DNA of 64,000 nucleotides from an uncultured Gemmatimonadales bacterium (GTDB lineage: Bacteria; Gemmatimonadota; Gemmatimonadetes; Gemmatimonadales; Gemmatimonadaceae): contig CAWKMU010000004.1 in assembly GCA_963850905.1 (NCBI GenBank), forward strand, positions 32,001-96,000. The letters are read 5' to 3'. Of the stretch, positions 1-64,000 are shown piece after piece; position 1 is the first letter of the stretch, and every line of letters begins with the position of its first letter. Position numbers and translations under genes: made by a program. The notes below the pieces were generated by a model. It did not search any database. It was not told the DNA's origin and was given only the letters and a program-made list of their open reading frames with translations.

Positions 1-735
1 AAGAGCGGGGTGGTTGGTTGCGCACGCTGCGGCGCCGCGCGGAGTGCGTTGGGCAGTCGCGGCGCACCCTCTTGCCGGCCTTGTCGAACGCGTCACCAAT
101 TCTTCATCCGGTTGTGGCGTGGCATCGACGGCACGCCTGGAAGTGCGGCGGCTAGAGGCGCGGTGGGGTGCGCGCCTGGTGTGCGGAGTGCAGCCATGCA
201 TGGCACCGGCCGGTGGCTGCGTGGGCGTGGCGGGCGCGCCCGGTGTACATGTGGCGTTGCCGACTGGCCGATTTGCACGCGTCGCCATGAGGCTAGCCGG
301 CGGCACGCCCATTGCTGCCGCCTGCGCCATCTACGCGTACTGCTCGCCGTCCTGCGCCGTCGCGAATCGGCCGAGTTGTGGCAGGAACTCACCCGTCATC
401 GGTGCGCCTTATGGACCGCGCCCATCTAGCGAATGAGCCGGCGCTATTCACGGCGTCGGTGCGCGTCATGCGCCAGAGATCGGGCGGCAGTGCACCGCTG
501 GTCGCGTTCGCGACGCCCACATTGGGACTCAGTGGTCCTTTATGGGCGCTACGTGCAGCCGCGCCCGCGCCTTGCGAGGTGTCTGCGCCGCTCGTGGCCG
601 CATTGGGCGGCAGCGAGGTGTCCTGGCTCGACACCGACGGCGGGGTAGCGCTCGAGGCTACGCGTGAGGTGTGGTCTTTCCCCGGTTTCGTAGACACCTC
701 AGTGAGCCCGATTATGTTCGGGCGGGAGGTGTCTC

Positions 736-1038
736 ATGGGACGAAGGCGACGGTCATTCACGGCGGAGTTCAAACTCGAGGCCGTGCGATTGGCGAACGA
801 GTCGGGGCGGCCGCCGGGTGAGATTGCGCGAGATCTGGGCATTCGACCGGACATCCTGCGGCGCTGGCGCGCGCAGCTGGGCGAGTCAGTCCGACGGCCC
901 GGTGTGGTGGCCACGAGTGGGAAGCTGCTGACGCCGGAGGAGGAGATTCGCCGACTCCAACGTGAGAATGCGCTCCTGCGCGAGGAGCGCGAAATCCTAA
1001 AAAAAGCGACGGCCTTCTTCGCCAAGGATGCACGATGA
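736..1038 (+). CDS. IS3-family transposase OrfA (HTH)
   Basis: RRSFTAEFKLEAVRL...EREILKKATAFFAK; A7G slippery motif at 999-1006 with orfB open in the -1 frame. Confidence 0.95.
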   Translation: MGRRRRSFTAEFKLEAVRLANESGRPPGEIARDLGIRPDILRRWRAQLGESVRRPGVVATSGKLLTPEEEIRRLQRENALLREEREILKKATAFFAKDAR

Positions 1039-1631
1039 GGTTCGTGTTCATCCAAGCGCACGCCCGCATCTATCACATCACGACAATGTGCCGGGTGCTC
1101 CAGGTGTCGAGGGCCGGTTACTACGCCTGGCGTGCGCGGCCGCTCTGTGAGCGCGTGAAAGACGACGTCGTCCTGCGGGAGCGGATTCGGCAGATCCACA
1201 AACAAGTCAAGGGCCGCTATGGCAGTCCACGCGTGCGGATGGAACTCCGGGCGCTCGGGATCCGGTGTGCGAAGAAGCGGGTCGCGCGCCTGATGCGGGT
1301 GGAAGGGCTGCGAGCCAAGAGTGCTCGGCGCTATCGGGTGACAACCAACTCGGATCATGCCCAGCCGGTCGCGAGGAATGTGCTCGATCGGCAATTCTCG
1401 CTCACGAGCAATCCCGAGCCTGATCGGGTGTGGGCGGCTGATCTCACGTACATCCCGACACGGGAAGGCTGGCTCTATCTCGCGGTCATTCTCGACTTGG
1501 CCACGCGCCGGGTCGTCGGCTGGGCGCTGCGCGCGCGGCTCGATCAGGAGCTCGCGCTCAGTGCGCTCCGGATGGCGCTCACGCATCGGGGCGCCCGTGG
1601 CGGTCTGCATCATTCGGATCGCGGAGTGCAA

Positions 1632-3100
1632 CCCAGAGTCAATCGGTCGTCGCAACGGTTTGTGTGTGTGAGAGTAACAGCTCGTTCAGCGCTTCGGCAG
1701 GCGTTCTCCAGCCGAGCGTCTTGCGCGGTCGCGTGTTCAGCGTGAGCGCGACCGCAGCCACATCAGGGGCGTTGTGCGCGCTCAGATCCGTGCCCTTTGG
1801 GAAGTACTGCCGCAATAGTCCGTTCGTATTCTCGTTCGTCCCCCGCTGCCAGGGACTCTGCGGATCGCAGAAGTAGACCGCGAGCCCCGTATCAACGCGT
1901 AGTTGTGCGTGCTGTGCCATCTCTGCCCCTTGATCCCACGTCAGCGACCGCCGCAGTTGGGCGGGTAGTGTCTGGATCGCGCGCGTGATCGCATCACGCA
2001 CCGCCGGAGCACCGTGCCCGGCGAGCGCGGGCCCGTTCTTTGTGTCGGTCGTGCGCGCGCCAGCCGCGTGGCCCCGCATGCGCGGGAGGTGGAGCAGTAG
2101 CGTGAAGCGTGTAGTGCGCTCGACCAACGTGCCGATGGCGGAGCTGTCGAGGCCTAGGATCAGATCGCCCTCCCAGTGCCCCGGCACCGCGCGGTCGTCC
2201 GCCTCGGCTGGTCGAGCGCTGATCAGCAGGTCGGACGTGACAAAGCCTCTGCCCGCGGCCCGTGTGCGGGCACGCGGCACGCGCAACGCCCGGCCCGTGC
2301 GTAAGCAGGCGGTCAGCTCGCGACGGAGCGCGCCGCGGCCCTGGACGTAGAGTGCCTGGTAGATCGCTTCGTGGCTGATGCGCATGGTGGGATCCTCCGG
2401 GAAGTCGACGGGGAGCCGATGCGCGATCTGCGCCGGACTCCACGCGCGACCCCATCGCCGGTGCTGCCGACGCCCGTGCCTGCGGCCCCTCCACGGCACC
2501 GCCGGCCCGCGCGCCGCCGCGCCGTCCGGCGCCGTGATCACACCCGCGAGGCGGTCCTGCACATACTGCCGGAGCCGCGCGTCTGTCGCCAGCTTCGCCG
2601 GCTTCGGGCGGCGGCCCGCCCGGTCGGCGTGCCACTGCGCCGTGGTCGCACGGTAGTCGAGCGCGCCACCACGGGTCGCCGCATTCCGGCGCAGCTCGCG
2701 CGAGATGCTCGAGGGCGCGCGCCCAAGCTGGCGGGCAATCTCGCGGACGCCGTAGTGGTGGGCGTGGAGGAGCGCCAGCTGCTCGCGCTCGGCGAAGGAT
2801 AGATAGCGCCCCGACAGCGGCGACGCGGATGGGGCGAGATGTGACGGCGGCATGCCTCCAGCTTGTCGGAACCAGCGTGCCCCGACCACCCACGAGACTC
2901 GCGCATCGGCAACCGCGGTCTCGGAGTAGCAGCCGCGGGCGATAGCGCCCCAGAACCGCTGCCGGTCCTCACGCCGCCCGACCGGCGGGCGGCCCAGTGA
3001 ATGCAGCTTGCCACGTCCAGACCGATCCGAGCGCCGTCGCCTCGGTGCTGTCATCGCAACCTCCTCGGTGAGAGTGTTGCGACGACCAATTGAATCCACC
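1632..3100 (-). mobile_element. IS30-family insertion sequence, copy 1 (1469 bp)
   Basis: Subterminal IRs GA(G/T)TCAAT(C/T)GGTCGTCGCAAC; target duplication CAA (1629-1631 and 3101-3103); same ends as the copy at 10712-12180. Confidence 0.95.
1639..3054 (-). CDS. IS30-family transposase
   Basis: HTH (GRAPSSISRELRRN), GHWEGDLI, TWDQGAEM, PWQRGTNENTNGLLRQYFPKG; ATG at 3054 preceded by GAGGAGG. Confidence 0.95.
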   Translation of the reverse strand: MTAPRRRRSDRSGRGKLHSLGRPPVGRREDRQRFWGAIARGCYSETAVADARVSWVVGARWFRQAGGMPPSHLAPSASPLSGRYLSFAEREQLALLHAHHYGVREIARQLGRAPSSISRELRRNAATRGGALDYRATTAQWHADRAGRRPKPAKLATDARLRQYVQDRLAGVITAPDGAAARGPAVPWRGRRHGRRQHRRWGRAWSPAQIAHRLPVDFPEDPTMRISHEAIYQALYVQGRGALRRELTACLRTGRALRVPRARTRAAGRGFVTSDLLISARPAEADDRAVPGHWEGDLILGLDSSAIGTLVERTTRFTLLLHLPRMRGHAAGARTTDTKNGPALAGHGAPAVRDAITRAIQTLPAQLRRSLTWDQGAEMAQHAQLRVDTGLAVYFCDPQSPWQRGTNENTNGLLRQYFPKGTDLSAHNAPDVAAVALTLNTRPRKTLGWRTPAEALNELLLSHTQTVATTD

Positions 3101-3530
3101 CAATATGCCAGTTTTGCGTATCAGCGCCTGCTCCAGCAAGCTGGGTTCGCCTGCAGTATGAGTCGCGTCGGCGATTGCTGGGATAACGCCGTGGTGGAGA
3201 GCTTCTTCGCCACACTCACGAAGGAGCTGCTAGTCGACGGCCTGTTCGCCACGCGGGCTGAGGCGAGTCGCGTCCTGTTCGAATTCATCGAGATCTGGTA
3301 CAATCGTCAGCGTCGGCATTCCTCGTTGGGCTACCGCACGCCGGCCGAGTTCGAGGAGCAGTTGCAGCAAGTCAGCTAACTCACGTGTCTACGAAATCGG
3401 GGCAACTCCAGTGTGCGTAGAGCGCATAATTGCCAATCTATCCTGCTCAACAACAATGCGGTGCCTGACCGCCTCTTCTAACCGATCTCGCTCAATAAGG
3501 CAACGGTTTGCCGAAGACGCCGCGCCTACC

Positions 3531-4160
3531 TCAATTCCTCCGCCGGAGACGCTCGGCATCTAGCTGGGTGGCCTCAAGAAGCCAGGGACGCAATGTCGGG
3601 TCTCGCTGAAGACGCTTACGCGCGCGCCTCAGCTGCGAGCGGACAAGCGCCGAGCTTCGTCCAACGCGGCGAGCAAAATCCCGAACGCGCTCTCCGTCCG
3701 CGATAACGCTCAGGGCGACCTCCTGGAACGATGGCGCGAGCCGCGCACACGCTCGGCGCACGGCAGCGTCGAGCTCCTCTGCGTCAAGGCGTTCACTCGA
3801 GTTGCTCGCCACTGCGAGATTGGGCACGGCGCGAAGCGGTACCCAACGGTCGGACAACGCACTTCCGGGTCGACGGGCGTGACGGCGGGCATCGTACAGG
3901 CGGCTCATCGTTGCCGCCCTGAAGTACGACCCACAGGTCGCGACGTCGATGGCCAGCAGATTTGCATTCACCGCAATGACAATCTCCTGGACGCAGTCCT
4001 CCGCCCGCGGCGCTGACATGTGTCGACGGAGGTATTGCATTGCCACTGCTCGCAATTGCGTCAACAGTTCGGACACAGCCTGATCCCGGCGCGGGCCTCC
4101 ATACACGCGTTGCGCCGTGTCGAGATAGGGAGCGAGCTCGGCAAACGAGCGAGGTGACAT
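3531..4160 (-). CDS. ECF-type sigma-70 factor (divergent)
   Basis: Region 2-like AEDCVQEIVIAV; region 4-like ERVRDFARRVGRSSALVRSQLRRARKRL; 209 aa. Confidence 0.75.
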   Translation of the reverse strand: MSPRSFAELAPYLDTAQRVYGGPRRDQAVSELLTQLRAVAMQYLRRHMSAPRAEDCVQEIVIAVNANLLAIDVATCGSYFRAATMSRLYDARRHARRPGSALSDRWVPLRAVPNLAVASNSSERLDAEELDAAVRRACARLAPSFQEVALSVIADGERVRDFARRVGRSSALVRSQLRRARKRLQRDPTLRPWLLEATQLDAERLRRRN

Positions 4161-4309
4161 TTGACGACCCCCAAAGCGGCGTTGTTGAGAGAACGGCCTC
4201 TCTAGAGAGAATTCTCCCCTCGTGGCGAAAACGTGACATCACACTCGCCGCGACCCGCTTTGCACCTCGAACAGAGACCAATTTCGTCCGGCGTGACTAA
4301 CCGACGGCG

Positions 4310-6112
4310 TCAGCGCTCTACGTCGGGCCTTCCGAGCGCGATCTCACGGACCGCCCGACGCACGCTGTGCATCAGCATTCGCTCTGGTGCGCTAAGCACA
4401 GCACGAAGCGCCGCGACCTCGACTGCTCGGAGTTGAGAGACCATGCCGCGAAGTGTGCTCAGGGTCGGCCCTCGGTTCGAGAATTCCCGATGGCGGGCAC
4501 GCGCAACGGCTGCCGCCCGCTCCGCTTGCTCAACGACTGCCTTCGCCACGTCACGTTCGCTCGCGAGGCAATTGGCTCCCCGGACGTAGGCCTCTCCCGA
4601 CACCACCGCTGCGGAGCGGGCTGTCTCCGATCTCGCGCTCGCGGCCACGGTTCGCTCGAGCGGCCCCAGTTGCTCGGGATCCAGATCGAGCACACGCCAA
4701 GCGTGCGGGCCACCTCGGGCAGCCCGAATGGCGTGAAAGCGATCTAGCGCTCGATCGGGATCGGAGTACACCGTCTCCAAACCCCGACGGAACTCTTGAG
4801 CGAGCACTGACTCACCGCGAACCTGCGGCTCTCCGAGCGTAATCGGCAGCGCTTCGCCTTCCAGTCGTTCGCGTTGGGAATGGAGCGATCGCGTCTCAAG
4901 AGCTCGCTCCGCGTCAATGGCGCGGCTCCCGGCTTCGACGATCGCGCTAGCGACATTGCGTGTGGTCGTCTGCGCGGCTGGAAACACTACCGACCCCAAC
5001 GATCGCCAGCCACGTTGCTCCGTCACCGGCTCCAGTGCCGCCCTGAGCGCCTCGCGCGCCGCTGAAGGAGACGAGTGCGTCGAGATCCGCGTGAACGCTG
5101 CGCGGACCTTTTCCGTATCCGTAACGTCCGGCCACACCTGGCGCAGCGCGCGATCAAAGTCTTGCCACGCGCCGTCGGCTCGCGTGAGGGCCGCGTCCAG
5201 AACGTTGAACCGATGCCGGGCGCCAGCCAGTATGGTCTCCGCCTCCGCCGCTGCACGATCGGCCGCTAGTGCCTGACCATGCTTCGTCACCGCATCACGC
5301 ACTTCCATGATGCGCTCATGATCTGGTGTCGGAGCCCGTGGGACGGGCTCGCCAAATCGTTTGGCAAGCGCTGGCCCCGAGCAGTCAGGTGCCACCTGCG
5401 ACGCGCGCACGTGCCGCTCGCCGTCTGTCACGACTGCACCCCGCTCGCGCGCTTCAACCCACAGCCCGGCCACGTCGAGCCGCTTCGCGAGATCGGCCCA
5501 CGACGTCGCGCGCCGCCAATCGGAGAGCCGCTCACGCGCGCGCTCAAGAAGGGACAGGTCCGGACGCGGTAGAGTGTCGCTGAGCCTGAGCGACGCTGTG
5601 AGTTCCGCCTCGATCGCCGGGGATCGACCGACCGCGGGCGTAAGCCGTCCTGGAATTACACGAAGTCCGAGATTCCGCTCTTCTTCACGCAACACCCGCT
5701 GCGTCACCACCATGTCATGCCACCGGTCCCAGGCCCGGAGCGTGTCAGGATGCACCCGGTTGACCATCACATGGATGTGCGCGTGCGAGCGATCCTTGTG
5801 CGCGACCAGCAAGGCCTGGTGTTCCGACAGCTTATGAGCCGCGAGGACCCGATCCACAATCCGTTCCATGTCTGACCGCGAAACGGCGTCCCTCCGGTCA
5901 AAGGAGAGCACGAAGTGATACACGGGGTGCTGCACTCGACGATTCTGAGCGGCCGTCTCGCGCATGATTTTCCCAGCCAACTCGATATCTTCGGTCGGGA
6001 GATTGCGCTCCGCGCTCCAGTCGACGCGACCGAGCTCTTCTCCGGACCGGCCGAGACGAAGATAGGCCGCCAATCCGCGGAAGCTCGCTCCGCTACTCGA
6101 CACTGAAATCAC
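4310..6112 (-). CDS. Relaxase/mobilization nuclease (MOBP-type HUH)
   Basis: SFRGLAAYL (catalytic Tyr region), PVYHFVLSF, AHKDRSHAHIHVMVNRV (3-His motif). Confidence 0.9.
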   Translation of the reverse strand: MISVSSSGASFRGLAAYLRLGRSGEELGRVDWSAERNLPTEDIELAGKIMRETAAQNRRVQHPVYHFVLSFDRRDAVSRSDMERIVDRVLAAHKLSEHQALLVAHKDRSHAHIHVMVNRVHPDTLRAWDRWHDMVVTQRVLREEERNLGLRVIPGRLTPAVGRSPAIEAELTASLRLSDTLPRPDLSLLERARERLSDWRRATSWADLAKRLDVAGLWVEARERGAVVTDGERHVRASQVAPDCSGPALAKRFGEPVPRAPTPDHERIMEVRDAVTKHGQALAADRAAAEAETILAGARHRFNVLDAALTRADGAWQDFDRALRQVWPDVTDTEKVRAAFTRISTHSSPSAAREALRAALEPVTEQRGWRSLGSVVFPAAQTTTRNVASAIVEAGSRAIDAERALETRSLHSQRERLEGEALPITLGEPQVRGESVLAQEFRRGLETVYSDPDRALDRFHAIRAARGGPHAWRVLDLDPEQLGPLERTVAASARSETARSAAVVSGEAYVRGANCLASERDVAKAVVEQAERAAAVARARHREFSNRGPTLSTLRGMVSQLRAVEVAALRAVLSAPERMLMHSVRRAVREIALGRPDVER

Positions 6113-6142
6113 ACGCGGTCCGGTCTTCGGATTCGAGCCCGA

Positions 6143-6460
6143 TTACAGGCGAGCAATCGCGTCCAGCGTCGCCTGATAGACCGCGGTGAGAAGGACGACC
6201 TGGTTGTCGTCGCCCTTTGGCGTCATCGATCGCAACAGTCGTCGAAGATCGGTCGCGATGCGCCCGAGCTCGTACACCGCCCAGGCCTGGTGGGCGCGCC
6301 GGCGACCGTGAGGTGTCGCTCGGAGCGCCGCTCGCCGCACGTATTCCGAAACCGAGATGCCGCATTCGGAGGCGTACGCAGCAATGCGCGCCCACTCCTC
6401 CGGGCGCCAGCGATGGTCTGTGCGCCGTGTGCGGCGCGCGGGTCGTGTGGCGTTTGGCAA
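6143..6460 (-). CDS. mobC: MobC-like relaxosome accessory protein (ribbon-helix-helix)
   Basis: EEWARIAAYASECGISVSEYVRRAAL...ELGRIATDLRRL, directly upstream of the relaxase; TTG start at 6460 is inferred. Confidence 0.8.
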   Translation of the reverse strand: MPNATRPARRTRRTDHRWRPEEWARIAAYASECGISVSEYVRRAALRATPHGRRRAHQAWAVYELGRIATDLRRLLRSMTPKGDDNQVVLLTAVYQATLDAIARL

Positions 6461-6544
6461 CGGGGTCTCTCGATTGATCGTTGTGCTCGAGACCTGAGAC
6501 GACGTCTTCGTCACCCCACGACCAGCATCGAACAGGCCAACAAC

Positions 6545-6569
6545 AAGGGATCTCGTGAGCGAGCCCCTT
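6545..6569. promoter_or_regulatory. Candidate oriT hairpin
   Basis: Imperfect IR AAGGGATCTCG-TGAG-CGAGCCCCTT in the divergent gap upstream of mobC, the usual oriT position. Confidence 0.35.
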
Positions 6570-6694
6570 CTACTACATACGATGGAATCGTGCAAAGCGT
6601 GCCTGATGTCACGGAAAGCGGTAGAGGAGAGACTCCTGAGATAGACGCTGAAAAGCACTCGACCTTTGACACTCTCCCACCGGCGCCTGGGCAC

Positions 6695-8017
6695 ATGAGC
6701 GAGTCCGACAGGGCAGATCTTCTCCATCCACCACGCTCTCCTCCGACGGCGGTAGCATTTGGCGAGCATGTCCGCAGTCCGCACGACCCCGTGGCGGTCA
6801 TGTCAACGACGGCCGACGCCCTCTATCAGTTCTTCGAACCGATGGAATTCACGCTGGTGGCAATGCTCCGCATCCTCTACGCGCAATCGTGCAGGAAAGG
6901 CCGCATCGTGCCACCCGTCCCACCTGGCGAGGAAGTCACGCTGGACGTCAAGGATGACGAGCTCGCCGCCCGCCTACACTGCTCGCTCAATGCGATCAGC
7001 GCGATGCGTCGGTCGATCCAGCACGGCGTCTCGCCAGTCGCCGTACTCGTGCGCAGCGTCACTCCGGTGACACGCCAGTACGGATCCCTCACCGCGGTCC
7101 ATTGCTGGCGCTGGGTCTTCTACGACGTGGACCCCGAACTCACGCCTCAACTCGTGGAGCACGCCCATATGTTGGCGCTGGCACGAGCGACTCGACTCCG
7201 AGGCAGGGGTCGGCGTGTGACGATTGGCATAACTCTCGAAGGACGCCGCGCGGAGCTCGTGCGACAGCGCTCGGCGAAACACGCACCGAAAGAGCGGGGC
7301 GCCGAGCAGGACACCAGGACCCGGGATGCGGGCGGACCGTCGGCCGTCCACCACCGTCGCGCGTACCCGGACCGCCCGGGCGCCGTCCCGCCGTCCGCGG
7401 CACCACCATCAGGTGCCGTCACGGGCGCACGATCAGGTGCCGCCGCGTCGCCAGGACCAGGTGCCGCTCGGGCTCCTGTTCTCGAAGCCCGATCCCCAAC
7501 TACGAACCACATGTACGTCACAAGCTGTGGAATACAAGAGCATGTAAAAGAACATGTAGTTCGAGCCGCACGAGCCACGCGTGCCCCCCGTGCACACCCG
7601 AGAGCAACCCGCGGCGGCGTGCGACGAACCGAGGCTGCCGGACGATACGGCGACTATCGGCGGGTCCTCATGGCGAACGCCGGAGCGAGTCGTGCCGACC
7701 TCGCCGATTTTGAGGGCTTCCTCGAACGCTACGTTCAAGCGCTTCGGCCAGGGAAGGGTCAGTTAGCGTGGCCACAATACCGGGGATTTTTTCGCCATTG
7801 GAAAAAGCTCGGGGACGCGCGAGCAACGGGCATCGCAGCGACTGTGCTTGAGCGCGTCCGCGAAGGAAGCGTGCGGTCGCCAGACGCCTATTTGATGGCC
7901 GAGCTGCAACGCTGCGCTGCGCTCGCGGTTGGGAGGGCGGATTCGTCCGCGCATTGGATGGCGCGTGAGCTCACTGCGCGCCCGCACCCGTCGGCAGCGA
8001 GGGACGAGGCGCCATGA
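6695..8017 (+). CDS. Putative replication initiator (N-terminal HTH, low-complexity linker, C-terminal helical domain)
   Basis: DDELAARLHCSLNAISAMRR HTH; C-terminal VRSPDAYLMAEL resembles initiator C-termini; internal direct repeats followed by an AT-rich patch; start uncertain (ORF open from 6290). Confidence 0.5.
   Translation: MSESDRADLLHPPRSPPTAVAFGEHVRSPHDPVAVMSTTADALYQFFEPMEFTLVAMLRILYAQSCRKGRIVPPVPPGEEVTLDVKDDELAARLHCSLNAISAMRRSIQHGVSPVAVLVRSVTPVTRQYGSLTAVHCWRWVFYDVDPELTPQLVEHAHMLALARATRLRGRGRRVTIGITLEGRRAELVRQRSAKHAPKERGAEQDTRTRDAGGPSAVHHRRAYPDRPGAVPPSAAPPSGAVTGARSGAAASPGPGAARAPVLEARSPTTNHMYVTSCGIQEHVKEHVVRAARATRAPRAHPRATRGGVRRTEAAGRYGDYRRVLMANAGASRADLADFEGFLERYVQALRPGKGQLAWPQYRGFFRHWKKLGDARATGIAATVLERVREGSVRSPDAYLMAELQRCAALAVGRADSSAHWMARELTARPHPSAARDEAP
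7410..7466 (+). repeat. Iteron-like direct repeats CAGGTGCCG x3, 24-bp period
   Basis: Copies at 7410, 7434 and 7458; AT-rich stretch at about 7529-7561. Confidence 0.6.
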
Positions 8018-8289
8018 CGAATCGAAGATCCGCCAGTTCTTCTCGCGCCCGACACGCACCCGCGCCCACGATTCCCGTGTATGTGTGCCGTATCCTGGAC
8101 GCCGCGCGGCAGGGGTTTGCCCGGCGCGGAAAGGTGACCGCCGTTGAAGTCTGGCACGATGCGTACTGCAAGCTCCTACACGGGCGCGGCCCGTGCAATT
8201 GCGATCCCGACATTGTGTTCGCCTACAACGACGGGCGGCGCGCTGATGCCCCACCAATGAAAGCGGCCAACAATGGGGCGCCAGCATGA
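8014..8289 (+). CDS. Small Cys/His-motif hypothetical protein
   Basis: ATGA overlap with the Rep-like gene; motif WHDAYC...GPCNCDPDI. Confidence 0.6.
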   Translation: MTNRRSASSSRARHAPAPTIPVYVCRILDAARQGFARRGKVTAVEVWHDAYCKLLHGRGPCNCDPDIVFAYNDGRRADAPPMKAANNGAPA

Positions 8290-8648
8290 ACCCGGTCGCG
8301 TTCAGCATCGCGAAGCGAGCCGCGTCGTCTGTCTCCATTTGCTACTACGAGAAGGAAGGACTGGGCGGCGTGCCGCCCGCCTGGCTGGAGTGCACCGAGC
8401 CCCTTTGCCCATTCGGTGACACGGGGACAGCGGACGCAAAGGGTCGCTCGGGCCAAGTGGCTCTGGCGCTCCCTTCCAGGGTATCGAGACCAGCCGAGCG
8501 CAATCCTTTAGCTAGTACGCCCTTCCACGCAAGCGGAGCAGAAGTTAGCGTGGCGACCCCGGCCAGATCGACGAACGAGACAAATCTCCCGTCCGGAGTG
8601 GTAGGGCTTCTGGCGTCGATGGCTCGAGCTGAAGTCGCGCCACATTGA
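8286..8648 (+). CDS. Hypothetical protein
   Basis: ATGA overlap with the previous ORF; no recognisable motif. Confidence 0.3.
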   Translation: MNPVAFSIAKRAASSVSICYYEKEGLGGVPPAWLECTEPLCPFGDTGTADAKGRSGQVALALPSRVSRPAERNPLASTPFHASGAEVSVATPARSTNETNLPSGVVGLLASMARAEVAPH

Positions 8649-8756
8649 TGCGGGTGCGGGGCGCTTCGCCGACATCCTGGCGACGGAGATAGTCGTGGGG
8701 CGACGGGCAGTGAGTAGAGATCTGGCTCACTAGGAGGCCGCCTGAGCTCGACAGCG

Positions 8757-9266
8757 TTGGCTCCTTTCACGCTAGCCCAGCTACCAGGCGTTTGGCTCGA
8801 GCGCGCTGATCTACTCGAGCGACACGGTGCCGCACCGCACGCCACTGCGTTGCGCGTCGCGGTCGCTGAGCTCGAGCAAGCGCTGACGAACCGCGCTGGG
8901 TCCATTGGCCGGACTGAGCAGCCGACGCACTCGTCGACGGTACCACCGGAAATCACATGGCGCGAGCGTTTGTGGCTCGTACCCGATGAGACACGTCTGG
9001 GCGTGCGTGAGGTCGCGGAGGCGATGGGTCGATCAACGCACTATGTCCATTGCCACACCGCGGCGGGTGGGGATGGCTTCCGTCTTCCACACCGAAAGGT
9101 CGACGGGCGCCTCGTATTCACGGCGGGCAGCGTACGCAACTGGATCCAGCAATCGGAGTGTGTTATCTCCTCTGGCGTTCCCCTGCCCCTTCGGCTGAGC
9201 GGCACGCCGGTCCGTCGCACGCGGATGCACTCTGCTCGTGGGGGTTCCATTACCACCGGAGCCTAG
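8757..9266 (+). CDS. Excisionase-like HTH DNA-binding protein
   Basis: LGVREVAEAMGRSTHYV...LPHRKVDGRLVFTAGSVRNWI; immediately upstream of the integrase. Confidence 0.7.
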   Translation: MAPFTLAQLPGVWLERADLLERHGAAPHATALRVAVAELEQALTNRAGSIGRTEQPTHSSTVPPEITWRERLWLVPDETRLGVREVAEAMGRSTHYVHCHTAAGGDGFRLPHRKVDGRLVFTAGSVRNWIQQSECVISSGVPLPLRLSGTPVRRTRMHSARGGSITTGA

Positions 9267-9279
9267 AAGGAGATCCCCA

Positions 9280-10506
9280 ATGCGAAGGAAGCGACGACTC
9301 ACTGGACTCGAGCGCCGTGGAGATGGCTATCGGGTCCGCATTCGGATTGGTGGCAAACGCGAGAGTGTCACTGCCGCCACGACCGACCGGCGCACCGCCA
9401 TTGCTTTGATCGAGCAACGCATTGCGGAGCTCGAGCGAGACGCGGAGTGGGAGCGAGTCAGCGCTGCGCTGGGTCAGGTCACGAAGCGTCGCATGCGTGA
9501 GCTCTTCCAGTGGTTCGAGGAGACGCACGTCCCGGCGCTAGCACCGGGAGCTCAGGCGTCATATCGCGACAGCCTGCGCCCGCTCCGCGCCTACTTCGTC
9601 GACACGATCGACAATCCGCTCGCCGATTCGATCGAGGGACGCCACGTAGACGACTATCTGGCGTGGCGGCGCGTGCATTGGCTCGGCGCAGAGCGAAAGC
9701 TTAAGAACACGCCGAAGGCAACGGGCGACACTGCACAGCCAGCTGAGAAGCCCGCGCCGCGTCCGGTCAGCAACCGGACGCTGGCGAAGGATCGGGCCGT
9801 TCTGCATCGCGTCTTCAGGTTGGCCAAGAAGCGTCGGGAGGTTACGCACAACCCAGTCACCGACACCGAGAAGCCGAAAGCGGATCCCCGCAATCCGGTC
9901 ATTTTGAGCGATGACCAGTTCGAGGCGCTGCTCAAGGCGATTGGTGATCGCCCGATGCTCAAGCTGTACGCGCTCATGCTGAACGAAACCGGCATGCGCT
10001 GCGAGTCCGAAGTCCTGTGGCTCCACTGGGGCGACGTCTCGTTCGACGGCGGAAGCATCACCGTCGTGAGTGGTCGCGGTGGGCATTGGACGAAGAGCGG
10101 CAAAGGTCGCGTGGTACCAATGACGCCGCGGCTCGTGGCGGCGCTCCGCGAGCACTTCGCACGGTTCCGCTTCAACGTCGCCGACTCACCGTGGATCTTC
10201 TTTCACCAGTTCACCGGCCGGCGCTTCAGCACCGGCGCTCGGATCGCATCACTCCGCGAAGGGTTCCACGCCGCAGCGCGACGGGCGAAGTTACCGCTCG
10301 AGTTTCGGCAACACGATCTTAGGCACCGCCGAGTGACGACGTGGCTCGCCGCGGAGAAGTCGCCGGTCAAGGTGATGAAGGCGCTGGGGCACTCCGATCT
10401 CAAGGTGACGATGGGGTACTACAGCTTTGTGTCGGACGACCTCAAGTCACTCGTCGAGTCGTGTCCGACGCCTCAGCACCTGCGCGAGACAGCGAGCAGC
10501 GCGTGA
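9280..10506 (+). CDS. Tyrosine recombinase/integrase
   Basis: TGMR, TKSGK, HDLRHR, LGHSD, GYY catalytic residues; AAGGAG RBS before ATG 9280. Confidence 0.95.
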   Translation: MRRKRRLTGLERRGDGYRVRIRIGGKRESVTAATTDRRTAIALIEQRIAELERDAEWERVSAALGQVTKRRMRELFQWFEETHVPALAPGAQASYRDSLRPLRAYFVDTIDNPLADSIEGRHVDDYLAWRRVHWLGAERKLKNTPKATGDTAQPAEKPAPRPVSNRTLAKDRAVLHRVFRLAKKRREVTHNPVTDTEKPKADPRNPVILSDDQFEALLKAIGDRPMLKLYALMLNETGMRCESEVLWLHWGDVSFDGGSITVVSGRGGHWTKSGKGRVVPMTPRLVAALREHFARFRFNVADSPWIFFHQFTGRRFSTGARIASLREGFHAAARRAKLPLEFRQHDLRHRRVTTWLAAEKSPVKVMKALGHSDLKVTMGYYSFVSDDLKSLVESCPTPQHLRETASSA

Positions 10507-10516
10507 TTCGATCCGA

Positions 10517-10539
10517 ATGGGACCACGGATGGGACCACG
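10517..10539 (+). repeat. Direct repeat ATGGGACCACG x2, probable integrase arm-type sites
   Basis: Copies at 10517-10527 and 10529-10539, between the integrase stop and the tRNA. Confidence 0.6.
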
Positions 10540-10593
10540 CCACCCCACACGGCGTCCCCCGAACGATGTATCTTGTACTGCAGCAACACCTTG

Positions 10594-10678
10594 GGAGGGC
10601 TGGCAGAATGGCTAATGCACCGGTCTTGAAAACCGGCGGGCCGGAAGGCCCTTGCAGGTTCGAATCCTGCGCCCTCCG
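10594..10678 (+). tRNA. tRNA-Ser(UGA)
   Basis: Acceptor GGAGGGC/GCCCTCC, anticodon arm CCGGT-CTTGAAA-ACCGG, long variable arm, GCAGG-TTCGAAT-CCTGC, discriminator G, no encoded CCA. Confidence 0.97.
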
Positions 10679-10711
10679 TTGAACCTGCGCCATTCCGACT
10701 GACGAGGAGAG

Positions 10712-12180
10712 CCCAGAGTCAATCGGTCGTCGCAACGGTTTGTGTGTGTGAGAGTAACAGCTCGTTCAGCGCTTCGGCAGGCGTTCTCCAGCCGAGCGTC
10801 TTGCGCGGTCGCGTGTTCAGCGTGAGCGCGACCGCAGCCACATCAGGGGCGTTGTGCGCGCTCAGATCCGTGCCCTTTGGGAAGTACTGCCGCAATAGTC
10901 CGTTCGTATTCTCGTTCGTCCCCCGCTGCCAGGGACTCTGCGGATCGCAGAAGTAGACCGCGAGCCCCGTATCAACGCGTAGTTGTGCGTGCTGTGCCAT
11001 CTCTGCCCCTTGATCCCACGTCAGCGACCGCCGCAGTTGGGCGGGTAGTGTCTGGATCGCGCGCGTGATCGCATCACGCACCGCCGGAGCACCGTGCCCG
11101 GCGAGCGCGGGCCCGTTCTTTGTGTCGGTCGTGCGCGCGCCAGCCGCGTGGCCCCGCATGCGCGGGAGGTGGAGCAGTAGCGTGAAGCGTGTAGTGCGCT
11201 CGACCAACGTGCCGATGGCGGAGCTGTCGAGGCCTAGGATCAGATCGCCCTCCCAGTGCCCCGGCACCGCGCGGTCGTCCGCCTCGGCTGGTCGAGCGCT
11301 GATCAGCAGGTCGGACGTGACAAAGCCTCTGCCCGCGGCCCGTGTGCGGGCACGCGGCACGCGCAACGCCCGGCCCGTGCGTAAGCAGGCGGTCAGCTCG
11401 CGACGGAGCGCGCCGCGGCCCTGGACGTAGAGTGCCTGGTAGATCGCTTCGTGGCTGATGCGCATGGTGGGATCCTCCGGGAAGTCGACGGGGAGCCGAT
11501 GCGCGATCTGCGCCGGACTCCACGCGCGACCCCATTGCCGGTGCTGCCGACGCCCGTGCCTGCGGCCCCTCCACGGCACCGCCGGCCCGCGCGCCGCCGC
11601 GCCGTCCGGCGCCGTGATCACACCCGCGAGGCGGTCCTGCACATACTGCCGGAGCCGCGCGTCTGTCGCCAGCTTCGCCGGCTTCGGGCGGCGGCCCGCC
11701 CGGTCGGCGTGCCACTGCGCCGTGGTCGCACGGTAGTCGAGCGCGCCACCACGGGTCGCCGCATTCCGGCGCAGCTCGCGCGAGATGCTCGAGGGCGCGC
11801 GCCCAAGCTGGCGGGCAATCTCGCGGACGCCGTAGTGGTGGGCGTGGAGGAGCGCCAGCTGCTCGCGCTCGGCGAAGGATAGATAGCGCCCCGACAGCGG
11901 CGACGCGGATGGGGCGAGATGTGACGGCGGCATGCCTCCAGCTTGTCGGAACCAGCGTGCCCCGACCACCCACGAGACTCGCGCATCGGCAACCGCGGTC
12001 TCGGAGTAGCAGCCGCGGGCGATAGCGCCCCAGAACCGCTGCCGGTCCTCACGCCGCCCGACCGGCGGGCGGCCCAGTGAATGCAGCTTGCCACGTCCAG
12101 ACCGATCCGAGCGCCGTCGCCTCGGTGCTGTCATCGCAACCTCCTCGGTGAGAGTGTTGCGACGACCAATTGAATCCACC
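10712..12180 (-). mobile_element. IS30-family insertion sequence, copy 2
   Basis: Same ends as copy 1; target duplication GAG (10709-10711 and 12181-12183); one difference noticed (C2456 vs T11536). Confidence 0.95.
10719..12134 (-). CDS. IS30-family transposase
   Basis: Identical to copy 1 except for one R/Q substitution. Confidence 0.95.
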   Translation of the reverse strand: MTAPRRRRSDRSGRGKLHSLGRPPVGRREDRQRFWGAIARGCYSETAVADARVSWVVGARWFRQAGGMPPSHLAPSASPLSGRYLSFAEREQLALLHAHHYGVREIARQLGRAPSSISRELRRNAATRGGALDYRATTAQWHADRAGRRPKPAKLATDARLRQYVQDRLAGVITAPDGAAARGPAVPWRGRRHGRRQHRQWGRAWSPAQIAHRLPVDFPEDPTMRISHEAIYQALYVQGRGALRRELTACLRTGRALRVPRARTRAAGRGFVTSDLLISARPAEADDRAVPGHWEGDLILGLDSSAIGTLVERTTRFTLLLHLPRMRGHAAGARTTDTKNGPALAGHGAPAVRDAITRAIQTLPAQLRRSLTWDQGAEMAQHAQLRVDTGLAVYFCDPQSPWQRGTNENTNGLLRQYFPKGTDLSAHNAPDVAAVALTLNTRPRKTLGWRTPAEALNELLLSHTQTVATTD

Positions 12181-12304
12181 GAGGACACAAATAGCACCTT
12201 CGGTGCAGTAGCGTCACCCCGGCGCGCCTGCGTATGTCGTGAACGGGGCGGGCCCGCGCGTGGAGACGCCCGCCTGCCTGTTCGCCAGGCAATCGAGGTG
12301 GAGC

Positions 12305-12619
12305 ATGCACAAGCAACACGGTCTTCGCGGTGCGTTTGTCGCGTTGGCGGCAGTGGCGGCGCTTGCTTGGCCCGCCCTGTCACAAGCCCAGGTGTATGTC
12401 AGGGTGGGACCGCCTCCGCCGCCGCATCAGGTCGTCGTCGTGCGTCCCGGGCCCGCCTACGTCTGGACGCCCGGGTACCAGTCGTGGAGCGGAGGGCGGT
12501 ACGTCTGGGTGCCTGGGCGCTGGCGGATGCCGCCTGCCGGCTACCGCGTGTGGGTCGCCGGCCGCTGGGTCGCGAGCCCGCGGGGCTGGTACTGGGTCAG
12601 CGGCCACTGGGCGAGGTAG
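12305..12619 (+). CDS. Secreted YXWGXW (WxxGxW)-repeat protein
   Basis: Signal peptide, PPPPP, repeats YVWTPGYQSW, YVWVPGRW, VWVAGRW, YWVSGHW. Confidence 0.9.
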   Translation: MHKQHGLRGAFVALAAVAALAWPALSQAQVYVRVGPPPPPHQVVVVRPGPAYVWTPGYQSWSGGRYVWVPGRWRMPPAGYRVWVAGRWVASPRGWYWVSGHWAR

Positions 12620-12738
12620 CGGCGACGCCAGGACTTGCCGCCGTTGGTCGTTGAAGCCGTCGGCGAGAGCGCTCCTCTTACCACATCTAGAGACATTGAG
12701 GGCGGCCCGTGAGGCCGCCCTGGGGTCCGCCGCCTTCG

Positions 12739-14313
12739 CTAGCTGACCGCGGCCGCCGGCTGCTGGGCCTGCATCTGCTGCGTCGTGTGCAGGTAGGCGT
12801 TGTGATCGTGAGACAACGCCCCCGAGGGCAGATACTGCCAGAAGGCACCCAGGTCCCGCTGGATCCGGCTCTTGTAAAAGTCAGGCAGGACCGTCGACGT
12901 GCCTTCGAAGTAGCCGCGGACCGACCGATCACGCTCGAGCAGCGATCGGACCTGCGCGAAATACTTCGTACGGCCAAATCCCTCGGTCGAGACCGCACGC
13001 ACGACATTCATCCAACGGGGAATCGCGCCGCGGTTGGCCTGGAAGCGCCGAGCGATTGCGCGCGTCGAGAAGGTATACCGGGTGAGGTCGACCACACGCT
13101 CGTAGAACCGTCCCCACTCGTAGTTCTTCGGCCGCACATTCATCGCCCCGTGGTTGTTCAGGAAATGATGGGGGAATGGGAGGACCCGGCCCGCCCGCTG
13201 GAGATCGAGGTTGAGCGGTGCGGCGCGGCCAAAGGCCGACAGCAACGAGTAGCCGGGGAAGGTGCCGGGCGTGAGATCGATGAATCGCTTCGTGAGCTCG
13301 AATGGCTCGTCGCCCTCGTCGGTATCCAGCCCGAGCACAAAGTTCGCCTGTACGTAGCCGATATGGCGCATGATCGTGTTGATGTGATCCGAGACCTGGC
13401 GGACCTTGTCCATCCCGACGTTGCGGCCAGTTTTTGCCTTGTTGCCGAGCGAGTACCAGGATTCGATGCCCGGCAGGATCGCGCGGAAGCCGTTCTTGGC
13501 CAGGCGGGGAAGGCGATCCTCGCCAAGGAGAGAGAGACTGCTTTCCGCGATGAACTCCATGCGGCCCGGAGGTACGACATCCTCGATGGCCGTGAGCGTC
13601 TCGTCGAATCGCACGCCGAAGTTGGGGTCGTGCCAGGCCACACGCGGCTTCCGCACCGTCTTGAGAAGGAACGTCAAGTCCTCGCGGAGTTGGTCGGTCG
13701 CCATCGCGTGGTAGTCCACGGTCGAGTCGATGCAGAAGCTGCAGGTGTACGGACACCCCAAACTCGCCAACATCGGCACGATTTTGATCGTCGGCGCCTT
13801 CGACAGCGTCTCATCGATGAACTTCCAGCGCTCTCGGACCCCGGGCAGATAGGTCGGCTGCTTGCGAGCACCGACCATGACACCCGTATGGCCCTGCGGA
13901 GCGCAGTCCCGCAGCACGTCGTTGACGGTGTTCTGATCGGTGAACCCAAACACGTAGTCGAAGTACTGCGCGGAGTCCTCGGGATAGCACCGCGCGTGCG
14001 GACCGCCGAGCGCCGTGACCGTTCCGCGACTGCGGTACATGGCGCTGATCGCGTACGCGAGCTGCGCGGCTTCGCTGAAGGCTCCGATAAAAAGCAGGTC
14101 CGTGTCGCCGGGCAACACGGCGGCCAGATCCTCGAAGCCCGTGTAACAGACATATCGAACGTCATGACCGGCCGCTTCACACCAGACAGCGATCACCTGC
14201 GGCATGATGCTGGCAAGATTTGCGTTCATGATCCGCGGATAGAGCCCGGTCGTCGGGCCCTTACTGACGAGATCGAGAATGCCGATGCGCAAGCGCTTAC
14301 CCTGTCGCTGCAC
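12739..14313 (-). CDS. B12-binding-domain radical SAM protein
   Basis: GCPYTCSFC (CxxxCxxC), LGGPHA, GIES; GTG start after GAGGAG is inferred. Confidence 0.85.
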   Translation of the reverse strand: MQRQGKRLRIGILDLVSKGPTTGLYPRIMNANLASIMPQVIAVWCEAAGHDVRYVCYTGFEDLAAVLPGDTDLLFIGAFSEAAQLAYAISAMYRSRGTVTALGGPHARCYPEDSAQYFDYVFGFTDQNTVNDVLRDCAPQGHTGVMVGARKQPTYLPGVRERWKFIDETLSKAPTIKIVPMLASLGCPYTCSFCIDSTVDYHAMATDQLREDLTFLLKTVRKPRVAWHDPNFGVRFDETLTAIEDVVPPGRMEFIAESSLSLLGEDRLPRLAKNGFRAILPGIESWYSLGNKAKTGRNVGMDKVRQVSDHINTIMRHIGYVQANFVLGLDTDEGDEPFELTKRFIDLTPGTFPGYSLLSAFGRAAPLNLDLQRAGRVLPFPHHFLNNHGAMNVRPKNYEWGRFYERVVDLTRYTFSTRAIARRFQANRGAIPRWMNVVRAVSTEGFGRTKYFAQVRSLLERDRSVRGYFEGTSTVLPDFYKSRIQRDLGAFWQYLPSGALSHDHNAYLHTTQQMQAQQPAAAVS

Positions 14314-14419
14314 TGTGTGCGAGCTCCTCACCAGAGGGGACTGCTTTCCATCCGCATCTCGAATATACCGCCGGGGACCGCAGGCGCGACTCTCACCGGG
14401 CCTGCGGCCCTCGGGCGTG

Positions 14420-15082
14420 CTACTCCGCCGCGACGGAGGCTGTGGGCCGGTCACCCGGATGGACGCTCTCTGACACTCGCGGCGCCGGCCGACTGGCCAC
14501 ACTACGCCAGATCATCCATCCGAGTGTCACCAACATGCCGAGCCAACCCGTGACGCGCACGAGGTGGGCAATCTGGGTGTCGTGATTGAGGCACCCGAGT
14601 TTGCCAAACAGATAGTTCCAGTCGTGAATCACGTCGTCGGAGTCTCCGACGCTGAGGAGCGGGAGCGCCATAGCCCGGGCGTCCGCCATGTAGCGCGCAG
14701 TAGGCAGGCACTGCTCGAAGAAGAAGAACAGGCAAAAGGCCGTTCCCTGAACCTGCCGCTGCAGGGCGAAGTACGCCGCTAACATGACCGGCACCCCGAG
14801 TTGCAGCAGAGTGCCGCCGGCGACCATGAGGAACTGCCCGAAGTACGAGAACAAGAGGTGCCCGCCCTCGTGGATCGGGACAAATGCGAGGTCCATCGTA
14901 AGGAGCAGGCCGGAGCCCCGCGCCGCCTGCAGCAAGAACAGCCCGTAGCCCACGCAGGCGCCGATCAGCACGATGCGCGGAACCGCCTGCCAGGGCTGCT
15001 CGAGGCCCTCGAGAGCGGGGAAACGCTGCGTCCAGGCGCGAGGTATTTGCACGTCAGTCGAGGGACGGCCGCCGCCTGGCAC
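14420..15082 (-). CDS. Membrane protein with HExxH motif (M50-like)
   Basis: PIHEGGHLLF, AGGT, YMADARA, HDWNY; several TM segments; start possibly GTG 15052. Confidence 0.7.
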   Translation of the reverse strand: MPGGGRPSTDVQIPRAWTQRFPALEGLEQPWQAVPRIVLIGACVGYGLFLLQAARGSGLLLTMDLAFVPIHEGGHLLFSYFGQFLMVAGGTLLQLGVPVMLAAYFALQRQVQGTAFCLFFFFEQCLPTARYMADARAMALPLLSVGDSDDVIHDWNYLFGKLGCLNHDTQIAHLVRVTGWLGMLVTLGWMIWRSVASRPAPRVSESVHPGDRPTASVAAE

Positions 15083-15142
15083 CGCAACATTGAGCCGGCT
15101 AGGTTGACCGCGAGCCGACCTCGCGATCGATGCGGCGACGGC

Positions 15143-16558
15143 CTACAACTTCACGAGCAGCGCGAAATTGAATCGCGTCTCCGCCCGCACGAGATCGGGG
15201 GTGAATCCCGGTACGATCGAGCCCGGCGTGCCCTGATTACCGCCGACGGGAGTGACGCCGCCCCGTCCAACGAAATAGGGCTCGGCCGCCTCCCGATGGT
15301 TTGCCTCGGCCCGAAACATCACGTAGTCATTCGGCGCCCAGTCGAACGTGATGGACGAATCCCATGCCTGAAACTGCTGGCCCGGACTCGTCGTGAAGTA
15401 CGGAGTGCCAGAAATCGCTGTCGCACCGTTGATCGGGGGAAGCAGCACCAGGTACCGGCCTGGGTTGTTGATCGCTCCGCCTCCTACGGTCAATCCGTAG
15501 TGGTTGTGCACGAACCAGGCACGATTGTACACCATGAAGCCCAGGAAGAACTGGTCCGGGTTCGTCGCCGGATTCCCGTTGAAGCACGCGACGCCGTTGC
15601 CGCTCTCACAACCGGCGTCGACTGTGACCGAGAACGCAGAACGGCTAAAGAAGTTCAGCGGCTCATCATAGTACTTCATCAAGAAGCTGTCGTCCGTGTG
15701 AATTCGCATTCGGTCCGGTTCGCCGAGGTCGTCGTAGCCATAATAGTTGTTGCTGATGATCGTGAACCGCTCGGCTGGCCGCCACGTCAACGAAAGGCCC
15801 CATCCGGGCTGATGATTGAACATGCCGTACGATTGCCATCCGTTGATCAACCAGACCTCGAGCTTGAGCTTGTCGCTGGGAAACGTCTGCAGTCGAGCGC
15901 CGTTGAAAAACCACGGCGTATTGGCCGAGACATACGATGGCTGGTACGCCCAGTTGTCGGCATTGTAGTAGCTGAATAGCCCGATGTAGGACAAGAAAAT
16001 GCCGACATCGAGGTTGATGCCATTCCACGTGTTCCAGTGGTAGCCGCCGTACGCCTCGGACACATACCGATAGGCGTCTTGCAGGTTCCATTGACCTCGC
16101 CCCGGGCTCGCGTCGTTACGCGGCGTGAGCTCTGAGTACATCCCGAACTGGGTCATCAGTCGGCCCCGCACGTTGTCGTAGCGAAAGTCGCCGCCAATAC
16201 CGAGTTGCTGGACCTGGAACTCGTTAGTCCGCCCCATCTCGGCCGATCCGTCGAGGGTGTGGTCGGTCGGCTGATTGACGTCCGATATGAAGTTCATATC
16301 CGCCCGGAATTCTGGCGTGAAGTATTTCGTCGAGAGCGGGGAGGTGTGGGTCCGGCCATAGCCGTTCACCCACGTAAAGTCACCCCATGCGAAGGGCGTG
16401 GCTTTCGAGTTCCGCTCCGCTGATGTCGTGTCAGGCTGGGCTGCCGCGGCTTTCGAGGTGTCTGCCTTGGTTGTGTCCGCAGACGGTTTCTGCGCCAGAA
16501 GTGGTGACACCGCGGCCAGTGCGAGACCGGCAGCAGCGAGACGAACAATGACGTGCAT
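15143..16558 (-). CDS. Outer-membrane beta-barrel porin (DUF1597/BBP2-like) downstream of kdpC
   Basis: Signal peptide, aromatic-rich amphipathic strands, C-terminal RFNFALLVKL. Confidence 0.8.
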   Translation of the reverse strand: MHVIVRLAAAGLALAAVSPLLAQKPSADTTKADTSKAAAAQPDTTSAERNSKATPFAWGDFTWVNGYGRTHTSPLSTKYFTPEFRADMNFISDVNQPTDHTLDGSAEMGRTNEFQVQQLGIGGDFRYDNVRGRLMTQFGMYSELTPRNDASPGRGQWNLQDAYRYVSEAYGGYHWNTWNGINLDVGIFLSYIGLFSYYNADNWAYQPSYVSANTPWFFNGARLQTFPSDKLKLEVWLINGWQSYGMFNHQPGWGLSLTWRPAERFTIISNNYYGYDDLGEPDRMRIHTDDSFLMKYYDEPLNFFSRSAFSVTVDAGCESGNGVACFNGNPATNPDQFFLGFMVYNRAWFVHNHYGLTVGGGAINNPGRYLVLLPPINGATAISGTPYFTTSPGQQFQAWDSSITFDWAPNDYVMFRAEANHREAAEPYFVGRGGVTPVGGNQGTPGSIVPGFTPDLVRAETRFNFALLVKL

Positions 16559-16668
16559 GGACTGATCTCCAATTGAAAGGACTGGATCGGGAATCAGCGG
16601 GTGCTTGCGTACATGACGCGCACAATCAGGGTCGCACCGGCAGGACGCTGGTGAGAGACGGAGCGAGG

Positions 16669-17385
16669 TCAGTGCGAAAGTGCCGTGTGCGAGAGGGTTC
16701 CCCCTGGGGCGACGTGCCTGTCCGTCATGGGACTCGCCTGGGAGTCTCCGGGCGATGCAGCCTGCGATAGCGCGTGCGGCGCGCCCGCTGGAGGCCGCGG
16801 ATACACGGAGTCGAGCGCCAGATTCAGAAGCAGCACATTCACGCGCGGCTCCCCGAAGATGCTGAATTGGCGACCCATCGTGTGCGCGGCAACCAGTGCC
16901 CGGATGGCCTCTACACTCGCGCTGCGCTCGCGTGCGACCCGCTCGACCTGCAGCGCCGCGTTGGCGGGTGAGATGTCCGGATCGAGACCGGACGCCGATG
17001 AGGTCACCATGTCCGAGGGGATTTGGCCTTTCACGGCACCCTCGGTCTTGATCGCGCTGTCGATCGCCGGACCAATCATGCTGTCAACGAGCTTGCGGCT
17101 GGTTGGACCGAGATTCGTGCCACCCGAGGAGTCCCCCACGTAGCCCGAGCCCGCCGCCGAAGGCCGCGGGTGGAAGTAGTATGGCGCACTGAACGCCTGG
17201 CCAATCAGCGAGCTGCCAACCGGTTGTCCACCGCGTTCCACGAGCGAGCCGTTCGCCTGATGTGGAAACAACAGCTGCGCGATGCCGGTGACGACGCCGG
17301 GGTAGATGAAGCCGGTCATGACCATCAGCGACAACGTCAGCACGATGGCCGGCCGGATTTGCTTGCGGAGCATCGGGATCCGCAT
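16669..17385 (-). CDS. kdpC: K+-transporting ATPase subunit C
   Basis: LFPHQANGSL, YFHPRPSA, VTSSASGLDPDIS, GEPRVNVLLLNLALD. Confidence 0.95.
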   Translation of the reverse strand: MRIPMLRKQIRPAIVLTLSLMVMTGFIYPGVVTGIAQLLFPHQANGSLVERGGQPVGSSLIGQAFSAPYYFHPRPSAAGSGYVGDSSGGTNLGPTSRKLVDSMIGPAIDSAIKTEGAVKGQIPSDMVTSSASGLDPDISPANAALQVERVARERSASVEAIRALVAAHTMGRQFSIFGEPRVNVLLLNLALDSVYPRPPAGAPHALSQAASPGDSQASPMTDRHVAPGGTLSHTALSH

Positions 17386-19493
17386 CACGCGAGATGGGCA
17401 GCCACGAGGAGGACGTCGATCAGCTTGATGAAGACAAAGGGGATGATCACCCCGCCGACGCCGTAGATCAGAAGGTTCCGGCGCAGGATCGCCCCGGCCC
17501 CCATCGGCCGGTACCGCACGCCACGCAGGGCCAATGGAATCAGAGCAATGATGATCAAGGCGTTGAAGATCACCGCAGCCAGAATCGCGGATTCCGATGA
17601 ATGCAGGCGCATGATGTTCAGCGCCTGCAGCTCGGGGAACGTCACGATGAACATCGCCGGGATAATGGCGAAATACTTCGCCACATCGTTGGCAATGGAA
17701 AATGTCGTCAGCGACCCCCGGGTCATGAGCAGCTGCTTCCCGATCTCCACGATCTCGATGAGCTTCGTCGGATTGGAGTCGAGGTCGATCATGTTCCCGG
17801 CTTCCTTGGCGGCCTGCGTGCCCGTGTTCATGGCGACGCCGACGTCGGCCTGGGCGAGAGCGGGCGCATCGTTGGTCCCATCGCCCGTCATCGCGACCAG
17901 CCGTCCGCCGGCCTGCTCGCGCCTGATGAGCGCCATCTTGTCCTCCGGAGTCGCTTCCGCGAGGAAATCGTCGACGCCAGCTTCTTGAGCGATAGCAGCC
18001 GCGGTCAGTGGGTTGTCGCCGGTGATCATCACCGTCCGGATCCCCATGGCGCGCAGCCGGTCGAATCGCTCGCGCATGCCGCCCTTGACGATGTCCTTGA
18101 GGTAGATCACGCCGAGCACTCTCGCGCTGCCGTTCTCGCTCTCTGCGACGACAAGCGGCGTCCCCCCCTCGCGGGCAATCCGCTCGATCGTCGACGGCAG
18201 CGTGCCGGGGATCGTGCCGCCGTGGCCGCGTACCCACTGCGCCACCATGTCACCAGCGCCTTTCCGCAGCTGCACGCCAGTCGGGAGATTGACGCCGCTC
18301 ATGCGCGTCGTCGCGGAGAACGGCACGAACTCGATCGCCGGAGCGGCGACCACGACCCCCGCGCCATCGCCCTCTTCGGCCGCGCTCCCATCGCCGAGCG
18401 TTCGCCCGCGCAACCCAAACTGTTCTTTGGCCAGGACGACAATGCTTCGTCCTTCAGGCGTTTCATCGGCCAGCGATGCGAGTTGCGCTCGATCGGCGAG
18501 ATATTCTGGCGGCACGTCGGTCATGGGGACGAACTCGACAGCTTGTCGATTGCCCAGTGTGATCGTACCCGTCTTGTCCAGCAGCAGGGTATTCACATCC
18601 CCCGCCGCCTCGACGGATCGCCCGCTCATGGCGATCACGTTCTGCTGAATCACTCGGTCCATCCCGGCGATGCCGATCGCCGAGAGCAGCCCCCCAATCG
18701 TGGTCGGGATGAGACACACGAGCAGCGCGACCAGAACCGGAATCCCGAGCGAGGTACCACTGTAGATCGCGAACGGCTGCAATGTCACGACCGCCAGCAG
18801 GAACACAATGGTGAGACCTGACAGCAGGATCGTGAGCGCGATCTCGTTGGGCGTCTTCTGGCGCTCGGCCCCTTCCACCAGCGCGATCATCCGATCGAGA
18901 AAGGTCTCGCCGGGATTCGCCGTCACCCGGATGATGAGATAGTCGGACAATACGCGCGTACCGCCGGTGACTGCCGACCGATCGCCGCCGGACTCGCGGA
19001 TGACAGGGGCCGACTCGCCCGTGATGGCCGATTCGTCGACCGAAGCGACACCTTCGATGACTTCACCGTCAGCCGGGATCAGATCTCCGGGCATGACCAC
19101 CACCAGGTCACCCTTGCGAAGGCTCGAGGCGGGCAGCGTGACCGTCTCGGCTTTGCGCCCGACGCTCGGGATCCGCTTCGCCTGGGCTTGAGTCCTGGCT
19201 CTCCGTAACGTGTCCGCCTGTGCCTTGCCCCGCCCCTCCGCCATCGCCTCGGCGAAATTGGCGAAGAGCACCGTGAACCAGAGCCAGATCGTGAGTTGCA
19301 GGGTGAAGGTTGCGTGTCCCTGCCGGGTGATGACGTCGCGGATGAGGATCAGCGTCGTCAGCACGCTCCCGACCAGCACCACGAACATGACCGGGTTCCG
19401 CACCATGTGCTGCGGCGCGAGCTTGATGAACGAGTCCCGGATCGCCCGCTTGACAATGGGCGGGTCGAAGAGAGGGCGTGCCGTCGCGGCCAT
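17385..19493 (-). CDS. kdpB: K+-transporting ATPase subunit B (P-type ATPase)
   Basis: [25 protein letters not shown]. Confidence 0.97.
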
Positions 19494-19507
19494 TGGCAGC
19501 AGACCCG

Positions 19508-21226
19508 TTAGAAAAGGTGCCCGGATCGCATAAGCAGCTGCTCGACGATCGGGCCGAGCGAGAGCGCGGGGAAGAACGTCAATGCCGTGACGATGAGGGT
19601 GACGCCGAGCAGGAGCGCGACGAACAATGGAGTCGTCACCGGGAACGTACCCGCCGTTTCCGGCGCCACTCGTCGCTCGGACAGAAAACCGCCCAACGCC
19701 AGCACAGGCACCTTCATCGCGAAACGGCCAAAGAGCATCGCGATCGCGAACATCGTGTTGTAGTAGTAGGTGCTCCCGGTCAACCCGCCGAACGCGCTGC
19801 CGTTGTTCGCCACGACCGAGCTGAACGCATACAGGATCTCGGAGAAACCGTGGGGTCCGGCGTTGTTCAGTCCAGCCAAGCCGGACTTGGTAACCGCCGA
19901 CGCCCCCGCAAACGTCAGGACGACGAACGCGTAGACGAGCACGAACAACATCACCACACGCACCTCGCGGCTCTCGATCCGCTTCCCGAGGTACTCTGGC
20001 GTCCGCCCCACCATGAGACCCGCGATGAAGACCGTGAGAATGATCTCGACCAGCATTCCGTAGAGGCCGGCACCAACGCCGCCGTACACCAGCTCCCCGA
20101 GTTGCATGTTCACCATGGGCACGAGACCGCCGATGGGCGTGAACGAGTCGTGCAGCCCATTGACCGCTCCACACGACGCATCGGTCGTGATCGTGGCGAA
20201 GAGCGTGGTTCCGGCAATGCCAAACCGAACCTCCTTCCCCTCCATGTTGCCGCCTGGATTGCCCAGGCTTGCCACGACATCGATCCCGCGCGCGGCATGA
20301 ATCGGGTTGCCACGGGCCTCAGCCCAATACGCAGTCGCCGTCCCACCCGCGAAAAGGATGAACATCGTGACCCAGACCGCCCACGCGTGCCGCCTGTTAT
20401 TCACCATGCGACCCAGCATGTAGACAAGACCCGCTGGGATGAGAAAAATCGCGACGATCTGCAGGAAGTTGCTCCACGGCGTGGGGTTCTCGAACGGATG
20501 CGCGGAGTTGGCGTTGAAGAACCCGCCACCGTTCGTCCCCAGCTGCTTGATCGCTTCCTGACTCGCGACGGGACCCATCGGAAGCGTCTGATGCACGCCT
20601 TCGAGCGTCGTGGCGTGGATATACGGATGGAAGTTCTGAATGACACCCTGCTGCACGAACAGGAGGGCCAGTACTACGGCGAACGGGAGCAGCACGTAGA
20701 GCGTGCCCCGAACGAGGTCGCAGTAGAAGTTTCCGACTCGGCCTCCGGCCTGCCGCCGCGCGATGCCGCGGACGAGCGCAGCGGCGGACGCCATCCCGAC
20801 AGCGGCCGACGCGAAATTGTGGAACGCCAGCTGCGTCATCTGCGAGAAGTACGACATCGTCGACTCCCCGGAATACGACTGCCAATTGGTGTTCGTCGTG
20901 AAAGAGGCGGCTGTCTCGAACGCCTGCCGGTCGACGACGTTGGCGAAGTGCTCCGGATTCAACGGTAGTGCGTGCTGCAACCGGAGCACGAGGTACGTGA
21001 CGAGCATCCCCACCGCGCTGAAGATGAGCAGCGCCGCAGCATATCGCGTCCAGTGCTGATCCTCGGTCGGGTCCACACCGGCCGCGCGATACAGAGCCCG
21101 CTCGACGGGGGCCCACCAGCGGAGCGAACCGTCATAGACGCCGACGAGATAGACGCCCACTGGCTTCGTCAACGCCAACAGTACGGCCGAGTACACGAGA
21201 ATCTGTGTCCACCCGCTGAGCGTCAC
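19508..21226 (-). CDS. kdpA: K+-transporting ATPase subunit A
   Basis: [38 protein letters not shown]. Confidence 0.97.
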
Positions 21227-21227
21227 G

Positions 21228-21317
21228 TCAGAATCGCTCCGGCCTGAGCAACGAGTAGACCAGGTAGATCAACAGTGCCGCAGCGACCGCGACGCCGATG
21301 ACGCTCTCGGCGTTCAT
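21228..21317 (-). CDS. kdpF: K+-transporting ATPase subunit F
   Basis: 29 aa MNAESVIGVAVAAALLIYLVYSLLRPERF with the diagnostic PE(R/K)F C-terminus, 1 bp before kdpA. Confidence 0.9.
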   Translation of the reverse strand: MNAESVIGVAVAAALLIYLVYSLLRPERF

Positions 21318-21433
21318 GAATGCTCCGGGGCATCGGCCCCCGCATCGCGCCCAAGGACCGCCAGTCCGCGGACGAACGCGAGCATGAGAGCGAAGAACAG
21401 GACAGTGGCGACCACGTACACAACGTCGAGCAT
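21314..21433 (-). CDS. 39-aa single-TM peptide upstream of kdpF
   Basis: MLDVVYVVATVLFFALMLAFVRGLAVLGRDAGADAPEHS; stop overlaps the kdpF ATG (ATGA); absent from the ORF track. Confidence 0.75.
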   Translation of the reverse strand: MLDVVYVVATVLFFALMLAFVRGLAVLGRDAGADAPEHS

Positions 21434-21846
21434 CCTCAACGACCCCCTGCCTCAGCTTGCCGGCCCCTTCCCCAACGGTACACCACCAAGAGTTCGACCC
21501 CCACGGTGCACAACGGCGTAGCTCTTTTCCGACATCGCGGCGGACCAATGGCACCACATCCTCGCCTGGCCTGTCCGCCGACCACCGGAGCGGCTTCGAC
21601 ATCCTCAGCGATGACCGGGTGCCACGAACCAGGCTGGTTGCCCTTGGGAGACCCGTAAGGCGTCGCGGCGACCATCCGGCGACCGCAGCAGAGCCGCTAC
21701 GCGTGAGCGATGTCGTCGACGGCTCTCAGCCCCATCTGCACGAGCGAGTCATGCGCCGACATGGTGCGTCGAATCCGCCATCAGGTCACTTCTCCACGTG
21801 TCCGCGTCGGATCGTCACAGTGCGCAACGTCGATCGCTCAGCACCT

Positions 21847-21918
21847 GAATTATGCGTGGGCTGTCAGTGCGCTCAAATAAAATGTTCGTGAAATCGGACT
21901 CGTAAAATGTTCGTGAAA
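21847..21918 (-). promoter_or_regulatory. Putative kdp promoter with tandem response-regulator (KdpE-like) boxes
   Basis: Perfect 16-bp direct repeat TAAAATGTTCGTGAAA at 21878 and 21903, immediately upstream of TTGAGC-N16-CATAAT on the minus strand. Confidence 0.6.
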
Positions 21919-21997
21919 ACGAACACGTCAGCCGCAGTCACTCGTCCGCTGTCCGTCACCGTGTGCGCGTTGCATCACCAGAGTATTCGGGACGCAC

Positions 21998-22654
21998 TCA
22001 CCACGCTATCCCAAAGACGACAGGCACGAACGTCGTCGGGGCGTAGCGAGTGTATGCCGTGTTGTATCTGGCCTCGACATACATGCGGAAGGATGTCACC
22101 CGAAACCGCACACCGCCGCCCACGTCCCAACCCAGTACATTCTGGGTCCGCGTCCTGTTCGCTGGCGCCCCGTACACGCCGCAAAAGCCAAGGAACGGGT
22201 CGCACGTCGAATTCCCCGTGAACGTGTCGAGTTCGACTTTGCGCGAATAGCCGCCCCCGCCGCCCACCACGTAGGGAGTGAAACGCCCAAACAGGTCGCG
22301 CGCATTGGCGACCACGTTGAGCGTCAGCGACAAGATGTTGGCACCGCCGCCGACCGCACCGAACGCGTTCTGTGTTGAGGTATTCATCAGTTGCGCTTGC
22401 CCGTTGAAGTGCCCCTCCAGCCAGATCCCGCTGCTCGGCAGGGACGCCCATGCGACGCTGATGCCACCGTCGTACGCGGCTTCGAAGCTATTGCGCCATT
22501 GACCCGTCGGAAACGACCCGCCGGCAAACGCGCTCGCGTGAAGCGGATGCAACCAATAGTTGTCGGCGGTCGTGTCGGATTGTGCAACCGCGCGGGGTGC
22601 CATCCAGACACCAACGAGGATCAGAACGGCACGCGCACCAACGCGAAGCCTCAC
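21998..22654 (-). CDS. Outer-membrane beta-barrel protein (OmpA-like TM domain)
   Basis: Signal peptide, FTPYVVGGGGGY, YVEARY, C-terminal FGIAW. Confidence 0.8.
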   Translation of the reverse strand: MRLRVGARAVLILVGVWMAPRAVAQSDTTADNYWLHPLHASAFAGGSFPTGQWRNSFEAAYDGGISVAWASLPSSGIWLEGHFNGQAQLMNTSTQNAFGAVGGGANILSLTLNVVANARDLFGRFTPYVVGGGGGYSRKVELDTFTGNSTCDPFLGFCGVYGAPANRTRTQNVLGWDVGGGVRFRVTSFRMYVEARYNTAYTRYAPTTFVPVVFGIAW

Positions 22655-24064
22655 GGCGCGCGATCTCGTTCGGGTGCTGGCGGCATCGCCTGCGGCGTGT
22701 GTCGCGGCAGAGACACATGTCCCTGCTCGACCTCGATGTATCCGTCGCGGATCACGAGGGACACGTTCGCCAAATCGTCGAGTGTCACATCCGGGCGGCC
22801 GCTAACGACCGTTACGTCCGCGAGCTTTCCGGGCTCGAGCGTGCCCAGTTTGTCGCCCATGTCCAGCATCTGCGCGTTCGTCCGCGTCGCGATCTGCAAT
22901 ACCTCAGGTACGGTGTAGCCGAGTCGCACGAACTGCTTGAGCTCCGTGATGTATGGGGCAGGCAGATATCGGAACCAGTCACGCACGAGGTCCGTGCCAA
23001 CGCCCAGCTTGATACCGGCCTGCTTCATTTTCCGCACCAACTCGAAGTCTGCGTCCTTCGAAAACGTAAACCGGCGCGAGGGCGTCCCGTAGTACGCGCC
23101 GGCTGAATTGAAAATAATGATGTAGGGGATCAGAGTCGGATCTGACTCGGTGCCCATGCGTGCCATGAGCTGGATGGTTTCGTCGGAGCGCGGCAGAGGG
23201 TGCTCGATCATGTCGATCCCGGCCTCGACCGCCCACTTGGTGTAGAAGGTCTCACAATCGCACGTCACCTTGAGCCCGAGTGCGTGGGCCTCCTGAATGG
23301 CGGCGGACACCTCGGCCGGGCTGAAGTGGCTCGCGATCTTGATGAGGTCCGCGCCCTGGGCGAACTCTTCGCGCACCGCCTCGCGCCAATCGTCCGGGCC
23401 CGAAGCGACGCGGATCATCCCCTCGGCCGTGCTGTTGTAATCCCCGCCGTCGTCACCGTGGCCGCCTTTCCCGGTGATGAGCTTCCCCGCGGCAAAGACG
23501 CGCGGCCCAATCACCCGATTGCGTGCGACCCACTCCTGCAGACGGAACGGCGCGTCGCCCTGCGATCCGACATCCCGCACGCTCGTGATCCCGCTCTCGA
23601 TGTAGTAGCGCAGATGCTCGACGCCTCGCAACGCCGCATCCGCACGGCTATCGGCGACCGGACCCGGAGTATCTGGATCGGGATAGGTGAGGTGTGTGTG
23701 CAGATCGATGAGCCCGGGGAGCACCGTCATGCCCGCGACATTCGATCACACGCGCGGCGGCAGGCCAGTCGGTCGCGGAGGGGGGTAAAATCCGGTCGAT
23801 CCGGTTGCGCACGATGACGAGCGTTGCCTCGTGCGCCGGCGTGCCAGTGCCATCGAAGATGCGCCCACCCCGCAACACCAGCGCACCCATCGGCCCACCT
23901 GATCCGGGTGGCACCGGCGTGCGCCGCGGGTCATCCGACACCGAGGTGGATGGGGAGAGAAACCGCCATCGTTCCGTGCGAGCCACACTCGTGTCCTGGC
24001 CTCGCGCCGTTGCCGCAAGTGCGACGAGCCCTGCCCCCGCCAGCGCGATCGCATGCCGTACCAT
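22651..24064 (-). pseudogene. Secreted metal-dependent amidohydrolase, +1 frameshift at about 23741
   Basis: LVLRGGRIFDGTG in one frame and MTVLPGLIDLHTH...GTDL...GKLAD in another; deleting one A gives RVIDVAGMTVLPG. Confidence 0.85.
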
Positions 24065-24478
24065 TCGGTCCGCTCCTTGGTGTCGCCGGCTGCCAAGATA
24101 CGCCCTCACAGGAGGCACGGCACGCGAACCTCGGCGGACCCGCCGCGAACCATCCCAGGCAGCGCGGTTCGCCCTTGTCTCCTTTCTCCTTTCTACCGGC
24201 GCGCCACGCCCGATCGGCCCGGTCGGCGCCCGGTCGAGTCTGCCTGCGCCCCTGGTACGCGGCAAACCGCCTGTCTTCGCGTTAACCCCTGCCACGCAGG
24301 TCGGGCGGCGCGACGACCAACTGCAAGACGTTGACCCCAGCGCAATAGTCGTTCGTCCCAAACCCAACGACAGGGGCTCACGAACGGGATATCCCTCTAT
24401 GCGAAAGGAACCGGGCGATGGTCGCAGGGCGGCGGCCGCCGGCCGGATAAACCCAAGCCAACCTCAGAGGGGTGAAGA

Positions 24479-24883
24479 ATGCGCGCACACGGAACGACGA
24501 TCGGATTGACCCTGGCATTGGCAACTCTCGCCGCCTGCAGCAGTAGCACGGCGCCAACTAGCGGCGGCGGTGGCGGAAGCGGCGGTGGCGGCGGGGCGTC
24601 CAGCAACACTATCACTGCCAGTTCCCAAACGACGGGCGGAGCGTACGGGAGCGGGGGAAACTACTTCTTCTCGCCGACGCCCGATACCGTAAAGGCGGGA
24701 TCGCAGGTCACGTACGCGTTCGGCAGCGTCACGCACAACGTCCATTTCGACGCAGTCGCGAACGCACCCGACAGCATTCCCTCCTCGAGCAACACGAACG
24801 TCAACCGGACCTTCGGCACGGCCGGCACGTACAACTACCACTGCACCATCCACAATATTTCCGGCATCGTCGTCGTGCAGTAA
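24479..24883 (+). CDS. Cupredoxin (plastocyanin-like) lipoprotein
   Basis: Lipobox LAAC, FSP..TV..G, HNV, GTYNYHCTIH. Confidence 0.85.
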   Translation: MRAHGTTIGLTLALATLAACSSSTAPTSGGGGGSGGGGGASSNTITASSQTTGGAYGSGGNYFFSPTPDTVKAGSQVTYAFGSVTHNVHFDAVANAPDSIPSSSNTNVNRTFGTAGTYNYHCTIHNISGIVVVQ

Positions 24884-24886
24884 GCC

Positions 24887-24910
24887 GCGCGCAGGCTCTC
24901 GCCTGCGCGC
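24887..24910 (+). terminator. GC-rich hairpin after the cupredoxin gene
   Basis: GCGCGCAGGC-TCTC-GCCTGCGCGC, 10-bp stem, no U-tract. Confidence 0.45.
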
Positions 24911-25186
24911 GCCCTGCGCGCCATCGCTTGCGCTCTCGGATCACGGGGAGCGAAGGCGGCTGATGGTGCCTCGCGCCTCCGCGGCCGCGTCTTCCAGGGT
25001 CACAAGAACCGCACCGGCCGCGGCGAGATCGTCGCCGATCGCATGTGATCGGCCGGCGATTCGCACCTCCCTATCTCTCCGCCGCGCCCAGCCCGCCGTA
25101 TATTGACGCGGGCCCGACGCGGGGAGCGCGCCCCCCGCAGGAGCCGACGCTGCGACGCGCATTCACATCCCGACCCGCCGACACTC

Positions 25187-27058
25187 ATGCTGCACCGCCG
25201 CCATTTGCGCCCGATCGCTGCCGCCGCTGCGATCCTCTTCACGCTTGCCCGGCCCTGCCTGGGTCAAGGCGGCACCCCCGAGAGCGGGTTCACCAAGCAG
25301 GAATTCATGGTGGCGATGCGGGACGGAGTGAAACTGCACACGTTGGTCTTCACGCCGACAGCCGCTCATCCCCCTCTCCCCATCATCTTCATACGCACGC
25401 CGTACGGCATCGACGCCTCGGAACGCCAACTCACCAGCTCCCTCAAGGAGTTGGCCGCCGACGGGTACATCTTCGCCTTCCAGGATATTCGAGGTCGCTA
25501 CAAGTCCGAGGGGCAGTTCGTGATGCAACGCGCCCCGCACGACCCGAAGGATGTGCATGGAGTCGACGAGGGTACCGACGCCTACGACACGATCGACTGG
25601 CTGGTCAAGCAGGTGCCCAACAACAACGGGCGGGTGGGAATGACCGGCGTATCCTACCCCGGCTGGCTGACGGTGATGGCGATGCTCGACCCCCATCCGG
25701 CCCTAAAAGCGGTGTCTCCGCAGGCCTCACCCGTCGACATGTTCCTCGGGGACGACTTCCACCACAACGGCGCGTTCCGCCTGAGCTATGGTTTCGAATA
25801 CGCGACGCGTATGGAGACAAACAAGGAGCAGCAACCGTTTGCTTTCGATCGGTACGACACGTACGACTGGTACCTGCACGCGGGCGCGCTGTCGAACTTC
25901 AACGCGCGGTACCTCCACGGCACGATCCCGACCTGGAACGATTTCGTCTCACACCCCAACTTCGACCAGTTCTGGCAGCGCCAGACCGCCATCACCTACA
26001 TGAATCGGGTGACGGTGCCGACGCTCAACGTGGCAGGCTGGTGGGATCAGGAAGACTTCTACGGGCCCGTGACGATCTTCGAGCAGTTGGAGAAGTACGA
26101 CACCAACCACATGAACTACCTCGTCGTCGGGCCCTGGAATCACGGGGGCTGGATGGGGCCGGACGGGCAGAAGCTGGGCGCCATCGACTTTGGCAGCCCG
26201 ACATCGCTCTACTTCCGCCAGCACATCCTCGCGCCTTTCTTCGCGCACTTCCTCAAGGACCAGCCCGGCCTCGATCTGCCCAAGGCCATCACCTTCGAGG
26301 GCGGCGCAGATGCGTGGAAGCGATTCGATAGCTGGCCACCCAAGAGAGGCATCTCCCCCCAGCGCCTCTACTTCCAAGCCGACCACCAGGCGTCGTTCGA
26401 GGCACCCAAGCCCGCCACGGGTGACAGCGGCTTCGATCGCTACGTCTCCGATCCCCAGCATCCGGTACCCTATCGCCCGAGGCCAATTCCGCCGACCTAC
26501 TTCCCGGGCGGCTCTGGCTGGACGACGTGGCTCGTGCAAGACCAGCGGTTCGTCGACGGACGTCCAGACGTCCTCACCTTTTCCACGCCCCCCCTCACGC
26601 ACAATGTGGTGATCGCCGGATCCGTGACGGCGCACCTCTTTGCGGCGACCACCGGCTCGGACGCCGACTGGATCGTCAAGCTGATCGACGTATATCCGGA
26701 CACGATGCCGCAGACCCCAGCGTTCGGCGGGTACGAGCTCATGGTGGCCAACAATGTCTTCCGCGGACGCTTCCGTCAGAGCTTTGTGACGCCGCACCCG
26801 ATCACGCCCAACAAGGTGGAGGAGTACGCGGTCGACCTCCACACACAGGATTACCGCTTCTTGGCCGGCCACCGGATCATGGTGCAGGTCCAGAGCACCT
26901 GGTTCCCCATCATCGATCGCAATCCGCAACGCTACGTCCCCAATATCTTCCAAGCGACGGACGCAGATTTTCAGATCGCGCGCGAAACGATCTACCGCTC
27001 TGGCCCGCGCGCATCATACCTCGATTTGCCGGTCGAGACCGGGGAGACGACGCAATAA
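25187..27058 (+). CDS. CocE/NonD-family hydrolase (alpha-amino acid ester hydrolase-like)
   Basis: RTPYG, QDIRGRYKSEG, GVSYPG nucleophile, GPWNHG; signal peptide. Confidence 0.92.
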   Translation: MLHRRHLRPIAAAAAILFTLARPCLGQGGTPESGFTKQEFMVAMRDGVKLHTLVFTPTAAHPPLPIIFIRTPYGIDASERQLTSSLKELAADGYIFAFQDIRGRYKSEGQFVMQRAPHDPKDVHGVDEGTDAYDTIDWLVKQVPNNNGRVGMTGVSYPGWLTVMAMLDPHPALKAVSPQASPVDMFLGDDFHHNGAFRLSYGFEYATRMETNKEQQPFAFDRYDTYDWYLHAGALSNFNARYLHGTIPTWNDFVSHPNFDQFWQRQTAITYMNRVTVPTLNVAGWWDQEDFYGPVTIFEQLEKYDTNHMNYLVVGPWNHGGWMGPDGQKLGAIDFGSPTSLYFRQHILAPFFAHFLKDQPGLDLPKAITFEGGADAWKRFDSWPPKRGISPQRLYFQADHQASFEAPKPATGDSGFDRYVSDPQHPVPYRPRPIPPTYFPGGSGWTTWLVQDQRFVDGRPDVLTFSTPPLTHNVVIAGSVTAHLFAATTGSDADWIVKLIDVYPDTMPQTPAFGGYELMVANNVFRGRFRQSFVTPHPITPNKVEEYAVDLHTQDYRFLAGHRIMVQVQSTWFPIIDRNPQRYVPNIFQATDADFQIARETIYRSGPRASYLDLPVETGETTQ

Positions 27059-27129
27059 ACGGCATTTCGGGATTCGGGATCAGGATCAGAAACCACTTCA
27101 CCGCTCCCACAGAATCGGCTGATGGGCGG

Positions 27130-27154
27130 GTAGGGGCGACGCATGCGTCGCCCT
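27130..27154 (+). repeat. GTAG-type REP-like palindrome
   Basis: GTAG followed by the perfect palindrome GGGCGACGCATGCGTCGCCC, between convergent genes. Confidence 0.7.
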
Positions 27155-27175
27155 CCATCACCGCCCGCACCCATC

Positions 27176-27901
27176 CTAGGTTTTTCGCACCACCGCCAGC
27201 TCCTTGTCATTGAACGGCACCGTCTCGACCACCTGCGCCGTCGGCCCCCAGAGCGCAGTATAGGCGGAGAGCGGTCGCGGCTTCTCGATGCGATTGAGCC
27301 GGAGTTTGGTCGTGAGCGAGGTGCTCGCGCGAGGGTCCCAGTAGGTCACGAGGAACGTGCCGCCGGGCGCCAACGCCCGCCACACGTTCTGCATCGCGCG
27401 AGCAAACGCGACGTCCTCCGTGATGTGCTGGGTCACGTCGATCATCATCGCAAGCGCGAAATGCGCAGGGGGGAGCACGATGTCCCCGGCGTCGCCCTGC
27501 ACGAAACGGAACTGCGGGTATCGCTTCGCGAGTGTCGCCACGGAGATCGGCGTGATGTCGTTGCCCGTGTAGTCGCGCACGCCTCGGTTCATGAGGTACT
27601 CCGTCCAGAAGCCGACGCCGCATCCGATCTCCAACACGCGCGTCGCCGGCCCGACCTCGACGCCGTGTCGCGCCAGCTGGGCGTCAATGATTGCGCCTTT
27701 GGCCTCGTACATCCGGCGGTTGGCTTCTTCGCTGAGCCGAAAGTGCCCCACCCCCCGCAGGTCGAACGATTCGGTCAATACCTCGTTCCAGAATTCGCGG
27801 GGCCGGTACCGGAACAGCATCTGGGCGTAGATCCGCAAGCTGCGCATGCGCGAAAAATAGCCGACATCAAAGGATTCTGTGGACGCGACCCGGCCCCGCA
27901 T
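27176..27901 (-). CDS. Class I SAM-dependent methyltransferase
   Basis: RVLEIGCGVG, FVQGDAGD, RALAPGG; start inferred. Confidence 0.85.
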   Translation of the reverse strand: MRGRVASTESFDVGYFSRMRSLRIYAQMLFRYRPREFWNEVLTESFDLRGVGHFRLSEEANRRMYEAKGAIIDAQLARHGVEVGPATRVLEIGCGVGFWTEYLMNRGVRDYTGNDITPISVATLAKRYPQFRFVQGDAGDIVLPPAHFALAMMIDVTQHITEDVAFARAMQNVWRALAPGGTFLVTYWDPRASTSLTTKLRLNRIEKPRPLSAYTALWGPTAQVVETVPFNDKELAVVRKT

Positions 27902-27973
27902 GCCACGCCGGTGCCCAATCCGGGTCCTGCGTCCCGAGTCCCGGATTCCACTCGTTATGCTACACTGAGAGCC

Positions 27974-28489
27974 ATGATCGAAACGCCTGCCCGCGAGCAT
28001 GACCCCGGCTATCGCCTCCGTACGCACGCACCCGGCGACATGGGCTGGATCGTCCATCGACACGGCGTGCTCTATGCGCACGAATATGGCTGGGACATGC
28101 GGTTCGAAGCGCTGGTCGCGCGCATCGTGGCCGACTTTATCATGGAATACGATCCTGCACGCGAGCATTGCTGGATCGCGGAGCGCAACGGCGCCAGAGT
28201 CGGATCCGTCTTTCTCGTCAAAGATCCAGACGCCGCCGACACGGCACGTTTGCGGCTCCTACTCGTCGAGCCGGAAGCCCGCGGACTGGGAATAGGCAGG
28301 CGACTGGTCGATGAGTGCGGCCGCTTTGCCCAGTCGAAGGGCTACCGCCGGATCACTCTGTGGACCAACAACGTGCTCCATTCGGCTCGCCGCATCTATG
28401 AAGCGGCAGGTTACCGACTCATCCGGGAAGAGGCACACAACAGCTTCGGCCCCGATTGCGTCGGTCAAACCTGGGAGCGGATCCTCTAA
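27974..28489 (+). CDS. GNAT-family acetyltransferase
   Basis: ARLRLLLVEPEARGLGIGRRLV, ARRIYEAAGY. Confidence 0.9.
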   Translation: MIETPAREHDPGYRLRTHAPGDMGWIVHRHGVLYAHEYGWDMRFEALVARIVADFIMEYDPAREHCWIAERNGARVGSVFLVKDPDAADTARLRLLLVEPEARGLGIGRRLVDECGRFAQSKGYRRITLWTNNVLHSARRIYEAAGYRLIREEAHNSFGPDCVGQTWERIL

Positions 28490-28558
28490 AGCGATCAAGG
28501 GCTCCGCGGGCCACGGCGTTGTGGCCTTGCCCTCGTCTGCTGTCTCCTTTCTGTGGTT

Positions 28559-29119
28559 CTACTTTCTCGGGCGCGTAGCGCCCGACGCCAACGCCCCGAC
28601 CTTTAGCACGGTGTTCCAATTGCGGGCCGTTCCGCGCACGCCAAGCTTGGAGTCGATGAGCGCAGGGGTCAGGCGCGACTGACCGATGCCGGCGGGATAC
28701 ACGATGTAGAGATCACGGCCCACGCCCTCGACGCGCTCCGGGCCAATGATCGCCGACCGCAACGCATCGACTGCGCCCGCCGCCGGTGAGGTCTTGAGGC
28801 ACACCGCGACGAGATGCGCCGGATCACGCTTCGCCTCCTCCGGAAAGGGATTCGCCGCAATGAGGGCCTTCCACTCCCTGGCGCTGCGCACGCAGATGCC
28901 CGTCCGCACGCCGAGTTGCGCCGCGACCGCATCTTCCAGCCAGCGCTCCAAGGCGCTCCCCGTGCGGTGCCCGCCACCAAATACCACGTTGCCGCTCTGC
29001 AACAATGTCTGCACGTCGACACATCCAAGCTCGGTCAGACATTCCCGCAACGCCGCCATCTTCACGGCTTTGTGACCGCCCAAGTTGACGCCGCGGAGCA
29101 GCGCAATGTGCCGAAGCAT
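28559..29119 (-). CDS. DUF1697-family protein
   Basis: IALLRGVNLGG, VQTLLQSGNVVF, TARNWNTV. Confidence 0.9.
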   Translation of the reverse strand: MLRHIALLRGVNLGGHKAVKMAALRECLTELGCVDVQTLLQSGNVVFGGGHRTGSALERWLEDAVAAQLGVRTGICVRSAREWKALIAANPFPEEAKRDPAHLVAVCLKTSPAAGAVDALRSAIIGPERVEGVGRDLYIVYPAGIGQSRLTPALIDSKLGVRGTARNWNTVLKVGALASGATRPRK

Positions 29120-29474
29120 AGAGAAGGATATCGGCAGCTCGGCCCAATTCCTCCGTTTGGTCTCACCCCACCCCGGAAGCCGACTCGAGATGTCCGCCGG
29201 ATGTTTCGCCGCCGGACGACAAACGACTCAGGGTCAGGGTGTCGGTCCGCCACCCGGTTGATGCGACTGGACTGTGGCGGCGCCGCATCGATTCATCACG
29301 TGGCGTAACCCCACGCGGCCACTCGGATGCCCCCATACCCTGTCGAGGAGGAAATAACCACCGAGTGCGGTTGGGCCTGCTGATTGCAGGACGACGGACG
29401 CCATGCCCTCGAACGGCGGCGCTTCCGCAGTGACGTTCCCTTCTCATCAAGCGCCCCGCGAAGCGGGAGGCGAC

Positions 29475-30104
29475 GTGATGATCGGGGGGACGCATCCCAA
29501 TGTCGCGGGCGACACCGCAGCATCACTCATGACCGATCGGCAGCCCGTCGATCTGAACGACGTGATGGTGGGGCGGCGTTCATGCCGGTCCTTTGGCCCG
29601 ACCCCGGTTTCGGATACGGTCATCGCCTCGTTGCTCGATCTCGCGCGGCATGCGCCATCCTCGATGAATGGCCAGCCGTGGCACTTCCTCGTGGTACGAG
29701 AGTGCGAGAGCAAGGCACGCCTCGCCGAGATCAAGAATCACTATTGCCCGGCGGCCAAACAGCAGTACCGGGCTGACTTTCTCGCCGATACCCCTGCGGT
29801 CGTCGTGGTCTGCGTCGACCTGGCCCGGTCCTTTGGCCGGCACCTCGAGGACGGCGTCCTGGCGGCGTTCTCCATCATGCTGGCGGCGACTCGCCACGGT
29901 CTTGGCACCGTCTACCTCTCCGCGCTAAGCGCCGAGGAGCCCGGTCTGACCGCCGACATTCGTCAGCTGTTCGCGATTCCCGATTCGATTCTGCCGGTCT
30001 CGCTCATCCCGCTTGGCTATCCCACCGGAGAGGCCGACGTGAAGGTCCTTCGCCCTCTTCAGGACATGATCCATTATGACCGCTTCGGCTGTCCGAACCT
30101 CTGA
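29475..30104 (+). CDS. Nitroreductase-family flavoprotein
   Basis: RRSCRSF, APSSMNGQPWHF, GLGTVY, LGYP; GGAGG RBS before GTG 29475. Confidence 0.9.
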   Translation: MMIGGTHPNVAGDTAASLMTDRQPVDLNDVMVGRRSCRSFGPTPVSDTVIASLLDLARHAPSSMNGQPWHFLVVRECESKARLAEIKNHYCPAAKQQYRADFLADTPAVVVVCVDLARSFGRHLEDGVLAAFSIMLAATRHGLGTVYLSALSAEEPGLTADIRQLFAIPDSILPVSLIPLGYPTGEADVKVLRPLQDMIHYDRFGCPNL

Positions 30105-31362
30105 TCGCCGGGGCCTGGCGTACGGCCCCGCGTCCGACGCGGCCGTTGCCGTCCCGGCCAGCCGCACGCGGTCCCAGCTCGCGGACTGGATCGATCGCGA
30201 CGTCCCTGCGACACAGAGCATCGTCCTTCGATACCGCCACGCGTTTGCATTCGGCGAGCCGTCCGTCGACCGACTGTTCAAGGACCTGCTCGCCGCCGCC
30301 AGCATTCGTGAAGGCGCCCGCATCGTCCCGCTCGTCCGCTACAAGGGAGTGGATATCTGGCTCATGGACGAGACGTCCATGATGCACAGCCGGACGCTCA
30401 AGTCCATCGACGGATGCGTCACCACCGCGCGCTGCAAGCTCGGCGGGGTGGACCGCGTGGTGCTCGAGACAGGCGGCAACACGGGCTCGGCGCTCACCGC
30501 TTATGGAACCCGCTGCGGACTCGATACCTATTGCTTCGTCCCCGCCGAAAATCTCTCGCTGCTCGACAGTAAAGCGTTTGCCTCACCCCGCGCCCACCTG
30601 GTCGCCGTCGAGGACCCCGGATCGGTCAAGCCGGCGGCGCGAGCGTTCGGTGAAATGCACGGCCTCACACACATCCCAAAGGTTGCCTGGCGCTACAATG
30701 CGTCGCGCTTTCGCGGGATGCTCATCCTGGAACACGGTCTCGAGGACGGTCGCTTCGACTGGATCGCGCAAAGCATCAGCGCCGCCTTCGGTCCAATTGG
30801 GATCTATTGGACGCTCCGGCATTTCGGCGCGAAGGGCGGCCGTTTGCCGCGCTTCCTCGGCGTTCAGCAGCGAGCGAATTGCCCGATGTACCGGTCGTGG
30901 GCCGGCCGACGCAAGACGCTCCGCGCCACGACGCTCACATCGACGAGCGGCCTGCTCGCCCGGACAATGTACGATGTCAAGCCTCACACATATGGCACGT
31001 ACCGCGAGCTCGTCGGCCTGTTGGAGGAAACCAGAGGCGAGTTGCTCACGGTCGACCACGCCGAATTCGACCGATTCCTGACCACTGATCTCGGCGGGCA
31101 ATCGGTGCGCGAGTTGCTCGTGGCGCTCAGTATCGACGTCGGCCAGAGCGTGGTCGAGAAAACGGGGCTCATGGCACTGGCCGGCACACTCAAGCTCATC
31201 GATGCCGGTGAGGTACCCCGCGGGAAGCGTATCCTGTGCTGCCTGACGAGTGGCATCCCAACCGGCGACGGACAAGCGACCCCTGAGTTCACGATTCGGA
31301 ATCTCCACAGTGTCCTCGGCGACTACAGCGAGCAGGTGATGCAGGTCGACGCGCGTGCGTGA
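30076..31362 (+). CDS. PLP-dependent fold-type II enzyme (threonine synthase-like)
   Basis: SRTLKSIDG (PLP Lys, cf. TGSFKDRG), ETGGNTGSAL, RFLGVQ, CCLTSG. Confidence 0.75.
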   Translation: MTASAVRTSDRRGLAYGPASDAAVAVPASRTRSQLADWIDRDVPATQSIVLRYRHAFAFGEPSVDRLFKDLLAAASIREGARIVPLVRYKGVDIWLMDETSMMHSRTLKSIDGCVTTARCKLGGVDRVVLETGGNTGSALTAYGTRCGLDTYCFVPAENLSLLDSKAFASPRAHLVAVEDPGSVKPAARAFGEMHGLTHIPKVAWRYNASRFRGMLILEHGLEDGRFDWIAQSISAAFGPIGIYWTLRHFGAKGGRLPRFLGVQQRANCPMYRSWAGRRKTLRATTLTSTSGLLARTMYDVKPHTYGTYRELVGLLEETRGELLTVDHAEFDRFLTTDLGGQSVRELLVALSIDVGQSVVEKTGLMALAGTLKLIDAGEVPRGKRILCCLTSGIPTGDGQATPEFTIRNLHSVLGDYSEQVMQVDARA

Positions 31363-32296
31363 GACCGGGCCGGCAGTCGCGCTGCGCGACGTCACGCTTC
31401 GCGAAGGACTCGACACCCCCGGTGTCGCCTTCACGAGAAGTCAGCGAGCAACAATTGCCCGCGCCCTTGCTACTGCTGGCATTCGTGAGCTCGAGGTGGT
31501 CGCACCGAGCCGCGTCCGGGCCGACGTCGGGATCGCCGCCGGCATCCGTGATATCGGCACGCCGGTCCGGCTGACGGGCTTGATCTATGCTTTCGCACCA
31601 ACGGCGGAACAAGACGTGTGCGCGACGGTCGGCGTGTTGGATCACATCGACCTGTTGGTGCCACTCGCCGCAGCGCGCGGACCGGCGAGCACCGATGCGA
31701 AACGCGACCGTCTCCTCGAGGTGCTTGCGATGGCGCGCAACGTGGGTGCAGAGACGGGTGTCGGCTTTCCACACGCCACCCAGGTGGAACCATCGATCGT
31801 CGCCGAGCTCGCGGCGGCGGCCGCGGCCGCTGGCGCGACGCGCGTGACCATCTACGACACCAATGGCAGTGCAACGCCGGCCACCGTCCGATCCCTCGTT
31901 GCCGCGGTCGGCCGGGGCGTCGCCATCGACATCTTTTACCACGGCCACAATGACCTGGGGCTCGCAACCGCCAATGCCCTGGCGGCTGTAGATGCCGGCG
32001 CGGATGGGCTCGACGTCACGGTGAACGGCCTCGGTGATCGCGCAGGCAACGCGTCGCTGGAGCAGGTTGCGCTCGCCCTCACCCTCGCGGGCCGACACAC
32101 CGGCGTCGTGCTCACCGAGCTCCAGGCACTCTCACTCGTGGTCGAACGAGAAAGCGGTGTCCCGATCTCGCCACTCGCACCGGTGGTGGGCCGCTTCGCC
32201 GTCAGGCACCGATCTCCTGCCCATCTGCCCCATCCCGAGCTGTTCGAGGCATACGATCCGGCGTTAGTCGGCGTGGCACGCACGCTCGATGCCTAG
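31355..32296 (+). CDS. DRE-TIM metallolyase, homocitrate/isopropylmalate synthase-like (HMGL-like domain), no regulatory domain
   Basis: DVTLREGLDTPG, IYDTNG, HGHNDLGLATAN, NGLGDRAGNASLE. Confidence 0.85.
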   Translation: MRETGPAVALRDVTLREGLDTPGVAFTRSQRATIARALATAGIRELEVVAPSRVRADVGIAAGIRDIGTPVRLTGLIYAFAPTAEQDVCATVGVLDHIDLLVPLAAARGPASTDAKRDRLLEVLAMARNVGAETGVGFPHATQVEPSIVAELAAAAAAAGATRVTIYDTNGSATPATVRSLVAAVGRGVAIDIFYHGHNDLGLATANALAAVDAGADGLDVTVNGLGDRAGNASLEQVALALTLAGRHTGVVLTELQALSLVVERESGVPISPLAPVVGRFAVRHRSPAHLPHPELFEAYDPALVGVARTLDA

Positions 32297-35090
32297 CGAC
32301 GCCACCGACACGTCGGCGGGACCGTCGATCGCCCGCATGCCAGTAGCGGACACGGCGCACAATGGTGCGGTGAGCAGAACGGTGCCCCTGACGGTCGAAC
32401 AGTCGATCTCGCGGTGCTTCGAGCGCCAGGCAAGACGCTACGCCTCGCGCACCGCGGTAGTTGGCGCGAATGCGGCCCTGACGTACGCGCAACTCAATGC
32501 ATGGGCCAATCGGTGGGCTCGGGGGCTGCTGGCGCACTCCAACACGCCGTCGCAGCTCGTCGCAATCCTGCTTCCCAAGGATGCCGCGCTATTCGCTGCG
32601 ATTCTCGGCACGCTGAAGGCCGGTAAGGCGTACGTCGTGCTCGATCCGTCGCATCCGGCGCACCGTCTGGCAACCCTGCTCGACGACGCTGGCACCGGGA
32701 CCACGATCGTCACCGACCGAGAGTTGGAGTCGACTGCACGCGAGCTCGCCGGCTCCACGTCGTCGCGTCATCAGGTCCTGCGCATCGACGACCCTGGACT
32801 CGACGAGCATGCCGCGTCCGATCTGGAGTTTACCCCAACCAGCGACGCGTTGGCATACCTCATCTATACCTCGGGATCCACCGGCACCCCGAAGGGGGTG
32901 ATGCAGACGCACGGCAACGTGCTCTCCAACACCAGCCGGCACGTGAAGGCGCTACGCGTGACACACGCAGATCGGCTCACGCTCATCGCTTCGCCAGCCA
33001 CGGGCCAAGCGGCGACCGACATCTACTGCACCTTGCTGACCGGTGCGACAGTGTATCCGGTGGACGTGCGCACCGTGGGCTTCGACCGCCTCGCGCGCTG
33101 GCTCCGTCGTCAAGAGATCACGATCTATCATTCCAGCGCCTCGATGTTTCGGTCGCTGCTCGACGCGCTGGAAGAGACCGACACGATTCCACGTGTGCGC
33201 GTTGTGAAGCTCGGGAGCGAGCAGGTGTACCGGCGCGATGTCGAGCGGGGGCGGCTGCACTTTCCAACGCATTGCGTGTTCGTCAACGCGCTGTCGTCGA
33301 GTGAAGCAGGGGTCATGCGTCAGATACACCTCGAGCATGATGCGCCTCTCGACTTCGGCAGCGTCGTTCCCGTCGGATATCCCGTCGAGCACATCAATGT
33401 GTCGTTGGTGGATGCCGAGCGGCGCCCGGTGCCGCCTGGCGACCCAGGCGAGATCGTCGTGCGCGGCGAATACCTCAGCCCGGGATACTGGAAGCGCCCA
33501 GAGCTGACGCGCGCCGCCTTCGGCTGTGACCCGAGTGGCGGACCGGCTCGATCGTTCTCGACGGGCGACCACGGACGCATCACGCCCGACGGACGGCTGG
33601 TTTACCTGGGACGAAGCGACGACCAGGTGAAGATCAGAGGCTTTCGAGTCGAGACCGCCGAAGTGGAAGCCGCGATTGTCGATCATCCTGCCGTGCGCCA
33701 GGCGGTCGTGCGTGTGCTGCGCGATGACGCGGGCCAGGCCACGTTGGCTGCCTATGTCGTGCCGCGCGAGGGAGCGGCGCTCACCTCCCGCGAGCTGGAC
33801 CGAGTCCTTCGGACCCGGCTTCCGCTGCACATGATCCCCACTGCACTCGCGATCCTGGGTTCGCTCCCGCTCACGACGAGCGGCAAGCTCAATGTGCAGG
33901 CCCTTCCACCGATCAGTCGCTCCCCACGCAGTGGCGGAAGCACCGAGTACAGAAAGCCGCGCACACAGATCGAGATCCTCCTCGCGAACATTTGGGAGGA
34001 GCTGCTGGGCGTCGGTCCCGTGGGTGTGCACGACGACTTTTTTGACCTGGGTGGCCACTCGTTGCTGGCGATCCAGATGATGGATCGGGCGGAAAAAGTG
34101 TGCGGATTGAGAGTGCCGCTATCGACCCTCCTTCGCGGCGCGACCATCGAGCAGTTGACCGCCGAAATGCTCCGATCGGACCCCAACCCGATGGACGCGC
34201 GACTCATCGAGCTGCAGCCCGGCACGGGACTGCGGCCATTCGTGTTCCTGCATGGAGAGTTCAACGGCGGCGGCGTCTATTGCCGGCAGCTCGCCGCGCG
34301 CCTTGGACCCGACCGGCCCTTCGCCGTCATTCCGCCGCATGGACACGACGGTGACGACATCCCGGCAACGATCGAAGCGATGGCCGCGGACCGACTGCAC
34401 GCCCTGCTCGAATACCAGCCCCAGGGTCCATACTTGCTCGGCGGCTATTGCAATGGCGGTCTCGTAGCGTTCGAGATGGCCCGCCAACTCGAGCGGCGGG
34501 GCGCATTGGTCGACCTGCTCGTGTTGGTGGATGCCAGAGCGCTCAACGTCAGGTTCGCATGGCTGCAACGTCTCGTGGCGATCCTTGGGCGAGTGACCGG
34601 TCTCGGCGACCAGGCGCGCTCCGACACCTTCTTCGTCCTGCGATCGCTGGCTATCGCGCTGCACAACGGCCCCCGCACCTTTGGCCGGGAGCTGCTGCAC
34701 CGCGCGCGGCGGGCAGCCCACCGGATGAAAAGCGGGGCGCATGCCTCGGTGCGCCGACGCATTGGGGCCGCGGCCGTGCGGGCACACGACGCGCGCCCGA
34801 TCGACGCCATCTACGATGAGGCGTTCAAGGTGTACCGCGACATCATGGATCGATACGTACCGGCCCGATACGAAGGCCGCGTCGCTCTGTTCCACTCTCG
34901 CGGCATGGCCCAGCGTTCACCGCGCGACGCAACCGCAGGATGGGGCCGGGTCGTGCCGGACCCCAAACTGCATTTCATCCCTGGCGAGCACCAGACTTGC
35001 CTGACGGATCACCTGGACGTCCTCGCGACACAACTATCCGCGGTCCTTGCACAGGTCGACGCGGGGCACCCGGCGTTGCACGAGACATGA
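32289..35090 (+). CDS. Stand-alone NRPS-like protein, A-T-TE
   Basis: A3 LAYLIYTSGSTGTPKG, A8 GRSDDQVKIRGFRVE, T domain DFFDLGGHSLL, TE GYCNGG and PGEH. Confidence 0.93.
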   Translation: MPSDATDTSAGPSIARMPVADTAHNGAVSRTVPLTVEQSISRCFERQARRYASRTAVVGANAALTYAQLNAWANRWARGLLAHSNTPSQLVAILLPKDAALFAAILGTLKAGKAYVVLDPSHPAHRLATLLDDAGTGTTIVTDRELESTARELAGSTSSRHQVLRIDDPGLDEHAASDLEFTPTSDALAYLIYTSGSTGTPKGVMQTHGNVLSNTSRHVKALRVTHADRLTLIASPATGQAATDIYCTLLTGATVYPVDVRTVGFDRLARWLRRQEITIYHSSASMFRSLLDALEETDTIPRVRVVKLGSEQVYRRDVERGRLHFPTHCVFVNALSSSEAGVMRQIHLEHDAPLDFGSVVPVGYPVEHINVSLVDAERRPVPPGDPGEIVVRGEYLSPGYWKRPELTRAAFGCDPSGGPARSFSTGDHGRITPDGRLVYLGRSDDQVKIRGFRVETAEVEAAIVDHPAVRQAVVRVLRDDAGQATLAAYVVPREGAALTSRELDRVLRTRLPLHMIPTALAILGSLPLTTSGKLNVQALPPISRSPRSGGSTEYRKPRTQIEILLANIWEELLGVGPVGVHDDFFDLGGHSLLAIQMMDRAEKVCGLRVPLSTLLRGATIEQLTAEMLRSDPNPMDARLIELQPGTGLRPFVFLHGEFNGGGVYCRQLAARLGPDRPFAVIPPHGHDGDDIPATIEAMAADRLHALLEYQPQGPYLLGGYCNGGLVAFEMARQLERRGALVDLLVLVDARALNVRFAWLQRLVAILGRVTGLGDQARSDTFFVLRSLAIALHNGPRTFGRELLHRARRAAHRMKSGAHASVRRRIGAAAVRAHDARPIDAIYDEAFKVYRDIMDRYVPARYEGRVALFHSRGMAQRSPRDATAGWGRVVPDPKLHFIPGEHQTCLTDHLDVLATQLSAVLAQVDAGHPALHET

Positions 35091-35776
35091 TCTCGGAGCT
35101 GCTCCCGGCCTGCATCCGGGCCATCGAAACGGACGGTGAACCAGTCGCCGCGGATCCATGCATTGAGGAGCTCGCGTCACTCGGGCGAATGGCTGAGGGA
35201 CGACTGCGCGAGTTTCGGCTCGCCCGTCACTGCGCGCGCCGCGCGCTCTTCCAGCTCGGCCTCCCGCCGCGGCCAATCCCCGTAGGCCACGATCGCTGCC
35301 CCATCTGGCCGCACGGGGTCGTGGGCAGCATTACACACTGCTGGGACTATCGTGCCGCCGCGGTTGCCTTTCGCGCGCGTGTGGCTGGCGTCGGCATCGA
35401 CGCCGAGGTGAATGAGCTCCTCCCGCCGTCTACATTGTCGGTCGTCGTATCGCCAGCAGAACGCGAGGCGATCGGGGCGCTGCCACGCATCGGCGTCGCC
35501 TGGGACCGCCTCGTATTCAGCGCAAAAGAAAGCGCGTACAAAGTGTGGTATCCGATCATGCGATCGTGGCTGGATTTCGACGGCGCGCGGATTCACATCC
35601 ACCCCGATCCGACGGGCGGGCATCGCGGGTCGCTCACAGTGCAACTCCTCGCATCGCCACTCGTCGTCGACGATCGCCTCGTAGACCGGCTAGAAGGCCG
35701 CTACGCCGTCGACTCCGGGCGGATCGTCACCGCGATCGCCGTCAACGCCATTCCTTCGGTAGACTCGACCGGGTAG
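35087..35776 (+). CDS. 4'-phosphopantetheinyl transferase (EntD/Npt-type)
   Basis: PIWPHGVVGSITH, GIDAE, FSAKESAYK; ATGA overlap with the NRPS gene. Confidence 0.92.
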   Translation: MISELLPACIRAIETDGEPVAADPCIEELASLGRMAEGRLREFRLARHCARRALFQLGLPPRPIPVGHDRCPIWPHGVVGSITHCWDYRAAAVAFRARVAGVGIDAEVNELLPPSTLSVVVSPAEREAIGALPRIGVAWDRLVFSAKESAYKVWYPIMRSWLDFDGARIHIHPDPTGGHRGSLTVQLLASPLVVDDRLVDRLEGRYAVDSGRIVTAIAVNAIPSVDSTG

Positions 35777-35789
35777 ACAGAGCCATCCC

Positions 35790-36257
35790 ATGACAACGCG
35801 CGAGCACCTCGCCGACGCCCTCGGCTGGCATGAGGCCCACGTGACCTTCGATGACGCGGTCGAAGGCCTTTCGCCCGACCTGCGCGGCCGACGTCCCCCA
35901 GGATTCCCACACTCGCCGTGGGAGCTAGTGGAACACCTCCGGCTCACCCAACACGACCTCCTCGACTTCTGTCGAGACCCGGCGTATGAGGCGCCACCCT
36001 GGCCGGTTGGCTACTGGCCGAATGAGGCCGCGCCCCCGAGACCGCGTGCATGGGACGAGAGCCTGCGAGCCTACCGCGACGACCGCCGAGCATTCCAGGA
36101 GCTCGTGCGGGACACGGCCATCAAGCTGGAGGACCGCATCCCCCATGGCGAAGGCCAGACGTACATACGCGAGGTCCTCCTCGCGATCGACCACGCGGCC
36201 TATCACGTCGGCCAGCTGGTCGCCGTGCGTCAGGCCCTCGGCGCCTGGAAGACGTAG
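35790..36257 (+). CDS. DinB-family protein
   Basis: HSPWELVEHLRL...DHAAYHVGQL. Confidence 0.88.
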   Translation: MTTREHLADALGWHEAHVTFDDAVEGLSPDLRGRRPPGFPHSPWELVEHLRLTQHDLLDFCRDPAYEAPPWPVGYWPNEAAPPRPRAWDESLRAYRDDRRAFQELVRDTAIKLEDRIPHGEGQTYIREVLLAIDHAAYHVGQLVAVRQALGAWKT

Positions 36258-36275
36258 GGGACGGCTACCGCGGCG

Positions 36276-36701
36276 CTACGCTGGAGCCGCAGTTCGGGTC
36301 CCTTGCACGGCTGGACGGACTAGCCGGCTGGCGACGAGAGCGAACAAGCCGAGGATGATGCCCGACAGCAGGCCGATGAGGGGGCCCATCAGGAGCATCA
36401 TGACGCGCGGATGTCGGGCCAGCGGCATCGAAGCCATCATCTGCATTTCCTGCGGGTGCCTGGGCACATACTGATGGAACAGCAGCAGGTGCGCGCCGGT
36501 CACCCACACGCTGTTCGCGAGACCGACCAGCACGCCATGCAAGAAGGGACTGCCACCCCCGAAGCGCGCGATGGCATAGGCCGAGATCAGAAACACGACC
36601 AGCCAGCACACCGGCTCGACGGTGGACGGGATCAAGAAGACCGTGCCGACACCCATGAGGAGACCGAAGAGCGACAGCTGGATGATGAGCTTCGCATTCA
36701 T
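36276..36701 (-). CDS. Four-TM hypothetical membrane protein
   Basis: Hydrophobic segments, ATG start, fills the intergenic gap. Confidence 0.7.
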   Translation of the reverse strand: MNAKLIIQLSLFGLLMGVGTVFLIPSTVEPVCWLVVFLISAYAIARFGGGSPFLHGVLVGLANSVWVTGAHLLLFHQYVPRHPQEMQMMASMPLARHPRVMMLLMGPLIGLLSGIILGLFALVASRLVRPAVQGTRTAAPA

Positions 36702-36741
36702 GGCGCGCTCCGTCGTAGCGAGAGTTGGCCTGCCAGCAATG

Positions 36742-38694
36742 TCACTGTGTCACTTTGAGATACTTGTCGAGCCAGTCAACGGTGCGGGTGATCGCGTCGA
36801 TTTGATTCTCTCGCTTCGAGAAACCGTGTCCCTCGCCCGCGTAGTAATGGGCTTCGACCGTCTTTCCGTCTTTGGTGAGCAGATTGACGACCTGCTCCGC
36901 CTCCTCCTTCGGCACGCGGGGATCGTTGTCGCCCTGAAGCACCAGTAGCGGTGCTTTGACCGCGTGAATGAAGGTGATGGGCGAGGTGGCCTCGTAGACT
37001 TTCTTGTCCTTCTCCGGATCGCCCAACAATCCGATGATGTATTGCTGGAGGGATGGATCCGACCGATGCACCATGGTGCTCCAGTTGATGATCCCGTACT
37101 CCTCGACGGCGGCCGCCCAGATGTCCGGCACCTTGCCGATCGCCATGAGCGTCATGAACCCGCCGTAGGACCCCCCGGTGATGCCGATGCGCTTCGGATC
37201 CACGTAGCCCGTCGCCACCAGGAACTTCGTTGCAAAGACCTCGTCCTGCAAATCTCCGCCGCCCAGGTCCTGGTAATTGGCCTTTTGGAAATCCATCCCG
37301 TACCCGGTCGATCCACGCACGTTGGGAGCGATGCAGACGTAGCCGCGCGATACCAGTGCGGCGATGTCGGGCGTCCACGAATCGACCACCTGCCCGGTCG
37401 GACCGCCATGAGGCAGCACGAGCGCCGGCGCCGCCGCTGCCCGCTGCAGGTTGTTCGGCACCCACAGCAGCGCGCTGATCATCTTCCCGTCGAAGCCGCG
37501 ATAGTGCACGATGTGCGCGGGGGGCAGGGCCGCGCCGTTCAGGCTCGCGATCGCCGAATGCGTGAGCTGGTGCGACGTGCGCGAGGCGCTGGTGTAGACC
37601 CAAAAATCCCCCGGGCGCGTCGAGCTCTCGTGCGCGATGAGGAGCCGGTCCCCCGATGGCGCGAATGACGTCGGATACGCCGCAAGCCCATTGAACCCCG
37701 GGTCCATCGGTACGCGCGTCGCGTGCATCGTGGCGGGGTCGACGAGGTACACATTGGTCATCCCATTGGCATTCAACGTGTACGTGAATGACTGACCGGC
37801 TGGGGAGAAGTCTCCCGCCGTCGCCTCCCATTTCGTGTCAGTGGCCCATGTGAGACGTTTCGTGGCAACGTCGAGTAGCGCGACGTTGAGAAATCCTCCC
37901 TTGGCGTTCGAAGACACCAGCAACGTCTTTCCGTCGGGCGACAGTGAGGTCGCAAGGTTGATCACCTTGTCCGTGTGCGCCGTGAGATTCGTGGTCGCAC
38001 CACTCGCGACATCCACCGCATAGACATCCGCATCCGTGTAGTTGATGTCGACCCGATTCGCATAGAGCGTCTTCCCATCGGGACTCCACGCGACGGAGCT
38101 CCAACCATGATCGGGCGTCGCCTCGTGCGTGAGCTTGGACACCCGGTGGGTGTTCCAGTCGAGGAGCGCGAGATCGTACACCTTGCCGTCTTTCGGCTTG
38201 TAGTTGAGCGCGATCGTGCGCCCATCCGGCGACCAGCGCGGCGCTTCCTCACGGATATCCGGGGTGTTTGTGAGGTCGATGGGCGTCCCGCCACTACTCG
38301 GCACCGCGTAGACGTCCCACAGCTCGTTGCCGCCTGCATCCTGCTGGTATGCGATCCACTTGCCGTCGGGGGACCAGGTCGCGTTGAACTGGCGATCGTC
38401 AGACTGGACGAGTTGGATCGGCCATCCGCCGGCAGCGCTCACCTTCCAGAGATTCAACCGGCCTGCCAGGTCCGTCGTGAACGCGATCTCTTTGCCATCG
38501 GGGGACCACGACGCGCCGAATGTTGAACGCGTGTAGAAGAGATCGGAGATCGGAACGGGCCGCGCCCGCTGATCGACGGCAGATGAGATGGAGCGTGGAT
38601 CGGTGAGCTGACGGGTGTCCGGTCCCGACGCTTGTGCGAGCAGCAGCTCGCACGACAAAGGCGTCATCAGAGCAACGATTGAAAACAGACGCAT
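36742..38694 (-). CDS. S9-family peptidase with TolB-like beta-propeller
   Basis: WSPDG repeats, HGGP, GGSYGG, DPRV, EGHGF. Confidence 0.95.
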   Translation of the reverse strand: MRLFSIVALMTPLSCELLLAQASGPDTRQLTDPRSISSAVDQRARPVPISDLFYTRSTFGASWSPDGKEIAFTTDLAGRLNLWKVSAAGGWPIQLVQSDDRQFNATWSPDGKWIAYQQDAGGNELWDVYAVPSSGGTPIDLTNTPDIREEAPRWSPDGRTIALNYKPKDGKVYDLALLDWNTHRVSKLTHEATPDHGWSSVAWSPDGKTLYANRVDINYTDADVYAVDVASGATTNLTAHTDKVINLATSLSPDGKTLLVSSNAKGGFLNVALLDVATKRLTWATDTKWEATAGDFSPAGQSFTYTLNANGMTNVYLVDPATMHATRVPMDPGFNGLAAYPTSFAPSGDRLLIAHESSTRPGDFWVYTSASRTSHQLTHSAIASLNGAALPPAHIVHYRGFDGKMISALLWVPNNLQRAAAAPALVLPHGGPTGQVVDSWTPDIAALVSRGYVCIAPNVRGSTGYGMDFQKANYQDLGGGDLQDEVFATKFLVATGYVDPKRIGITGGSYGGFMTLMAIGKVPDIWAAAVEEYGIINWSTMVHRSDPSLQQYIIGLLGDPEKDKKVYEATSPITFIHAVKAPLLVLQGDNDPRVPKEEAEQVVNLLTKDGKTVEAHYYAGEGHGFSKRENQIDAITRTVDWLDKYLKVTQ

Positions 38695-38891
38695 TTGTGT
38701 CTCGAAGGCGGGTGAGAGATGTCTTCAATACGAACCGCGGCGGGGTGGTTTCGCCACGACCACCGCCACGCGCAAGCGATCCCTCATCCTAACTCAGACC
38801 GTCGGTCTGTGAAGCACTCCCTTCAATCCCCACCCGTCCGAAGGTTTGCCTCCGGAGTATTCGCTGGCACGCAAGCCCGGTCGAAGACCAG

Positions 38892-40529
38892 CTAGGGGGT
38901 GTGGATGAGGTGCTCCTCTGCGACCTGCACATCGATGCCAGGATGGTGGTCCGGTTTCGGAGATCCGCTCCCCGGCCCGGGCGGCGTCCCGGGGGGCGGT
39001 GCAGTCGCGGTCCCAGAATGTGGTGTGGTCGTGATAGTCCCGTCCGGGTGAGCCACTTCGACCGTGCCGGTGGAATTCGTGGTCGTGATGGATCCGTCGG
39101 GGTTATTCTCGATCGTCGTCCCGTCATGGGTGATGACTTGGACGTGCCCCCCTGGGTCGTTTGTGGTCACGGTCCCATCGGTGCCGATCGTTCGAGTCGA
39201 GCCGTCCCCGTAGCTGATTGAGAGCGACCCATCCGGGTTGGATTGCGTGACGGAATAGACGGTCCCGTCCGGATTGGTGATGGTAGTGGTCGAGTCTGTG
39301 ACCGTGGCCGTGGACCCGTCCGTGTGAGCGATCTGGACGCTTCCATCCGGGTTGAGCGTCGAGATCGACCCGTCTGGGTTCGTCGACGTGGTGGTCCCGT
39401 CGGGGCTATCGACTTGGGCCGTCCCATTGGGGTTCGTCGTCGTAATCGACCCATTGGGGTTGGCCTGTATCGTCGTCCCATTGGGCGTGGTCAGCGTGGT
39501 CGTGCTGGACCCGGTGGGATCGGTCGTCGTAACGGATCCGTCGGGGTTGGTCGTGGTGCTCGTGCCGTCGGGACTGAACGTGGTCGACGTGGTGATGGTG
39601 GGCTCAGTCGACGGCGCGCTCGTCCCCGTCGCGCCAGAGTCTCCCGACGAGATCGTCGTGTTGGGAAGGGTCGTCGTCGTGCTCCCGTCAGGCGTGGTCG
39701 TTGTGCTGCTCCCATCGGGATACGTGGTGGTGGTCGTCGTCCCGCCCGGGCCGAACGTCGCCTGCACGGTCATCGTGGGCTCGGCGGGGCTGGTGACGCC
39801 AGTCCCGTCGCCTGTACCCGCGGTGGGGTCGCCTTCGACCACGGTCTCCGGCACCGTCGTCGTCGAACTCCCGTCGGATCCCGTCGTGGTGCTGCTCCCG
39901 TCGGCGTTGTACGTCGTCTGCGTGGTCGTCGTGGACGTGGTCCCGTCGGGATTGGTCGTGGTCGTCGTGGTCCCGCCCGGACCGAACGTCGACTGCATGG
40001 TCATGACGGGTTCGTCGCTCGCCTCGGCGGTGCTCGCGCTCGGGTCACCTTCGACCACGGTCTCCGGCACCGTCGTCGTCGAACTCCCGTCGGATCCTGT
40101 CGTCGTGCTGCTCCCGTCGGCGTTGTACGTCGTCTGCGTGGTCGTCGTGGATGTCGTCCCGTCGGGATAAGTCGTCGTAGTCGTGGTTCCGCCCGGACCA
40201 AACGTCGCCTGCATGGTCATCGTGGGATCGGTCGACGGCGCGCCCGGACCGCCCGCGCCTGAACCGCTGCCCGAACCGCCTGAACCCCCTGAACCCCCTG
40301 CGCCCGATCCGGAACCTGCCCCGGCGCCAGAGCCGTCTCCGCTACCCGACCCATCACCCGGGCCCGTTCCATCACCTGTGCCACCATCGCCGGCCATGCC
40401 ACCCATCCCACCCATACCACCCGCGGCGCCCGCGGCGCCCGCGGCGGCACCGAGCGATGGTGCGACGCCAGCGCCCGCTGGGGCGCAGCTCGTGCACCAG
40501 TGCACGATGGAAATCAGCATGTCGATCAT
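38892..40529 (-). CDS. Thr/Gly/Pro/Asp-rich repeat protein (T-x-PDG hairpin repeats)
   Basis: Many NPDG/PDG turns; 72-aa duplicated module; ATG overlaps the PrsW stop. Confidence 0.8.
   Translation of the reverse strand: MIDMLISIVHWCTSCAPAGAGVAPSLGAAAGAAGAAGGMGGMGGMAGDGGTGDGTGPGDGSGSGDGSGAGAGSGSGAGGSGGSGGSGSGSGAGGPGAPSTDPTMTMQATFGPGGTTTTTTYPDGTTSTTTTQTTYNADGSSTTTGSDGSSTTTVPETVVEGDPSASTAEASDEPVMTMQSTFGPGGTTTTTTNPDGTTSTTTTQTTYNADGSSTTTGSDGSSTTTVPETVVEGDPTAGTGDGTGVTSPAEPTMTVQATFGPGGTTTTTTYPDGSSTTTTPDGSTTTTLPNTTISSGDSGATGTSAPSTEPTITTSTTFSPDGTSTTTNPDGSVTTTDPTGSSTTTLTTPNGTTIQANPNGSITTTNPNGTAQVDSPDGTTTSTNPDGSISTLNPDGSVQIAHTDGSTATVTDSTTTITNPDGTVYSVTQSNPDGSLSISYGDGSTRTIGTDGTVTTNDPGGHVQVITHDGTTIENNPDGSITTTNSTGTVEVAHPDGTITTTPHSGTATAPPPGTPPGPGSGSPKPDHHPGIDVQVAEEHLIHTP
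39826..40226 (-). repeat. Intragenic tandem duplication, 216-bp period
   Basis: CCTTCGACCACGGTCTCCGGCACCGTCGTCGTCGAACTCCCGTCGGATCC at 39832 and 40048. Confidence 0.85.
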
Positions 40530-41749
40530 ACGAGTGTCCCCCGTTTCGAAGACCCCGCGGACGGAGAGGGGGCGAGTTGCGCACGGGCGAGCAGCATTGA
40601 TCTGCGCTGTGCCACGTCGGCGGGCAGCTTGAACCACGAGTCCGGGCGCAACAGTTGCAGCCACTCTTCCCGACGAGATACGACCGCGCCGATCGCTCGC
40701 CGTTCAATGTAGAACGCGTAGGCGATGCCCGCGATCAGGAGGAGCGAGGAGGCAAATCCGCCAAGGGTGAGAGCGAGCGCGATGTCCAGGAGCGCGTTGT
40801 CCGAGTGGGCCAGCGCGAGCGCATTGTTGGAGGCGTGCTCGAGGAGCGCGACCAGCACCACCGCAAGCAGTACGAGCTCGGGGCGCTTGAACCGATTTCG
40901 ATACAGGAACGTGAGGCCGATGCCCAGTGCGAGCAGGGCCGAGAATATGAGGTGGCCGCCATGGACCATGGTCGAGCCGGCCACCGTGCTCGATGTCTCG
41001 CTCGGGAAAATCAGCGAGATGACCGGCACGGTGGAGAGGTCAAAGGATCCTCGGCCGAACGTCGCGTTCTCATAGAGGCCGAATCCCGCTCCGGTCCATG
41101 CGCCGAGCAACATGACATCGAGTGCCGACGGCCGGACGGTCGTGCGCTTCAGCGCGACGATGACCACGAATGCCACCGGGATCATCTTGCACAATTCCTC
41201 GGTGAGTGGCACCCAGACACTGACGGCGAGGAGGCTGGACCGGCCGAGTGCTCCGACCACCGGACTGCCAAGAAGCGTCGCAAGTGCGGTCACCGCAAGG
41301 AAGCCGGTCGTTCCGGCGCCGACGAAGGCCCGCCAGTTGAGTGTCCGGACCGAGCCGGCGATCACCATCAGCACGGTGAGGCCCCACAACTGTGCAACGA
41401 GGTCCGTCGCGAACTTCTCGAATCCCCCGGTGTGCGTCAGGTGAGGCAACGCGGCAAGGATGGTCACCGCCGAGATTCCCAAGCCGACGTTCGAAACGAT
41501 CATGAGCACGCGCGCGCGGCTCGGCGCGGACGCCGCTTTGGCCACGTAGGAGAACGCGACCTTGAGCGCGATCGCCGAGCCGATGAGGACAATCACGGTC
41601 GCCGCACCGCTGGGCATCACGCCTGCGGCCCGGGCCACCACCGCCGCGACCGAGAGCGTCACACCCGCCCCGGCAACCATCGCCATGCGCAAGTCGTTGG
41701 TCGCCGCCGACGATTGGGTCATCGGCTCACGGACGGCAGTCGTCATCAT
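40526..41749 (-). CDS. PrsW-family intramembrane protease
   Basis: LTEELCK, GAGFGLYEN, HGGH, LEHASNN; about 10 TM segments. Confidence 0.85.
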   Translation of the reverse strand: MMTTAVREPMTQSSAATNDLRMAMVAGAGVTLSVAAVVARAAGVMPSGAATVIVLIGSAIALKVAFSYVAKAASAPSRARVLMIVSNVGLGISAVTILAALPHLTHTGGFEKFATDLVAQLWGLTVLMVIAGSVRTLNWRAFVGAGTTGFLAVTALATLLGSPVVGALGRSSLLAVSVWVPLTEELCKMIPVAFVVIVALKRTTVRPSALDVMLLGAWTGAGFGLYENATFGRGSFDLSTVPVISLIFPSETSSTVAGSTMVHGGHLIFSALLALGIGLTFLYRNRFKRPELVLLAVVLVALLEHASNNALALAHSDNALLDIALALTLGGFASSLLLIAGIAYAFYIERRAIGAVVSRREEWLQLLRPDSWFKLPADVAQRRSMLLARAQLAPSPSAGSSKRGTLV

Positions 41750-42011
41750 GGCCCTCCTCCAGCGCGCGAACGGCGTGATGGGTGTCCCTCCGTCACGCTA
41801 TCCGATCGCCGTCCGAGCAGTCCAATACTTTGTTTGGTGGAGTGCGATAGGCGGTGGCTATAGGGGCTGCCTGCGATTCGTTGTGGCTGCGTTGGCGGCG
41901 GCGAGCGGACCAGCCTTCGGTACGACGGGTGTCGACCCCGTGGTCGCGCTCGCAGCGACATGACGCGAATAAGCCATCATGTGTGGGCCCGCATGGAATG
42001 GTCGAGAGAGA

Positions 42012-42908
42012 TCAACGCGCGCCCGACCCGCTCGTGGCCAACACTTCGGCGGCGTCTAATTCGTCAAACGACTCCTGGTCGAGATTGACCAACGCAGCAG
42101 CGGTGTTTTCTTCGAGATGCGCAACCGAAGCGGTCCCGGGAATCGGGAGCATCACGGGCGACCTGCGAAGCAGCCACGCGAGTGCGACCTGCGCTGGGGT
42201 CGCGTGGACGCGTTCCGAAATGCGGGCAACTACCCCTCCGGCTTGCGCAAGACGCCCGGTGGCGAGCGGGAACCAAGGGATGAAGCCGAGTCCCTCGCGC
42301 GAGCAGTATTCCAGCACTGGCTCCGATCCTCGGTCGATCAGATTGAATCGGTTCTGGACGGAGACGATGGGCGTCAATCGTCGGACCGCCTCGATCTGTT
42401 CCACGCTGACTTCCGAGAGGCCGATGTGTCGAATCTTGCCTTCGCGCTTCAGGTCGACGAGTGTGCCAATCTGATCGTCGAGTGGCACTTTGGGATCAAT
42501 GCGGTGCAGCTGATAGAGATCGATTCGCTCGAGCCGCAGTCGCTGGAGGCTGCCCTCGCACGCCTCCCGCAGATGCGATGGCCGGCCGTCCTCGACCCAC
42601 TGATTTGGACCAGGCCGTTGGAACCCTCCCTTCGTCGCGATCACGAGTCCCTTCGGGTACGGGTACAGTGCTTCGGCGATCAATTGCTCCGCAACATGCG
42701 GCCCGTAGGAATTCGCGGTATCGATCAGGTCGATCCCGAGCTCGGGCGCGCGCCGTAGGACGGCGATCGCCTCGGCGTGATCGCGTGGCTCGCCCCAAAC
42801 GCCGCGACCTGTGAGTTGCATACTGCCGAAGCCAAGGCGATGCACGGTGAGATCGCCACCGATCGTGAAAGTGCCACTGTGCGTTGCTGGGCGTGAGACA
42901 GAAGACAC
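42012..42908 (-). CDS. Aldo/keto reductase
   Basis: RLGFGSMQL, IDTANSYG, IDLYQLHR, LPIPGT. Confidence 0.93.
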   Translation of the reverse strand: MSSVSRPATHSGTFTIGGDLTVHRLGFGSMQLTGRGVWGEPRDHAEAIAVLRRAPELGIDLIDTANSYGPHVAEQLIAEALYPYPKGLVIATKGGFQRPGPNQWVEDGRPSHLREACEGSLQRLRLERIDLYQLHRIDPKVPLDDQIGTLVDLKREGKIRHIGLSEVSVEQIEAVRRLTPIVSVQNRFNLIDRGSEPVLEYCSREGLGFIPWFPLATGRLAQAGGVVARISERVHATPAQVALAWLLRRSPVMLPIPGTASVAHLEENTAAALVNLDQESFDELDAAEVLATSGSGAR

Positions 42909-43282
42909 GGTTGGCTCCCCAATCGCAGAGGTTGATAGGCGGGCGTCGCTCGAGCTGGACGTGACCGCTCACGTGCGCTGGAACGACCGCATTGGCGGAT
43001 GGACAGTTCGGTGCTCACACGAATCCGATACGACGTGGTTTGGTTCTGCGGCAAACACCATGCTCGCTGCATCGAGCCGCCGTACTCGTTGATCCACGCC
43101 AGCTGAATTCGGCTCAACGCGGCGGGGTACATTTCGCGTTTCACTTAGTTGCTCGGCGGGAAATCGGCAAGCGACGTTGGTGTTCCATCACGCTATTGCT
43201 GGCTCTCCAGGGGCACCGTATACTCGCCGCTTGCACGTCACGTGGCACTCTGCTACTCCACCTTCTTAGGCCCCTCGTGGAT

Positions 43283-44743
43283 ATGCCCAAGCTTTCAATC
43301 TGCCTGGCGTTGCTCGGATTCGTTCCAGTGGTTCGGGCGCAAGACCCGGGTCGCGCCGTGCCTGATTCGAACAAACACGGGGGCAGTAAGAAGGTCCACG
43401 AGATCGCGCACGTTGTCACTCACCTTGGGCCGGTTAAGGCCGCGGATCTCGAAATCGAGCAGGACTCCAGCCGTCCGTACGTGTACGTCTGCGGCTTCAC
43501 GAATTACGACACACAGATCTACGACATCCGAAACCCCGCCCAGCCGAAGAAACTGTACGATTGGACTATCGAACACCCGGAACTCCACCGCGGCGCCGGT
43601 GCGATGGACGGCAAGTATTTCAAGATCGGATCGAAGTACTACTACGCCCAATCCTTCCAGTTCTTCCAGGGAGGGCCGGATATGGATCTCGGCGCGGTCA
43701 TCTTCGACGTCACCGGTCTGCCGGATACGTCAACGGTGAAGGTGGTCGCCCGCATCCGCTATGCTCGAGCACCCGGCGGCTTCCACAACAGCTTCGCCTA
43801 CAAGCACTCGGATGGGCGCGTCCTCTACTTCGCCACCGTCAACGAGAGCGACGCGCTCATCTACGATCTGGGCAAGGTCGTCAGCGGGGCTGACTCCAGC
43901 ACCTGGCTCATTGGGAAAGTGCCCAATCCGACTCCGCTCAAGCAGCTCTCGGTCGGCGGGTATCACGACTTCTACGTCGCCTACGATCCCGCCACCCATC
44001 AGGACAAGTTCTACGGCGCCGGGCTTGGGGGTTACTCCGCGTGGGACGTGACCCATCCCGAGGCGCCCAAGCAGCTCTTTACGATCACCTCTTTCGGCAT
44101 GGATGTCGCGCACACCTTCACACCGTCTCCGGACGGGAAGTACGCCGTGACAGAGACGGAGTATCAGTATACGCCGCTTCGCATTTGGGACTTGACCGAC
44201 GCCCAGGCCGGCAATGTCCACAACGTGGATACGCCCATCGGGGCCTGGACGGCCGACTGGCATGACCTCTCACACAACCACGAAGTCCGGTGGCCGTACG
44301 TGTTCGTCTCCGCCTACGAGGACGGCCTCCAGATCTTCAGCCTCAAAGACCCCAGGCATCCGAAGACCGAAGGCCACTTTTATACTTGCGAGTGCGTGCA
44401 CGAAGCGGGCGCCGTTGTCTTCGAGTACGCGCCGCCCGGGCAGAGCGCTCCGGCGAATGGTGCGCGGGTCAACACGCACGTTAATCAGGGGGCGTTCGGC
44501 GTGGATGTGCGTAACCGCGATGGCCTGATCGTGATCTCCGACCAGGGCACCGGCCTGTGGCTCTTCAGGATGGATGGCTTCAATGGATGGAACGGTCGCG
44601 AGTACGGCATGCCGAACATCTCGAGCGTGCAGGACTACGACCACGGGCCAACAGGGATGCCGGTCTCGATGGATCGGCGCGAGCTGAACAAACGCAAAAC
44701 CGTGCAAACGAGCGACGCGAGTAAACGGGGCGAGTTAGATTAG
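43283..44743 (+). CDS. Secreted LVIVD-repeat beta-propeller protein
   Basis: Signal peptide; repeated IYDIRNP, WDVTHP, IWDL motifs with His residues; SAYEDGLQIF. Confidence 0.75.
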   Translation: MPKLSICLALLGFVPVVRAQDPGRAVPDSNKHGGSKKVHEIAHVVTHLGPVKAADLEIEQDSSRPYVYVCGFTNYDTQIYDIRNPAQPKKLYDWTIEHPELHRGAGAMDGKYFKIGSKYYYAQSFQFFQGGPDMDLGAVIFDVTGLPDTSTVKVVARIRYARAPGGFHNSFAYKHSDGRVLYFATVNESDALIYDLGKVVSGADSSTWLIGKVPNPTPLKQLSVGGYHDFYVAYDPATHQDKFYGAGLGGYSAWDVTHPEAPKQLFTITSFGMDVAHTFTPSPDGKYAVTETEYQYTPLRIWDLTDAQAGNVHNVDTPIGAWTADWHDLSHNHEVRWPYVFVSAYEDGLQIFSLKDPRHPKTEGHFYTCECVHEAGAVVFEYAPPGQSAPANGARVNTHVNQGAFGVDVRNRDGLIVISDQGTGLWLFRMDGFNGWNGREYGMPNISSVQDYDHGPTGMPVSMDRRELNKRKTVQTSDASKRGELD

Positions 44744-44754
44744 AGCGCGAGTTT

Positions 44755-44845
44755 GGAGGGGTGGGTGAGTGGCTCAAACCAGCGGTTTGCTAAACCGCCA
44801 TAGGGTCTTAAAGCTCTATCGAGGGTTCGAATCCCTCCCCCTCCG
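44755..44845 (+). tRNA. tRNA-Ser(GCU)
   Basis: Acceptor GGAGGGG/CCCCTCC, anticodon arm GCGGT-TTGCTAA-ACCGC, long variable arm, GAGGG-TTCGAAT-CCCTC. Confidence 0.97.
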
Positions 44846-44858
44846 TCGAGGACGCTCC

Positions 44859-44881
44859 GGGCCCGCCGATCAGGCGGGCCC
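44859..44881. terminator. Hairpin after tRNA-Ser(GCU)
   Basis: GGGCCCGCC-GATCA-GGCGGGCCC between convergent units. Confidence 0.55.
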
Positions 44882-46753
44882 GTTGCTATTCGATCCGCAT
44901 GGAACGGCCTCGGGCGAGGCGCGATCGGTCTCGTGCGCGCTCGCCAGACGGTGCTGAAGATCCGCCACCTCGCGCCGCAGCTCTAGCGTTTCGGCTCGCC
45001 GGTAGGCCAGGGCCGCGTCGCCAGCGAGCAAGACGAGTGCGGCGCGCTCGTCCGCTGCGAGATCGGCGCCGCTGTCGTGCGGCCCGTACAGCGCGAGTGC
45101 GAACCGCCTGATCTGGTCTTCAACCGCCACGACGACCGTTGGCGCCGCAAGGCCGGTTGGGAAGCCGAGCCGCGCTGCATCCCCAGGATTGATCTGGACC
45201 GGGTCCTCCGTGTCGAGACCGCGCATTGCTCCGTCGCGGGGATCCAGTGCATACGCCGTCCCTGCAGGCCAGCCGACTGTGCAGACGAAACGCCGATACC
45301 CGCTATCCTCGCGCCGGAACACCGCCGCAGACGCGAGATGCAGATGTGCCACGGGTGCCTCGATCAGGAGCCGCTCGACAGCGCCGACGGTATCGGCTGC
45401 CAGGATCTCTCGGCCGACCTGACGAAGGCGCACCATTTGACGCCGAAACGTTCGATTGAAGGCGCGGTCGGCAACCTCCACCGACAAATCGTGTACTCGA
45501 CTTGTGAGGTAGAAGAGCAGTGCGGCGACGAGGATCCAACTCCAGTCGGGGAGCGCGAGCGTGTCGCGCAGCCAGTCCGTCGCTCGATCAGCGAACACCA
45601 GTGGGATACTGATCAGCAGACCAAACACGGTCACGCGACGCAGCGGGATCGATACGTTGACCACCCGCGGGCGTCGCATGGCCTCGAGTACGAACCAACC
45701 CAGAATGCCGTAGGTGAGCAGCAGGACGCTGATGACCCCGAGTGGGATGGTCGCGCTGCCGGTCAGCGTGTACCACAGGGAAGTCGACTGCAGGACCGCC
45801 GAGAGGATGAACGCGGGCAGCCCGATCATGCAGCCCCAGATCACCCAGCGCATGCGCTGGTACTCTTGCGGCGGGTGGCCGTGACGGCGCCGGACGAGGA
45901 TCCAGAGGGCGAGGACATCCACCGCGTAATCGGCGAGAAACGTTGCCCGGCTGACATTCTCCGTCGGGTATCCGAAGATGTTGGTGTAGCTGATCAACTG
46001 CATGCTGGCGATCGCCAACGCGACAGCCGGGAGAATCCGCATCACGAACCACCATTTCTTCTCGGACTGGTCGTTGGGGACGCGCAACGCGAACAACAGG
46101 AGCCCGGCGCAGGCCGCACCATGCGCCAGCGACGCGAGGACCTCCTGCGCCATCAGGAGCAGCGGTCGCTCCTGCAACACGAGGAAGTAGACGAAGTCTT
46201 GCCCCGGGTTGAACCACAGCGCGTACACCCAGAACCCCAACGTCATGGCACTGGGCTGCGTCCACGCGAGCCACGCCGCGCCGAGCACCACAGCAATGCC
46301 CGCGAGCTCGTTCAACAGCAAAATGAAGCGACTCACCCAGCTCGCGGGATTGGGCTGCGCCGTCACATGCACGACTCGAGCTGGCCCGCCGCTCGCAGGG
46401 AGGACCGTCACACTCAGCACTCTGCCGCGTCGAACGAGTTGGGCGCCGCCCATGCCCCCCAGCACGGAGAGAAGATTGGTGCAGCCGCGCGGGCGCGGCG
46501 GTCCACATTGCATTGCCGCGAAGTCGATCTGATCGCCGACGCGCAGGCCCGCCTTCCAGGCTGGTGAATCCTGTTCCCGCGCAAACGGTCCGCGCACGTC
46601 GTAGATGCGCCCGTCGTTGTCGGCAGCAAAGCCTGCTGACGCGAGCGGGCGTACCACTCGCGACAAGTCCGGCACGATCATCAGCAGGCCCCACGCTGTG
46701 AGCGCAACGATCGCGATCCGCATGGGCCGCCCCGGTGTGCGCGCAGCCTGCAT
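44870..46753 (-). CDS. Multi-TM protein with N-terminal PDZ-like and C-terminal GAF-like regions
   Basis: SPAWKAGLRVGDQI (PDZ-like), about 8 TM segments, ALYGPHDSGADLAADERAAL (GAF-like). Confidence 0.7.
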   Translation of the reverse strand: MQAARTPGRPMRIAIVALTAWGLLMIVPDLSRVVRPLASAGFAADNDGRIYDVRGPFAREQDSPAWKAGLRVGDQIDFAAMQCGPPRPRGCTNLLSVLGGMGGAQLVRRGRVLSVTVLPASGGPARVVHVTAQPNPASWVSRFILLLNELAGIAVVLGAAWLAWTQPSAMTLGFWVYALWFNPGQDFVYFLVLQERPLLLMAQEVLASLAHGAACAGLLLFALRVPNDQSEKKWWFVMRILPAVALAIASMQLISYTNIFGYPTENVSRATFLADYAVDVLALWILVRRRHGHPPQEYQRMRWVIWGCMIGLPAFILSAVLQSTSLWYTLTGSATIPLGVISVLLLTYGILGWFVLEAMRRPRVVNVSIPLRRVTVFGLLISIPLVFADRATDWLRDTLALPDWSWILVAALLFYLTSRVHDLSVEVADRAFNRTFRRQMVRLRQVGREILAADTVGAVERLLIEAPVAHLHLASAAVFRREDSGYRRFVCTVGWPAGTAYALDPRDGAMRGLDTEDPVQINPGDAARLGFPTGLAAPTVVVAVEDQIRRFALALYGPHDSGADLAADERAALVLLAGDAALAYRRAETLELRREVADLQHRLASAHETDRASPEAVPCGSNSNGPA

Positions 46754-46813
46754 GCGTCTAGGCTAGAGACATGGCCCTGAGGCAAGCAACGTCGACCAAG
46801 GCCCGTCTGGTGT

Positions 46814-46923
46814 TAGACGCTGGACGCTACACGCTGGAGACAAAGCATAGGGCTGGTTCGCTGCGCCCCGGCCGGCCCTTAGGTTTGCTCTCCAGCGTCC
46901 AGCGTCCAGCGTCTAGCGTCCAG
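46814..46923. repeat. Long hairpin with heptamer-repeat arms (TGGACGC/GCGTCCA)
   Basis: TAGACGCTGGACGCTACACGCTGGAGA ... TCTCCAGCGTCCAGCGTCCAGCGTCTA. Confidence 0.75.
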
Positions 46924-46943
46924 TTTTGCCACTACTTTCCTAC

Positions 46944-48410
46944 GTGCCTGATACCGCGCCCAACACAGCCGCCCGCTCCGCGCCGCGGCTCCGCTTCGCC
47001 CCGTCGCCGACTGGCTTCCTCCACGTCGGCGGTGCGCGCACCGCGCTCCTGAATTTGCTCTACGCCCGACATACCGGCGGGCAATTCCTCCTTCGCATCG
47101 AGGACACGGATCGAGCCCGCAGCACCGAAGCATCGACCCGGGCAATCTTCGAGGGACTCAGGTGGCTTGGGCTCGGTTGGGATGAAGAGGTGCTGTATCA
47201 GGGCGCGAACCTGGAGCAGCATCGCCGGGACGCCGAGCAGCTGCTCACCAGCGGCGCCGCCTACCGGTGTTATTGCACGCCCGAGGAGCTGGAGCAGCGA
47301 CGCGCAGCCGCCGATGCCCGTCGCGAAGCATTCCGTTACGATCGGCGCTGCGACCAGTTGGGAGCCGACGAGATCGCCCGGCGCGTGGCCGCCGGCATGC
47401 CGAGTGCAATTCGCTTCCGCGTACCTGACGGAGTAACCGATTGGGAAGACGCCGTGCACGGCCACATCGCATTCCCCAACAAGGACATTGAGGACTTCAT
47501 CGTCCTCCGGTCCGACGGGACGCCCGTGTACAACATGGCCGTGGTCTCGGATGACATTGCGATGCGCATCAGCATTGTCATGCGCGGAGACGACCATATC
47601 TCGAACACGCCCAAGCAGATCCTGCTGTACCGGGCGCTCAATGCCTCGCTGCCGGAGTTTGCGCATCTGCCGATGGTACACGGCACCGACGGGAAGAAAC
47701 TGAGCAAGCGGCACGGCGCGACCGCGGTCGCCGACTACCAGCGCGAAGGGATCCTCCCGAGTGCCATGGCCAACTTCCTCGCCCTCCTCGGCTGGTCCCC
47801 GGGCGGAGACCGGGAGATCATGACGATGGCGGAGATGATCGAGCTGTTTTCTCCCGCGGGGCTGCAACGGAAGGCCGCCATCTTCGATCCCCAGAAGCTG
47901 GAGTGGATGAACGGTCAGCACCTGTCGCTGGTCGCGCTGGACGAGCTCCTGCCTCGGGTCACGACCGCGCTCGTTGCGGCCGGCATGGCGGACGCCAGCG
48001 CGCTCGCCGCACGACGCGAATGGTACGCGTCCCTGATCGACCTGCTGCGTGTCCGCGCTCGCACTATCAACGACATCGTGCGGCAAGCCGAGCCGTACCT
48101 TCGCGAGACGATCACGTACGACCCTGATGCAGTGGCCAAGCAGTGGAAAGACCGCCCGGCAACCGTTGCGCTGTTGACGGCTACGCGCGATGCGCTGGCC
48201 GCTGTGCCGTCCTGGACAACCGAGACGCTCGAGGCCGCGCTCCGTGACCTCGCCGCCGCGCGTCAGCTGGCGGCCGGCAAGATCTTTCAGCCCCTCCGCG
48301 TGGCGCTGACCGGTCTGACCGTGAGCCCCGGGATCTTCGACGTACTAGTGTTGCTTGGCCGCGACACCTCTTTGTCAAGAATCGATACAGCTATTCGAAC
48401 TCTTGTGTGA
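46944..48410 (+). CDS. gltX: Glutamate--tRNA ligase
   Basis: RFAPSPTGFLHVGG (HIGH), LRIEDTD, KLSKRHG (KMSKS), PLRVALTG. Confidence 0.97.
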   Translation: MPDTAPNTAARSAPRLRFAPSPTGFLHVGGARTALLNLLYARHTGGQFLLRIEDTDRARSTEASTRAIFEGLRWLGLGWDEEVLYQGANLEQHRRDAEQLLTSGAAYRCYCTPEELEQRRAAADARREAFRYDRRCDQLGADEIARRVAAGMPSAIRFRVPDGVTDWEDAVHGHIAFPNKDIEDFIVLRSDGTPVYNMAVVSDDIAMRISIVMRGDDHISNTPKQILLYRALNASLPEFAHLPMVHGTDGKKLSKRHGATAVADYQREGILPSAMANFLALLGWSPGGDREIMTMAEMIELFSPAGLQRKAAIFDPQKLEWMNGQHLSLVALDELLPRVTTALVAAGMADASALAARREWYASLIDLLRVRARTINDIVRQAEPYLRETITYDPDAVAKQWKDRPATVALLTATRDALAAVPSWTTETLEAALRDLAAARQLAAGKIFQPLRVALTGLTVSPGIFDVLVLLGRDTSLSRIDTAIRTLV

Positions 48411-48571
48411 TCCATACTTATTGACCGGACCGCGCAGGATCATAAGTTTGAATGTGGTTGCGCCCGCCAGACAGGCGCCATCCAAACGGGCGCTTGGCCT
48501 GCCGCGGTATTGGGTCATAGCGCAAACAAGCAGCGCCCACCGACCCGGCCATTTGACTCGCGGAGGCAGGT

Positions 48572-49258
48572 ATGGCAGAGCCCCTGACACCGACTGAGCG
48601 ACGCGTCTACCACTATCTGCTGGACTTCCTCACCGAGAATACTTACCAGCCGAGTATCCGGGAGATCGGTAAACGGTTTCGAATCAAGTCGACGAAGACC
48701 GTGTCCGACATCCTGCAAGCGCTCGCCGAGAAAGGCTACATCGAGCGCGACCCGTCCCGCTCGCGAGGCGTTCGCCTGTTGGGCTTTGCCGCGACCTCGC
48801 GCATTCAGCCGATCCCGATCTATGCGCGAATCGCCCCCAGCGAGCCTGCGCTCGCGGCCGAGCACCGCCAAGGCTTCTTGACAGTCGACCGCCGATTCGT
48901 GCCGGGCGACGATGTCTTCGCACTGCGGATCAGAGGCAATGGCATGGAAGGACGAGGCATCCTGGACGGAGACTTCGTCCTCGTAAACCCGTCGGCCCGT
49001 GCCCGCGACGGCGAAATCGTCGCCGCCCGGATCGGTGAAGACACAACCGTCAAGACGCTGACGCACCGCGGCGCCGCAATCGTGCTCGAGCCGGCAAGCA
49101 CGAACGATCGCGAAATCACCGTGGGACCGCAGGACAATTTCGCGGTGCTCGGAGTGGTCTGCGGCGTCTTCCGTCCATTCCACGACGGCCATGGCGAAAG
49201 CGAAGTCCTCGGTTTGGCGGGATCGGAACTGGAACCGGAAGAAGCTGTGGGGGCTTGA
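48572..49258 (+). CDS. lexA: LexA-family repressor with substituted autocleavage residues
   Basis: LTPTERRVY..L, PSIREIG, LAEKGYIER..SRSRGV; S24 domain GILDGD, TVK. Confidence 0.9.
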   Translation: MAEPLTPTERRVYHYLLDFLTENTYQPSIREIGKRFRIKSTKTVSDILQALAEKGYIERDPSRSRGVRLLGFAATSRIQPIPIYARIAPSEPALAAEHRQGFLTVDRRFVPGDDVFALRIRGNGMEGRGILDGDFVLVNPSARARDGEIVAARIGEDTTVKTLTHRGAAIVLEPASTNDREITVGPQDNFAVLGVVCGVFRPFHDGHGESEVLGLAGSELEPEEAVGA

Positions 49259-49380
49259 CGGCGGGTTTGGGGTTTGGGGTTTGGGGTCAGGAACAAATAA
49301 GTGGGCCAGTCACATTGCGCCGTGACTGGCCCTCTGTATCTGTTGCAGTTACCCGAAACCCCAGACCCCAGACCCGCCGT
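49258..49380. repeat. Long hairpin with heptamer-repeat arms (TTTGGGG/CCCCAGA) and a central palindrome
   Basis: ACGGCGGG(TTTGGGG)x3 ... GGGCCAGTCAC/GTGACTGGCCC ... (CCCCAGA)x2 CCCGCCGT, between convergent genes. Confidence 0.75.
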
Positions 49381-49384
49381 TCGG

Positions 49385-50294
49385 CTACTGCGTAGGCGGC
49401 GGGCTTCCCTGCTGCTGGGCCACGGTGGGCGGCGGCTGCGGCTGGTCCTTCTTCTGTTGCTGCTGCTGGTGCTCGCGCTCCTTGCGGAGCCGCTCCTCTT
49501 TCACCGCCTTGTGAAACTCCTCGTCGTCCAGCTGCTTGTTGCGCTGGAAGGCGATATCGGCCGAGCGATAGTTAATAGCCCGGTTGTTCGCCGCGGCGAT
49601 CGGATTGTCGTTGAGCATGTTGAGCGGCAGCGCGGCCAGGATGGCGTTCGGGATCGCAATCGGGCCCAGGTGGATGTACTGCTGGTCCATCCCCCACTTC
49701 TTGCCGCCGATCGTCTTGGTCCAGTCGCCGGGCTGACGCGTCGGGCCCAACGCCATCACTGAGTCGTTGTAGTGGCCCGGTAATGGCATGCGCCGCGCTG
49801 TCGAGTCGCTCATTGGAGGTCAGCTGGCGCTCGCCAGTGCCAGGGGGCGCCGGGGGCACATACACCCCAGGCCCATGATACTCGAACCGAGCCCCTGCGC
49901 CCGGGCCCCCCGTCGCGGCCACTGGACCTACACCCTGTACCTCGGCTGGCGGCGCGGCCTTGGTCGGCGGGGCCGGAGGAAGAACTGTCGGCACTGTCGT
50001 TGGCGGCGCCACCAGGGTCGGCCCTGCCGGCGGCGGGGTCACATGCGCCGCTTGCGGCGCGGCACGCCCGGCGGCCGGCGGTGGACTTGGCGGTAGGGCC
50101 ACGTACCGCAGATGCTCAACCTGAGGCCGCGACGCTTTGGAGAAGTGCAGCCAGCCGCCCAAGGCGTTGGGCATGAGCAACACACGAATCAGCCCCGCAC
50201 CCACCAGCACGTGCAGAGCGATCGAGACAGCGAGCGCCCGACGGGATTCCCGTCGATTCTTACCCCCTGTCCTGCTCTGCGCCGTCAAATCCAT
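49385..50294 (-). pseudogene. Membrane-anchored Pro-rich (TonB-N-like) hypothetical protein, +1 frameshift at about 49774
   Basis: SIALHVL anchor and Pro-rich linker in one frame; YNDSV...GDWT..GGKKWGMD in another; deleting one base joins them. Confidence 0.7.
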
Positions 50295-50300
50295 AGAGGG

Positions 50301-51485
50301 CTATGCAACTGGGTCAGCGAATGCTGCGAGAACCTGCCCCGCACGCCCGGCGGCGGCTTGGAGCCGCTCCGGGGACACTATGAAGGATACACGAAAGAAC
50401 CCTTCTCCGCCCGCCCCAAATCCCGACCCCGGCATGACGATCACGCCGGCCTCGTCCATGAGGCGTTCCGCAAACGCCGCGCTCGGGATCCCTTCGGGTA
50501 ATTCGGCCCAAAGATACATCGTGGCCTTGGGTGTCTCGCAAGCGAACCCCGCATTGCGGAACGCCGCCACAGCCGCGTCGCGGCGCTCCCGGAACGTCGC
50601 GACGTTGCGGGGGACGAACTCGCGCCAACTCTCGATCGCCGCCACCGCGGCGGCTTGCACCGCCATGAACTGGCCGGTGTCGACAAACGACTTGACCTGG
50701 GCGAGCGCCCCACAAATCTCTGGTCTCGCCACGGCCCAGCCGCAGCGCCAGCCGGTCATGTTGTAGGTCTTCGACACCGAATGAAACTCGACGGCGACGT
50801 CGCGCGCGCCGTCGATCTCGAAGATGCTCGGCGGCACGTACCCGTCGTAGGCAAGCTCCGAGTACGCATTGTCGTACACGAGCAGGATGTCGAGCTCGCG
50901 GCACCGGCGAACGACGCGCTCGAGGTAGTCGCGCGGCGCCGTCGCTGCCGTCGGATTGTTCGGATAGTTGAGATACAGCAGCTTGGTGCGTCGCAGCACC
51001 TCGGCCGGGATGTCATCGAGGTCGACGAGAAACTGTGTCCTCGGTCGCAGGGCGTACCGATACGGCGAGCCACCGCTCAACAGCGACCCGCCTGCATATG
51101 CGGCGTACCCCGGCTCTGGCACAATCGTGACATCGCCAGGATTCACGTACGCAAGGGCCAGGTGCGACAGCCCTTCCTTCGATCCGATGAGCGGCACGAT
51201 TTCGCGCAAGGGATCGAACGTCATTCCAAACCGCGTCCGCATCCACGCCGATACAGCCTCGCGAAAATCCACGAGCCCGAGCCCGAAGCCATAGCGGTTG
51301 TACGCGGGAATGCGTGCGGATCGCGCGAGGGCTTCGACCGCGGCGGCTGGCGGTGCGAGGTCGGCGTCCCCGGCACCGAGGTCGATCACATCGACCCCAC
51401 GCGCGAGCAACGCCCGCTTCCGCTGCGGAATCGCGGCGAGCGGATACTCCGGCAGCGTAGCGATACGGGCCGCCAGCGGTAGCAT
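50301..51485 (-). CDS. Class I/II PLP aminotransferase (LL-DAP aminotransferase-like)
   Basis: GSKEG, LNYPNNPT, DNAYSE, SVSKTYNMTGWRCG. Confidence 0.92.
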   Translation of the reverse strand: MLPLAARIATLPEYPLAAIPQRKRALLARGVDVIDLGAGDADLAPPAAAVEALARSARIPAYNRYGFGLGLVDFREAVSAWMRTRFGMTFDPLREIVPLIGSKEGLSHLALAYVNPGDVTIVPEPGYAAYAGGSLLSGGSPYRYALRPRTQFLVDLDDIPAEVLRRTKLLYLNYPNNPTAATAPRDYLERVVRRCRELDILLVYDNAYSELAYDGYVPPSIFEIDGARDVAVEFHSVSKTYNMTGWRCGWAVARPEICGALAQVKSFVDTGQFMAVQAAAVAAIESWREFVPRNVATFRERRDAAVAAFRNAGFACETPKATMYLWAELPEGIPSAAFAERLMDEAGVIVMPGSGFGAGGEGFFRVSFIVSPERLQAAAGRAGQVLAAFADPVA

Positions 51486-51492
51486 ACCGGTG

Positions 51493-52125
51493 TTACTCCC
51501 CATTGACAACCGGGTTCCCAACCCGGCTCAGCGCGCGACCATCGCTGCCCTCGACCGTGACCTCGACTTGATCCCCGGCGGCAAGCGCCGCCGTCCCGGA
51601 CGGCGTGCCCGTGGCCACGACGTCACCGGGTTCGAGTGTCATCACCGACGAGATGAACGCCACGAGGCGCGGAATCGAGAAGACCATCGTGTCCGCGCGC
51701 GCGCGCTGACGTTCGACGCCGTTGACCCTCGTGACGACCGACAACGCTCCCCAATCCCCGACGTACGCCTGTTCGGGACCGATCGGACCGAACGTGTCGA
51801 AGCCCTTGGCCCGCGTCCACTGACCCTCCGCCTTCTGGATGTCGCGAGCCGTGACATCGTTGAACGCGACCACACCCCGTACCGCGCGCGCCGCGTCCCG
51901 CTCCGACAGGTGCCGCACGCGGCTCCCAATCACGATGCCGATCTCGCCTTCGAATTCGACACGAGACGACGCAGAAGGCAGGAGAATGGGCGCACCATCG
52001 GCCAGAATGCTGGACGGCGGCTTGAGGAAGATGAGTGGAGACGTTGGCACATCATTGCCCAGCTCTGTTGCATGCGCCGCATAGTTGCGGCCCACGCCGA
52101 CGATCTTGGAGGGGCGCTGTGTCAT
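51493..52125 (-). CDS. Fumarylacetoacetate hydrolase-family protein
   Basis: KIVGVGRNY, FEGE, NDVTARD, KGFDTF, TGTPSG. Confidence 0.93.
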   Translation of the reverse strand: MTQRPSKIVGVGRNYAAHATELGNDVPTSPLIFLKPPSSILADGAPILLPSASSRVEFEGEIGIVIGSRVRHLSERDAARAVRGVVAFNDVTARDIQKAEGQWTRAKGFDTFGPIGPEQAYVGDWGALSVVTRVNGVERQRARADTMVFSIPRLVAFISSVMTLEPGDVVATGTPSGTAALAAGDQVEVTVEGSDGRALSRVGNPVVNGE

Positions 52126-54428
52126 AGGGTGCGGGGTTCCGAGTGGAAGAACGACTCGACGTGATGGCGCACAACCGGCCAGGGCCCAATCATACGTCGC
52201 GCCGGCGGGAGCGCATCGAGCATGCCGCGGCCATACGCCTTGGTGACGACGCGCGGATCGGCGATGACCACCACGCCGCGGTCGGACGCCGACCGGATCA
52301 ACCGGCCGAATCCCTGATTGAGGCGCAAGGACGCCTGCGGCAGCATGTACTCGACGAAAGGATCGCCACCGCGCGCCACGATGCGCTCGCACTGCGCCGC
52401 CGTCACCGGTTCAGTCGGTACGCGAAACGGCAACCGGGCGATCACCAACGCCCGCAGGGCGCGTCCCGGCACATCGACGCCTTCCCAGAACGACGCTGTG
52501 CCGAGCAGCACCGCGTCCCCCGATGCGCGAAAGCGCCGCAGCAGGACGTCACGCGGCCCGTCTCCGTGCACGAGGAGGTCCGGTACCACATCATCACTGT
52601 CCCGCCGCAACCCGTCCGCCAGCGCCCGCACATCACGATGACTCGTTACGAGTACGAACACTCCCCCGCCGGCAGCCCGCACCACATCTCGCACGATGCC
52701 CATCACCGCCGCCGCATGCGCGGCCTGGTCGAGGTTCGGAGCCGGCACGTCGGTCGGAATGGCCAACAGTGCCTGTCGCGGATAGTCGAATGGGGAGGCA
52801 TACCGCGCCGTTCGCAACGCGAGCTCCGGGGCGTCGACGCCAAGTCGCGAGGCGAGGAAATCGAATCGTCCCTCCGCCGCCAGCGTCGCGCTCGTCACGA
52901 TCGCGGTTTCGACCCGGGAGAACAGATCCTGGCGCAGGATGGGAGCGAGATCGAGTGGTACGGCACAGACGGCAATGTTGCCCGCACGTCGATCTCCCGC
53001 CGCCCCTTCGCGATCACCGGCCGCGCGGCGTCGTTCGAGCCACCGGACCGCCGGCTCACTGTCTGGCGAGGGGGCGAGGCTCTCGCACAGGGCACTCGCC
53101 GCCGTCGAGAGCCGGCGTCCGACCCCGCGCAGCTCGTTGAGCGTCCGTCCGAGTGCCTCGTCCTGCAGCTCCTCATCGGCATGTCGTCCCTGGATGATCC
53201 GCAGACCGTCGTCGAGCGCGGTGACATCCCGCAGCAGCAACTCGAGGAGGCTCCCCAGACCAGCGGCCCACACCGGGTGCGTGGCAAAGCTGTCATCGAG
53301 GCGCAGCTGCGGGGTACCGGTCTCGGCGAGCAATGCGGTCAGCAGATCGAAGACGAGCTCACTCCGCTCTCGGACTGCGCTGGTCGCTGGAAGGAGCGTA
53401 TCGTGTACGAGATCAATGCTGGCCGCCGACAGCAGGTCGTCGATCCCGCGTAAACCCGCCAGAAGACGGGTCAATAGTCCCTTGCCTCCACGCCGGTCCA
53501 GACGAGCCATCAGGCGCTGCCATGCACGCCGCGTGACCGTCGCGCCGAGATGGGCGCCCGCAGCCTCCTCGAGATGATGACCTTCATCGACCACGAGCCG
53601 CCCGTATGCCGGGATCACAGCGGCCTCGTGCCAGTTGTGTTGCACGCGGCGCACGGCGACATCCGACATGAGCAGGTGATGGTTGACGACGACCACGTCC
53701 GCCTGGGCCGCCGCGCGCCGCGCTCGAAACACGAAGCACTGGTCGTAGTGCGGACACCGCTGCCGTCCACAGAGATCCGGCTCCGCCGCCACCTCATCCC
53801 AGACTTCCGCCCGCGGCGGATGAGGCGCGTCCGTGAGTGAACCGTCCGTCGTCTGCCGCGACCACGTCACCAGCGCTCTCAACTCCCGGTCCTGAGCGGC
53901 GTCGAAGAGCGCCGATGCTCCTGCAACGGCGTGCTCGAGTCGATGGAGGCAGACGTAGTTGCGCCATCCCTTGAGTAGCGCGAATCGGACCGGCTGGTCC
54001 TGCAACGCCGAGGCGAGGAGTGGCAGGTCCTTGCCGACCAGTTGCTCCTGCAGATTGATGGTGTTGGTGGACACCACCGTGCGCTGACCGGACAGAGCCG
54101 CCCAGCGAAGCGCCGGCACGAGGTACGCGAGCGACTTCCCTACTCCGGTACCCGCCTCCAGCAGGGCCACACCGCCGGTGTTGTACAAGTCGGTAACTGC
54201 CGTCGCCATGTCCCGCTGACCCGCCCGGTCCTCATACCCGGTTGCCGCGCTCGACTCCGCGAGCGCGAGCGCGACCGGACCGCCTGGTCCGAGATCACGA
54301 GCGACGGCGTCGGCATCGAGGGGGGCAGTCGCCCCGTCGCCGGCGTTGGCATCTCGGAGTCGGTTCGTGGTGTAGTGCCGCTGACACCTGATCCCCGCCC
54401 CCTGATCCCGCCGTGTGTCCAGGCGCAA
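52122..54428 (-). CDS. DinG-family ATP-dependent helicase
   Basis: EAGTGVGKS, Fe-S Cys residues, DEGH, SATL, FWEGVD, QGFGRLIR; start uncertain. Confidence 0.93.
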   Translation of the reverse strand: MRLDTRRDQGAGIRCQRHYTTNRLRDANAGDGATAPLDADAVARDLGPGGPVALALAESSAATGYEDRAGQRDMATAVTDLYNTGGVALLEAGTGVGKSLAYLVPALRWAALSGQRTVVSTNTINLQEQLVGKDLPLLASALQDQPVRFALLKGWRNYVCLHRLEHAVAGASALFDAAQDRELRALVTWSRQTTDGSLTDAPHPPRAEVWDEVAAEPDLCGRQRCPHYDQCFVFRARRAAAQADVVVVNHHLLMSDVAVRRVQHNWHEAAVIPAYGRLVVDEGHHLEEAAGAHLGATVTRRAWQRLMARLDRRGGKGLLTRLLAGLRGIDDLLSAASIDLVHDTLLPATSAVRERSELVFDLLTALLAETGTPQLRLDDSFATHPVWAAGLGSLLELLLRDVTALDDGLRIIQGRHADEELQDEALGRTLNELRGVGRRLSTAASALCESLAPSPDSEPAVRWLERRRAAGDREGAAGDRRAGNIAVCAVPLDLAPILRQDLFSRVETAIVTSATLAAEGRFDFLASRLGVDAPELALRTARYASPFDYPRQALLAIPTDVPAPNLDQAAHAAAVMGIVRDVVRAAGGGVFVLVTSHRDVRALADGLRRDSDDVVPDLLVHGDGPRDVLLRRFRASGDAVLLGTASFWEGVDVPGRALRALVIARLPFRVPTEPVTAAQCERIVARGGDPFVEYMLPQASLRLNQGFGRLIRSASDRGVVVIADPRVVTKAYGRGMLDALPPARRMIGPWPVVRHHVESFFHSEPRTL

Positions 54429-54434
54429 ATGCGA

Positions 54435-55745
54435 TCACGTCTTGAGTGGCTTCTTCTTCGCGGCCGGGAAAAGCACGTTGTTGAGAATGAGACGGTACCC
54501 GGGAGAGTTGGGGTGCAACGCCAGGTCGGTCGGCGCATTGCCGACCGCATGCTGCGCGTCTTCGGGATCATGCCCGCCCAGGAACGTCCACGACCCCTTG
54601 CCGTAGTCCCCGTGAATGTATTTCACCCACGGCGCGCCTTCCTCGTAGCCGAGCACGACGTCCGTTGGCTTGAGCGTCGACTTGGTAAAGCTGGTCGTCA
54701 CGCCGTAGAAGTCCGGGATCACCGTTCGGTGATTCTGCACGAGCATCGATGCAACCGGGTCGAACTTGGCTGCAAAGGCAAAGAGGGTCACTTCGCCTAG
54801 TGGCTGTTTTCGCGAGGGCACATTCACCTGGTGGCCGTCGATGTCGCTCATCGAGTTGACGTTCGGGGACATCTCGAGGTGCGCCCCGCGGAAGGCGAAC
54901 GCCCGCGACCAGTCCATCTTCGCATCGGCCTCGGGGTCCATCGGGGTCCCGTCCGAGAACGCGCCCGCAATGTCGACGCTGTGCGCCGCGTTCGCGAGAT
55001 CCAACGTCTCGGTCGCACCGCACATCGCGAACAGCAGGCCGCCCCGGTCGACGAACATCCGGATGCCGTTGGCGACTTCCTTCTTGAGCGCTGGCACATT
55101 CGGGAAGCCGTGACGGCTGGCCGTCTCCGAGTCGCGCATCACCTGCTCCGTGAACCACCTCGCTCCGCGATAGTTCAGGTACAGCTTGTTGAACTGGCCC
55201 GTGAAGTCCTCGTGGTGCAGGTGCACCCAGTCGTATCGCGACAGGTTGCCCCCCAGGATGTCATCGTCCCAGATCTGCGTAAACGGGATCCCGGCATACT
55301 GCACGGCCAGCGTCACCGCGTCGTCCCACGGCGGCGAGGTCGGAGGTTTGTAGATCGCGACGGTCGGGGCCTTCTCGAGCGGGATGGAATCCATGTTCGC
55401 GCCCGCGATCTCGCTCCGGATCGCGGCAACCGCCCCGTCGTCTATCGAAGTCAGCGTGACGCCATCGAGTGCACTTCGCCGCCGGATCTCCGGCGTGTCC
55501 GGAAGCAGGAATGAGCCGCCCCGATAGTTCAGCAGCCATTCGCCGCGCGCCCCATCGTGCAGGGCGTTGTAGACCAGCCCATACGCCTTGAGGTGGTTCT
55601 GCTGATCGTCATCCATCGGGACCAGCAGATGCCCATCTAACGCGCCGCCCGCAGTCTTCGTCCATCCGCGGGCGCTGATCAACGCCGCCGCCGATGTGAC
55701 GAGAAACTGCCGGCGTGTGACGTCAGGAATCTTCGGATCGGTCAT
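54435..55745 (-). CDS. Conserved exported protein with Tat signal (class I GATase-like fold; family often labelled asparagine synthetase B)
   Basis: TRRQFL Tat motif, HLKAYG, PWDDAVT, LHHEDFTGQ, FAMC, GGHDPED. Confidence 0.75.
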   Translation of the reverse strand: MTDPKIPDVTRRQFLVTSAAALISARGWTKTAGGALDGHLLVPMDDDQQNHLKAYGLVYNALHDGARGEWLLNYRGGSFLLPDTPEIRRRSALDGVTLTSIDDGAVAAIRSEIAGANMDSIPLEKAPTVAIYKPPTSPPWDDAVTLAVQYAGIPFTQIWDDDILGGNLSRYDWVHLHHEDFTGQFNKLYLNYRGARWFTEQVMRDSETASRHGFPNVPALKKEVANGIRMFVDRGGLLFAMCGATETLDLANAAHSVDIAGAFSDGTPMDPEADAKMDWSRAFAFRGAHLEMSPNVNSMSDIDGHQVNVPSRKQPLGEVTLFAFAAKFDPVASMLVQNHRTVIPDFYGVTTSFTKSTLKPTDVVLGYEEGAPWVKYIHGDYGKGSWTFLGGHDPEDAQHAVGNAPTDLALHPNSPGYRLILNNVLFPAAKKKPLKT

Positions 55746-55755
55746 GCAGGGTCCA

Positions 55756-57027
55756 TCATGCAGTGGCTTTTGCCGCCTCGAGTTCCTGGCGCGCAATCGG
55801 CACGAGCGCGCTTTCGGGATAGGTGAGAATGAGGTGCTCCCAGCGGGCAATCGCGCCCGCGTTGTCCGCGCTCCGCCGCAGCGCTCGCCCCCACTCCAGA
55901 TCGGCCTCCGGCGCTTCCGGCGCGCTGGCGTACTGCTCGATGACCGTGCGCCAGAGCGGAATCGCGAGTGCGTCGTGATGCTGGGCGGCATGCAGCCGCG
56001 CCGCCGTCGCCAGCAGCAGTGGTGCCGCGTCCCGCACCACACTGCTCGCGGCCACGAATCGGTCGGCCGCTGCCGAGGTGTCGCCGCGCGCAAGCGAGAC
56101 GAACGCCTCACCGACGATCGGCGCGTTGTCCACGGCCGTCCGCGACAGGAGAAGCAGTGCGGTGAGAGCGTCAGGGGTGGTGTTCGACGGATGCTTGAGG
56201 TGATCGCGGGCAGACTTCAGGTCGCCGGCATACAGCGCCAGCCAGCCGCTCACCTCGGGATCGTCCGTAAGGCCAAACGTGGTCGCGGCCGCACGAGCGT
56301 GCGCGAGATCGCCGAGGCGTACGTACCCCCAGGCGATCTCTCGTTCGACCCGCACGCGCTCGTCGTCGCTCAGCAGGCGCCCTTCCTGGGCCACAGCCGA
56401 TTCCGCCTCACTCATCCGCCCGAGTCGGGCGAGCACCTTGACGCGGAGTGGCAAGAGTGTCGTCGCGATCGTCGCCGAATCGGTCGCGCCCGGCATCTGC
56501 GACGCCCGCTGCATCATCGACAGCGCCGTGGGAGCATCACCCGCCGCCAGCGCGGCGGCCGCCCCGTGCGCGGCCACATCAGCGCTCGGATGGACAGTCA
56601 GCGCGGCGGAATACGCGTCCTTTGCGACCGCTGGCGCGCCGGCGGCCCGCGCAGCATCCGCAAACTCCAGCCATGCCTCGGCAGTCGAGTCGTTGGGTGG
56701 AAGGGTTTGCAAGGCCGACCAGGCCTCGCGGGGCATTCCCCACCCGAGCTCCAGGTGCGCCATCGCGCGCCGCGCGCCCGGGGAGATCGGCGGGGTCATG
56801 AACGCCGCTGCGATGCCGGCTCGCGCGTCCGACGGCGCCGCCCGAAGGGTGTAGGCCGCGGCAACTGCGAGGTTCTGGTTGCGATCGAGCACGCGTCTCC
56901 AAGCCCTGGCCGACGTCGCCCACGCCCCACCCTCGGCCGCCACGTACGCCGTGTCGAGCACTTGATCCTGCGCGGACAACGGCGCGGGTGCCGTAAGGGA
57001 TGCGAGGAGAACGGCAGCGATCCCCAC
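55756..57027 (-). CDS. Tetratricopeptide-repeat exported protein
   Basis: Ala-rich helical repeats, APEAPEADLEWGR, HLILTYPESAL; start uncertain. Confidence 0.75.
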   Translation of the reverse strand: MGIAAVLLASLTAPAPLSAQDQVLDTAYVAAEGGAWATSARAWRRVLDRNQNLAVAAAYTLRAAPSDARAGIAAAFMTPPISPGARRAMAHLELGWGMPREAWSALQTLPPNDSTAEAWLEFADAARAAGAPAVAKDAYSAALTVHPSADVAAHGAAAALAAGDAPTALSMMQRASQMPGATDSATIATTLLPLRVKVLARLGRMSEAESAVAQEGRLLSDDERVRVEREIAWGYVRLGDLAHARAAATTFGLTDDPEVSGWLALYAGDLKSARDHLKHPSNTTPDALTALLLLSRTAVDNAPIVGEAFVSLARGDTSAAADRFVAASSVVRDAAPLLLATAARLHAAQHHDALAIPLWRTVIEQYASAPEAPEADLEWGRALRRSADNAGAIARWEHLILTYPESALVPIARQELEAAKATA

Positions 57028-57127
57028 AGCAGCGTACGCGTTCGAGCTGCCGAAAGCCGCCGACAGCGAGCCGCCGCCAGCCCTCGCGATGTCGGTCGCC
57101 CGGAACCCGTGACCCGGTAGCCGGCCG

Positions 57128-60100
57128 CTATGGCGACTGCGCATTGATCCGCTTGAAATACTCGAGCACGAGCTGTCGCTCGTCCGACGAGAGGCCGCGC
57201 AGCTCCGACCACGACGGCTGCTGGAAGCGCGCCGCTGGCCGACCGTCAACCGCGACGTCGGCCGGTGTGAACTGCTCTTTCCCCGTCGCCGACTGTGAAA
57301 CGCGCTTGCCCGTGCTGTCACGCTCATCCTGCTCGAGTGTGAAGCCGGCGTCCAGGAGCCGGTGATACAGCCGCTCCTGGCGAATCAGCGTTTGTTGATC
57401 GATCCCGGACCGCGAAAGGGCGTCGGCGATCTGATGGGCTTCATTCGCGAGGCCCTGCGCTCGACCGTTGACGTCATCGTCCCCGAGCCGGTCAAGCGCG
57501 TCAGCCAGCTTGCGCTCGCCCTCGGCAACGCCACGCGCATTTGGATTGACACCACCGCCCGGATTGTGACCACCAGGACTCATCGCCAGCCCTTGCGCCT
57601 GCGCGTTGATCGAGGCCTGGGCCTTCGCCAACTGCTGCATCTCTTGCAGCATCTCCGGAAGCCCCGACGCCGAGGTCGCAGAGGCGGCACGCTCGCGATC
57701 CTGCATCATCGCGGCTGCCGCTTGATTGAGCGCATCCGCCGCGGCGCGCATTGAAGCCGCAGTTTGGCCATTGTTGCCGGACTGGTCGCCGCTCGACGAG
57801 CCCGATTGGTTGGCCGTAGCGCCCGATGCCAATTGTTGCTCGGCCTGCTTCGTGGCGTTCTGCACCTGCGTGCGCGCCGCGCCCAGCGCCCGCTGGGAAT
57901 TCCCGGAGACGAGCGCGCTCTGTTTGCTCGCCTTCTGCATCCGCTCGGCAGTGCGCTCCGCACCTTGTTGCACCGCGCTCTGCCCCGCCTGCACGGCCTT
58001 CCGCTCGGACTGCTGTTGCGCCCCCTGCGCCTGTTGCGCCAGTTGGCTCTCCTGACGTGCGAGCTGCATCGCCTCCTGAATCGATTGATCGAGCTGCTGG
58101 GTCAGCGCATTCTTCCAGTCCTGAATCTGGGACTGGCGAGCCTGAGCCAACTGTTGCGCCGCGCGATCCATCTGGCTCGCCGCACTCGACGTCTGGCGTT
58201 GCGACATGTCCTGCGCGGACGAGTCGACGTGCTGACGGGCTGCGCCAACCTGCTGCGAGCCCGATTGCGCCTGCTGGTCTGCAAGCCAATGCGATAGTTG
58301 ATCGACGTCCTTCGACAGCGTGCGGGATCGCTCCGCGAGTTGTTCATCCGTCGACCGCTGCCCCGCGGCAGCCGACGCACGAGACTGCGACGGGTCCTGC
58401 GGACGAGCGCTGTCCTGCCGGGAGGGGTCGGGCGATGGTGACCCAGCATTCGCCTGCTGCTGCGGCTGTTGGCCCGGTCGGGATTGTCCGTCGCGGGACG
58501 CGTTCGTGGCGGTGCGGGCACTGTCGGGGCGCGCGTTCGCTAAGGTCTCGGAATCCGCGCGCGCCTGTGCCGCCGCCTGTGCAGCGGCTTGGGCCGCCGC
58601 TTGGGCCGCCGCCTGCTGTGCAGCGTTCGGTGGCGGCGTATTCGGACGGGACTCGGCGCGAGCGTGCTCCTCCTTGGCGATATCGCGCGCTTCATCGTGC
58701 AGCGTCTGCATGGCGCCCTCGAGGGCCGCGCGCTTCAGGATGTCGACGCTCCGGTCCAATTGCGCGCGCATCTGCTGCTCTTGCTGCGCCAACTGCTCGA
58801 GCGACTGTCGCGTGTCACCACTGCGGAGCGAGTCCGCGCTCTGGTCGAGTTTCGAGAGTTGGTCCCGCAACTCGGGCGTGAGCGCGTCGTTGAGGAGTTG
58901 CTGCGCTTGATGCAGCTCGGAAGCGAGCGCGCTGTCGAGCGCGCCGGCTTGCTTCAGCTGACGCTCGAGTTGCTGCGTCTGGCGCTGTAGCTGCTGGACT
59001 TTGTTGGCGAGGTCGCGCTGCTGGTTGGCAAGCGCCTTGGCGCGTTCCGCGGTCTCGTAGGACATGGCGGTGTGCGCCGGGGAGGAGGTCGAGGAGGTGC
59101 CGTTGGTCCCACCACTCCTCGCTCCCCGGGCACGCGAAGCTTCTTCTGTCCGTTGCTCGAGTTGTCGCTCGGCCGCAGCCGTCGCCGTCGCCGCCGACAC
59201 TGCGGAGTCGGCCGACGTGCGGGCGATGACCCGTTCCTCGCTCAACGACGGCACCCGGAGGAGCCGCTCCTGGCTGACCGACGTCTGATGCCAGGGGGAG
59301 CCGTCGGTCGCCTCGGCCACGATATGGATTGCATCGCCGGGTTGCAGGCCGCGCCCCGTGAGGTCGAGCGCCACAATCCCGGACCACTGCGCGACCGCAC
59401 TATCGCTCACCGGCAGCACGACCGGTGCGAGTGTCTCACCCGAGGCGCTCGTGCGCCAGCTGCGCAGCTGCACCAGCGCGAGCGCGTGATCGTCCAATGC
59501 GGCAATAGCCACCGGAATGCGATCACCGATCGTAATGGTCGTGTCATGCGACGGACCGACGATCTCGACGTGCGGCGCGGAGTCGGGGATCACGTCGACG
59601 TCGAGCGCCGGCGGCACGTCAGCGATGGGGCCTGATTCGGCCGCAGCATGCCACGTCCACTGACCCCCAGGCAGCTCGGCGAGCAAGTGCCCCGTGAAGT
59701 GACGGCCGTTCGGCTGCAAGACCGCCGAATCGCGGCCCCGCACCAGTGCAACGCTCGCCAGCGTGGCAGACGCCTCCCCGACGATCTCGATCCGTGTCCC
59801 ACGAGGGACGCGCGCGACCTCGCCGGCCGCCAGCGGCTCATCCGGCCAATGGAGGTACGTCGGGTAGACCGCTCGCAATGCTAATCCGCCGACAAAAGGA
59901 CGATCACTGGCCCTGACTACGACCGTGTCGCTCGTGGCGCGCCCGTCTGTTGCAACCACCACCATCTCGGCGGCGACCGGTCCAGTGCTCAAATCGACAT
60001 GCCCGCGCACGACGGGGTACCAGCCGTGCGTCCACGAGGCTCCAGTCGCTCGGGTTGACACGCGGAGCCGACTGCGCCCTTCCGCGAGGATGTGCACTCG

Positions 60101-60712
60101 CGCTTCGTGACCGCGCGGCACATCGCGCGGTGCCTGGACGTGCAGTGGCGGGAGCAGCGTCCCGCGCCAGGCTGCAATCGGATGGATCACGACGTCCCAG
60201 CCGTCCGGCTCGCGGATGGCAGCGGCGGCCAGACTCGCAAGGCCGAGCGCAGCAATGGCGAGCCCGACGAGGGCGCGTCGTCGTGTCGTCTGTTGCAGAT
60301 GCGGCGCCAGAGGGCCACCGCGTCGCGGCGCGGTCGCTTGGAGGCGGGCCGCAAGATCGCGCGCACCGCGGCGCCCAAGAGCACCAGTGTGAGCGACCTC
60401 GAGTGCCCCGCGCAGAGCACCCAGGCGCAAGCGGCGCTCGCCTTCGATCGCCGCGGCCACCCGTGCGGTCGAGGCATCCTCGTGAAGGCGATGGATCGTG
60501 AACAGCACCAACCCCACCGCACCTGCGCCAGCCAAGGCCCAAGCGACAAACGGCAGCGCGGCCGGGAGCGACATCCACCGCCCGCTGCCTAACGAGAGGG
60601 CCGCGACGGCGAGGACAACCGTGGCGACGGCGAGCACGAGGCCGCCGCCCCAGACTGTGAGGATGCGGCCAAGCCGTGCTCGCTCGCGCGCGACTAACTC
60701 GACTACCGTCAC
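57128..60712 (-). CDS. DUF4175-like large membrane-anchored coiled-coil protein
   Basis: N-terminal TMs, Ig-like middle (DSAPHVEI, ALDDHAL), Gln-rich coiled coil, C-terminal LVLEYFKRIN. Confidence 0.8.
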   Translation of the reverse strand: MTVVELVARERARLGRILTVWGGGLVLAVATVVLAVAALSLGSGRWMSLPAALPFVAWALAGAGAVGLVLFTIHRLHEDASTARVAAAIEGERRLRLGALRGALEVAHTGALGRRGARDLAARLQATAPRRGGPLAPHLQQTTRRRALVGLAIAALGLASLAAAAIREPDGWDVVIHPIAAWRGTLLPPLHVQAPRDVPRGHEARVHILAEGRSRLRVSTRATGASWTHGWYPVVRGHVDLSTGPVAAEMVVVATDGRATSDTVVVRASDRPFVGGLALRAVYPTYLHWPDEPLAAGEVARVPRGTRIEIVGEASATLASVALVRGRDSAVLQPNGRHFTGHLLAELPGGQWTWHAAAESGPIADVPPALDVDVIPDSAPHVEIVGPSHDTTITIGDRIPVAIAALDDHALALVQLRSWRTSASGETLAPVVLPVSDSAVAQWSGIVALDLTGRGLQPGDAIHIVAEATDGSPWHQTSVSQERLLRVPSLSEERVIARTSADSAVSAATATAAAERQLEQRTEEASRARGARSGGTNGTSSTSSPAHTAMSYETAERAKALANQQRDLANKVQQLQRQTQQLERQLKQAGALDSALASELHQAQQLLNDALTPELRDQLSKLDQSADSLRSGDTRQSLEQLAQQEQQMRAQLDRSVDILKRAALEGAMQTLHDEARDIAKEEHARAESRPNTPPPNAAQQAAAQAAAQAAAQAAAQARADSETLANARPDSARTATNASRDGQSRPGQQPQQQANAGSPSPDPSRQDSARPQDPSQSRASAAAGQRSTDEQLAERSRTLSKDVDQLSHWLADQQAQSGSQQVGAARQHVDSSAQDMSQRQTSSAASQMDRAAQQLAQARQSQIQDWKNALTQQLDQSIQEAMQLARQESQLAQQAQGAQQQSERKAVQAGQSAVQQGAERTAERMQKASKQSALVSGNSQRALGAARTQVQNATKQAEQQLASGATANQSGSSSGDQSGNNGQTAASMRAAADALNQAAAAMMQDRERAASATSASGLPEMLQEMQQLAKAQASINAQAQGLAMSPGGHNPGGGVNPNARGVAEGERKLADALDRLGDDDVNGRAQGLANEAHQIADALSRSGIDQQTLIRQERLYHRLLDAGFTLEQDERDSTGKRVSQSATGKEQFTPADVAVDGRPAARFQQPSWSELRGLSSDERQLVLEYFKRINAQSP

Positions 60713-60767
60713 GGACTTAAGCTAACCTCCGCGTGCCCAGTCCGACCGCACGCTCGTCAGTCGTGGC

Positions 60768-61562
60768 CTATGCCGCAGGACGACTCGTCACCGCGTAGAC
60801 AAACAGGTTCACGCCCATCTTGAGTGCAGCCTCGTGCAAAGCGGGTGGGTCGTCGTACGTACCGACGTCCTCCCACCCATTGCCGAGGTCCGAAGAGAAG
60901 CTGTAGTACACGACGAGTCGATCCCCCAGGAAGATGCCGAATCCTCGCGCCGGCAACCCGTCGTGCAAGTGAATCTTGGGAATGCCTCGGGGGAAGTCGT
61001 AGACGATATGGTAGATGGGATGGCTGAGCGGGACGTCCACGAGCGGCCGGTCGGGATACACCCGCGCCATCTCACGCCGAAAACTGGGATCCAAGCCGTA
61101 ATTGTCGTCGACGTGCAGGAAACCACCCTGAGCGAGATAGTCTCTCAGGCGTTGGATCTCGGCGTCACTGAAATGAATGTTGCCGTGGCCCGTCGCGTGT
61201 AGAAACGGATAGTCGAACAAGCGATCGTCCATCAAGCTCACGCGCGCCTCAGCGGGGTCGACCTTCAGCGTCGTGCGTTCATTGATTGCGGCGATCAGGT
61301 TGGGGATGCTAGACGGATTCGCGTACCAGTCACCACCGCCGTCGTACTGCAGGCGCGCGATCGCTAGTTGGGGCGTTGCCTGCCGCTCAGACCGCGTTGC
61401 GCCAATTTCGGACGAGGCGATGGCAGCGTGCGACGCGTGCTGCCCGGCGACCGTCGGCCCAACCGAGAGTGCGGTCCGTCCGACGGCGGCGACTTGGGGC
61501 CCCCGGTCGGATGCTCCGGCGGCAAGACCAACGATCACCAGGAACGGTACGAACCTCACCAC
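60768..61562 (-). CDS. DUF4159-family protein
   Basis: YDGGGDWYANP, YPFLHATGHG, GGFLHVDDNYG, DLGNGWED, MGVNL. Confidence 0.88.
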   Translation of the reverse strand: MVRFVPFLVIVGLAAGASDRGPQVAAVGRTALSVGPTVAGQHASHAAIASSEIGATRSERQATPQLAIARLQYDGGGDWYANPSSIPNLIAAINERTTLKVDPAEARVSLMDDRLFDYPFLHATGHGNIHFSDAEIQRLRDYLAQGGFLHVDDNYGLDPSFRREMARVYPDRPLVDVPLSHPIYHIVYDFPRGIPKIHLHDGLPARGFGIFLGDRLVVYYSFSSDLGNGWEDVGTYDDPPALHEAALKMGVNLFVYAVTSRPAA

Positions 61563-61572
61563 GCGTCCTCCC

Positions 61573-62413
61573 TCACTCGGCGTCTGTCGATTCCCGGCCG
61601 GGCTCGTGCGCCAACCGATACGCGAGATTTCGTGGCACCCCTTCCTCGTGCATGAGGGCCGTCGCGATTTCGCGCGCCGGGGTACCAGCGGCCCGCAGCG
61701 CGTCGGCGCGAGCCCGCCAGGCGCCCTCATCGAGATGGTGTGTCGGCCCGTCCTTCAATAACGATCACGACCTCGCCGCGCGGCGGGGTGCTGCCGTAAT
61801 ACGCAGCAAGGTCGGCAACTGTTCCCCTTCGAACTTCTTCGTAGACCTTGGTCAACTCTCGCGCCACCGCCGCCTGCCGTCCCGCGGCCCCGGCGTCAGC
61901 CAACGCCGCGAGCGTCGACGCCGTCCGATTCGGGGCCTCGTAGAGCACGGCCACGTGCGGCAGCTGAGCTATGTCGGACATCGTAGCGCTGCGGTCGGTG
62001 AGACGACGTGGCGCGAACCCGAAAAAGGTGAAACGATCGCCGACCAGGCCCGACGCCACGAGCGCGGCAAGGAGTGCGGAGGCCCCGGGGATCGGGATCA
62101 CGCGGACCTCAGCATCGAGCGCGGCCCGCACGAGCCGCCCGCCGGGATCCGACAAGAGCGGCGTGCCGGCGTCACTGACCAGCGCCAGGTCTTCACCAGC
62201 CACCAGCCGAGCGACAAACCGCGGACTAGTGGCCGCCTCGTTGTGCTCGTGATACGCGGCCGTCGGCGTCGAGATGTCGAACCGGGTCAGCAGCGTGCGC
62301 GTCCGGCGAGTGTCCTCCGCCAGGATGAGCGAGACCTGTCGAAGCACCTCGACTCCGCGAAAGGTCATGTCGCCCAGGTTTCCGATCGGCGTGCTGACGA
62401 CGTACAGAGCCAT
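61573..62413 (-). CDS. rsmI: 16S rRNA C1402 2'-O-methyltransferase; C-terminal HTH shifted by +1 at about 61735
   Basis: LYVVSTPIGNLGD, AEDTR, SDAGTPLLSDPG, ARELTK; the tail ...PRNLAYRLA is in another frame. Confidence 0.9.
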
Positions 62414-62429
62414 GAGCGTCCTTCGGACG

Positions 62430-62538
62430 CTAGAGGGTAGAGAGTAAGTAGAAAGTAGACAAAAACTGCCGGGTGGAGCTCATCCGCACCACCCGGCGCC
62501 TGTCGTCTACTTTCTACTTTCTACTCTCTACTTTCTAG
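62430..62538. repeat. Long hairpin with heptamer-repeat arms (GTAGAAA/TTTCTAC)
   Basis: TAGAGGGTAGAGAGTAAGTAGAAAGTAGAC ... GCCGGGTGG/CCACCCGGC ... GTCTACTTTCTACTTTCTACTCTCTACTTTCTA. Confidence 0.75.
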
Positions 62539-62876
62539 GCGGCCGAAGGCACGCCTAGGTGTTCCTTGAACTTCCGCTCGAGATGCGGACGCGGGACGGC
62601 GCCGATCACCTGGTCGACGAGCTTGCCGTCCTTGAAAAACAGAATTGTTGGGATGGACCGCACGTTGAACCGCGTCGCCGTGGCCTGGTTCGAATCGACG
62701 TCGACCTTGGCTACCTTCGCCTTGCCTTCGTACTCGGCCGCGAGCTGCTCCAGCATCGGAGCGATCATCCGGCACGGGCCGCACCACGTGGCCCAGAAGT
62801 CCACGACGGCCAAGCCAGGATGCTGTTCGATCTCGGCCGCGAAATCACTGTCGCTTACTGCACGTGCCTTGGTCAT
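62535..62876 (-). CDS. trxA: Thioredoxin
   Basis: DFWATWCGPC, VRSIPT. Confidence 0.97.
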   Translation of the reverse strand: MTKARAVSDSDFAAEIEQHPGLAVVDFWATWCGPCRMIAPMLEQLAAEYEGKAKVAKVDVDSNQATATRFNVRSIPTILFFKDGKLVDQVIGAVPRPHLERKFKEHLGVPSAA

Positions 62877-63009
62877 TGCTCTGCTCCCTGCGCGCGCTTG
62901 CGCTGGTGTTACGAGTCAAACCTCCGCTGACGGACGTCGGGCGTAGCACAGACGCAAACCAGCGGCGGCGTTAACTTCGGTTTGATAAAGCCTCGTCCCC
63001 TTCTTCGTC

Positions 63010-63432
63010 ATGCCTCACAGTTCCCAGCCGTCTCCTGACGCGCCGGTCCGCATCGCCCATATCGGGATCGCCGTTCGTGCCCTCGGTGATGCCCTGCCCT
63101 TCTTCCGCGATGTCCTCGGGCTTCCGACTGTGCCCCTCGACGACGCCGACGGCGCGCGCATCGCGGGACTGGCAGCCGGCGACGCGCTGATCGAGTTGCT
63201 CGAGCCAGTCGCTGCCGATACCCCTGTCGGAAAGTTCGTCGCCCGACGCGGTCCGGGCCTGCATCACGTGTGTTTTGTAGTGCCTGATCTCGAAGCGGCG
63301 CTCCAGCGCTGCCGAGCCGCCGGCATACGTCTCATCGACGACGTGCCGCGCACCGGCGCAGAAGGAAAGCGCATTGCGTTCATTCATCCCAGCGCCACGG
63401 CCGGTGTCTTAGTCGAGCTGACAGAAGATTAA
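63010..63432 (+). CDS. mce: Methylmalonyl-CoA epimerase (VOC family)
   Basis: IAHIGIAV, IELLEP, GPGLHHVCF, GAEGKRIAFIHP, GVLVEL. Confidence 0.88.
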   Translation: MPHSSQPSPDAPVRIAHIGIAVRALGDALPFFRDVLGLPTVPLDDADGARIAGLAAGDALIELLEPVAADTPVGKFVARRGPGLHHVCFVVPDLEAALQRCRAAGIRLIDDVPRTGAEGKRIAFIHPSATAGVLVELTED

Positions 63433-63469
63433 TCCGGCACGCGCCCTGTCGGTTCCATCGCCCGAACGC

Positions 63470-63994
63470 TCAGTGGACGGGCTGACCAGCGTTGACGGTG
63501 CACGAGTGGACATCGCGCAGATCGATCTCCTTGACGTACCACCGGTCCTCGGGGCTTGCCTGCGTAGTGAAGAGTGTCGTCCGTGTGATCGGCCCGTTGT
63601 GCAGAACGAATCGGACTTGGCGGTCGCCATTGGGCGAGGCGTTCTCGTCGAGAAATCGCGCCGAATCATTGGCCAGACACTGCGCCATGATCACCTCGCT
63701 TTTCTCGATATCTTCCCGAGGGACCGTTTCGCGCGCCGGGCCCTTCTTGGTGCCCCACACGAGGCCCATCGCTTGGAGGTCCTGCGCGCGCACCGCGGCG
63801 AGGAACCGTTCCACCGCGCCGCGCGCGGTCGGCGCCCCAGACAGATCTGGGCTCGGCGTCGTCAATGTCGAATGGCACGCGGCAATCGCCACGGCCGCAC
63901 TGATGGTGACGAGAGACGCTAATCTACATCGCACGTTGAACTCACTCCCTCGATGGGACGGGGCGAAGCTAGCAGGAGGAGCAAATGGCAGCAA
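63470..63994 (-). CDS. Hypothetical lipoprotein (NTF2-like); start uncertain
   Basis: AIAAC lipobox, AVERFLAAVRAQDLQAM, RWYV. Confidence 0.6.
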   Translation of the reverse strand: MLPFAPPASFAPSHRGSEFNVRCRLASLVTISAAVAIAACHSTLTTPSPDLSGAPTARGAVERFLAAVRAQDLQAMGLVWGTKKGPARETVPREDIEKSEVIMAQCLANDSARFLDENASPNGDRQVRFVLHNGPITRTTLFTTQASPEDRWYVKEIDLRDVHSCTVNAGQPVH

Positions 63995-64000
63995 CCCGCT

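Follow-up and report, generated by a model that had tools for sequence, protein, structure and literature searches.

What does a compact run of six genes in an uncultured Gemmatimonadales bacterium make, and do the six belong together? An earlier note on the window, i.e. the whole stretch of 64,000 nucleotides that was analysed, had read them as one compact, uncharacterised biosynthetic operon with a candidate beta-lactone-type or keto/hydroxy-acid-derived product. As described there, the six open reading frames are intact and co-directional, all on the + strand, with overlaps of 29, 8, 8 and 4 nt at the successive junctions and a 13-nt gap ahead of the DinB gene.

29475..30104, + strand: nitroreductase (core gene 1); PF00881, E 3e-26
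30076..31362, + strand: PLP fold-type II enzyme (core gene 2), 428 aa; PF00291, E 6e-15
31355..32296, + strand: short HCS/IPMS-like DRE-TIM enzyme (core gene 3), 313 aa; PF00682, E 5e-48
32289..35090, + strand: one-module A-T-TE, type-A partner, 933 aa; PF00501, PF13193, PF00550, PF00975
32418..33887, + strand: adenylation domain of the A-T-TE; pocket positions from the LgrA alignment
33981..34163, + strand: carrier (T) domain of the A-T-TE; Ser591 in LGGHS
34266..35024, + strand: thioesterase domain of the A-T-TE; Cys721 nucleophile (GYCNGG), Asp748, His901
35087..35776, + strand: EntD/PptT-type PPTase, local addition
35790..36257, + strand: DinB_2 (DinB-family) gene, outside the cassette, backbone

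In all six genes, third codon positions carry most of the differences from the G004 orthologues (6/7/45 at positions 1/2/3 in the DRE-TIM gene and 15/17/67 in the PLP gene), as expected under purifying selection. The promoter scan of the locus returned no promoters, and five terminator-like sites were found against 3.3 expected, all on the - strand. The RNA runs searched for positions 29400-36300 listed no match, and our literature search found no description of such a cluster. Flanking genes scanned in the window encode peptidases, a GNAT, a methyltransferase and a DUF1697 protein; an unrelated methyltransferase gene, encoded on the - strand at 27176-28168, belongs to the backbone.

The nitroreductase, PLP and DRE-TIM genes are a conserved core cassette, and the six genes are not one conserved unit. 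Core genes adjoin in 52/55 and 54/57 scorable genome loci; in 52 of the 55 genome loci, and in all 48 metagenome loci with room for it, the nitroreductase gene immediately precedes the PLP gene. The order of the trio far exceeds what chance would give, and the case against chance is weaker for the PPTase and DinB genes. Cassette loci number 59 across 11 phyla, every one from genome bins; seven additional loci (four plus three) with the same type-B cassette were left out of the counts. With the PLP sequence of our locus, the plasmid search gave one weak match; with the P0293 and G367 PLP sequences it gave none, and with P0336 acyl-CoA dehydrogenase matches only. The ESM Atlas search returned only PALP/cysteate synthase and HMGL clusters. 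The trio is an uncharacterised, mobile building-block module, found here only in genome bins and metagenomes, and the conservation of the operon holds for these three genes.

Co-occurrence in other genomes is weaker for the last two genes. A close homologue of the PPTase occurs in 1 of 147 other loci and Sfp-type PPTases in six; the enzyme probably primes the T domain and is a local add-on, not part of the core. DinB was found in 3 of the 147, all close relatives, and never abutting the cassette as here. In G004 and G001 it comes after a pirin gene, and G001 retains it despite having lost its nitroreductase, PLP and NRPS genes. DinB is therefore a backbone gene, which rules out the tailoring or self-protection role once suggested for it; for the nitroreductase, given the same role, core membership speaks against that label. 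The single case to the contrary is L010, in which a distant DinB gene directly follows the NRPS gene.

Among loci that extend 3 kb or more beyond the DRE-TIM gene, an A-T-TE or other NRPS adjoins the trio in 16/45 genome and 19/37 metagenome loci. In 23 of the 45 genome loci the partner is an amino-acid dehydrogenase, a methyltransferase or a B12 radical SAM enzyme, and most of these are glycan loci. By motif, no stand-alone carrier protein was detected in the loci. Arsenic chemistry was ruled out for the type-B methyltransferase, the consensus of which has no conserved Cys.

The PLP enzyme falls in the threonine synthase/cysteate synthase branch of fold-type II and has the fold and PLP-Lys site of that branch: the Schiff-base Lys109 is present in 97 of 98 sequences and Arg206, Gln232 and Asp300 in all 98. 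Arg206 aligns with Arg160 of the Thermus threonine synthase, a residue that presumably binds phosphate. The model (pLDDT 82.5) matched best the CapA2 cysteate synthase 9K3C (Z 34.7, rmsd 2.8, 357 aligned), ahead of threonine synthase 1V7C (Z 33.0) by only 1.7 Z units and at 14% identity. DxxxQ, PMYxxW and PxxYG segments are common to the PLP enzyme and CapA2 and absent from threonine synthase. Family scores were low on both sides, at 31.5 bits against TIGR03844 (cut-off 324.9) and 23-46 bits against the TIGR00260/PRK threonine synthase models (cut-offs 167-358). Sulfite is the co-substrate of cysteate synthase; the S-N-R-R loop of CapA is Y-D-x-x in the PLP enzyme, so sulfite need not be the nucleophile here. 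Likeness to CapA/CapA2 and the archaeal TIGR03844 enzymes thus lies in structure, C-terminal segments and the Lys-PLP site, whereas identity, family score and loop differ; and CapA/CapA2, of sulfonolipid synthesis, are paired with a cysteate acyltransferase, the PLP enzyme with a flavoenzyme and a DRE-TIM enzyme. True cysteate synthase sequences were found in 0/5 and 0/81 genomes. The enzyme looks like a cysteate-synthase-type replacement enzyme, not the simple supplier of a 2-oxo acid first proposed.

As for its substrate, cysteate synthase takes the first step from phosphoserine (PMC11211663). In L023 a phosphoserine aminotransferase gene, the second of two serC copies in the genome, sits between the PLP and DRE-TIM genes, which points to phosphoserine; SerC also acts on 4-phosphohydroxythreonine, going by the name of NF003764. 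G000 (assembly 82% complete) gave no tblastn match to the L023 SerC and carries a homoserine kinase gene (thrB) adjoining a second fold-II, threonine-synthase-like gene, which makes phosphohomoserine a real alternative.

The nitroreductase-family FMN enzyme comprises 209 aa from the GTG at 29475, behind a GGAGG, or 191 aa from the ATG at 29529. Its family-specific residues are Cys91 (93/97), Lys95 (97/97) and Glu125 (97/97). In wider relatives the flavin partner is swapped: G367 has Flavin_Reduct, and 4 of the 19 proteins scanned carry an acyl-CoA dehydrogenase fusion.

The DRE-TIM enzyme keeps the 2-oxo-acid binding set of Claisen DRE-TIM enzymes (Arg, metal D/E-H-H, Thr): Arg16, Thr169, His196 and His198 occur in 123/123 members and Glu17 in 122/123. 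The catalytic His (MAMS His388) corresponds to His290 in 122/123, the single exception being Asn, as in the orphan copy of G001. Three other residues are replaced (MAMS numbering): Gln93 by Asp20 and Glu227 by Pro139, both in 123/123, and Tyr399 by Phe297 in 122/123. Accessory subdomain II is absent; the chain stops at the position that corresponds to residue 317 of the Thermus HCS, and family chains stop 9-44 residues past Phe297 (mode 17). Of 7998 candidates between 549 and 2000 aa long, none was a longer or fused form at E<=1e-60, which is weak evidence. Mutants of MAMS Gln93 and Glu227 (Ala/Asn or Ala/Asp) are inactive (PMC11532901), and each of the four departures (Asp for Gln, Pro for Glu, Phe for Tyr, no subdomain II) impairs known Claisen enzymes (PMC11532901, PMC9860122). 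Compared with IPMS, HCS and MAMS (6KTQ, 3RMJ, 6E1J), which it resembles at about 30% identity and TM about 0.78 with Arg, metal Glu/His/His, Thr and His base kept, the enzyme thus has these four differences plus GERAGN changed to GDRAGN and a deletion of 4-5 residues before the Tyr position. Its reading as a plain IPMS is not supported. The PLP-DRE complex prediction scored 0.00, which counts neither for nor against contact.

Recruited genes fit the substituted malate-like intermediate that the earlier note had envisaged: AcnA beside the cassette in L043 and a PrpB/ICL-type lyase in L048 (single locus each), and LeuC and LeuD in the G367 sister cluster, where the DRE enzyme is full-length with Gln and subdomain II. 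Within the 139 family loci no LeuC/LeuD gene was found apart from the L043 AcnA.

The A-T-TE has no condensation domain. Its pocket code, G-Q-T-H-K-G-A-V-M-K, has no Asp235, a residue absent from all 32 A domains (Gly in 22, Ala in 9, Gln in 1); Gln236 is found in 32/32 and His278 and Lys299 in 31/32 each. Both the G-Q-T-H-K-G-A code and the A7 motif NALSS(T/S)E differ from those of aligned amino-acid loaders. The absence of Asp235 supports the proposal that the A domain does not load an amino acid, and Lys299 with His278 suggests an anionic, non-amino acid substrate. The TE nucleophile, Cys721, is Cys in all 22 aligned TE domains and is accompanied by D/E748 and H901. This GxCxG Cys-thioesterase of the ObiF type, with Asp and His, is not diagnostic of lactone formation: the Cys TE of ObiF makes the beta-lactone of obafluorin, and AB3403, also with a Cys TE (GWCFGG), is not known to make a lactone. 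Likeness to ObiF (6N8E), AB3403 (4ZXH) and A-T-TE NRPS-like enzymes lies in the domain order and the Cys nucleophile.

From the gene set, its conservation and its residues, which alone were observed, we predict that the core cassette converts O-phosphoserine into a small non-amino acid with several anionic groups, and that the A-T-TE adenylates, tethers and releases or transfers it; we give this tentative reading nearly an even chance. The cysteate-synthase-like PLP enzyme would eliminate phosphate, then join a nucleophile X to the aminoacrylate to make X-alanine. The leading guess for X is sulfite, which would make the product cysteate and would account for about half of this reading. X-alanine would become X-pyruvate through a host aminotransferase here and through the ELFV dehydrogenase present in type-B loci (35 loci). 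The DRE-TIM enzyme would hold X-pyruvate on its metal and build a C-C bond on C2; the product would be a 2-(X-methyl)malate-type acid, from an acyl donor that may not be acetyl-CoA. More speculatively, the nitroreductase might couple a flavin redox reaction to the PLP step, either to make X or to oxidise or reduce an intermediate. Judged by its pocket residues, the A domain would load the acid, and the TE would hydrolyse, cyclise or transfer it. Bimodular NRPS variants terminate in amides, and some of them have no TE; in these relatives the acid would be amidated onto an amino acid, Gly by code.

Where the acid goes can be read in another way, compatible with the pathway above: it may end up as an acyl group on a surface glycan or lipid instead of being secreted as a metabolite, with the A-T-Cys-TE acting as a transacylase. 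Glycosyltransferase, flippase, sulfotransferase and related genes in 27/40 type-B and 6/35 type-A loci, and PaaK-like ligases in type-B loci, argue for this fate. However, no glycan genes are among the scanned flanks in the window, and 29/35 type-A loci have none by cluster labels. We regard this fate as possible but on the unlikely side. A later scan found glycan-type genes at one further locus of the type-A/type-B count, L072. For the C-C bond, the DRE-TIM enzyme could instead be a CoA-independent aldolase or enamine-aldol catalyst, coupling a 2-oxo acid, bound on the metal, with pyruvate, 2-oxobutyrate or PLP-released aminoacrylate; the nitroreductase would then oxidise or reduce a (cyclic) imine, and a lactone, lactam or ring acid would be loaded by the A domain. 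There are precedents: the nikkomycin and rhizocticin pathways use DRE-TIM aldolases, and a PLP plus flavin-oxidase route leads to fusaric acid. The model also fits superfamily aldolases 4LRT and 4JN6 well, and the CoA-side features (Gln93 equivalent, subdomain II) are missing in 123/123 (PMC11532901, PMC9860122). By profile, however, the sequence is nearest to HCS/IPMS (E 1e-53 versus 4e-21 for aldolases), the conserved His290/Phe297/Glu298 set of subdomain I and GDRAGN are typical of the Claisen branch, and the G367 sister enzyme retains Gln and subdomain II beside LeuC/LeuD. We consider an aldolase unlikely.

The model of the earlier note, in the form in which the PLP enzyme gives a neutral 2-oxo acid (e.g. 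2-oxobutyrate from phosphohomoserine), the DRE-TIM enzyme condenses it with acetyl-CoA to an alkylmalate and the A-T-TE closes a beta-lactone, draws on the Cys-type TE, on the Asp235-less Lys/His pocket, which fits a dicarboxylate, on Leu76 at the IPMS specificity position and on thrB in G000. Yet AB3403 shares the Cys TE, the operon lacks CysG/CysE/CysC/CysD-like genes, over half of the scorable loci lack an NRPS, and the bimodular variants with their amides point elsewhere. Were the PLP enzyme dedicated to a common 2-oxo acid, the cysteate-synthase-like loops and the serC insertion would also go unexplained. We judge this model improbable, and a beta-lactone product overall, including one at the end of the phosphoserine-based pathway, quite unlikely.

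To cystargolide, belactosin and the IOC pathways the likeness is an HMGL-like gene beside an AMP-binding gene. Cystargolide and belactosin need the methyltransferase/ligase/esterase trio CysG, CysF and CysE and have no NRPS or T domain (PMC10776993, PMC11427300); with the IOC pathways they share a canonical IPMS, 3-IPM, CysG/F/E and stand-alone ligases, again with no NRPS (PMC10776993, PMC11427300, PMC9177418). The operon lacks that trio, its AMP-binding enzyme is an A-T-TE, and the DRE-TIM enzyme does not have the full canonical IPMS set (Gln, Glu, His, Tyr, subdomain II), so the analogy does not carry over. Matches were to PaaK for the type-B ligase and to generic methyltransferases for the type-B methyltransferase, with no Cys/Bel structure listed. 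The antiSMASH 'betalactone' rule would presumably fire on the operon, and the cassette marks such an HMGL plus AMP-binding call as unsafe. It offers three enzyme subfamilies with active sites unlike all solved relatives: the DRE-TIM enzyme tests what Claisen chemistry really needs in the superfamily, the PLP enzyme may extend cysteate-synthase-type replacement chemistry, and for expression the 6.3-kb version with five genes found here is the most compact.

In phosphonate chain extension (FR-900098 FrbC/FrbA, pantaphos HvrC/HvrDE, phosphinothricin) a heteroatom-pyruvate is extended by an HCS-like enzyme, with aconitase or LeuCD, flavin reductase and B12 radical SAM enzymes nearby. The cassette differs in its entry by a PLP replacement enzyme and has no PEP mutase motif. 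PEP mutase was found neither in the operon nor among the 40 + 46 neighbour proteins scanned, bar one PrpB-type lyase: the sole PF13714 match, in L048, has the PrpB-type RRCGH motif and was ruled out as a PEP mutase. The trio might be a portable sulfur counterpart of this extension, leading from phosphoserine through cysteate and sulfopyruvate to an acid of the 2-sulfomethylmalate type. The C-C bond would be formed by a new DRE-TIM subfamily without Gln, Glu and subdomain II, features regarded as essential, and across 11 phyla the product would serve both as a Cys-TE-released metabolite (possibly a beta-lactone or anhydride) and as a glycan acyl group. In this full form we consider the parallel with phosphonate chain extension unlikely.

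Six intact open reading frames, of the families named in an earlier note, lie at the coordinates it gives. Successive genes overlap by 29, 8, 8 and 4 nt, and DinB starts 13 nt after the PPTase gene. In a comparison of all six genes with their orthologues in genome G004, divergence was biased to third codon positions. The GC content of the operon falls within the ordinary range of the window, and the closest relatives of the cassette come from Gemmatimonadales (92–95% for the three core proteins at locus L001 and 68–74% at L002). A mobile element (1642-12383) lies ~17 kb upstream of the cassette.

Features of the window
4313-6112, minus strand: MobA/VirD2-like relaxase, part of the mobile element
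9238-10503, plus strand: tyrosine integrase, part of the mobile element
within 1642-12383: two HTH_38 open reading frames, part of the mobile element
29475-30104, plus strand: nitroreductase
30076-31362, plus strand: PLP fold-II enzyme
31355-32296, plus strand: HCS/IPMS-like DRE-TIM enzyme
32289-35090, plus strand: A-T-TE NRPS
35087-35776, plus strand: EntD/PptT-type PPTase
35790-36257, plus strand: DinB
38892-41749, minus strand: PrsW-family protease, then a 590-aa Thr/Gly/Asp-rich repetitive protein
57131-60712, minus strand: 1194-aa open reading frame, no Pfam match at E<=1e-8

Genomes were scanned with the PLP enzyme as seed, and 61 of 81 stretches were confirmed, yielding 59 loci, all from genome bins, in 11 named phyla with 7 unassigned. 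A metagenome scan with the DRE-TIM enzyme as seed contributed 80 loci, the best 80 of 237 confirmed. Where there was room, the nitroreductase gene stood directly upstream of the PLP gene in 52 of 55 genome loci, and in 54 of 57 the PLP gene was followed by DRE; the exceptions are L007, L027, L056 and L059. Among the best 80 of 237 metagenome loci the nitroreductase was directly upstream in 48/48 with room, and the corresponding DRE figure (67/67) is circular because DRE was the seed. Cassette copies in L007, L056, L057 and L041 are broken or rearranged, with PLP or DRE frames split or DRE absent or moved, which we attribute to decay or assembly errors.

After DRE, most loci have either an adjacent NRPS (type A) or an ELFV dehydrogenase, methyltransferase and/or B12 radical SAM gene (type B). 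Of the 45 genome loci that extend 3 kb or more beyond DRE, 16 were of type A, 23 of type B and 6 of neither; for the best 80 of 237 metagenome loci (n=37) the counts were 19, 17 and 1, and since several of these are near-duplicates, the partner counts are not independent. A FastTree phylogeny of 44 concatenated trio sequences shows at least five switches between types A and B. Given these neighbours and switches, the trio is a module that exchanges partners, and the nitroreductase belongs to its core, rather than having the possible tailoring or self-protection role suggested earlier. The cassette is rare and patchy: within the window's phylum 2 of 301 genomes have it, the window's own included, and within the window's genus the DRE gene occurs in 4 of 10. 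Recurrent around type-B cassettes (e.g. L129:5575-8400, L089:9841-11026) are SsuA/NMT1-like binding proteins with ABC parts, sulfotransferases, phosphodiesterase/sulfatase-like proteins, cupins in pairs and a 530-aa family that matches no Pfam entry.

The proposed six-gene unit did not survive this comparison. Of 147 other loci, one carries a close homologue of the EntD-type PPTase and six others have PPTase genes of the Sfp type; DinB persists in genome G001, whose cassette is reduced to an orphan DRE gene. DinB was rejected as a cassette member, as it sits behind pirin in both G004 and G001, and in G002 it comes after a two-component pair; most likely it adjoins the PPTase in the window because pirin was deleted. 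In G002 (L150, ~11950-12012) the NRPS frame runs on into the apparent tail of a deleted pirin, which looks like a deletion scar. A contrary case is L010, with a distant DinB directly after the NRPS.

The DRE-TIM enzyme, the sole HMGL-like match in the window's genome, has HCS/IPMS as nearest relatives. Residues were mapped onto MAMS via the 6E1J alignment. The family retains MAMS Arg89, the metal ligands, Thr257 and His388; Gln93 is replaced by Asp and Glu227 by Pro in 123/123 sequences, and Tyr399 by Phe in 122/123. The scan patterns included Tyr167, Thr169 and Asp228 (window numbering) and not Asp20 or Pro139, the residues that replace Gln93 and Glu227, so the invariance of these two is no selection artefact. 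In published work, MAMS Q93A/N and E227A/D were inactive and Y399F very weak (PMC11532901), and truncations reaching into the accessory domain impaired IPMS (PMC9860122). The family chain stops short of subdomain II. With these residues replaced and subdomain II missing, the enzyme is therefore not a canonical IPMS or HCS. Strong selection nevertheless maintains the His base. The orphan DRE of G001 (L148, 9060-10004), which has stayed in place although its nitroreductase, PLP and NRPS neighbours were lost, is a natural decay control: it carries E17D, H290N and F297L at otherwise near-invariant positions.

A sister cluster (L158/L162/L163; G367:C3 581-606 kb) encodes a full-length HCS-like DRE of 397 aa that keeps Gln, with Glu and Tyr likewise replaced. 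It also contains LeuC, LeuD, B12 radical SAM, ELFV dehydrogenase, two methyltransferases, a PaaK-like ligase and a flippase, and a Flavin_Reduct protein where the nitroreductase would stand. AcnA and a PrpB-type lyase neighbour the cassette in L043 and L048, respectively. Because the His base is kept and such enzymes lie nearby, we read the DRE-TIM enzyme as probably forming a C–C bond at C2 of its 2-oxo acid substrate; the product would resemble malate, and the donor is uncertain.

The PLP enzyme falls by sequence and structure in the threonine/cysteate synthase branch. The best VIA-align match was the cysteate synthase CapA2 (Z 34.7, rmsd 2.8, 357 aligned), followed by threonine synthase (Z 33.0). 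Its TIGR03844 score is far below cut-off, and the SNRR loop of CapA cysteate synthase is replaced. Lys109 is conserved in 97/98 sequences and Arg206, Gln232 and Asp300 in 98/98 each; Arg206 aligns with Thermus Arg160, a phosphate-binding residue. At locus L023 a gene for phosphoserine aminotransferase separates PLP from DRE; it is one of two serC copies in its genome. The enzyme might provide phosphoserine or remove the amino group from a product resembling it, and either role would indicate a C3 amino acid whose beta-group is anionic. Counting against this, L023 is a single locus, and in the window's genome no L023-like SerC was found and thrB is present; the low TIGR03844 score and the replaced SNRR loop count against it as well. 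Among distant PLP relatives, P0336, P0340, P0344 and P0355 carry fused acyl-CoA dehydrogenase domains, a further group (P0362, P0373, P0387, P0389) carries ribulose-phosphate epimerase, kinase or RpiB domains in fusion, and one relative in G367 is paired with the Flavin_Reduct protein; the dehydrogenase fusions and this pairing suggest that a flavin step accompanies the family.

The A-domain pocket, taken from an LgrA alignment, reads G-Q-T-H-K-G-A-V-M-K. Asp235 is present in 0/32 cognate domains, and Gln236, Thr239, His278 and Lys299 are each kept in 31–32, so a non-amino, anionic substrate is likely. In the TE domain Cys721 is found in 22/22. The Cys TE of ObiF closes a strained ring, and by analogy Cys721 would allow such closure, but Cys is also present in the TE of AB3403, which is not known to make a lactone. 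In L005, L047, L063 and L079 a cassette-type A-T is followed by C-A-T-TE, whose second A domain has a Gly-type code in the three loci examined, and the acid would thus serve as starter acyl unit. L043, L051 and L097 carry a different, acyl-CoA-ligase-type A-T-TE with a Ser TE (FadD7-like in L097).

Our best reading, which we put forward tentatively, is that the PLP enzyme would convert phosphoserine to X-alanine, X most probably being sulfonate; X-alanine would become X-pyruvate and then a 2-(X-methyl)malate-type acid, which the A-T-TE would load and whose acyl group it would release or transfer. The DRE-TIM enzyme might instead perform CoA-independent aldol chemistry, although we consider this unlikely. 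Conversion of a neutral alkylmalate to a beta-lactone appears quite improbable. As for the fate of the acyl group, a separate matter, transfer to a glycan seems less likely than not.

A description of the trio was not found in the freely available literature that was searched. We conclude that the trio is a real, uncharacterised module and its predicted chemistry a variant on known chemistry. As reported, cystargolide and belactosin biosynthesis involves no NRPS and needs methylation by CysG, lactonisation by CysF and hydrolysis by CysE, and cystargolide cysA is an ordinary, dispensable IPMS (PMC10776993, PMC11427300); the IOC beta-lactone pathway was also compared (PMC9177418). The operon shares none of the cystargolide/belactosin features and contains an NRPS, which speaks against the core analogy drawn in the earlier note: the likeness to beta-lactone pathways goes no further than the pairing of an HMGL gene with an adjacent AMP-binding one.
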